From contig JAYODI010000047.1 of the NCBI GenBank assembly GCA_038279365.1, positions 9,735-44,250 on the forward strand: DNA of 34,516 bases. Direction: 5' to 3'. The first letter of the stretch is position 1, and each line of letters starts with the position of its first letter. The notes below the pieces were generated by a model. The model ran no database searches, was not told where the DNA came from, and worked only from the letters and a program-made list of their open reading frames with translations. A program made the position numbers and the translations under genes. Source of the stretch: Candidatus Latescibacterota bacterium (GTDB lineage: Bacteria; Latescibacterota; UBA2968). This document shows, one piece after another, positions 1 to 34,516 of the stretch.

Positions 1-72
1 TGATTCGTTGATTCGTTGATTCGTTGATTCGCCAATTCGCCAATCCGTTCATCCGTTGATTCCCCAATTCAC
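1..72. repeat. Degenerate 8-bp tandem repeat (9 units, TGATTCGT-like), truncated at window edge
   Basis: Units read tgattcgt x3, tgattcgc, caattcgc, caatccgt, tcatccgt, tgattccc, caattcac. Confidence 0.85.
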
Positions 73-82
73 GCCTTTTCTC

Positions 83-111
83 TTGACACCACTTCTGTGT
101 TCGGCTATTTT
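83..111 (+). promoter_or_regulatory. sigma70-type promoter of the T-box/pheST leader
   Basis: TTGACA (83-88), 17 bp spacer, TATTTT (106-111), about 12 nt before T-box Stem I. Confidence 0.75.
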
Positions 112-122
112 TTCCACCCAAA

Positions 123-473
123 GCAATGACAGAGAAAAGTAACCCGTCTCCAACCTCAAGAGAGAGGATGTGTCTTAGGCTGAAAACACATCCGATGGTA
201 TGAATGGGTGAAGTTCCCTCTCGAGCTGCAAAGCTGAATGGGGCAGAAAGAGGAAATAAGAAAGAAGAACACCACTCACGCAGGTGATTTTATCTTCTTC
301 CTTCTCTCTTTTATCTTCTTCCCGCCTCTATTAAGTTGCGCCGGTTGTCCACCGTCAATGTGACCCAATGGCACCTGCCATTGACAAAGTGGCATCTGCA
401 ATCACAGATGCAATTAGGGTGGTACCGCGGAAGATGCTCTTTCGTCCCTATGGGTGACGAAGGAGTTTTTTTT
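123..473 (+). ncRNA. T-box riboswitch, Phe-specific (specifier UUC), transcriptional class
   Basis: Stem I with AGTA (138-141), AGAGA bulge (~159-165), GGCTGAAA loop (178-185), GAA-G-TTC specifier (TTC 214-216), GA motif (~221-226); Stem III 392-411; T-box AGGGTGGTACCGCG (416-429); antiterminator closes with CGTCCCT (443-449); sits directly upstream of pheS. Confidence 0.92.
437..473 (+). terminator. T-box intrinsic terminator, mutually exclusive with the antiterminator
   Basis: CTCTTTCGTC...GACGAAGGAG hairpin (437-465) followed by T8. Confidence 0.85.
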
Positions 474-494
474 ATTTTTTTCAAGGAGTTCCCA

Positions 495-2051
495 TTGGCC
501 TCAGACATCGACCTCGCATCTCTCCACGCTCTCGAAATTCGCACACTGCGCGCCTTTGAAAACAAGGCTCATGCCGAACAAACCGATGCACAACTACAAA
601 ATGAATCTGGCATTGGAGAAGGCCAAGTGCGCCGTGCCGTAGAATGGCTCATCTCCAAATCGCTTCTCGAAATCACCAACGAAACCGCACATGCCATTAT
701 ATCGCTCACAGAAGTGGGGCAAGACTTTCTACAAAAAGGCGCCACTCCCGAATCTGCCCTTTTATCGCGTGCGGCAACCGAAAGCATCACCCTCAAAGAT
801 CTGCAAGACGACGACCGCTTTGACAAAGGATCGTGGGGCAGTGCATTTGGTGGGCTCAAAAAAGATGGCCTCATCGACATCGACAAAGGCGCCATCAAAA
901 TTGTCGATGTCGATCAAGCAACCTTCTATACAGAAAGGCTCATACCCGACTTATTTGGCAAATTTAAAGATTCCGAGTCAGGCCTTGCGCTCGAAGATTT
1001 TGCACCTGAAATGCAAACATACATTCAAGCCAATGCCCGAAAACGCGGTGGGGGCAAAGGCCCCATTCGCCTCGATGAACGCACCGAACGCACCTATCGC
1101 CTTACCCAATTAGGCCAACAAGTCCTTGCCGATGTGGTATCGGCCAATCTCACGGGTGACGAAATTTCGCAACTCACGCCCACCATGATTCAAGACGGAT
1201 CATGGAAAGGTGCAAGTTTCCGCCGGTACGACCTCTCCATCAAACCACCTCGCATCCTCATGGGCAAGCATCATCCTTACCGTACCTATCTTGACAACGT
1301 GCGCCGCAAACTGCTCTCACTGGGCTTTGAAGAAATGAAAGGCCCCCTTGTCGAAACCGAATTTTGGAACATGGATGCCCTCTTTATGCCCCAGTTCCAC
1401 GCGGCACGTAACATTCACGATGCTTATTATGTCAAAGAACCCACAAAATCAAAACAAGCCGAAGAACCCTTTTTCTCTCGTGTTGCCCAATCCCATCAAA
1501 ACGGTGGAGATACAGGCTCACGTGGCTGGCGCTACGAATTTAATGCCGAACGCTCTCGCCAACTTATTTTGCGCAGCCAAGGCACAGCCCTTTCGGCACG
1601 CACGCTCGCATCAGGCCCAAACAACCCAGGCAAATACTTTAGCATTGCCCGTTGTTTTCGCCACGACGATGTCGATGCCACCCACGCCGCCGACTTCTTT
1701 CAGGTAGAAGGCATTGTCTTAGGCGAAAGCATCACCTTTAGAAGCCTTGTGGGTCTCCTTAAAATGTTTGCCCTCGAAGTGGCCGAAGCCGAAGCCGTGC
1801 GGTATGTGCCCGACTACTTCCCATTTACCGAACCCTCTGTCGAACTCCAAGCCAAACACCCCACCCTCGGCTGGATCGAACTGGGCGGTGCGGGCCTCTT
1901 TCGCCCCGAGCTCACCCGCCCCTTAGGCGTAGACGTACCCGTCATTGCCTGGGGCCTTGGTGTAGACCGAATGGCCATGGTCGCCCTCGGCATCAACGAC
2001 ATTCGCGACCTCTTTAGCTCAGACCTTGACTTTGTTCGCAACCGGAGATAA
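495..2051 (+). CDS. pheS: Phenylalanine--tRNA ligase alpha subunit, long archaeal/eukaryal/spirochete type (~518 aa)
   Basis: Motifs HHPY, FWNMDALFMPQFHAAR, CFRHDDVDATHAADFFQVEG, YFPFTEPS, AWGLGVDR; long N-terminal extension. Start reassigned to in-frame TTG at 495 behind AAGGAG (483-488), because the ORF-track start at 336 lies inside the T-box. Confidence 0.95.
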   Translation: MASDIDLASLHALEIRTLRAFENKAHAEQTDAQLQNESGIGEGQVRRAVEWLISKSLLEITNETAHAIISLTEVGQDFLQKGATPESALLSRAATESITLKDLQDDDRFDKGSWGSAFGGLKKDGLIDIDKGAIKIVDVDQATFYTERLIPDLFGKFKDSESGLALEDFAPEMQTYIQANARKRGGGKGPIRLDERTERTYRLTQLGQQVLADVVSANLTGDEISQLTPTMIQDGSWKGASFRRYDLSIKPPRILMGKHHPYRTYLDNVRRKLLSLGFEEMKGPLVETEFWNMDALFMPQFHAARNIHDAYYVKEPTKSKQAEEPFFSRVAQSHQNGGDTGSRGWRYEFNAERSRQLILRSQGTALSARTLASGPNNPGKYFSIARCFRHDDVDATHAADFFQVEGIVLGESITFRSLVGLLKMFALEVAEAEAVRYVPDYFPFTEPSVELQAKHPTLGWIELGGAGLFRPELTRPLGVDVPVIAWGLGVDRMAMVALGINDIRDLFSSDLDFVRNRR

Positions 2052-2053
2052 CC

Positions 2054-3733
2054 ATGCCTACCATCACCGTCATTAAAGAAGACCTCGAACGCCTCGCCGG
2101 GCAAACCTACACCATGCCCGACCTCGAAAAAGCTCTCGAATATGCCAAAGCCGAAGTAAAAGTAGACGACAATGATGGCAAACTGCGCGTGCAACTCAAA
2201 GACACCAACCGCCCAGACTTATGGTCGTCTGAAGGTTTGGCACGCCAACTCAAAGGCCACCGAGAAACCCAGCACCCCAACTACACATTTTTCAACACCC
2301 CATCCACCAAGCGTGAACTCCACGTTGATCCACAACTGCAAAACATTCGGCCCTACATTGCCGCCTTTGCTTGTGAAGGCATCACCGTAGACGAAGCCGC
2401 ACTTGAGCAACTCATTGAAGCCCAAGAAAAACTCGCCGACGGATATGGCCGAGGTCGCAGCACTGTGGCCATTGGCATTTACGACGCTTCATCTATTCAA
2501 TACCCCATTCAATACCAAGCAGTTGATCCCGACACCACCACCTTTGTGCCACTCGAATTTGAAAAAGAAATGAGTCTGCGCCATATTCTCAAAGATCATC
2601 CCACAGGCGCAAAATATGCACACCTGCTTCAAGGCCTTGACAAGTTTCCCATCATTCGCGATGCCAAAAACGAAGTGCTTTCCATGCCGCCTGTGATCAA
2701 CAGCCAAACCTTGGGCCGCGTGGAAGTCGGCGACACACACCTCTTTTGTGAAGCCACTGGCACCGAACTTGATAGCGTGTTGCTCACCATTGCAATACTT
2801 GCTGCCAACATGGCCGACCGCGGTGGCACCATTCACCCTGTCACCATCAAATATCCTTACGACACACCACGGGGCCGAGAAATTTACAGCCCCACCGACC
2901 TCACCGAAGTCGTCAAGGTCAACACCGCAGAAATTCGTCGCCTCATCGGCACAGACCTTTCTGCCCAACAAATCGAAACAGCACTCCAAGCCATGGGCTA
3001 TCGCAACATCTCCGTGCAAGACACCCACGTCTTGGCCCAACCCGCACCCTATCGCGATGACATCTTACACCCCGTAGACATCATCGAAGATGTGATCATT
3101 TCCATTGGATACGAATCGTTTGAAGCCGAAATGCCCAAAGACTTCACAGTGGGCAAAGCCGCACCCATCGAAGATTTATCCGACCGTTTTCGCAACCTCA
3201 TGGTCGGCTGTGGTTTTCAAGAAATCTTCTCCCCCATCTTGGGTTCCCGAGAAGAACAAACCACACAAATGTGCAACCCCGACAACAAAATTGTCGAAAT
3301 TGCCAACCCCATGTCCGAATTTTATAGCTCCGTGCGTGGCTCGCTTCTGCCCGGCCTCTTGCGTGTCGAAAACACCAGCCGCCGTGCCAAATATCCACAT
3401 CGCACCTTCGAAGTCGGTGATGTCGCCGTCATCGATCCCGAACAAAACTACGGCACCCGTACCGACATTCTATTGTGCGCCCTCGAATCGGGTGAAGACG
3501 CCAACTTATCCAACATCCAAAGTTACCTCGAAGCCTTGGCTTATCACCTCCACATCAATTATACCTTGCGTCCCATCGATCATCCTTCTTTTTTACCTGG
3601 GCGCGCAGGTGAAATTTGTGTCAACGATAAAGCTTATGGCATCATAGGTGAAATACATCCCAACGTGCTCGACAACTGGGGCATTGCCATGCCAACCAGC
3701 ATATTTGAAATCAACATCAACATTGCGGAGTAA
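2054..3733 (+). CDS. pheT: Phenylalanine--tRNA ligase beta subunit, short archaeal type (559 aa)
   Basis: MPTI start, NRPDLWSSEGLAR, SMPPVINS, YRDDILHPVDIIEDV, GEIHP; ends at FEINI with no C-terminal anticodon-binding domain. Confidence 0.95.
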   Translation: MPTITVIKEDLERLAGQTYTMPDLEKALEYAKAEVKVDDNDGKLRVQLKDTNRPDLWSSEGLARQLKGHRETQHPNYTFFNTPSTKRELHVDPQLQNIRPYIAAFACEGITVDEAALEQLIEAQEKLADGYGRGRSTVAIGIYDASSIQYPIQYQAVDPDTTTFVPLEFEKEMSLRHILKDHPTGAKYAHLLQGLDKFPIIRDAKNEVLSMPPVINSQTLGRVEVGDTHLFCEATGTELDSVLLTIAILAANMADRGGTIHPVTIKYPYDTPRGREIYSPTDLTEVVKVNTAEIRRLIGTDLSAQQIETALQAMGYRNISVQDTHVLAQPAPYRDDILHPVDIIEDVIISIGYESFEAEMPKDFTVGKAAPIEDLSDRFRNLMVGCGFQEIFSPILGSREEQTTQMCNPDNKIVEIANPMSEFYSSVRGSLLPGLLRVENTSRRAKYPHRTFEVGDVAVIDPEQNYGTRTDILLCALESGEDANLSNIQSYLEALAYHLHINYTLRPIDHPSFLPGRAGEICVNDKAYGIIGEIHPNVLDNWGIAMPTSIFEININIAE

Positions 3734-3735
3734 AC

Positions 3736-4932
3736 ATGGACAAGCTACGCGTAGGCATTCTTGGGCTGGGGCGTGGTTACACCCACCTCAAAAACTTTCT
3801 CGACCTTGAAAACGCCGAAGTCATTGGCGCAAGTGATTGGTATGCCCCCCGCCACGAACGGGCCCAAAAACTCATCAGCGAAAAAGGGGCCTCTGTAAAA
3901 CTCGTCAAAGAATATGACGAACTGCTGGCCCTTAAACCCGATGCCATTGTGGTGGCCAGCAACGGCAAAGTTCAAGTAGAACATGCCTGCCAAGCCCTTG
4001 AGGCCGGATGCCATGTCTTATCCGAAGTGCCCGGTGCCTACACCCAAGAAGAATGTATGCGCCTGCGCGCCACCGTAGAAAGCACTGGCAAAACTTATAT
4101 GTTGGGTGAAAACACCTGCTACTGGGATTTCTTTCGTTACTTTCGCAAATGGGTGCAAGAAGATCTCTTTGGCCCCATCTCCATTGCCGAAGGCGAATAC
4201 ATCCACTGCTTGCCCGCCACCTTAAGGTTACCAGACGGCTCCACCCTCACCCCATCCAAAGCCCAAGCCGAAGGCCACACCAATACCACACCCATTTGGC
4301 GTGCCGATCAGCCCCCCATTCAATATCTCACACACGACCTCGGCCCACTCCTCGAAGTGCTCGACGACCGCTGTGTCTCTGTCTCTTGCCAAAGTGCGCC
4401 TTATCATTGCACCGATGCGCCTTTGCGTTCCGATGGCCAAATAGCCACCTTCAAAACCGCCAAAGGTTCCCTCATCAAAATCATGGTCACCCTCAGCACC
4501 CGTCGCCCCAGCGAACACCGCTACCGCATTTTTGGCGTCGAAGGCGGAGCCGAATGGTTCAGCTACGAAAAATCTGCCCGACGCTTTACCCGCCACAACG
4601 AAGAACGCGACGGTTGGGAAGTCATCCCCGTGGGTCTTGGTGCGCGCGGTGACGACACCTCAGCAGGCCACGGCGGTGCCGACCTCAAACTCAACCGCCA
4701 TTTTACCGAAACCATTCTCAATGGCACGCCCTCTCCCATCGACGTCTATCGCGCCATCGAATACAACCTCCCTGGCATCTTGGCAAACAAATCTGCCGAA
4801 TTGGGTGGTGCACCAGTGCCCATTCCCGACTTTCGCCCAAAACCGTTTACAACCACCACCTTCTGGGATAGCTTAGGCCTGCCAACAACCGAACCACAGG
4901 GCAAACCCTTTGTTCCACAAGAAACCGAGTAA
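3736..4932 (+). CDS. Gfo/Idh/MocA family oxidoreductase
   Basis: N-terminal GILGLGRG Rossmann motif, HVLSEVP, YMLGEN, AEGEYIH, GHGGAD. Confidence 0.85.
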   Translation: MDKLRVGILGLGRGYTHLKNFLDLENAEVIGASDWYAPRHERAQKLISEKGASVKLVKEYDELLALKPDAIVVASNGKVQVEHACQALEAGCHVLSEVPGAYTQEECMRLRATVESTGKTYMLGENTCYWDFFRYFRKWVQEDLFGPISIAEGEYIHCLPATLRLPDGSTLTPSKAQAEGHTNTTPIWRADQPPIQYLTHDLGPLLEVLDDRCVSVSCQSAPYHCTDAPLRSDGQIATFKTAKGSLIKIMVTLSTRRPSEHRYRIFGVEGGAEWFSYEKSARRFTRHNEERDGWEVIPVGLGARGDDTSAGHGGADLKLNRHFTETILNGTPSPIDVYRAIEYNLPGILANKSAELGGAPVPIPDFRPKPFTTTTFWDSLGLPTTEPQGKPFVPQETE

Positions 4933-4934
4933 AT

Positions 4935-5876
4935 ATGTTTGAGCACCCCTTCAACTTTGACCCCACATATGGCTACAACAAAGAAGCCTTGCTCAACGTA
5001 GGTCTACCCAACGCACCCACAGATTTTGATACCTTCTGGCAAGACACATTTTCCCAAACACAATCTGTTCCGCTTCAGATCCAAAAGGAACCTGAAACGA
5101 CCACAAGTGCCAATGTCGATGTCTTCACCATTTCATTCCACACCCTCGACAAAATCCGCATCGGTGGTTGGCTTGTCGCACCCAAAAACACGCAACCCAC
5201 TTCTGGTTTTGTCATCAGCCATGGGTATGGTGGTCGCACCGAACCCGTGCTCAACTTCCCCATTCCCAACGCCGTTGCGCTCTTACCATGTGCCCCAGGT
5301 TTTCACCGCTCGGCACACACAGAAATACCCAACACATCTCAGAAACATGTGATCCATCACATCGAAGATCGCAACACCTATATCATTCGCCACAGTGTCG
5401 CCTCTTTGTGGTCTGCCGCCTCCGTCTTGCTCGAACTTTACCCCACCATCCAAAATCAGCTATACTTTAGTGGAGGCAGTTTTGGGGGTGGTTTGGGCGC
5501 ACTGGCCCTTCCTTGGGATGCCCGCTTTAAAAAAGCCCATTTAAGCGTGCCCACATTTGGGCATCACCCCATTCGGCTCCAATGTCCCTGCAATGGCAGT
5601 GGCGAGGCCGTACGGCTTTTGCACCAAGAAAAACCAGAAATAGCACACACGCTCCAATATTTCGATGCGGCAACAGCAGCCAGTCACATCCAAATCCCAG
5701 TGCTCGGATCACCTGCCTTGTTCGATCCGTCTGTTCCGCCCCCTGGTCAATTTGCCGTATGCAATGCCCTCAGCAACATGCATATCTTAAGTGCCGGCCA
5801 TTTCACATACGACACACAAGTAGAAGAACAAAAAACCTTACAACAAGAACTGACCAAATGGTTCACATCCTCATAA
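4935..5876 (+). CDS. Acetylxylan esterase / cephalosporin-C deacetylase family (CE7, alpha/beta hydrolase)
   Basis: DFDTFW N-terminus, HGYGG, nucleophile elbow GGSFGG, TLQYFDA, FDPSVPP, AGHF. Confidence 0.85.
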   Translation: MFEHPFNFDPTYGYNKEALLNVGLPNAPTDFDTFWQDTFSQTQSVPLQIQKEPETTTSANVDVFTISFHTLDKIRIGGWLVAPKNTQPTSGFVISHGYGGRTEPVLNFPIPNAVALLPCAPGFHRSAHTEIPNTSQKHVIHHIEDRNTYIIRHSVASLWSAASVLLELYPTIQNQLYFSGGSFGGGLGALALPWDARFKKAHLSVPTFGHHPIRLQCPCNGSGEAVRLLHQEKPEIAHTLQYFDAATAASHIQIPVLGSPALFDPSVPPPGQFAVCNALSNMHILSAGHFTYDTQVEEQKTLQQELTKWFTSS

Positions 5877-5895
5877 CAAACCAAGGAGAAACAAA

Positions 5896-6897
5896 ATGCC
5901 AAATCTCGCATTTCTATCCACTGCCCACACCCACACCAAAGGTTTCCTCAAAACCGTCTCCGAAAAAGAAGGCACCAACCTCGTCGCCATCTGGGACGAC
6001 ATGGAATCACGTGGCCAAGCCTTTGCCGATCAGTACAGCTGTGATTTTTCTGCAGACCTCGACGCCGTTATCAGCCGAGACGATGTAGACGGTTTCATCA
6101 TCTGTGTCGAAAACACGCGTCACCTGCCCCTCCTCAAAGCCGCCATCCCCACAGGCAAACCCATCTTCTGCGAAAAGCCATTTACCACAACGGCAGCCGA
6201 AGCAGCCGAAGCCTTGGCACTTATTCGCGAGCACAACACCATCGTGCACATGGGTTATTTCCAACCCTTCTCAGCCGCAATGCAAGGCGTGATTCAACAC
6301 GTTGCTTCTGGTGCATTGGGCACCATCACACACGCACGTTATCGCAACGCCCACAACGCCGCTTATGGTCGATGGTTCGACTCGCCCGAACTCGCCTGGT
6401 TCCACGACCCAGCCCTTGCGGGTGGTGGTGCTTTTATGGACATGGGCACACATGCCGTCCATCTCATGCGCACCGTCTTAGGCCCCGTTGAAAAAGTATT
6501 TGCAACCATCAGCAACAAGTCGGGCATCTACACCACCGTTGATGATAACGGTGTCGCCATCTTCCAATTTGCCAATGGCTGTGTGGCCACCATTGAAGGA
6601 TCTTGGGTGCAAACTGGCGGTTTAAGTGGCATCGAAGTCGTTGGCAGTGAAGCAACCCTCTTCCAACATCCTCAGCACGGACTCGTAACTGCAAAACCCC
6701 GTGAAGAACCCGTTGCTGTTGCCCCAGGCCAAGAAAAGCCCACCCGCGTAGATCGCCTCGTTGCCGCCATAGAAGGCAAAGTCTCCAAAGAAGAACTCGA
6801 TGCCGACCTCGTTTGTGCCGCCGATGCCGTGGCCATTATGGAAGCCTGTTACACATCCAACAAAACAGGTGGATGGGTCGATGTGGCAACCATCTAA
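5896..6897 (+). CDS. Gfo/Idh/MocA family oxidoreductase
   Basis: CEKP motif, GGGAFMDMGTH; RBS AAGGAG upstream. Confidence 0.9.
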   Translation: MPNLAFLSTAHTHTKGFLKTVSEKEGTNLVAIWDDMESRGQAFADQYSCDFSADLDAVISRDDVDGFIICVENTRHLPLLKAAIPTGKPIFCEKPFTTTAAEAAEALALIREHNTIVHMGYFQPFSAAMQGVIQHVASGALGTITHARYRNAHNAAYGRWFDSPELAWFHDPALAGGGAFMDMGTHAVHLMRTVLGPVEKVFATISNKSGIYTTVDDNGVAIFQFANGCVATIEGSWVQTGGLSGIEVVGSEATLFQHPQHGLVTAKPREEPVAVAPGQEKPTRVDRLVAAIEGKVSKEELDADLVCAADAVAIMEACYTSNKTGGWVDVATI

Positions 6898-6920
6898 AGT
6901 TAAAAAACACTTGTAAAACC

Positions 6921-6953
6921 AAAATCCGCGTGCCATCTTGCACGCGGATTTTT
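6921..6953 (+). terminator. Intrinsic terminator after the pheST-Gfo-CE7-Gfo run
   Basis: AAAATCCGCGTGC / GCACGCGGATTTT perfect 13-bp inverted repeat ending in a T tract. Confidence 0.8.
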
Positions 6954-6985
6954 ATTTACCATCACCAAACATACAGGAGCAGCGT

Positions 6986-8275
6986 ATGCCCCTCAAAATT
7001 GGCCTTTCAAAAACCGACATCACCCCTCCCATTGGCATTTTTTTAGCCGGATATGCCAACCGCTTGGAACCCTCTGAAGGGGTATATCTCCCACTTACAG
7101 CAACTGCCATTGCAATAGATGACGGCAAAGCGGAAGCCCTGATCATAGGCGCCGAAATCCTCGGTTTTTACGAGCACACCCAACGTGTGCGTCAGCGCAT
7201 TGGCGAAAAAACAGGCCTCCAGCCTCACCAAATCATCCTCAACGGTTCCCACACCCACTGTGGCCCCGTCTTGCGAGAAGTAGACCGCGAACGACACGGC
7301 AATATCGATGATCATTATCTTGAACAACTCATAGAAAAAGTCGCCACCTGTGCTCATCAAGCCTGGCAAAACCGAGAACCATCCATCCTCAAATTTGGCA
7401 CCGGCACCTGTAACTTTGCCGTCAACCGACGCCTTCCCGATGAAAACGGCATTTTCCAAATGCGCCCCAATCCCAATGGCCCCGTCGATCACACCGTTTC
7501 TGTGCTCGCCATTGAAACACCCACAGGCCAAACAAAAGGGGTGCTCTTTTCTTATGCCTGCCATCCCACCAGCCGAGGTGGGTTGCTCATTGGTGGCGAT
7601 TATGTGGGTTTTGCCTTACAACACATTGAACAAAACAACAATCTCACGGCTTGTTTTTTACAAGGTTGCGCCGGAGACATCAAACCTGGTCCAGCAGATG
7701 CAACAGCCACCACCTTTACCCCACGAACCATTGAGCAGGTGCAAGCAATCGGTGAACAATTAGGGCAAGCCGTTTACAATATACTTCAATCACAAATGCT
7801 CACACCCATTGATGGCGAACTCCACATTGCCACCCAAACCATTGTATTGGAAATGGAACCGATCACCCATTCACAAATTGAAGCAGGCCTCCAAGATCCA
7901 AACAAAGTCATTCAACAATGGGCCACCCATTTCAAAAACCTGACAGATGCCCACAGCGCTCTCAGCACCCAGATACCCTTTGAAGTTCAAACCCTCTCCA
8001 TAGGCAGTGCCTTTGCCCTGGTAGCCTTATCTGGAGAAATATCTGTCGAATATGCCCTACGCCTCCAAAAAGATCTCACCCCCAACTTTCACCATGCCAT
8101 CATCTGCGCCTATGCCAATCACATCATTGGATACGTGCCGGCCAAACGGCAAATTCCCGAAGGCGGTTATGAGGTCTGGGCCAATCAATACCATCTCAAA
8201 AGACCTGGCCCATATGTGGAAACCACCGAAGACACAATTTGTGATACCGCTATAAAATTACTCACCCAAAAATAA
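6986..8275 (+). CDS. Neutral/alkaline ceramidase N-terminal domain-like hydrolase
   Basis: DITPP, LAGY, SHTHCGP, YACHPT, FLQGCAGD, GYVP, EGGYE; start set at ATG 6986 behind AGGAG. Confidence 0.75.
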   Translation: MPLKIGLSKTDITPPIGIFLAGYANRLEPSEGVYLPLTATAIAIDDGKAEALIIGAEILGFYEHTQRVRQRIGEKTGLQPHQIILNGSHTHCGPVLREVDRERHGNIDDHYLEQLIEKVATCAHQAWQNREPSILKFGTGTCNFAVNRRLPDENGIFQMRPNPNGPVDHTVSVLAIETPTGQTKGVLFSYACHPTSRGGLLIGGDYVGFALQHIEQNNNLTACFLQGCAGDIKPGPADATATTFTPRTIEQVQAIGEQLGQAVYNILQSQMLTPIDGELHIATQTIVLEMEPITHSQIEAGLQDPNKVIQQWATHFKNLTDAHSALSTQIPFEVQTLSIGSAFALVALSGEISVEYALRLQKDLTPNFHHAIICAYANHIIGYVPAKRQIPEGGYEVWANQYHLKRPGPYVETTEDTICDTAIKLLTQK

Positions 8276-8276
8276 A

Positions 8277-8306
8277 AAATGGGCTGTGCCAAGGCACAGC
8301 CCATTT
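8277..8306. terminator. Bidirectional terminator between convergent genes
   Basis: AAATGGGCTGTGCC / GGCACAGCCCATTT inverted repeat. Confidence 0.8.
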
Positions 8307-8325
8307 ACATCCCCTTATGTTCTGT

Positions 8326-9825
8326 TTAAGCCATACGTTCTTCATGTGCAATGGCCATTTTTGCCACTGTATCACGTAATTCTGCCAACTTCCCAAAAGG
8401 CTTGGTTATCACGCCATCAAACCAAGCCAAACGATCGTCATCTGGGTCTAAATGCCACCCAGTTACCAACAAAGTCATAACGTCTGCATTTTTCTTTTTA
8501 ATTTCCTTGGCCACCTGATCACCCGGCATATAAGGCATACCCAAATCTATCAATACCAAATCATAAGGCATCTTTTTAAACAATGTCAAACCATCTTCAC
8601 CGCTCAATGCCACATCAACATCGTGATGCACCTGCAATGCATTTTGAATAATGCGCAAAACAACATCTTCATCGTCGATAACCAACACACGCTTTCGAGG
8701 TACCACATCTGGCACGACCACATCCAGCTTTTTAGAAACAATATCCTCTTCCCAAATGGGCAAGCTCAACGTAAATGTACTTCCCACACCCAACTGACTT
8801 TTTACCCCTACCGTCGCTCCCCATCGACGCAATGTTCCGCGAACCATAGACAACCCCAAACCACTGCCCACATCCATCTTTGTTGTAAAAAAAGGATCAA
8901 ACACACGGGCAAGTACTTTGTCATCCATCCCCATACCCGTATCTTCCACCGATAATATCACCTTTTGATCTTGACATAAAGTTTTAAAATAAATGGTGCC
9001 CCCTTCAGGCATCGCTTCAATGGCATTAAAGATTAAATTGATTAAAACATTGCGCAATTCACCTTCATTTGCTGAAACCGCAGGCGTTTCTGCCAAATCG
9101 GTTTGAACAACAATGGCAATCCCTTTCGATTCAGCTTCATCTTTCCAACGCGGCCGCGTTGTATCAATCGCCGACAAAATAGCCATCTTAATACAGGTTT
9201 TACCAATATCATCCAACGAATCCGTTGCCACCGACAAATGCAGTCGCTCCACCACTTCTGCCATACGCAATGAAGACTTGACGATCATATCCAAATAGAT
9301 ATTATTTTTTTCTTGATCATTAGAACATTGCATCAACTCTGCTGGCCCTAAAATGCCCGTCAACAAATTGTTCATGTTGTGGCTCACACCCGCCGACAAT
9401 TCCGACAAAGCCCGCAAACGCTCCAACCTGACCAATTCTTTTTCGGCCTGTTTGCGCTCATACATTTCTTGTTGCAACAACTTATTGGTTTCTGCCAACT
9501 CAGCCGTGCGCAATTGCACATGCTGTTCCAAATCCAAATGAGCAACTTCTAATGCGGCATGGGTTTTGACCAGTGTCCGTCCACGCGAAATCAATCTTTG
9601 GGTCGAAAAAGCAATAAGCGCCCCCAATATCACACCCCCCCAAAACCAAGCCTGTTGCCAAATGGGCACCATCTTTCCCAAAATCGAAATCTCGCTGTTC
9701 TCGGCGGCCCAAACCCCACTCACACCCGCCCACAACATACCAGCACATCCCCCCACCCCTATTGCCAAACGAAATAGGGTGCAGGATACGTGTTGTGTTT
9801 TAAAATATGTCAAGAGATCACTCAT
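8326..9825 (-). CDS. Membrane-anchored hybrid histidine kinase (TM-HisKA-HATPase-REC)
   Basis: H-box AGVSHNMNNLL, NLIFNAIEAM, DTGMGM, FDPFFTTK, GSGLGL; C-terminal receiver VIDDE...DLGMP...KP; start approximate. Confidence 0.88.
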   Translation of the reverse strand: MSDLLTYFKTQHVSCTLFRLAIGVGGCAGMLWAGVSGVWAAENSEISILGKMVPIWQQAWFWGGVILGALIAFSTQRLISRGRTLVKTHAALEVAHLDLEQHVQLRTAELAETNKLLQQEMYERKQAEKELVRLERLRALSELSAGVSHNMNNLLTGILGPAELMQCSNDQEKNNIYLDMIVKSSLRMAEVVERLHLSVATDSLDDIGKTCIKMAILSAIDTTRPRWKDEAESKGIAIVVQTDLAETPAVSANEGELRNVLINLIFNAIEAMPEGGTIYFKTLCQDQKVILSVEDTGMGMDDKVLARVFDPFFTTKMDVGSGLGLSMVRGTLRRWGATVGVKSQLGVGSTFTLSLPIWEEDIVSKKLDVVVPDVVPRKRVLVIDDEDVVLRIIQNALQVHHDVDVALSGEDGLTLFKKMPYDLVLIDLGMPYMPGDQVAKEIKKKNADVMTLLVTGWHLDPDDDRLAWFDGVITKPFGKLAELRDTVAKMAIAHEERMA

Positions 9826-9850
9826 ATAAACCAAACATACAAAATAAAAA

Positions 9851-10180
9851 CTATACAATTTTCGCCAATGCATCAGACACAGTTTCAATTTCATGTTTCA
9901 ACAAAGAAAATACATCAACAGCGCCATCCAATTCATTATTTTTGCCCATTTGCTCAAGTTGAAATGCCGTCTTTACGGCATCCTCAACGCCAAAATTAGC
10001 AACAGACCCCTTCAAGGAATGAGCCGCACGATGCAATGCCGAACCATCTCCTGCTTCAACAGCCACACGTATCGCTTCCAATAACTGAGGGGCTTCTGCT
10101 ACAAACAAATCTGCAATTTCTTTCAACAATTCCTCGTCGCCCCCAACGCGCTCCAATGCGACACTCAAATCAAAACCCAT
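9851..10180 (-). CDS. Stand-alone Hpt (histidine phosphotransfer) protein
   Basis: ALERVGGDEELL and AHSLKGS motifs, 109 aa. Confidence 0.9.
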   Translation of the reverse strand: MGFDLSVALERVGGDEELLKEIADLFVAEAPQLLEAIRVAVEAGDGSALHRAAHSLKGSVANFGVEDAVKTAFQLEQMGKNNELDGAVDVFSLLKHEIETVSDALAKIV

Positions 10181-10213
10181 TCAAAACCTCCACACACACT
10201 TTAAAGTGCTTTT

Positions 10214-11389
10214 TTAGAATGTAACGACTTCTCTGCCCATTATTTTGTCTTCATCCAACACCAAACCCAAACCTGGTAAATGAGGCAAAACAACACTGCC
10301 ATTTTCTGGGCGATATATAGGCTTGTGAAAAACCTGCTTGCTCTCTTGGCCTCGAATGAGAAACTCAACCCGAGGCACAGCAGATGGCGATTGCGCCCCA
10401 GCCACATGCAAGGCCGGCAACAAAGAGTGGCCATGGGCAACTACTGGAATATCAAACGAAGAGGCCAAGGCACAAATTTTTACCAACTCTGAAATACCAC
10501 CCGTCCAATCAGGGTCATTTTGAAGCACGTCAACAGCCCCTTGCACCAACAACTCTTTTGTTTGCCAACGAGCATAAACGTGTTCACCCGTTGCAATAGG
10601 CACAGAAGATGCAGCACGAATATGACAAAATGCGCCCACATGTTCTGGGGGAACAGGCTCTTCCATCCACGTAGGTTTTAAGGGTTCTAAACGGGTTACC
10701 ATATCTATGGCATAAGCCTGATCCCACCCCATAAATGCATCAAACATAAGGGCATAATCATCCCCCACTGCTTGGCGTACGGCCTGAGCCATTGCCATAT
10801 TTTTATGCTTGCCCACCTCCCCATCCCCAGGGCCGTACCGAAAAAACCACTTTTGTGCCGTAAACCCTTTTTCTTTATAAACCAAAGCTGTTTGGGCTGC
10901 CAGTTCGGGTTCTATCGAAAAACCAAGCATACTGGCATAAGCCGGAACCGCATCACGCGTGGGCCCACCCAACAACCGATAAACAGGTTGGTTCCAAGCC
11001 TTGCCTTTTAAATCCCACAAGGCACAGTCAATGGGGCTAATGCCAGTCATAAACACCCCAGAGCGTCCATGGCGATCCAAACGCAACATTTGATCAAACA
11101 AAGCTTCTGTTGCCAAAGGATCACGCCCAATTAAAAATGGCTTTAATGCCGTGTCTATCACAAAGGCTTGTTGTTTTTGGATGGGGCCAAAAAGACCCGA
11201 AATCCCCTCATCAGTATCTATTTGCACATACAAAGCCTGTATGTTACGCAGCCCACCGCTACCACCTTGTGGGTCTGTATTAAATTCAGGGTAAATATCC
11301 AACTGTTTTGCCTGACGACTCCCAGGGGGAAACCCACCGCCATCCCAAGTACCTGAAACCCGAAATATTTTCACATCACAAATCTTCAT
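10214..11389 (-). CDS. Mandelate racemase/muconate lactonizing enzyme family (sugar-acid dehydratase, rhamnonate dehydratase-like)
   Basis: IDCALWDLKGK, PVYRLLGG, PAYAS, LMFDA, WMEEP, IATGEH, PGLG. Confidence 0.88.
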   Translation of the reverse strand: MKICDVKIFRVSGTWDGGGFPPGSRQAKQLDIYPEFNTDPQGGSGGLRNIQALYVQIDTDEGISGLFGPIQKQQAFVIDTALKPFLIGRDPLATEALFDQMLRLDRHGRSGVFMTGISPIDCALWDLKGKAWNQPVYRLLGGPTRDAVPAYASMLGFSIEPELAAQTALVYKEKGFTAQKWFFRYGPGDGEVGKHKNMAMAQAVRQAVGDDYALMFDAFMGWDQAYAIDMVTRLEPLKPTWMEEPVPPEHVGAFCHIRAASSVPIATGEHVYARWQTKELLVQGAVDVLQNDPDWTGGISELVKICALASSFDIPVVAHGHSLLPALHVAGAQSPSAVPRVEFLIRGQESKQVFHKPIYRPENGSVVLPHLPGLGLVLDEDKIMGREVVTF

Positions 11390-11430
11390 CCGTCATCCTT
11401 TGTAAAAAACAAACCGCACAGGGTATTTAT

Positions 11431-14292
11431 TTAAAACCGTACAGAAACACCACCAGAAATCAACCGACCAATTTCAGGTGCCCCAATAAAGGCCCGATAC
11501 TTTTTGTTGAGGGCATTGCTGACATCGGCATGAAAAGTAATTTGGATTGCACCATTCATAGGCAAGTCATAGGCGGCATGTGTATCCAATACCGTATAAC
11601 TGTCAACCAAGCCCACATACACACCCGAGTCCATTGGAAAACCATCGCGATAACGCACACGGCCTTCTAAGCGCAAACCCATATTGGGAAATGCATAGTT
11701 GACCGACACATTGCCCTTGTGTTTGGGTGCATTGAGTGCAATATCCGCAATGCCATCTAAGTTCTGAAACAAATCTTCACTCACATAAGAATAGTTACCC
11801 GTAATTGTCCAGGACTTATTGGGATAGTATGCAAAACTCGCATCGGCACCATAATACGTCACCTTACCAAAGTTGCGATAGGTCAACATCACAGCGGCTG
11901 GGTCAACGGCTTCTTCTGGCGAAATGGTACCAAATGGAATACGTGCCGCATTTGAAACAAATGCCCCCGTCAATTCATCCACTGCCGAACCATTGCCATT
12001 GCCCCCCAATGAGGGGGCATCCAATGCCAATACCGCCTGAGCCAACTGTGCATTGGCTGGATCAGCCAAATTTTGAGCCAAGGCTGTGCCAAATGCCGAG
12101 GTCAAAGATGCCGGTGCCAAAAACACATTGGGTGTTTCAATGCGCAATGGGCCAACAAAGTCTTTTTTCTGCGAACGATACACATCGGCGGCAAATACCC
12201 ACTTATCGTTGACAATGCCTTTGTAACCAACCTCAAAAGTTTCTGTAATGGTTGGCTTGATTTTGGCCACATCGGTAACGGAGTTTTGCAAATCGGTGGT
12301 AAAATCAAATCCACTGGTTTGCAAATTGAGGTGCCCCACGGCATTTTGTAACCCCGGCAATACCGATGGAATGATGCTCGGAAAAGCGGCTGCCAATTGT
12401 GCGGCTTGTGCCGCTGCTAAGGTGGGTGCCTGATCTGCTGGCACACCTGCTGCAATCATTTGTTGCGCAATGGCACCCGTAGCAACTTGTTGCAACTGAG
12501 GGGTCAGTTGTGCCAACACCGCACCACGAGCCACCCCCCACATCACATTGGTAAATTGTGGGTCGTGTAAGGCTACATATTGCGAAGTTTCAAGCCCACC
12601 CACTGGCGCAAACGGTGAACGAAACATGGGCAAACCATTTGTGTCGCGTCTAAATGTAAACCCTGTGGTGGTGCCTTGTGTGCGCACATCTATAGCAGGG
12701 TTATACCCCAACGCAGGGGCAAAACTGGCACCAATGCCAAATGCATCAGGATTTGCCTTGAGATCCAAAAACAAATTATTACTCGAAGGAGTATCAAATG
12801 CACGGTTATAGGTCAAACGAAGGGTATGCAAATCTTCGGGTTTAAAAACAAGGGCTGCCCGAGGTGACCAAACTGGGTTTTCAAGATATTTGTGATCGTC
12901 AATACGACCAGCCAATATCACATCCCATTGATCTGACAGCTTCGTTTCACTTTGCACATAAAACCCATATTCATCAATGCCATCTGTTGTTTCATGCACA
13001 CCATTAATTGTACCTTCTGTATTGGGGCGCGTAAATTGCGCATCCACACCATACGTAAATGATTGCCGCAAACCCAATTCAACCGCATGCTGGAGTTGAA
13101 ACACCGTCAGGGTAGATTTGTCTACAATCGGGTTGCCAGAACGCAACAAGGTGGTATTTCCTGCATCGCTTTTATTGTGAAATACCTGTCCAAACCACCC
13201 CTTGTATAAAACACGCCCTTGAAAAAATTGATACGTCCAATCATCGGCTTGCCCAGCCCCCAAACCTGTCATATCAATATTATCCGCACTGTTGTATCCG
13301 GCCGAAAAAATAGCTGTTAAATTATCTGTTGGACGAAAATCCAAACGCAGTTCACCCAATTTGCGTTCTTGATCATAAACACGCGGGTTAAAGCCACGGG
13401 CTCTCAACTCTTCAGGATCTTCATATTTCCAATCGGTAGCCGCATAATATTGTCCCGAAATTTTATACGCCACCTTGTCACTCAAACGCCCAGCCTGACG
13501 CACCGTAACTTGGCGCATGCTGCGCTCGCCCCCTTTTGCCTGAACGGTTGTTCCTTCCGATTCAAATGGAGACTTTGTCAGAATATGCATCACACCATTT
13601 GCACTATTTGGGCCATACAAGGCCGCTCCCGGCCCCAGCACCAACTCAATGCGCTCAATATCCTCATCTGTGATGGGAATAAAGTTACTGGCATTTAAAC
13701 GCAGTGAAGGCACACTGGAGATACGGTTGTCTACCAACGTCAACATAGCCCCAGAAAAAACATTGTTAAAACCACGCACAACCGTATTGCTTTGCGACAT
13801 GCCCGTAGGTGAAAAATCAACGCCAGGCAACCCCTTTACCAACTCAGAGACACTCGTTGCGGTTCGATCTTGAATATCACTCGACTCTAAAACAGACACC
13901 GAAGCCGGTGCATCAATAACCTTCTCGCGTCGTCGAGAGGCAGACACAACAATTTGACCTTGCATAAAAGCTTCAGCTTCTAAAGAAAAGTTTGCCTTCG
14001 ACACAATGCCCGTGCTGATTTTTACCCCAATTTTTGTTTGTGCTTTGTATCCAACAAAAGAAACTGTTATATCATAAACACCTGCCGGGAGAGCCGAAAC
14101 TTTATAATACCCGTCACCATCGGCGGTCATACCACGCCGAATATTTAATGATGGACTGGTAATAAACACATTGGCACCGGCCAATGGTTCACCATTGGCC
14201 TCACGCACAACACCTTCAACAGTGCCTTCATTTTGCGCCCAAGCCGATCCAGACAAAAACACAACCACAACAAAAAACAATATGTTACGCAT
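11431..14292 (-). CDS. TonB-dependent receptor with N-terminal carboxypeptidase-regulatory-like domain
   Basis: Signal peptide, EPLAGANV, IVVSASR TonB-box region, IERIELVLGPGAALYG, C-terminal GRLISGGVSVRF; start at ATG 14292 behind GGAGGA. Confidence 0.92.
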   Translation of the reverse strand: MRNILFFVVVVFLSGSAWAQNEGTVEGVVREANGEPLAGANVFITSPSLNIRRGMTADGDGYYKVSALPAGVYDITVSFVGYKAQTKIGVKISTGIVSKANFSLEAEAFMQGQIVVSASRRREKVIDAPASVSVLESSDIQDRTATSVSELVKGLPGVDFSPTGMSQSNTVVRGFNNVFSGAMLTLVDNRISSVPSLRLNASNFIPITDEDIERIELVLGPGAALYGPNSANGVMHILTKSPFESEGTTVQAKGGERSMRQVTVRQAGRLSDKVAYKISGQYYAATDWKYEDPEELRARGFNPRVYDQERKLGELRLDFRPTDNLTAIFSAGYNSADNIDMTGLGAGQADDWTYQFFQGRVLYKGWFGQVFHNKSDAGNTTLLRSGNPIVDKSTLTVFQLQHAVELGLRQSFTYGVDAQFTRPNTEGTINGVHETTDGIDEYGFYVQSETKLSDQWDVILAGRIDDHKYLENPVWSPRAALVFKPEDLHTLRLTYNRAFDTPSSNNLFLDLKANPDAFGIGASFAPALGYNPAIDVRTQGTTTGFTFRRDTNGLPMFRSPFAPVGGLETSQYVALHDPQFTNVMWGVARGAVLAQLTPQLQQVATGAIAQQMIAAGVPADQAPTLAAAQAAQLAAAFPSIIPSVLPGLQNAVGHLNLQTSGFDFTTDLQNSVTDVAKIKPTITETFEVGYKGIVNDKWVFAADVYRSQKKDFVGPLRIETPNVFLAPASLTSAFGTALAQNLADPANAQLAQAVLALDAPSLGGNGNGSAVDELTGAFVSNAARIPFGTISPEEAVDPAAVMLTYRNFGKVTYYGADASFAYYPNKSWTITGNYSYVSEDLFQNLDGIADIALNAPKHKGNVSVNYAFPNMGLRLEGRVRYRDGFPMDSGVYVGLVDSYTVLDTHAAYDLPMNGAIQITFHADVSNALNKKYRAFIGAPEIGRLISGGVSVRF

Positions 14293-14446
14293 ACAATCCT
14301 CCCATTTATATCGCAACCGATAAAAATCAACATCAACTGATGTTATTCAAGGTTGGTGCCCTCGTTATTTTTTATACGGCATAAAATTCAATCTATAAAA
14401 GACTGCGCTTAATGAAGCTAATCATAAAATAAATGAAAGTCATGCA

Positions 14447-14484
14447 CAAAAATACCCGAAGGTATCCAATACACCTTCGGGTAT
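14447..14484 (-). terminator. Intrinsic terminator of the kinase/receiver/FapA-like operon
   Basis: ATACCCGAAGGT / ACCTTCGGGTAT inverted repeat with a T run on the minus strand. Confidence 0.7.
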
Positions 14485-14505
14485 CTTACTTATTTATACA
14501 AAATA

Positions 14506-15675
14506 TCACGCCCCCACAACATCTCTCAGCCTTAGAGGACACCAAATCATATTGCCATCTAACACAGATATTTTACAATTTTCCAAAATATCGATATCTC
14601 CAGTTTGGCAAGTCTCAATACCCAAAGTGCTCACACACTTTACGTCTATGCCACCTGTTTGTGATACCTTACCTTGCAAACGAGCCATATCACCACTGAT
14701 CATAACTTGCCCATTGTCAGAAACGGTTACTTCAGGTATCGTCACAGACACATTTAATTCCGGTTTGCATCTGCCCCCGACATATATCCCTGCCACACGA
14801 CCATTCAAAACCTGAATTGCGTCATCTACCCATTGATTTAAAATCGTACATTGTTGCGTTTGCTTATCAAATTTACGTGTTAAAAAAAACAAATCGTGCA
14901 CATCTCTCACAATGCCCTTAAAAATCTCTTGGCGGTGTCGGTTTTTGCCCACCAAAAAATGTTGATTGGCACGTGTCAACAAACCCACAATGGCTTTTGC
15001 AAAAAACTCTCGCAATGCTTTGTCCATATCCTGTTCTTGTCGGTTAGACAACGATTCGTAAATAGGTTGCAAATTAATCACCAAGCGATTGCGTTTGGCC
15101 TGTAAGATACGTCCCACATTCGATGCCAAAATCACACGTGTGTTTTTAAACATTTTATCAACGCGTTTCTCTTCCATTCGCAATTTGCGCTCTGTTGCAT
15201 CACGCTCCCACTGTGCATCTGCCAAACCTTTTTTTAAATAATCTATTTTTTTACGCGCCAAATCATATTCACCCACCCGCACGCGTGCATCTGTCAAATC
15301 GCCACCAACTTCAAAGCCCAAACGGGCATTCACCTGTACATCTGAAGCATCGGTGCCCACATACACAGTGTTTGCATCCAACACCGCATGAGAAACCGCC
15401 CCCTTGACCACCACATCACCATCCACTTCAATACGAATAGGCATACGGCTGTTGCCCAAAAGAGAGCCGTTGATCACCACATTGCCTATCCCACGCACAA
15501 CACTCCCTGGCCCACCATCGCCCAAAACCATGAGTGTTCCTTCATATAAGTCAAGTGGGCCTTCGGTAAACAATAATTCATCGCGCCGAAAAATGGGTGT
15601 CACTTGCTCCAATTCACTGGAAACATCTTCAATTTTAAATTGACCTAACATAGCCCCCACCAAAGACTCGCGCAT
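14506..15675 (-). CDS. FapA/DUF342-like protein (beta-solenoid plus coiled coil)
   Basis: GNVVINGS...IEVDGDVVVKGAV...TVYVG repeats, ARVRVG followed by a long coiled coil, then IYVGG-x-KPELNVSV; start uncertain (15675 or 15681). Confidence 0.55.
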   Translation of the reverse strand: MRESLVGAMLGQFKIEDVSSELEQVTPIFRRDELLFTEGPLDLYEGTLMVLGDGGPGSVVRGIGNVVINGSLLGNSRMPIRIEVDGDVVVKGAVSHAVLDANTVYVGTDASDVQVNARLGFEVGGDLTDARVRVGEYDLARKKIDYLKKGLADAQWERDATERKLRMEEKRVDKMFKNTRVILASNVGRILQAKRNRLVINLQPIYESLSNRQEQDMDKALREFFAKAIVGLLTRANQHFLVGKNRHRQEIFKGIVRDVHDLFFLTRKFDKQTQQCTILNQWVDDAIQVLNGRVAGIYVGGRCKPELNVSVTIPEVTVSDNGQVMISGDMARLQGKVSQTGGIDVKCVSTLGIETCQTGDIDILENCKISVLDGNMIWCPLRLRDVVGA

Positions 15676-15705
15676 AATCAACGCGCAAAAGGTCTAAAAA
15701 CACAC

Positions 15706-16116
15706 CTACCGAACCTGCAAATGCGCCCGCCCCATGCGTTGCACTTTGCCTAAGTATTCTCCCATTTGATGTGCAGAATCAACCAAATCAAAAAAAGCAT
15801 CCAAAGCCACAGGTTTATCCAACAACATATCGGCACACCCCGCCAAACCATCGATCACTTCATCTGGAATATGCCCCGATATAATTGCGATTACAGCATG
15901 AGGACACATATTGCGCATCAAAGGCAATATTTCCAAACCACTTGCCCCAGGCATTTGAATATCGAGTGTAATCAGTTGATAATCGCGTAAGACCACCTCT
16001 TCTAAAGCGGCTTCAGCAGACCTGGCCGAATAGACCTCTTGGTGCCCACGTGCAACAACAGCTTGTGTTAAAAATTGAATCAGAGCCAGATCGTCATCTA
16101 CTATAAGTGTATTCAT
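15706..16116 (-). CDS. Single-domain response regulator
   Basis: LIVDDD, LDIQMPG, SG, DKPV; ATG at 16116 behind GAGGAG. Confidence 0.88.
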   Translation of the reverse strand: MNTLIVDDDLALIQFLTQAVVARGHQEVYSARSAEAALEEVVLRDYQLITLDIQMPGASGLEILPLMRNMCPHAVIAIISGHIPDEVIDGLAGCADMLLDKPVALDAFFDLVDSAHQMGEYLGKVQRMGRAHLQVR

Positions 16117-16141
16117 AAACAACTCCTCAAAAGGTCTGCCT

Positions 16142-17653
16142 TTACGCACTGATTGGGATTGTTTGTGGCACAGCCACTTTTGCATCGTAAATAGGAAATT
16201 GCAATTGAAAAATTGTACCAACACCTTCTTCACTATCTACCTGAATATGTGCATGGTGACGCTTCAGCATAGCGCGCACAATTGCCAACCCCAACCCCGT
16301 TCCTTTTCCTTCTGGTTTGGTCGTATAAAAGGGTTGGAAAATTTCTTCTATCTTCGACTCGGGAATGCCATGACCAGTATCTTGAATGGTGACACAAATC
16401 TTACGCTTACTTCGCCGAACACCAATGGTTAATTCTTTCTTAGGTGACGCCTCCATGGCTTGCACAGCATTCACAATCAAATTTCGCACAACTTGCTCTA
16501 TTTGAGATGGGTCACCAAAGATGGGCGCCGTATCAGATAAGTAATTGCGTTTTACCACACAAAATTTCACCACACCCAAAGGTTGCAATGTATCCAATAA
16601 CTGCTCAATCAATTCAATAACATTTATCACTTCTTGGCGTCTCTTTTCGGGTTTACCCAAATTGGTCATTTGGCGAACCATATATAACAATTGCTCAGTT
16701 GCTGGCAATATGCGATTTATGGTCTCACGCGCCTGTTGAATATTGCCCTGTTCAAGCCAAGTTTGCGCCAATTCAGCATTTCCAGAAACCAATTGCAAAG
16801 GCGTCTTAAATTCATGTGCAATACGGGGTGCCATTTGCCCCAACATAGACAACCGCTCTGCCTGAAACAGCTGTGATTCCAACAACTCACGTTCGCTTTG
16901 GTCTTCGAGTACATACAAATGTGCAATTTCTTCTGCTTGGTCATTCACAATATCTTTTTTATGTACCAATACCGGAAACTCTGTGCCATCTTGACGAACA
17001 TGCGTTGTGTACCCCGTCTCAGACATCTCACCAAAAACACGAGTGACCGAACGCCCCAATATCTCAGTACATTTATACCCATACATATTTTCGGCCATAT
17101 CATTAAATGTGAGTACCACCGATTCTCTGTCTGTTGAAATCACACCAAAAGGAGCCGCATCAATCAAATGATTCAGATACTTTTCCGTTTGTGACAGTTT
17201 TTCATCTTGTTCAAGCAACTGTTTTTGAAGCACCGAACGCGTTTGCATTAAATCGCCAATCAGCATGCGATTTTCAACAATGCGTTCTCGTGTATCCAAT
17301 GCATGAACAATATGATTTGTGAGTTCTTCCAATGTAAATGGCTTCATCAAAAAATCACTGACGCCACAAGCCAAGGCACGTACTGCCGTTTCTTGGTCAC
17401 GCATTGCAGTAATCACAACAGGCACAACAGTGGCATCACGCAAACGAATTTGACGCAACATTTCTAGGCCGTCCATATCTTCCATCTTGACATCAGTCAA
17501 AATCAAATCAAAAACATCTTCCTCAAACAATGCCAACCCTTCTTCACCAGAAGAGGCCAATACCACATCATGCCCTTGTAATGTCAAAGCCTCTTTCACA
17601 AAATTTCGAATAAACTTTTCATCATCAACAACCAAAATTTTCGCACCATACAT
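16142..17653 (-). CDS. Cytoplasmic hybrid kinase (REC-PAS-HisKA-HATPase)
   Basis: ILVVDDE...TDVKM...KPF; PAS FNDMAENMYGY...RQDGTEFPV; AHEFKTPL; NLIVNAVQAM; PFYTTK; GTGLGL. Confidence 0.9.
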   Translation of the reverse strand: MYGAKILVVDDEKFIRNFVKEALTLQGHDVVLASSGEEGLALFEEDVFDLILTDVKMEDMDGLEMLRQIRLRDATVVPVVITAMRDQETAVRALACGVSDFLMKPFTLEELTNHIVHALDTRERIVENRMLIGDLMQTRSVLQKQLLEQDEKLSQTEKYLNHLIDAAPFGVISTDRESVVLTFNDMAENMYGYKCTEILGRSVTRVFGEMSETGYTTHVRQDGTEFPVLVHKKDIVNDQAEEIAHLYVLEDQSERELLESQLFQAERLSMLGQMAPRIAHEFKTPLQLVSGNAELAQTWLEQGNIQQARETINRILPATEQLLYMVRQMTNLGKPEKRRQEVINVIELIEQLLDTLQPLGVVKFCVVKRNYLSDTAPIFGDPSQIEQVVRNLIVNAVQAMEASPKKELTIGVRRSKRKICVTIQDTGHGIPESKIEEIFQPFYTTKPEGKGTGLGLAIVRAMLKRHHAHIQVDSEEGVGTIFQLQFPIYDAKVAVPQTIPISA

Positions 17654-17706
17654 AACACGGCCCCCGAAATCCATATGGTTTCTCTTTTGCATTTTCCAAC
17701 AAGCAA

Positions 17707-17722
17707 TGCAACAATTATGCCA
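17707..17722 (-). promoter_or_regulatory. sigma54 (-24/-12) promoter
   Basis: Minus strand reads TGGCATAATTGTTGCA = GG-N10-GC, near consensus TGGCAC-N5-TTGCW, about 55 bp upstream of the kinase. Confidence 0.75.
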
Positions 17723-17857
17723 TATCAGAGCGAAACGGATAATATACGAATAGACAATAAGTTATATAGATCCGCCTTCGCAATCGCAGTGAGCAATATG
17801 TCGAAATCACCCATTTGACGAAATGCAATTTCGTTATTTGACCAATCTGCCAGCTAC

Positions 17858-17896
17858 AAAAAGAACCACATCATGAACAATGAGTGGTTCTTTTTT
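17858..17896. terminator. Hairpin terminator downstream of the CheB-fusion gene
   Basis: AAAAAGAACCAC..TCAT / ATGA..GTGGTTCTTTTT inverted repeat. Confidence 0.7.
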
Positions 17897-17941
17897 ATTT
17901 GCAAACAATACCATACAAATATGTTTTCGTGCATTCAGCCC

Positions 17942-19138
17942 CTAAGCCAAATCAAGTATATGCTTGGCAATTTGTGACAAGGGCACAACTTGGTCAACAG
18001 CACCACATGCAATGGCCTCTTTGGGCATACCAAATACCACACAACTTGCTTCATCTTGCGCCATGTTCATGGCCCCTGCATGTTTCATTTCCAACATGCC
18101 TTGGGCACCATCTGCCCCCATGCCCGTAAGCATAACACCAATGGCATTTTTACCCGCATATTGGGCAACAGAACGAAATAATACTTCTACCGAAGGACGG
18201 TGACGACACACCAATGGACCTTGTTTGACTTGCACCTGATACAAAGCCCCCGAACGCTTTAATGTCATATGTTTGTTTCCCGGAGCAATAAGCACCCGTC
18301 CGGGCACAACCTGATCACCGTCAACGGCCTCACGCACTTCCACTTTGCACAAATCGTTTAATCGATCTGCAAATGATTTTGTAAAATACTCTGGCATATG
18401 TTGCACAACAACCGTACCAGGTGCATTGGGTGGAAATTGTTCAATAATCTCACGCAATGCTTCGGTCCCCCCCGTTGACGCCCCAATAGCAACCACTCGA
18501 AATAGATCGAAAATGCGTTGGGGTGATAAATGGCCAAAATCCATTTTATATAATACATCTTGTAACAACTCACCATCAACACCTCTACCCGTTGTAAAAT
18601 GCAATCGAAAAGCAGGATTAGACATCCAAATACAACACTGAGCATCAATGACACAAACCGGAAACGGAATGTTATTTAAAATAGAAACACTCAGTGCTTG
18701 CGCTTGTTCCAACCGCAATTGTTGATCAACTGCAGTCTCCTGAAGCAACTGTATATCCTCTTTCACACTGCGTTTTTCTTGCAAAAAGGAAAACGCGTCT
18801 TCTATTTTTGCATTCAAATCTGCAAACAAAATAGGCTTTGGCAAAAAAGCAAATGCCCCTTCATTTACAGCCTTAATAGCCAAATCCATATCCCCATAAC
18901 CCGTGATGATAATCACCGGTATCTCTGGCTGGGTTGCTTTTACGGTTTGCAACACATCAAACCCACTGGCACCAGGCATTTGAATATCGGTAACCACCAA
19001 ATCAAAAATATCAGATTCAATGGAAGCAATGGCCTTGGCACCATCTGATATGGCTTGTACCTGATCACCTCGAAACGCGAGATATTTGCGAAGTGTTTCT
19101 AAAACCATCACATCATCATCGGCGACAAGGATTTTCAT
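17942..19138 (-). CDS. cheB: Atypical fusion: NtrC-like receiver, coiled coil, partial PAS, CheB methylesterase domain
   Basis: C-terminal VAIGASTGG, QHMP, HRPSVEVLF, LTGMGADGA, QDEASCVVFGMP; N-terminal ILVADDD...TDIQMPG...TGYG...KP. Confidence 0.8.
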   Translation of the reverse strand: MKILVADDDVMVLETLRKYLAFRGDQVQAISDGAKAIASIESDIFDLVVTDIQMPGASGFDVLQTVKATQPEIPVIIITGYGDMDLAIKAVNEGAFAFLPKPILFADLNAKIEDAFSFLQEKRSVKEDIQLLQETAVDQQLRLEQAQALSVSILNNIPFPVCVIDAQCCIWMSNPAFRLHFTTGRGVDGELLQDVLYKMDFGHLSPQRIFDLFRVVAIGASTGGTEALREIIEQFPPNAPGTVVVQHMPEYFTKSFADRLNDLCKVEVREAVDGDQVVPGRVLIAPGNKHMTLKRSGALYQVQVKQGPLVCRHRPSVEVLFRSVAQYAGKNAIGVMLTGMGADGAQGMLEMKHAGAMNMAQDEASCVVFGMPKEAIACGAVDQVVPLSQIAKHILDLA

Positions 19139-19155
19139 AAACAATTCCAATCGTT

Positions 19156-20466
19156 TTACATAAACAAGTATTTTGCAATAAAAATCACAGCCAGCACATC
19201 GACCAATGCGTGTACATCATCGCCTTTGCCACCCAAACGTTTTACAATCGGATAAGATATAAAACCCAAAGCCAAACCATCAGAAATGCTAAATGTTAAT
19301 GGAATGGCAATAAGGGTTAAAAATGCTGGCAAAGCTTCAGACACATCTTGCCAGTCTATATTAACCACAGGCAACATCATCAACACCCCCACCATCACCA
19401 ATGCAGGTGAGGTGGCAAACAATGGAATAGACTGGATTAAAGGGGTAAAAAACAATGCGACCAAAAACAACCCCCCTGTTATCACATTGGCAAAACCCGT
19501 ACGCGCACCTACCGAAATCCCCGAAGCACTTTCGATATACGTGGTCACAGTTGATGTGCCCAATATCCCGCCACAAACCGTTCCTACCGAATCGGCAAGC
19601 AATGCGCGATTGGCCCGTGGCAATTGCCCAGATTTGTTTAAAAAACCCACCCGCTCAGACAACCCAACCAATGTGCCCATCGTATCAAAAAGATCGACAA
19701 ATAAAAATGCAAAGACCAGCTCAATAAGCCCCACATGAAACGCAATGGGAACATTTTCAACAGCCACCCCAAACAAATGAACCGGCAAAATGGGCAAGCT
19801 CACAATCTCTTGTGGCCAAGACGATACCCCAAAAACCATTGCCAAAACCGTTACGCCCACAATGCCCAAAAGAATCGCTGCATTCACCCCACGCACCATC
19901 ATCACACCCGTACCCAAAATACCCAACAACACCAAACCGACTGGCCCTGTTTTAACATCTCCTAAAGAAACCAAAGTGGCTTCGTCGGCCACAATAATCC
20001 CCGCATTCTTTAGACCAATAAACGCAATAAACAAACCAATGCCCGCTGCCGTTGCTCGTTTTAACGGTTCTGGTACAGCCGTAATGATGGCCTCGCGCAC
20101 CTTTAATAAAGTAAGCAAAACAAACAACAACCCCGATGCCAACACCACGCCCATGGCCAGCTCCCAATGCACCCCCATGCCCAAAACCACACCATATGCA
20201 AAAAAGGCATTTAACCCCATACCCGGTGCCAAAGCAAATGGATAATTGGCCAATAAACCCATCAAAAGTGTGGCAATGGCAGCTGAAACACATGTAACAA
20301 ACACCAGCTCGCCAAACAAATCGCGCCCCAAAGCATCGGATAAAATACTGGGATTAACCACCACGATATAAGCCATGGTCATAAAGGTGGTCACCCCCCC
20401 AAGGGCTTCAACCCGAAAATGGGTGCCGACCTCATCAAATTTAAAAAAACGCGCAATCGCTTCCAT
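19156..20466 (-). CDS. NCS2/AzgA-family nucleobase (purine) permease
   Basis: GGVTTFMTMAYIVVVNP, APGMGLNAFF, DLFDTMGTL, GTSTVTTYIESASG. Confidence 0.93.
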   Translation of the reverse strand: MEAIARFFKFDEVGTHFRVEALGGVTTFMTMAYIVVVNPSILSDALGRDLFGELVFVTCVSAAIATLLMGLLANYPFALAPGMGLNAFFAYGVVLGMGVHWELAMGVVLASGLLFVLLTLLKVREAIITAVPEPLKRATAAGIGLFIAFIGLKNAGIIVADEATLVSLGDVKTGPVGLVLLGILGTGVMMVRGVNAAILLGIVGVTVLAMVFGVSSWPQEIVSLPILPVHLFGVAVENVPIAFHVGLIELVFAFLFVDLFDTMGTLVGLSERVGFLNKSGQLPRANRALLADSVGTVCGGILGTSTVTTYIESASGISVGARTGFANVITGGLFLVALFFTPLIQSIPLFATSPALVMVGVLMMLPVVNIDWQDVSEALPAFLTLIAIPLTFSISDGLALGFISYPIVKRLGGKGDDVHALVDVLAVIFIAKYLFM

Positions 20467-20491
20467 ACAATCCTTTCTCTATCATTGATGC

Positions 20492-21622
20492 TCAGTGTCC
20501 AAATGCACTTGCAAAAATCAAAAAATCACCAAATCCAACCACCAGATCACCGTCCAAATCAAAACGCACATCAAAAGCCTGCACACCAAAAGCCTGTGCA
20601 AACAACAAGAAGTCTGAAAATGCCACACGACCATCCCCATCAAAGTCTGCCGAACGCCCCGGATACCCCGCAAAATGCAACAGCGCCCCCAATGTGGCCT
20701 GTGTGATGCCCGCAACAAATGACACATCAACATGATCCAATGTATCAATGCTCATATTCAAATGTGATGCCGGACTGTTAATATATTGGAAAATACCCAG
20801 TGCAGGATATCCCACATTGATAAACGATTGATGATCTGAACAGCCACAACCACGGCTTGAAACAAACACTTTTCCACCCACACCATTCAAAGCCTCTACC
20901 GAAGAATAATCTTCTGCCGTTTGAGCAAGCACATTACCCTGTGTCACATAAGGATTAATGGTATCAATGGTAAAACCATTGGTAAAAACAGGCGATCTTG
21001 TACCAATAGCATCCATTTGCAACATCACCACAATCTCCTCCCCCTTTGCCTTTGCTTGTTTGGCATAATGATCACTCCCAATAAGCCCCAACTCTTCCGC
21101 ACCCCAAAAAGCAAATTCGACCGTCACATCCACATCTACCCCTTGCATCAATCGGGCAATTTCCAACACCGCGGCAATGCCCGAAGCATTGTCATCGGCT
21201 CCGGGGGCCACATCTTGATCCTTTTGGGCACGATCTATGGCTATGGAATCATAATGCCCCCCCAACACCACTTTTTTTTGGGGAAACAGACTGCCACGTT
21301 TGCTTGCAATAACATTCCACTGTTTTAAACCCGTCACAGAAAAGGTGTGGCCAAAAAAGCTGCGTGTGGGTGTATTGACCTCAAATGTATCGTAACGCAC
21401 CGCATATCCCAAGGAAGCCAACCGCTCGCCCAACCACACAGAAGCCGCCGCATTGGAATCAGATCCCATAAAACGCGTTTCAAATGCCACAAGACGTTTC
21501 ACATCACGGTCAATGCGTTCTGGCGCAACTTGTTGCACCAAATTCAACACATCTTGATCCACAGCACCTTCTACAACGCCTCCACGCCACAAAAACAAAA
21601 CGATCAAAAAACAGATACGCAC
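20492..21622 (-). CDS. Secreted M28 family metallopeptidase with C-terminal dockerin/EF-hand-like tandem motif
   Basis: GGHYDS, PGADDNASG, GAEELGLIGS, SDH; tail DFDGDGRVAFSDFLLFAQAFG...FDLDGDLVVGFGDFLIFASAFG. Confidence 0.88.
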   Translation of the reverse strand: MRICFLIVLFLWRGGVVEGAVDQDVLNLVQQVAPERIDRDVKRLVAFETRFMGSDSNAAASVWLGERLASLGYAVRYDTFEVNTPTRSFFGHTFSVTGLKQWNVIASKRGSLFPQKKVVLGGHYDSIAIDRAQKDQDVAPGADDNASGIAAVLEIARLMQGVDVDVTVEFAFWGAEELGLIGSDHYAKQAKAKGEEIVVMLQMDAIGTRSPVFTNGFTIDTINPYVTQGNVLAQTAEDYSSVEALNGVGGKVFVSSRGCGCSDHQSFINVGYPALGIFQYINSPASHLNMSIDTLDHVDVSFVAGITQATLGALLHFAGYPGRSADFDGDGRVAFSDFLLFAQAFGVQAFDVRFDLDGDLVVGFGDFLIFASAFGH

Positions 21623-21783
21623 GGGGTCATCTCCTTACACAAAGAAATATCAATAAGTTAGTTACCAAAATAAGTCGGTCTTTCAAGCAATGTCAACAGC
21701 TAAAGACAAAACAACAAGTAAAGCATTTTTTAACCTTGCCGATAAAATAAATAAGGAAAAACAATCTGCAAACCATTGGGGGC

Positions 21784-21987
21784 ATGATGTTACTTGTAAC
21801 CATTGCATTCTTTTTACTTACCGGTCTTTATCTATTAGGTGAAGCCGTTCGTCGATTGTGGCTTATGGAATGGAATCAAATGCACCCTGCACCCATAGAG
21901 GTGCCTCCAGATAAAGATGAAAAAGAGGAAGGCCCCAAATTGACAAAGTTGGGGCGCCCCATTGTCGAAATTAAGTTAAGTGCATAA
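21784..21987 (+). CDS. Small single-pass membrane protein, hypothetical
   Basis: Hydrophobic N-terminus and charged Pro-rich tail; followed immediately by a terminator. Confidence 0.6.
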   Translation: MMLLVTIAFFLLTGLYLLGEAVRRLWLMEWNQMHPAPIEVPPDKDEKEEGPKLTKLGRPIVEIKLSA

Positions 21988-22023
21988 ACAAAACGGGAAA
22001 CTTCAGAGTTTCCCGTTTTGTTT
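21986..22023 (+). terminator. Intrinsic terminator
   Basis: AAACAAAACGGGAAACT / AGTTTCCCGTTTTGTTT perfect inverted repeat. Confidence 0.85.
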
Positions 22024-22174
22024 ATTCTCCTCAAAAAAGCCCGCCCATATCACAACCTGCATCCCCTTGAAAATATCACAATTGACAACCTACAACAAGA
22101 CTTGCGCTTGCATAAAAATACATGTAGATTGAAACCCAATGGGACCGTGCGTCATTTAAGTATGGAGAGAGGAG

Positions 22175-22951
22175 ATGCAAGCCATGATGGAAGACATCGG
22201 CCCCCTGCTTAAACATTGGCCATATAGTCAAGACAACAGCATTCGCAAAATTATTGATCAAGACGGAACAGAAAAAATTCAAGTGCGTGTTGATCAAGGT
22301 GCTTTTCAAGGCATCTTACAAATGGAACTCGATGGACGCCCCGATGGACGCAAACGCCATCGCAGCGCATTTGTACTCGATTATTTCCAAAACAAGCGCG
22401 ATCACCACATAGAAGAAAATGGCAAAGACGAAGGGTTTGAACTGACACGATCACAGTGTCGTGAACTCTTTGACGAAAGCCACCAAATTTATGAACGTTA
22501 TGTCTTTTTGTTACAAATTCAAGACTATGACCGCGTCATTCGAGACACCGAACGCAATATGGATTTGTTTCGCTTTGTCAACCGCTATGCAAAAGCTGAA
22601 GAAGACCAACTAAACCTTGAAAAATGGTGGCCTTACGTCTTGCGTATTCATGCCATAGCAAGGGTCATGATTACCACCGAAAACAAAGATTTTGAGTCGG
22701 GCATTGCCATTATTCGCGATGTGTTGGACAAAATTGAAAATCTGAAGAAAGTAGATGCCGAAGAATTTCACCTTGAAAAAGAACGTTCCATAAAAGCCCT
22801 TGGTGAATTGCTTGAGGAATTGGAACAAAAACGTCCATTAAGCGAAACCGAACAACTCAAAAAAGAATTGCTCAGTGCCATAGAAAACGAAGACTTTGAA
22901 CGAGCCGCCGAATTGCGCGATCTCATTCATCAGTCAGACAAAAACCTATAA
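22175..22951 (+). CDS. UvrB/UvrC (UVR) motif-containing protein
   Basis: C-terminal LLSAIENEDFERAAELRD; N-terminal KIQVRVD..GILQMELDGRPDG; RBS GGAG. Confidence 0.8.
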   Translation: MQAMMEDIGPLLKHWPYSQDNSIRKIIDQDGTEKIQVRVDQGAFQGILQMELDGRPDGRKRHRSAFVLDYFQNKRDHHIEENGKDEGFELTRSQCRELFDESHQIYERYVFLLQIQDYDRVIRDTERNMDLFRFVNRYAKAEEDQLNLEKWWPYVLRIHAIARVMITTENKDFESGIAIIRDVLDKIENLKKVDAEEFHLEKERSIKALGELLEELEQKRPLSETEQLKKELLSAIENEDFERAAELRDLIHQSDKNL

Positions 22952-22961
22952 AACAAAGCCC

Positions 22962-22990
22962 TTGACACCTAAAGTCAAAACACCTACATT
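22962..22990 (+). promoter_or_regulatory. sigma70 promoter P1 of the ilv leader
   Basis: TTGACA-17 bp-TACATT. Confidence 0.7.
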
Positions 22991-23038
22991 TTGGCTCTCT
23001 TTTCAAACAAAACCTTTTTTAATAAGTATTTATAATCT

Positions 23039-23131
23039 ATGACATCCACACAGATCACTGCCATCGTAGTCACACACCTCGTAGAACGCGTAGGTGTTGT
23101 AGACGTATCTGTACCACGGTGGCGGTATTGA
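23039..23131 (+). CDS. ilv attenuator leader peptide MTSTQITAIVVTHLVERVGVVDVSVPRWRY (30 aa)
   Basis: Hand-translated; 8 Val, 2 Ile, 1 Leu, 4 Thr; lies between promoter and terminator upstream of ilvB; below the ORF-track size cutoff. Confidence 0.8.
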   Translation: MTSTQITAIVVTHLVERVGVVDVSVPRWRY

Positions 23132-23153
23132 TCACGGGTTTATCTTCTGTGTC

Positions 23154-23188
23154 AAACCGCTATCGCACATTGCGATGGCGGTTTTTTT
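23154..23188 (+). terminator. Attenuator terminator of the ilvB leader
   Basis: AAACCGCTATCGCA-cat-TGCGATGGCGGTTT plus T run; the 5' arm can alternatively pair with GGTGGCGGT (23118-23126). Confidence 0.85.
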
Positions 23189-23204
23189 ATGTGTTTGAGA
23201 ATCG

Positions 23205-23233
23205 TTGACAAAAATGAACACCACACGTATAAT
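23205..23233 (+). promoter_or_regulatory. Perfect-consensus sigma70 promoter P2 downstream of the attenuator
   Basis: TTGACA (23205-23210), 17 bp, TATAAT (23228-23233). Confidence 0.75.
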
Positions 23234-23282
23234 TAAAATCGTAACTTCTGGAAAAATAGTCGATTATTAAGGAGATCGAACA

Positions 23283-25004
23283 ATGGCAAGTGCAGCAACT
23301 CCCCCAGCCTCAAAAGAAATGCGTGGGGCCGATATTGTGATCGAAAGCCTCGTTCGCGAAGGCGTTGAAGTGCTCTTTGGTTATCCGGGCGGTGCCAGCA
23401 TGGAACTCCACCAAGCACTCACACGTTCCAAAATTCGCAACGTTTTGTGCCGTCACGAACAAGGCGAAATCTTTGCCGCCGAAGGATATGCCAAAGCTTC
23501 AGGCAAAGTGGGTGTCTGCATGGCCACTTCTGGCCCAGGTGCCACCAACCTGGTCACAGGATTGGCCGATGCAAAAATGGATTCCGTTCCACTTGTTGCC
23601 ATTACTGGCCAGGTGCCAAGAGGCGTCATTGGTCGAGATGCATTTCAAGAAACACCCATTGTTGAAATCACACGCCAAATTACCAAACACAACTATCTCA
23701 TCGACCGCATCGAAGACATTCCCCGCATTATCAAAGAAGCATTCCACATCGCCTCCACGGGGCGTCCTGGTCCAGTATTGGTCGATATACCAAAAGACAT
23801 TCAACAAAGTTATTGTGTGCCCAATTTTCCAGAAACTGTCTCCATGCGCAGTTATGCCCCCAACCAGTTTCGCGCATCCCGTGAAGACATTAAAACCATT
23901 GCCCAAGCCATCAAAGACGCCAAACGTCCCGTTGTTTATGCAGGTGGGGGCATTGTCACCGCCGAAGCATCCGAAGCGTTGCGTACCTTCATCAAAAAAA
24001 CAAATATTCCCGTTGTTCAAACGCTTTTGGGCTTGGGCGTTTTTCCTGAAACCGACCCCCTCTCCTTACAAATGGTGGGCATGCACGGTTCGGTTTATGC
24101 CAACTATGCCATCAACCACGCCGACTTGCTCTTGGCCTTTGGCGTACGCTTTGACGACCGGGTAACTGGCAAACTTGAAGAATTTGCCAAACATGGCAAA
24201 ATTGTACACATCGATATTGACCCATCTGAACTCAACAAAAACAAAGTGGCACATATTCCCGTTGCCAGCGACATCAAATATGCCTTGGAAGAACTCAATG
24301 GCGTGGTCGAAGATACTGCATTTCCAGAATGGGTAGATGAAATTAGTGTATGGCGCAAAAAACATCCCTTTTCCTTTTCGGATACGGACGATGAGATTTT
24401 GCCCCAATACGCCATTCAATTGCTTTACGAAATTACCAAAGGTGATGCCATCGTTGCCACAGGTGTAGGTCAACACCAAATGTGGGCCGCCCAATTTTAT
24501 CCTTTTGACGAACCACGCAGGTGGCTCACATCTGGAGGATTGGGTTCAATGGGTTTTGGCTTGCCTGCCGCATTGGGCGCCCAATTGGCGTTTCCCGACA
24601 AACTCGTTGTAGACATAGATGGCGATGGCAGTTTTGCCATGAATGTGCAAGAATTGGCAACCCTTTATGTTGAAAAATTGCCCGTAAAAACCATCATCTT
24701 AAACAACCAACACTTGGGTATGGTTGTACAATGGGAAGACCGATTTTATGAAAGCAATCGCGGTCATACCTTTATCGGCGACCCCGAAGGCAAAGAAGCG
24801 GTCTACCCCGACTATGTCACGGTGGCCGAAGGCTTTCGCGTAAAGGCCGAACGTGTTGCCAGCAAAAAAGAATTGCCCGCAGCCATGAAACGCATGATTG
24901 CACACGATGGGCCATATTTGTTGGATGTGACCGTGCCCAATCAAGAACACGTGCTGCCAATGATTCCTTCGGGCATGACATTTGCAGACATCATAACAGA
25001 GTAA
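23283..25004 (+). CDS. ilvB: Acetolactate synthase (AHAS) large subunit, biosynthetic type
   Basis: [46 protein letters not shown], ThDP motif GDGS...NN. Confidence 0.96.
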
Positions 25005-25024
25005 GTTTTTATTATATAACAATT

Positions 25025-25060
25025 AAGCGGTCACCCCAAAGTAGGGTGTCCGCTTTTTTT
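25025..25060 (+). terminator. Intrinsic terminator after ilvB
   Basis: AAGCGGtCACCC...GGGTGtCCGCTT followed by a T run. Confidence 0.75.
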
Positions 25061-25121
25061 ATCTTAAAAAAGTGGCCCCATCACCGATTTTCATTTTAAA
25101 TGATTTTTTTTTAAACCTTAT

Positions 25122-25150
25122 GGAACGCTGTGACATCTAAGGCGGTCTAA
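25122..25150 (+). promoter_or_regulatory. Candidate ECF (sigmaE-type) autoregulatory promoter
   Basis: GGAACgc-16 bp-GTCTAA about 90 bp upstream of the ECF sigma gene. Confidence 0.6.
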
Positions 25151-25239
25151 GTGAGTAGAAAGCAAAATTGTTGGATGTTTCACGTTTCCTAATATTGCTT
25201 TAAGAAAAACGGCCCCTTACCTTCCGGAACCTGGACCGC

Positions 25240-25830
25240 ATGCACGATGAACAAAAGTTGATTTCCCGTTGCCAAAACGGAGACATACAAGCCTTTCGAG
25301 AGCTTGTCGAACGCTATGAAGATCGTATCTATGCGTTGGCCTGTTCCATCGTAAGCAATCCGGAAGCAGCCAAAGATGTGGCCCAAGAAGCCTTTGTTCG
25401 TGCATACAAAGCCCTCAACAGCTTTGAAGGCAATTCGAGCTTCTACACCTGGCTTTACCGCATTGCCACCAATGTGTGTCTCAACGCCGCACAAAAAGAA
25501 AAACGACGCATAGACCGTGTGTCACTCGACGAATTACAAGAAAAACCCGATGTTTCCTCTGAGCGTTTCTTTGGTACAGAAGAACCTGAAAACGACATGG
25601 AACGTATTGACTTAAGACAACAAATTGACAAAGTATTAAACCACCTCTCACCCGATCACCGTGCGGTGGTGGTGCTCAAAGATATTGAAGACTTATCACA
25701 AGAAGAAATTGCCGAGACATTGGGCGTCTCTATTGGCACTGTCAAATCCAGGCTCTCACGTGCGCGGGCGCATTTAAAAGACTTGCTCCTGCCCCTTTAC
25801 ACCGAATGGACAGGGAGAAATACTGTATGA
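25240..25830 (+). CDS. ECF RNA polymerase sigma factor (RpoE/SigW-like)
   Basis: DVAQEAFVRAY, FYTWLYRIATN, EIAETLGVSIGTVKSRLSRAR. Confidence 0.93.
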   Translation: MHDEQKLISRCQNGDIQAFRELVERYEDRIYALACSIVSNPEAAKDVAQEAFVRAYKALNSFEGNSSFYTWLYRIATNVCLNAAQKEKRRIDRVSLDELQEKPDVSSERFFGTEEPENDMERIDLRQQIDKVLNHLSPDHRAVVVLKDIEDLSQEEIAETLGVSIGTVKSRLSRARAHLKDLLLPLYTEWTGRNTV

Positions 25831-26255
25831 ATGAAAAAGATAAATTGTTGCACTATGTAGATGGCAATCTGTCTCCCGAAGACACACTGGTCTTTGAAGC
25901 AAAATTGGCACATGATGTGGCCTTGCAACAAGAGTTGGAAATGCTCAGGCGCATCCAAATGCAAATTAAAAAAAGACCTTCGGCACCCTCACCCGGTCTT
26001 TGGGCAGGCATTGAGGCCCAATTAGAAGCAGAAACATCCGACAATATTTGGCCACACTTGGTTTGGGCCAGCAAAAGGCTCATGCCAATCATGGCCGCAG
26101 CAGCCATCATACTTATGGCCGTGTTGGGCAACACCACAACCGAAGCCAACACTGAAACAACGCTCAATGATTATTTGGCCAATCAGACCGACTTGGTACT
26201 GTCAGAAATCAGTACCGAAAACATTGTTCCTTACACCGCCACAACAGATCAATAG
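25827..26255 (+). CDS. Transmembrane anti-sigma factor
   Basis: ATGA overlap with sigma stop; LLHYVDGNLS...EAKL anti-sigma-like N-terminus; one TM segment. Confidence 0.75.
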   Translation: MNEKDKLLHYVDGNLSPEDTLVFEAKLAHDVALQQELEMLRRIQMQIKKRPSAPSPGLWAGIEAQLEAETSDNIWPHLVWASKRLMPIMAAAAIILMAVLGNTTTEANTETTLNDYLANQTDLVLSEISTENIVPYTATTDQ

Positions 26256-26264
26256 AGGCCAATC

Positions 26265-26753
26265 ATGCTTTCGCTATCTGCTCGTGCAAAAGCCCTATTC
26301 CTCGCACTTGGCATATTTATTATTGGTGCCCTGTGTGGCGCAATGGGAGAACGCTGGCTCTTGTTGCATCGCTTCAACCCATTTGCCCAAATGCATCACG
26401 GTGGCCCACCCAGAATGGATCGATCAGACCGAGGCGATCGAGGCCCTGGCCCATCGATCAGGCGATTGGCCCGCGACTTAGACCTCACAGACGAACAACA
26501 AGAAACCATTTCAAAAATTATGGAAACATATCGCACACGTTTAGACACGGTTCGTAGAGAAATCAGTGAAAAAATGCAAAAAGGCGGGGAAGAAATTCAA
26601 GCCAAAATCAGAAACGAACTCACCGAAGAACAACGCCTAAAATTTGATCACATGACCCAAGAACGAGAGCAACGCTGGCGCAAGGGTCGAGGTGATTTTG
26701 GTGGCCGAGGAGGATGGGGTGACGGTCCACCAAAAGGACCAAGGCCAGAATAA
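26265..26753 (+). CDS. Periplasmic Spy/CpxP-like (heavy-metal sensor-like) helical protein
   Basis: N-terminal TM, LDLTDEQQ and ELTEEQR motifs, Gly/Arg/Pro-rich ends. Confidence 0.75.
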   Translation: MLSLSARAKALFLALGIFIIGALCGAMGERWLLLHRFNPFAQMHHGGPPRMDRSDRGDRGPGPSIRRLARDLDLTDEQQETISKIMETYRTRLDTVRREISEKMQKGGEEIQAKIRNELTEEQRLKFDHMTQEREQRWRKGRGDFGGRGGWGDGPPKGPRPE

Positions 26754-26867
26754 GTAGTTACCAAGATGCTTCAAACCACATACGCGCGTATAAAATACTG
26801 TTCACCGTCAAAGGTCTATTGCCATTTGACACCATATCAACGTATTACTTTATCCGGGGATACAACC

Positions 26868-27419
26868 ATGAAACGTAAAATGATTTTTGCACTCCTTGGC
26901 ATCTTTGCCATCGCAGCCGTCACCACATTTGCACATGCACGCCCAGGAAAACGCGAAGGCATGATGCATCCCAAAATGATGACCGAACTCAATTTAACCG
27001 ATGCACAAAAAGAAAAACTCAAAACCATGCGCAGTGCACATCAAAAAGAAATGATCAAGCTACAAGCCGCAGCCAAAATTGCGCAAATTGAATTGGGCGA
27101 TGTCTTGCACCAAGACAACCCCAAAAGCACCGAAGTGAAGGCCAAAATTGATGCCGTTAATGCCGCACGCAACAAAGTAATGGAAGCACGTATCATGAGA
27201 CGTTTAGAAAGCAAAAAGGTCTTCACACCCGAACAGCTTAAAAAAATGGAAGAACTCAAGGCGCAACATGGTGCCCATCCTGGTATGGGAAAAGGCCCCA
27301 GACAATTTGAGCAACGTCAATTTCGAGACAACAGATTTCGCGGGCAACACGGCCCTCGCATGATGCCAGGCGATTTTGAAGCCACGCCATCAGAAGAAAC
27401 ACCAGCTACCCAAATGTAG
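26868..27419 (+). CDS. Spy/CpxP family periplasmic chaperone
   Basis: Signal peptide ending AHA, LNLTDAQK and VFTPEQ motifs; start set to ATG 26868. Confidence 0.82.
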   Translation: MKRKMIFALLGIFAIAAVTTFAHARPGKREGMMHPKMMTELNLTDAQKEKLKTMRSAHQKEMIKLQAAAKIAQIELGDVLHQDNPKSTEVKAKIDAVNAARNKVMEARIMRRLESKKVFTPEQLKKMEELKAQHGAHPGMGKGPRQFEQRQFRDNRFRGQHGPRMMPGDFEATPSEETPATQM

Positions 27420-27471
27420 AATCAGTTTTTCTGATGCACCAAAACCGGGGCGTGTGGTAATTGCCACACGT

Positions 27472-27507
27472 AAAAAAGCGCGACAAGAAACCTTGTCGCG
27501 CTTTTTT
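27472..27507 (+). terminator. Intrinsic terminator
   Basis: AAAAAAGCGCGACAAG / CTTGTCGCGCTTTTTT perfect inverted repeat. Confidence 0.85.
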
Positions 27508-27670
27508 ATGATATATTAAAAATTGGAACAGTTGTTGCTCAGATATGTTATCCATCAAATTAAACACGACAAATAAATATATTTTGTTGTATTTTATCAC
27601 ACCCGTGAACCACAGGCACACATACGGTTCTATTTACAAATCAACCATTCATAACTGAAATCAAAGGCTT

Positions 27671-28468
27671 ATGAACTTGATACTTAAAGTTTTCTGCGCA
27701 CTCATTATGTGCCCAATCTCACTTTTTGCACAAGACCAAATTCCTGTCGACCTGGACACCCACTGGTTACGGCGCGACTGGGACAAATGCCGAGAAAATG
27801 TCACAGCTACTTATCAAAATAAAACCTTCACCATTCAAAGTGATCATGCCGCCGCACTCTTTTGGCAAATTCCTACCCAAAGTGGACAGGCACTTGAAAT
27901 CGACCACAGTCAAAGTTGGGTTCAAAAATGTGAGCGCCCGCCTATGGGATTTGAAAAGGACATCCAAAAAGGCAATCGCGATCGTTTGATCTCCGTTAAA
28001 GACTACCCCTACATCTCTTGGCAATGGCGCGTATCCAACACCATTGACGACAAAGACACCGCCAATAAAAAAGGTGAAATCAAAAAAGACGGCGATGATT
28101 TTGCGGCTAAGGTAGGTGTCTCTATTCTAAACCACAAAGAAGAATTGCGTGAAATTGCCTATCTTTGGACCCGCAGTATCCCCGAAGAAACGACACTCAC
28201 ACAGGTCACTTCTATTTTGTTTGGGATGGTCAAATTCGAATGGTATCGTATCGTGGCCCAAAGTGGTGACCAACACCTAAACACGTGGGTCAATGAACAA
28301 CGAAACCTCTACGAAGACTTTAAACGGTTTTATCCCAATGAAGAACCTCTTGAAATTGTGCGCGTTTATCTCATGTCTGACTCAGACAACACTGGCAGCA
28401 CCACATCAAGTGCATTTGCCAACCTCCTCTTTCACAAAAACCCACCAGCAGGTTATGTCGCCGAGTAA
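27671..28468 (+). CDS. Secreted DUF3047 domain protein
   Basis: PYISWQWRV, KDGDDFAAKV, YLW, WVNEQRNLYEDFKRFY, MSDSDNT. Confidence 0.8.
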   Translation: MNLILKVFCALIMCPISLFAQDQIPVDLDTHWLRRDWDKCRENVTATYQNKTFTIQSDHAAALFWQIPTQSGQALEIDHSQSWVQKCERPPMGFEKDIQKGNRDRLISVKDYPYISWQWRVSNTIDDKDTANKKGEIKKDGDDFAAKVGVSILNHKEELREIAYLWTRSIPEETTLTQVTSILFGMVKFEWYRIVAQSGDQHLNTWVNEQRNLYEDFKRFYPNEEPLEIVRVYLMSDSDNTGSTTSSAFANLLFHKNPPAGYVAE

Positions 28469-28617
28469 CCTTACTTTTTATTGTGCCCAAAACCCAAAGT
28501 CCCCACACATCCCCTATTTGTGTATCACTTTACAACCCACGCTCAAAAATCATTTGTATACCTCTACAATACGGCATTACATTGTCTTCTCATCGAAAAA
28601 TAACAGAGGAGACACAC

Positions 28618-29418
28618 TTGAAAATAGCCGTCTTGGGTGATACACATTTAATTGCCGACAATGATCCCTACAAAAACCTGCATATTCGCCGAGATTTTTT
28701 CAAATCTGCCTGGCCTTCTTTTCACGATTTGCTCAATAAAATAAATGATGAATCGCCCGACCTCATTATTCATTTAGGTGATTTGGTCGATTGGTTCAGC
28801 CCCGAAAATATCGCATTTGGCCTCGACTTACTGTCACACCTTCACGCCCAGTGGTATATCACCCCGGGTAATCATGACATTGCAGCCCCCATCAATGGGT
28901 TTGATCAGACCGATTACAAAACAGAAGCCACACGCGATTATGCAGCCTATTGGAAACACCTGCGCATAGACATGATGGACCGTGTGCTCGAAATTGAAGG
29001 GTGCAATCTTATCCTATTAGACAGCGCACTAAGTAACCTCACCGACGGTTCAGAGCGTTGGTTAAGCGAACTGCTCAACTCCGAAAACGCCAACTTTCTC
29101 TTTACCCACGTCCCACCCGATTTACCCGAAACACGCGAATACATCCTCTCTGTAGATCCCCGTCGCAGTATGGCCAAATATGTACTCAGTGGTGCACCAA
29201 ATCTATATGCCCACCTTCAAAACCGTGTTTCTCACGTGTTTTCAGGTCACTTACATTTTTCAGGTGATCTCTTTTGTGACATCACACGGTTTCACATGTG
29301 CAACATGAGCATTTCAATGCACGACCCCAATCGCAATCAAAATGCCACAGCCAGTGCCACAATCATCGAACGCAAATTCAATGCCTTCTCCTTTCGCCAA
29401 ATCACTGCCGAAAAATAA
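28618..29418 (+). CDS. Calcineurin-like metallophosphoesterase
   Basis: GDTH, HLGDLVD, PGNHD, FTHVP, SGHLH; TTG start at 28618 behind GAGGAG. Confidence 0.88.
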   Translation: MKIAVLGDTHLIADNDPYKNLHIRRDFFKSAWPSFHDLLNKINDESPDLIIHLGDLVDWFSPENIAFGLDLLSHLHAQWYITPGNHDIAAPINGFDQTDYKTEATRDYAAYWKHLRIDMMDRVLEIEGCNLILLDSALSNLTDGSERWLSELLNSENANFLFTHVPPDLPETREYILSVDPRRSMAKYVLSGAPNLYAHLQNRVSHVFSGHLHFSGDLFCDITRFHMCNMSISMHDPNRNQNATASATIIERKFNAFSFRQITAEK

Positions 29419-29433
29419 GTTAGAAAGCCCACC

Positions 29434-30147
29434 GTGAATATCATCTTATTTGACAACCCATCCGAAACACAAACCCTTCCCAAAATCGACCTACGCGTAC
29501 AGCATATTTTAAAGGTGCTCAAGTGCCAAGTAGGCGACTCATTTCATGCAGGCATCATCAACGGCCCATCTGGTCTAGGCACCCTCACCGCCATCAACAA
29601 CAAAGAGCTCACACTCCATTTTTCGTGGACGGAAGCACAACAACCCGTAGACGACATCCAAGTGATCATTGGTCTACCCCGCCCACAAACTGCGCGTAAA
29701 ATACTCAATACACTCTCTACTCTTGGCGTCTCAACCCTCCACTTTGTACAAACCGACAAAAGTGATCGCAATTATACCAACAGCAAACTCTGGTCAACAG
29801 ACGAGTGGACTCGCCACCTTATTGATGGCGCCCAACAAGCCTTTACCACAAACATCCCAACCGTTCATTGGGACTCATCGCTTTACAAAACCATCAAAAA
29901 TCTCGACTCAACCTGCACCAAAATTGCCCTCGACAACTACGAAGGCCAAATGGCCCTCAGCCAAACCCCCACCACCTTGCCCCTCGTGATGGCCATTGGC
30001 CCCGAACAAGGTTGGGCAGATCGCGACAGAGAACTGCTCAACAGACACGGGTTTCAATTGGCACATTTGGGTCAAAGAGTTTTGCGCGTCGAAACCGCGT
30101 GCATATCAGCATTATCCATCATCAAATCAAAATTGGGGCAAATGTAA
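29434..30147 (+). CDS. rsmE: 16S rRNA (uracil-1498-N3)-methyltransferase
   Basis: HILKVLK, GAQQA, IGPEQGW, LGQRVLRVETA. Confidence 0.9.
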   Translation: MNIILFDNPSETQTLPKIDLRVQHILKVLKCQVGDSFHAGIINGPSGLGTLTAINNKELTLHFSWTEAQQPVDDIQVIIGLPRPQTARKILNTLSTLGVSTLHFVQTDKSDRNYTNSKLWSTDEWTRHLIDGAQQAFTTNIPTVHWDSSLYKTIKNLDSTCTKIALDNYEGQMALSQTPTTLPLVMAIGPEQGWADRDRELLNRHGFQLAHLGQRVLRVETACISALSIIKSKLGQM

Positions 30148-30171
30148 AACATCATTTAGGGAGATCGCGCA

Positions 30172-32652
30172 ATGATAAAAAAAATAACGGATCGTCTTTT
30201 AACCACACTGCTCCTGCTTCTTTTAACGACACAATATACCAATGCCCAAACCACACCCGGCTCACAAGGTTATCTGCTTTCAAATGGGTGGATGATCACC
30301 CCCACGGGTAAACAGATTGAAACAGACGACATGCCAATGTCGATTATTACTGAGCCTCAAGGGATTTTTGCCTTTGTCTTAACAGCAGGTTGGAACGACC
30401 ACGGCGTTACCGTCATCGACATTGGACACAATAAAAAAATTCAGCACATATCACTCAAAACCACGTGGCAAGGATTGGCCTTTGATGCCAACAAAAACCA
30501 GCTTTACGCATCGGGTGGCACCCGTCCTATTATTGAAAGAATCGCCTATGACGCATCTAAAGAAACGACACCATTGTCCCTCCTTGAACCCATTGCATTA
30601 GACACGGCCCAAGTTAAAAAGCCCTATTTAACCGGCCTTGCACTCAATAAGACGGGCGACAAACTTTATGTAGGTGACGCACACAACCAAACCATTTGGG
30701 TTGTCGATCCCATAAAAGGTGTGCAACTATCTGCCATTGCTTTAGACGGTGTGCCGTATCAACCCATCTTATCACCCAACGAAAAAACACTCTACGTCAG
30801 TCTCTGGGACCAAGGGCAAGTCGCCGTCATTGACCTGGCCACAGGCAAAACAAAACAAACCATCAAAACCGGCAATCACCCCAATGATCTCGTCATTAGC
30901 AACGACAACCGATTGTTTGTGGCCAATGCCAATGACAATTCACTATCCATCATCGACCTCAAAACCCTGCGTGTGCGCGAAACCATTGTGACCACCCTAT
31001 ATCCCAAATCACCGCAAGGCAGCACCCCCAATGCCCTTGCACTTTCCCCTGATGGCAACACACTTTTGGTGGCCAATGCAGACAACAACAACCTCGCCTG
31101 GGTCGATATCACCGAACCCGGTGCCAGTGAAATCAGAGGCTTCATGCCTACGGGCTGGTATCCGTCGTCGGTCACATTTTCACCCGATGGATCGCGCATT
31201 GTTGTGGGCAATGCCAAAGGCGGTGGCAGTGCGCCAAACCCACGCGGTTTACAACCCAACAAACCACTCTATGGGTGGACACCACGCAGTGAATTTGTCG
31301 GCAAAGTGCTCACCGGCACCGTCTCTCTGATCTATACACCACAAGAAACCGAATTGGCCAAACTTACTCGGCAAGTGTATCGCAACACACCCTATGCCGA
31401 TCATCTCTTAGAACGCACCAAGCTCACATCTCCCGTTCCCGATATTGTGCCCGATTCAATAGGCGTGCCTTCACAAAAAATTGAATACGTCCTCTACATC
31501 ATCAAAGAGAACCGCACCTACGACCAAGTCTTAGGCGATATGCCCGAAGGCAATGGAGACACCAGCTTGGTGCTCTTTGGCGAAAAAATCACCCCCAACC
31601 ACCACGCCCTTGCCAGAGACTTTGTGCTGCTCGACAATTTTTACGTCGATGCCGAAGTCAGTGCAGATGGCCACTCATGGTCAACCGCCGCTTATGCCAC
31701 CGACTACACAGAAAAAACGTGGCCAGCGTGGTATTCACGCAGAGGTACCATGAACGACCCAGAGGAAAAACTCTACACACCCAACAGTGGTTTTATTTGG
31801 GATATGTGTAAAGAAGCAGGCATCAGCTACCGCAGTTACGGCGAAATGATCACTGTAAAAGACGGCAAAATTGAAGGACGCTTTCCAGGTCTCGTGGGCC
31901 ACGTGCACCCCACCTACAAACGCGCCAGAGGCAAAGACTACACCGATATCGAACGCGCCAAAGATTGGATTGCCGAATTCACCCAGTTTGAAAAAGAAGG
32001 CCGTGTTCCCCGCTTCCAAATGCTCTCCCTACCCGACGACCATACTTCAGGTACACAAACAGGCGCATTCACCCCCTTTGTGCAAATGGCGCGAAACGAT
32101 CAAGGCTTGGCCATGATTGTAGAAGCCGCTTCCAAAAGTTCGCTGTGGTCCAAAATGGCCATTTTTGTGGTCGAAGACGACGCCCAAAATGGCCCCGACC
32201 ACGTAGACGCCCACCGCACCATTGCCTATGTGATCAGCCCGTGGTCACGCCTTAAAAAAACCGACAGCACCTTTTACACCACATCCAGTATGTTGCGCAC
32301 CATAGAACTCATTTTGGGCCTGCCCCCCATGAGCCAATACGACGCGGCGGCCACACCGATGTTCTCGTGTTTCACAGGCTCATTTTCAACCACGCCCTAT
32401 AAGACCTTACCCGCAAACATCGACCTCACCACGGTCAACACACCCGACGCTTATGGGGCCGCCATTTCCAATTCTTTGCAGTTGGCCGACGTAGACGAAA
32501 TACCCGACTTGCTCTTTAGCGAAATCATTTGGAAAGCCATCAAAGGCGCCAACTCCGAAATGCCCGCACCTGTTCGCAGAGCGCGTCTTGTGCCACTTTC
32601 GTCTATTGCATTTGATCCAAATAACGAATCAGAAAAACACGGAGCACAATAA
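30172..32652 (+). CDS. Secreted YncE/YVTN beta-propeller plus phosphoesterase (alkaline-phosphatase superfamily) protein
   Basis: Repeats TGNHP...LFVANANDNSLSIID, TGWYP; IIKENRTYDQVLGD, VSADGHSW, EDDAQNGPDHVDAHR. Confidence 0.88.
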   Translation: MIKKITDRLLTTLLLLLLTTQYTNAQTTPGSQGYLLSNGWMITPTGKQIETDDMPMSIITEPQGIFAFVLTAGWNDHGVTVIDIGHNKKIQHISLKTTWQGLAFDANKNQLYASGGTRPIIERIAYDASKETTPLSLLEPIALDTAQVKKPYLTGLALNKTGDKLYVGDAHNQTIWVVDPIKGVQLSAIALDGVPYQPILSPNEKTLYVSLWDQGQVAVIDLATGKTKQTIKTGNHPNDLVISNDNRLFVANANDNSLSIIDLKTLRVRETIVTTLYPKSPQGSTPNALALSPDGNTLLVANADNNNLAWVDITEPGASEIRGFMPTGWYPSSVTFSPDGSRIVVGNAKGGGSAPNPRGLQPNKPLYGWTPRSEFVGKVLTGTVSLIYTPQETELAKLTRQVYRNTPYADHLLERTKLTSPVPDIVPDSIGVPSQKIEYVLYIIKENRTYDQVLGDMPEGNGDTSLVLFGEKITPNHHALARDFVLLDNFYVDAEVSADGHSWSTAAYATDYTEKTWPAWYSRRGTMNDPEEKLYTPNSGFIWDMCKEAGISYRSYGEMITVKDGKIEGRFPGLVGHVHPTYKRARGKDYTDIERAKDWIAEFTQFEKEGRVPRFQMLSLPDDHTSGTQTGAFTPFVQMARNDQGLAMIVEAASKSSLWSKMAIFVVEDDAQNGPDHVDAHRTIAYVISPWSRLKKTDSTFYTTSSMLRTIELILGLPPMSQYDAAATPMFSCFTGSFSTTPYKTLPANIDLTTVNTPDAYGAAISNSLQLADVDEIPDLLFSEIIWKAIKGANSEMPAPVRRARLVPLSSIAFDPNNESEKHGAQ

Positions 32653-32749
32653 TCCACAGTCATGCCCACGAAACGAACAACACAAACCATTCGTATCAAA
32701 AAAAGGCACTGATCTTTTATTTTGAAAATGAAATTGATATTGGAAAGAC

Positions 32750-33114
32750 TTAAAGGAGAGGAAGTTGTCGCCTGCGAATCTGTCCTTCGGTCACACTGAT
32801 CACAGCACCTTCTGTTAAATCGGCTTGGTGCTGACTCAGTATCGCCAGAACGTTTGATTCACATTTTGTGGTTTCATATTCCGAAGCCGAAATATGATCA
32901 CACTTGGAAGCAGAGCTTGCGTGGCCGCAAGTATATCTGCAAAATCCAAATCGTGCGTTAAAATAATTCGCGATTCTTGGCGTGCTTTTTCAAAGATATC
33001 AACATCAGGTAACCGGCCTAATTGTTGATCGAGAAGATGTATCGCATCATAACCTTCCGCGGTAAGAAAAACCACAGTCGCGGGGGAAATACCCATATCG
33101 GCAAGAAATTTCAT
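32750..33114 (-). pseudogene. DUF5615 PIN-like toxin, frameshifted near 32852-32856
   Basis: MKFLADMGIS...ILTHDLDF...PSVIIFR stops at 92 aa; the expected tail VLAILSQHQADLTEGAVISVTEGQIRRRQLPLL* continues in another frame to 32750. Confidence 0.75.
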
Positions 33115-33344
33115 TATGAAACCGGTTCAAGCTGATGCACAGTTTCTTCCGCCAAAAAGGAAGCATATTGAAGCACTTCTTTAATGTCATCAACTTCGAG
33201 ATACGGATACGCTTCAACAATTTCCTCCGTTGTCATCCCATTGGCAACCAAGTTGAGCACCAAAGAAACCGTCACACGCAAGCCACGAATACACGCCCGC
33301 CCGCCCATAACGTTTGGATTAAATGTAATACGCTCAAACTTCAT
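33114..33344 (-). CDS. DUF433 domain putative antitoxin
   Basis: RITFNPNVMGGRACIRGLRVTV...EIVEAYPYL; TAATG coupling to the PIN gene; start at ATG 33344. Confidence 0.9.
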   Translation of the reverse strand: MKFERITFNPNVMGGRACIRGLRVTVSLVLNLVANGMTTEEIVEAYPYLEVDDIKEVLQYASFLAEETVHQLEPVS

Positions 33345-33638
33345 ATCGCACCCCATTTTTAAAAACGTGTGTATTAACAATATGCAAAGCCCTGACCTAA
33401 ACAATATCGTCAACCTTTTCTCATTTTGCAATCGCGTGTTATCCAAACATTTAAATGCTCACAGAAAACATATTTACTAAAAATCCAACTGATAAAAAAA
33501 CAAATATTTAGAATGCATTATATTCAAAATCACAACCTTATTCAAAATAAAGAACTTGCCCGTATATCTTGTATCATTCACATTGAAACATTCAATTCCG
33601 TTGTACTCCAAATGCATCAAATATCTCAAAGGCAAATC

Positions 33639-34010
33639 ATGAAAAAAACATTCGCCCTCACACACCCCAAAATCAAAACAGACAGGCTCATCGAAGCCGC
33701 CAGAGCCGATATTAAAAAATATCTCAAAAGAGAGCGCAGCAAAGAACTTCCTGAAGGCGTTGACTTTTGGGATTTTGACTGTAAGTTCGGCCCAACAATC
33801 ACCGAGTCAAAAAAGATCCATGTTGCAGAAATTGGCCTACACATAGACAGCATTGAAGAACAAGCTTTAGAAGCGTTCTATATCGAAATATTGGCCAAAC
33901 CAGGCCACAGAACAAAAAAACCAACCCCGTTACCCACCCCCGAAAGCTTCACATCTACGCTTTATCGAAAGCAATCAACATCCTTAAATAACGATGGAGC
34001 TTCTTCTTAA
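33639..34010 (+). CDS. DUF6172-like conserved hypothetical protein
   Basis: MKKTF...KYLKRER..LPEGVDFWDFDCKFG...FYIEILAKPG; start at ATG 33639. Confidence 0.7.
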   Translation: MKKTFALTHPKIKTDRLIEAARADIKKYLKRERSKELPEGVDFWDFDCKFGPTITESKKIHVAEIGLHIDSIEEQALEAFYIEILAKPGHRTKKPTPLPTPESFTSTLYRKQSTSLNNDGASS

Positions 34011-34127
34011 CATGGAAGCCGAATTGATCCATGGAAAATCACAGGGCAAGCAGTCATTGTTCTCTAAGGCCAGTTGAAAATGAATTGCTCCCAATACTCA
34101 GAATAAATATTTCACAGGATTACATAT

Positions 34128-34482
34128 ATGACACCCAAAACCGTCGTTGTTACAGGAGGGACCGGTCTGGTAGGCAGTTGCTTGTGTGCGCGTTTGTTGT
34201 CTCTCGGCCACAAAGTGATCTCACTCGACAATTATTTCACAGGATCCCCCCAAGCCCATATCGCTGGTGTAGACTACCGCGAAGGCCATACCAAAAACAT
34301 CGAAAAGCACATCACCGAATCACCCAACTTGCTTTATCACTTGGGCGAATATCATAGAAATGCGCCCCGAAGCCAAAGGCAATCGAATGGGCGCAAAATT
34401 AGACGTCACCAAGTCACAAGCGTTAGGGTGGCGTGCTGAAAAATTGTTGGAAGATTATATTCGCGACGTAACAAAAGCATAA
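34128..34482 (+). pseudogene. NAD-dependent epimerase/dehydratase with large internal deletion and frameshift
   Basis: [24 protein letters not shown], then a jump at ~34351 to an out-of-frame C-terminus [12 protein letters not shown]...[17 protein letters not shown]. Confidence 0.8.
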
Positions 34483-34516
34483 TCAATAAGTAATTTACAG
34501 GAAGCCTTGAACAAGG

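Follow-up and report, generated by a model that had tools for sequence, protein, structure and literature searches.

The stretch of DNA that we analyzed (34,516 nucleotides, hereafter the window) very probably carries, at positions 83 to 497, the promoter of a pheS-pheT operon followed by its leader, a class I (transcriptional) T-box riboswitch for tRNA-Phe. The switch itself is ordinary and of a known kind; it stands out only for its Latescibacterota-like host and for the archaeal-type enzyme encoded downstream.

The presence of a T-box, proposed in the initial annotation of this DNA, is borne out by the Rfam T-box covariance model. RF00230 matched the + strand of the window at positions 117 to 452 with a score of 105.6 bits (E = 1.4e-22), exceeding the gathering score of 93 bits. 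The match spans model positions 1 to 219 of 219 and is not truncated. RF00230 was the sole Rfam family at or above its gathering score on either strand of the 34,516 nt. The features of the locus and the basis for each are given below.

83..111, + strand: sigma-70-like promoter, with -35 TTGACA (83-88), a 17-nt spacer and -10 TATTTT (106-111); consensus scan
117..452, + strand: T-box leader RNA, RF00230, full-length; covariance model
123..226, + strand: Stem I, with the basal GA (K-turn-type) motif (125-130/222-224), specifier loop (135-141/210-217), AG bulge (158-165) and distal loop (172-187); cmscan alignment
214..216, + strand: specifier UUC (Phe), adjoining C217 and, after it, the basal helix CUCU (218-221); position in 9/9 pheS leaders, TBDB frame and downstream pheS
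229..340, + strand: Stem II with a ~79-nt lineage-specific expansion (~240-333) of purine and pyrimidine 7-mer repeats; cmscan insert, repeats and fold
342..354, + strand: Stem IIA hairpin (CGG...CCG); cmscan alignment, with identical pairs in the related locus L001
366..383, + strand: extra linker hairpin, an insert relative to the Rfam model; fold
392..411, + strand: Stem III; cmscan
415..450, + strand: T-box sequence and antiterminator, with the 7-nt bulge UGGUACC (420-426); cmscan, and fold of -12.4 kcal/mol
436..481, + strand: intrinsic terminator, a hairpin (436-466) and then U8 A U7 (466-481); fold
483..497, + strand: ribosome-binding site AAGGAG (483-488) and pheS start TTG (495-497); sequence, and start of the related protein P0001
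495..2051, + strand: pheS, phenylalanine-tRNA ligase alpha subunit, archaeal/eukaryal-type, 518 aa; NF003210 and PF01409
2054..3733, + strand: pheT, beta subunit, archaeal-type, 559 aa; TIGR00471 pheT_arch

The initial annotation had also named a promoter, Stem I motifs, Stem III, a UGGUACC bulge and a competing terminator, and each of these parts is present. The promoter matches the consensus at 10 of 12 positions, although the scan is weak by itself, having found one site in positions 1 to 700 where shuffled sequences averaged 0.6. The L001 leader has the same two hexamers at the same 17-nt distance, with a different spacer sequence. Within Stem I, AAUGAC/UCGAGC, AAAAGUA and GAA aligned to RF00230 consensus columns with high posterior probability in cmscan. 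We take AAUGAC/UCGAGC to be the basal GA/K-turn motif, and AGUA and GAA to be the S-turn elements of the specifier loop. Farther up the stem, AGAGA (161-165, inside the bulge at 158-165) and GGCUGAAA aligned to the consensus elements AGAGA and GGUGaaA, which at the sequence level form a putative distal platform for the tRNA elbow. The Stem II expansion folds at -30 kcal/mol (z = -2.7) and is absent from the L001 leader. L001 does carry an insert at the position equivalent to the linker hairpin, with a different sequence.

L001, from a Candidatus Latescibacterota MAG, was the closest genome locus, and the only close one with DNA, among the best 80 of 600 stretches; its PheS is 74% identical to that of the window, and covariation was read from these two sequences. 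The L001 leader is a full-length T-box (81 bits, E = 6.3e-16), but this GC-rich copy scores below the gathering score of 93. Its UGGUACC bulge is identical, and it has a terminator and U-run of its own. Of the 47 model pairs compared between the two leaders, 26 are identical, and pairing is kept through one-sided changes at 5 and two-sided changes at 11; the remainder are broken in one sequence (3) or non-canonical in both (2). Seven of the two-sided compensatory changes fall in Stem I, and Stem III shows three two-sided changes and one one-sided change. These counts use coordinates from the two cmscan alignments, as a MAFFT pairwise alignment misplaced several helices. In the MAFFT alignment, Stem III and P1_upper appeared broken.

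The antiterminator contains AGGGUGGUACCGCG at 416-429, which includes the UGGUACC bulge. The 12-nt T-box core is exact and has no other exact copy in the window. U420-G421-G422-U423 is predicted to pair with ACCA at the tRNA 3' end, and UGGU is found in all nine pheS leaders that we compared, namely the window, L001 and seven Firmicute-type leaders. A simple terminator scan returned no terminator on the + strand; folding revealed the hairpin at 436-481. This hairpin has a predicted energy of -18.2 kcal/mol alone and -20.3 kcal/mol with extra pairs to the U-run, making it stabler than the antiterminator by ~6-8 kcal/mol. The 5' arm of the terminator (436-448) overlaps the 3' strand of the antiterminator, with 438-448 shared, and the two helices are mutually exclusive. 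L001 has an equivalent hairpin and U-run, at -18.0 kcal/mol. An overlapping, stabler hairpin with a U-run is in keeping with the transcriptional design first proposed for this leader.

It is very unlikely that the leader instead acts at translation, hiding the ribosome-binding site with no termination of transcription. Translational T-boxes are known in Actinobacteria, according to the part of the TBDB paper available to us (10.1101/2020.06.17.157016), and an SD-like GAAGGAG does lie at 459-465 in the 3' arm of the terminator. However, the U8 A U7 tract after the hairpin is the signature of an intrinsic terminator. In the Actinobacterial type, an SD-sequestering helix replaces the terminator, whereas here a 16-nt U-rich run follows the hairpin. 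The ribosome-binding site in use (483-488) lies downstream of both hairpin and U-run and is unpaired in all folds. The L001 leader likewise ends in a hairpin and U-run, ~160 nt upstream of its start codon.

The specificity of the switch is read from the 3' side of the specifier loop, GAAGUUCC (210-217), which is identical in L001 and in the Clostridia leader L064. In all nine pheS leaders, a single nucleotide separates UUC from the basal helix on its 3' side, and the amino acid that UUC encodes matches the downstream genes. The overlapping -1 frame varies across the same leaders (AUU in four, GUU in four and UUU in one). The nucleotide following a specifier is usually a purine; it is A or G in six of the nine leaders and C in three (the window, L001 and L064). 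C217, standing in place of the usual purine, counts against a tRNA-Phe switch as the best explanation.

We consider it highly improbable that the overlapping GUU (213-215) is the specifier and that the T-box senses tRNA-Val instead of tRNA-Phe. GUU directly abuts GAA in the window and L001, and in four of the seven Firmicute-type leaders the codon adjoins GAA with no spacer. UGGU would also fit any tRNA with A73, and tRNA-Val has A73. Against this, pheS and pheT are the genes that follow the leader, and the codon counted from the basal helix is UUC in nine of nine leaders, while the -1 frame is GUU in just four. UUC is also strongly preferred as a Phe specifier, and TBDB sets the frame by counting from the loop's 3' end, a rule under which UUC is the default +0 frame, as far as the available part of the description goes (10.1101/2020.06.17.157016). 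GUU was therefore rejected on the constancy of UUC and the variability of the -1 frame. Specificity for Phe is supported, with UGGU present and UUC at the canonical place, as in L001 and the seven Firmicute-type leaders; the specifier is exactly the one assigned in the initial annotation. No tRNA gene was found in the 34,516 nt searched, so the match to anticodon and discriminator rests on general knowledge of tRNA-Phe, which in bacteria has the anticodon GAA and the discriminator A73.

By the established behaviour of the T-box family, RNA polymerase would start near position 117, and Stem I would bind tRNA-Phe through pairing of the anticodon GAA with UUC at 214-216, with the distal AG-bulge/loop platform stacking on the tRNA elbow. 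If the tRNA were uncharged, its free 3' end (A73-C-C-A) would pair with U423-G422-G421-U420 in the 7-nt bulge, which would keep the antiterminator (415-450) closed, and polymerase would continue into pheS-pheT. A charged tRNA would make no bulge pairing; the stabler terminator (436-466 and the U-run) would then form, and transcription would stop before the ribosome-binding site. The expected outcome is expression of the phenylalanyl-tRNA synthetase genes when phenylalanine is scarce.

The gene downstream of the leader is pheS, as the initial annotation had it, but its archaeal type was overlooked there and is the more unusual aspect of the locus. PheS scored 555 bits against the equivalog model NF003210 (cutoff 350). 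PheT scored 527 bits against TIGR00471 pheT_arch (cutoff 282.65) and 136.9 bits against the bacterial model TIGR00472, which is under the cutoff of 402.65. Together with a long alpha subunit (~500 aa) and a short beta subunit (~550 aa), these scores assign the predicted enzyme to the archaeal/eukaryal type of PheRS. In the PheS tree, the window falls in a bacterial clade of archaeal-type PheS, forming one group with Spirochaetota, Nitrospirota, Eisenbacteria and Fermentibacteria (SH-aLRT 99). The archaeal-type PheRS of Spirochaetaceae, with alpha subunits of 513-528 aa and beta subunits of 514-573 aa in the part of the report available (Andam and Gogarten 2011, PMC3191353), is of the same type and of sizes similar to the 518 and 559 aa encoded in the window. 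None of the 17 further bacterial loci for which both an archaeal-type pheS and the sequence before it were available has a T-box; for spirochaetes, the count at E ≤ 1 is 0 of 11 such loci. Among the loci compared, the T-box in this group is confined to the window's clade.

A diderm, Latescibacterota-like host had been suggested for this DNA, and the evidence, drawn from gene content and sequence comparison, is consistent with that putative assignment. The window encodes a TonB-dependent receptor with Plug and barrel domains (11431-14316). The PheS proteins of the window and of the Latescibacterota MAG locus L001 fall in one clade (SH-aLRT 100). The named matches among the best 120 for IlvB were Latescibacteria/Latescibacterota in five cases (69-90%) and Gemmatimonadetes in two (74%), and the best named ones were Latescibacteria. 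This host comparison covers the best matches of two genes, PheS and IlvB, the closest of which are 83-97% identical.

The leader might also be a decaying relic without regulation, perhaps carried in with the gene replacement or left by it. T-boxes are rare outside Firmicutes in the parts of the literature available to us (PMC2494555, PMC3766115), none accompanies the 17 further bacterial loci noted above, and Stem II bears a 79-nt insert built of repeats. Yet every conserved motif is intact and the score exceeds gathering. Although their PheS proteins differ by 26%, the lineages of the window and L001 both keep the entire leader; 11 pairs have changed on both sides in a compensatory way, and the specifier, the bulge and the promoter hexamers are identical in both. 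Retention of the whole leader with compensatory changes across two lineages points to selection on RNA structure, and we give the relic very little credence.

As the initial annotation warned, gene callers hide the leader. The mechanical list of open reading frames stretched pheS to TTG 336, yielding 571 aa. The start at 495 is supported by AAGGAG placed 6 nt before it and by the closest relative, P0001 (91% identical, 518 aa), which has the same first residue as that encoded at 495. PheS is 518 aa long in 19 of 59 close relatives, and the great majority measure 513-531 aa. It is all but inconceivable that 336-494 is a coding N-terminal extension, as the frame open from TTG 336 and the public 571-aa gene call P0002 would suggest, given these lengths, the start of P0001 and the placement of AAGGAG, and because the P0002 and window peptides are similar only over the T-box core and terminator. 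The first residues of P0002 (88% identical) are the T-box core read as protein, and the start of P0060 (85% identical) is the terminator read as protein. With the N-terminal extensions of public PheS gene calls taken as a proxy for leader DNA, these two proteins give indirect evidence for the leader in two further relatives. Among the 120 PheS matches listed, the LHALE motif is preceded by more than 25 residues in five; of these, P0002 alone has the peptide of the T-box core, and P0060 alone has a terminator peptide like that of the window. P0011 is no more than suggestive, and the extensions of P0033 and P0036 gave no T-box or terminator peptide signal.

We compared the leader with known T-box systems. 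Among 20 Firmicute-like pheS loci examined, 7 had a T-box at or above gathering. Firmicute pheS leaders (RF00230, Phe, transcriptional) likewise have a Stem I with UUC, Stem III, the UGGU bulge and a terminator before pheS, but they precede a bacterial-type PheRS, whereas the window has an archaeal-type PheRS in a Latescibacterota-like diderm. The window also adds the 79-nt Stem II expansion and the extra linker hairpin. We know of no T-boxes in archaea, so how leader and gene came together is a question both here and at lysK of Bacillus cereus. There, a T-box is joined to the gene for a class I LysRS of Pyrococcal origin, in the part of the report available (Foy et al. 2010, PMC2916919). Both cases join a bacterial T-box to a synthetase gene of archaeal origin, but in B. 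cereus, a Firmicute, the enzyme is an ancillary second copy, while the window's host lies outside the known T-box phyla. The initial annotation overrated the novelty of a T-box outside Firmicutes, as diderm cases in Geobacter and Pelobacter are published (PMC2494555, PMC3766115). The leuA T-boxes of these Deltaproteobacteria (Wels et al. 2008, PMC2494555, as far as its available text goes) resemble that of the window in being isolated in Gram-negative lineages far from Firmicutes. They control a leucine biosynthesis gene, whereas the window's T-box belongs to an aminoacyl-tRNA synthetase operon in a different phylum.

As to origin, one possibility, which we consider less likely than not, is that the T-box is native to the Latescibacterota clade and older than the current enzyme. 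On this view, an archaeal-type pheST replaced the resident bacterial genes where they stood and took over their tRNA-Phe-sensing leader. Otherwise, a Firmicute Phe leader may have been captured once by transfer; the present evidence fits either course. If the T-box is native, T-box regulons would exist, largely unannotated, in FCB-related candidate phyla, and the origin of the family would be wider than the published picture of Firmicutes, Actinobacteria, Chloroflexi and Deinococcus-Thermus. Under-annotation is supported by the GC-rich L001 copy, which scores below the Rfam gathering score. Two annotation failures are seen here, a leader swallowed into pheS by gene callers and a GC-rich relative below gathering, so the T-boxes of phyla known only from MAGs are likely under-counted. 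The locus would add a phylum-level host to the published T-box range, which in the sources available to us comprises those four phyla and a few Deltaproteobacteria. Following B. cereus lysK, it is a second case in which a tRNA-sensing leader of bacterial type is joined to a synthetase of archaeal origin. It bears on how regulatory RNAs are retained or recruited when transfer replaces an essential gene.

The initial annotation had claimed a phenylalanine T-box riboswitch at 83-497, and this finding proved real and correctly read. In a covariance search of both strands of the whole 34,516 nt, the T-box leader family RF00230 was the sole Rfam family at gathering. The match at 117-452 (+) covers 219/219 model positions and scores 105.6 bits (gathering 93; E 1.4e-22). 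Read against the consensus, it contains the basal GA motif, both halves of the specifier loop (AAAAGUA and GAA), an AGAGA bulge plus the distal loop GGCUGAAA, Stem II, and Stem IIA (CGG...CCG). Further elements and the genes behind them are listed here.

Features of the pheS leader and the pheST genes
83-88 and 106-111, +: sigma-70-like promoter (TTGACA, 17-nt spacer, TATTTT; 10/12 positions match)
392-411, +: Stem III, from the consensus reading of the RF00230 match
416-429, +: T-box core AGGGUGGUACCGCG, with the 7-nt bulge UGGUACC at 420-426
415-450, +: antiterminator by folding, -12.4 kcal/mol
436-466, +: terminator hairpin by folding, -18.2 kcal/mol (-20.3 when further pairing to the U-run is counted)
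466-481, +: U-run (U8 A U7) directly after the terminator hairpin
483-488, +: ribosome-binding site (RBS) AAGGAG, ahead of the pheS start TTG 495
495-2051, +: pheS, 518 aa; archaeal-type equivalog NF003210, 555 bits
2054-3733, +: pheT, 559 aa; TIGR00471 pheT_arch, 527 bits

Both the bulge and the competing terminator of the initial annotation were recovered: the 5' arm of the folded terminator is the 3' strand of the antiterminator. A consensus terminator scan missed this hairpin, which was detected by folding instead. The promoter scan is weak alone (1 site seen vs a shuffle mean of 0.6). Just upstream of the promoter lie 8-nt tandem repeats (1-44; TGATTCGT x3.9, then ATTCGCCA x2.2), within which the window begins. 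Stem II carries an expansion of ~79 nt (240-333) that sets purine AGAAAGA x3.6 (245-269) opposite pyrimidine TATCTTC x4.1 (291-319). Folding turns this segment into one extended hairpin at -30 kcal/mol (z -2.7).

By the mechanism of the family, Stem I would hold tRNA-Phe through UUC:GAA pairing and the elbow platform, and only an uncharged 3' end (A73-C-C-A) would pair with UGGU at 420-423 and keep the antiterminator. Without uncharged tRNA, the more stable terminator would halt transcription at the U-run, upstream of the RBS. The T-box parts, their competition, and their conservation are shown by the analysis; tRNA binding and switching by the window leader we infer by analogy. With the RBS in use situated 3' of the terminator hairpin and U-run, a translational mode of action is unlikely.

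On its 3' side, the specifier loop reads GAAGUUCC, with the basal helix CUCU coming next, and holds two overlapping codons: GUU right after GAA, and UUC one nucleotide ahead of the helix. To compare leaders, we Rfam-scanned 40 of the 44 bacterial-type pheS loci among the best 80 of 600 stretches (L060, L063, L066, and L079 were left out). Among the matches listed, T-boxes at or above gathering occurred in 7/20 Firmicute-like loci and in 0/20 loci from other phyla; the exact 12-nt T-box core was found in 8 of the best 80 of 600. We aligned the seven Firmicute-like leaders with those of the window and L001, a pheS locus from a Candidatus Latescibacterota metagenome-assembled genome (MAG). In 9/9, a single nucleotide separates UUC from the basal helix on its 3' side, as the initial phenylalanine reading holds, and UGGU is likewise present in 9/9. 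The spacer after GAA is 0 or 1 nt, and the -1 frame reads AUU in four leaders, GUU in four, and UUU in one. The nucleotide after the specifier codon is usually a purine; it is A or G in six of the nine leaders and C in those of the window, L001, and one Clostridia locus. In the T-box database TBDB, specifiers are assigned by counting from the loop's 3' end, giving UUC in the window, and two-codon families are reported to favor one specifier ending in C (10.1101/2020.06.17.157016). Because UUC is constant in all nine leaders and agrees with both the 3'-end rule and the preferred C-ending codon, the specifier is UUC (Phe). GUU was rejected, as the -1 frame varies among the same leaders.

L001 is the best pheS locus among the matches listed (PheS 74% identical). 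It shows no T-box at the Rfam gathering threshold; with an E-value threshold, 2549-2813 is a full-length RF00230 match (81 bits, E 6.3e-16). This T-box is GC-rich (65%) and scores below the gathering value of 93, and is therefore missed by standard annotation. Its specifier loop and UGGUACC bulge are identical to those of the window. The L001 leader likewise ends in a terminator and U-run of its own; this terminator stands at -18.0 kcal/mol and the L001 antiterminator at -15.4 kcal/mol. The promoter hexamers and 17-nt spacing are common to both, with differing spacer sequence. Using coordinates from the two cmscan alignments, we compared 47 model pairs: 26 are identical, 5 are altered on one side and 11 on both sides with pairing kept, 3 are broken in one leader, and the remaining 2, A.C and A.G at the base of Stem II, are non-canonical in window and L001 alike. 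For these two sequences, the pattern is as selection on the RNA fold would predict. The L001 leader has no Stem II expansion. In both leaders, the linker that separates Stem IIA from Stem III holds an additional hairpin that RF00230 lacks; its place is shared but its sequence differs (window 366-383; L001 2725-2740). From terminator U-run to pheS start, L001 spans ~160 nt (2840-3000) and the window 13 nt.

Public PheS proteins bear on both the start codon and the leader. P0001 (91% identical, 518 aa), the closest among the matches listed, opens with the same residues as PheS from TTG 495, and 19 of the 59 closest listed relatives are 518 aa long. As the initial annotation anticipated, gene callers extend pheS over the leader: a mechanical ORF list runs the frame back to TTG 336 (571 aa), and the public call P0002 (88% identical) is also 571 aa, its N-terminus being the T-box core read as protein. 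The N-terminus of P0060 (85% identical) is the terminator read as protein. These two gene calls lend indirect support to leader conservation in two more relatives.

The archaeal type of pheS and pheT had been overlooked initially; pheT fails the bacterial model (136.9 bits vs a cutoff of 402.65). Four closely spaced genes (gaps of only 2-40 nt) follow pheT at 3736-8275 (+): the first encodes a GFO/IDH/MocA oxidoreductase, the next an esterase of the AXE1 family, the third another oxidoreductase, and the last a ceramidase-like protein. All four may share a transcript behind the T-box. L001 lacks this gene arrangement. We built a quick maximum-likelihood PheS tree (48 rows, LG+G4, SH-aLRT support only) that took in 20 of the 120 listed protein matches and left out L011, L014, L016, L027, L029, four archaeal loci, and all bacterial-type loci. 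Bacterial archaeal-type PheS forms one group (SH-aLRT 99) of Spirochaetota, Nitrospirota, Eisenbacteria, Fermentibacteria, and the window's group, and the window and L001 fall in a 15-row clade (SH-aLRT 100). Among the matches listed, 0/18 other bacterial archaeal-type pheS loci scanned at E<=1 have a T-box (17/18 hold upstream sequence); the leader therefore appears specific to the window's clade, the only one among the listed bacteria carrying this enzyme to combine it with a T-box. L029, scanned at gathering only, holds no upstream sequence. A Nitrospirae MAG locus, L005, has a group I intron-like match at 633-843 (-) (46.9 bits, below the gathering value of 50; E 8.5e-09).

The gene at 11431-14316 encodes a TonB-dependent receptor that has both Plug and barrel domains. 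Such a receptor indicates an outer membrane, in agreement with the diderm host proposed initially. The proposed Latescibacterota-like affiliation stands as the best reading of two genes, PheS and IlvB, short of formal placement; named IlvB matches among the best 120 comprise five Latescibacteria/Latescibacterota (69-90%) and two Gemmatimonadetes (74%). For both genes, the top matches listed lie at 83-97%. A signaling cluster at 14506-21622 (-) encodes a CheB methylesterase, two hybrid histidine kinases or response regulators, and a lone receiver domain; the adjoining 391-aa ORF (14506-15681) has no Pfam match.

In the published text available, T-boxes are reported from Firmicutes, Actinobacteria, Chloroflexi, Deinococcus-Thermus, Geobacter, and Pelobacter (PMC2494555; PMC3766115; 10.1101/2020.06.17.157016). 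Full-text literature searches returned nothing on T-box riboswitches in Latescibacteria (the TBDB phylum breakdown lay outside this search) or in Nitrospirae/Acidobacteria, nothing on T-box antiterminators in Gemmatimonadetes, and only an unrelated review on T-boxes with archaeal phenylalanyl-tRNA synthetase. Papers on Latescibacter and riboswitches included none on T-boxes, judged by title and abstract. Archaeal-type PheRS is already known in bacteria from Spirochaetaceae (PMC3191353), and Bacillus cereus lysK, with a T-box ahead of a synthetase of archaeal origin, is a precedent whose authors likewise asked how leader and gene came together (PMC2916919). Two points stand out: the window leader would extend the T-box host range into a MAG-only phylum, and it joins a T-box to archaeal-type pheST.
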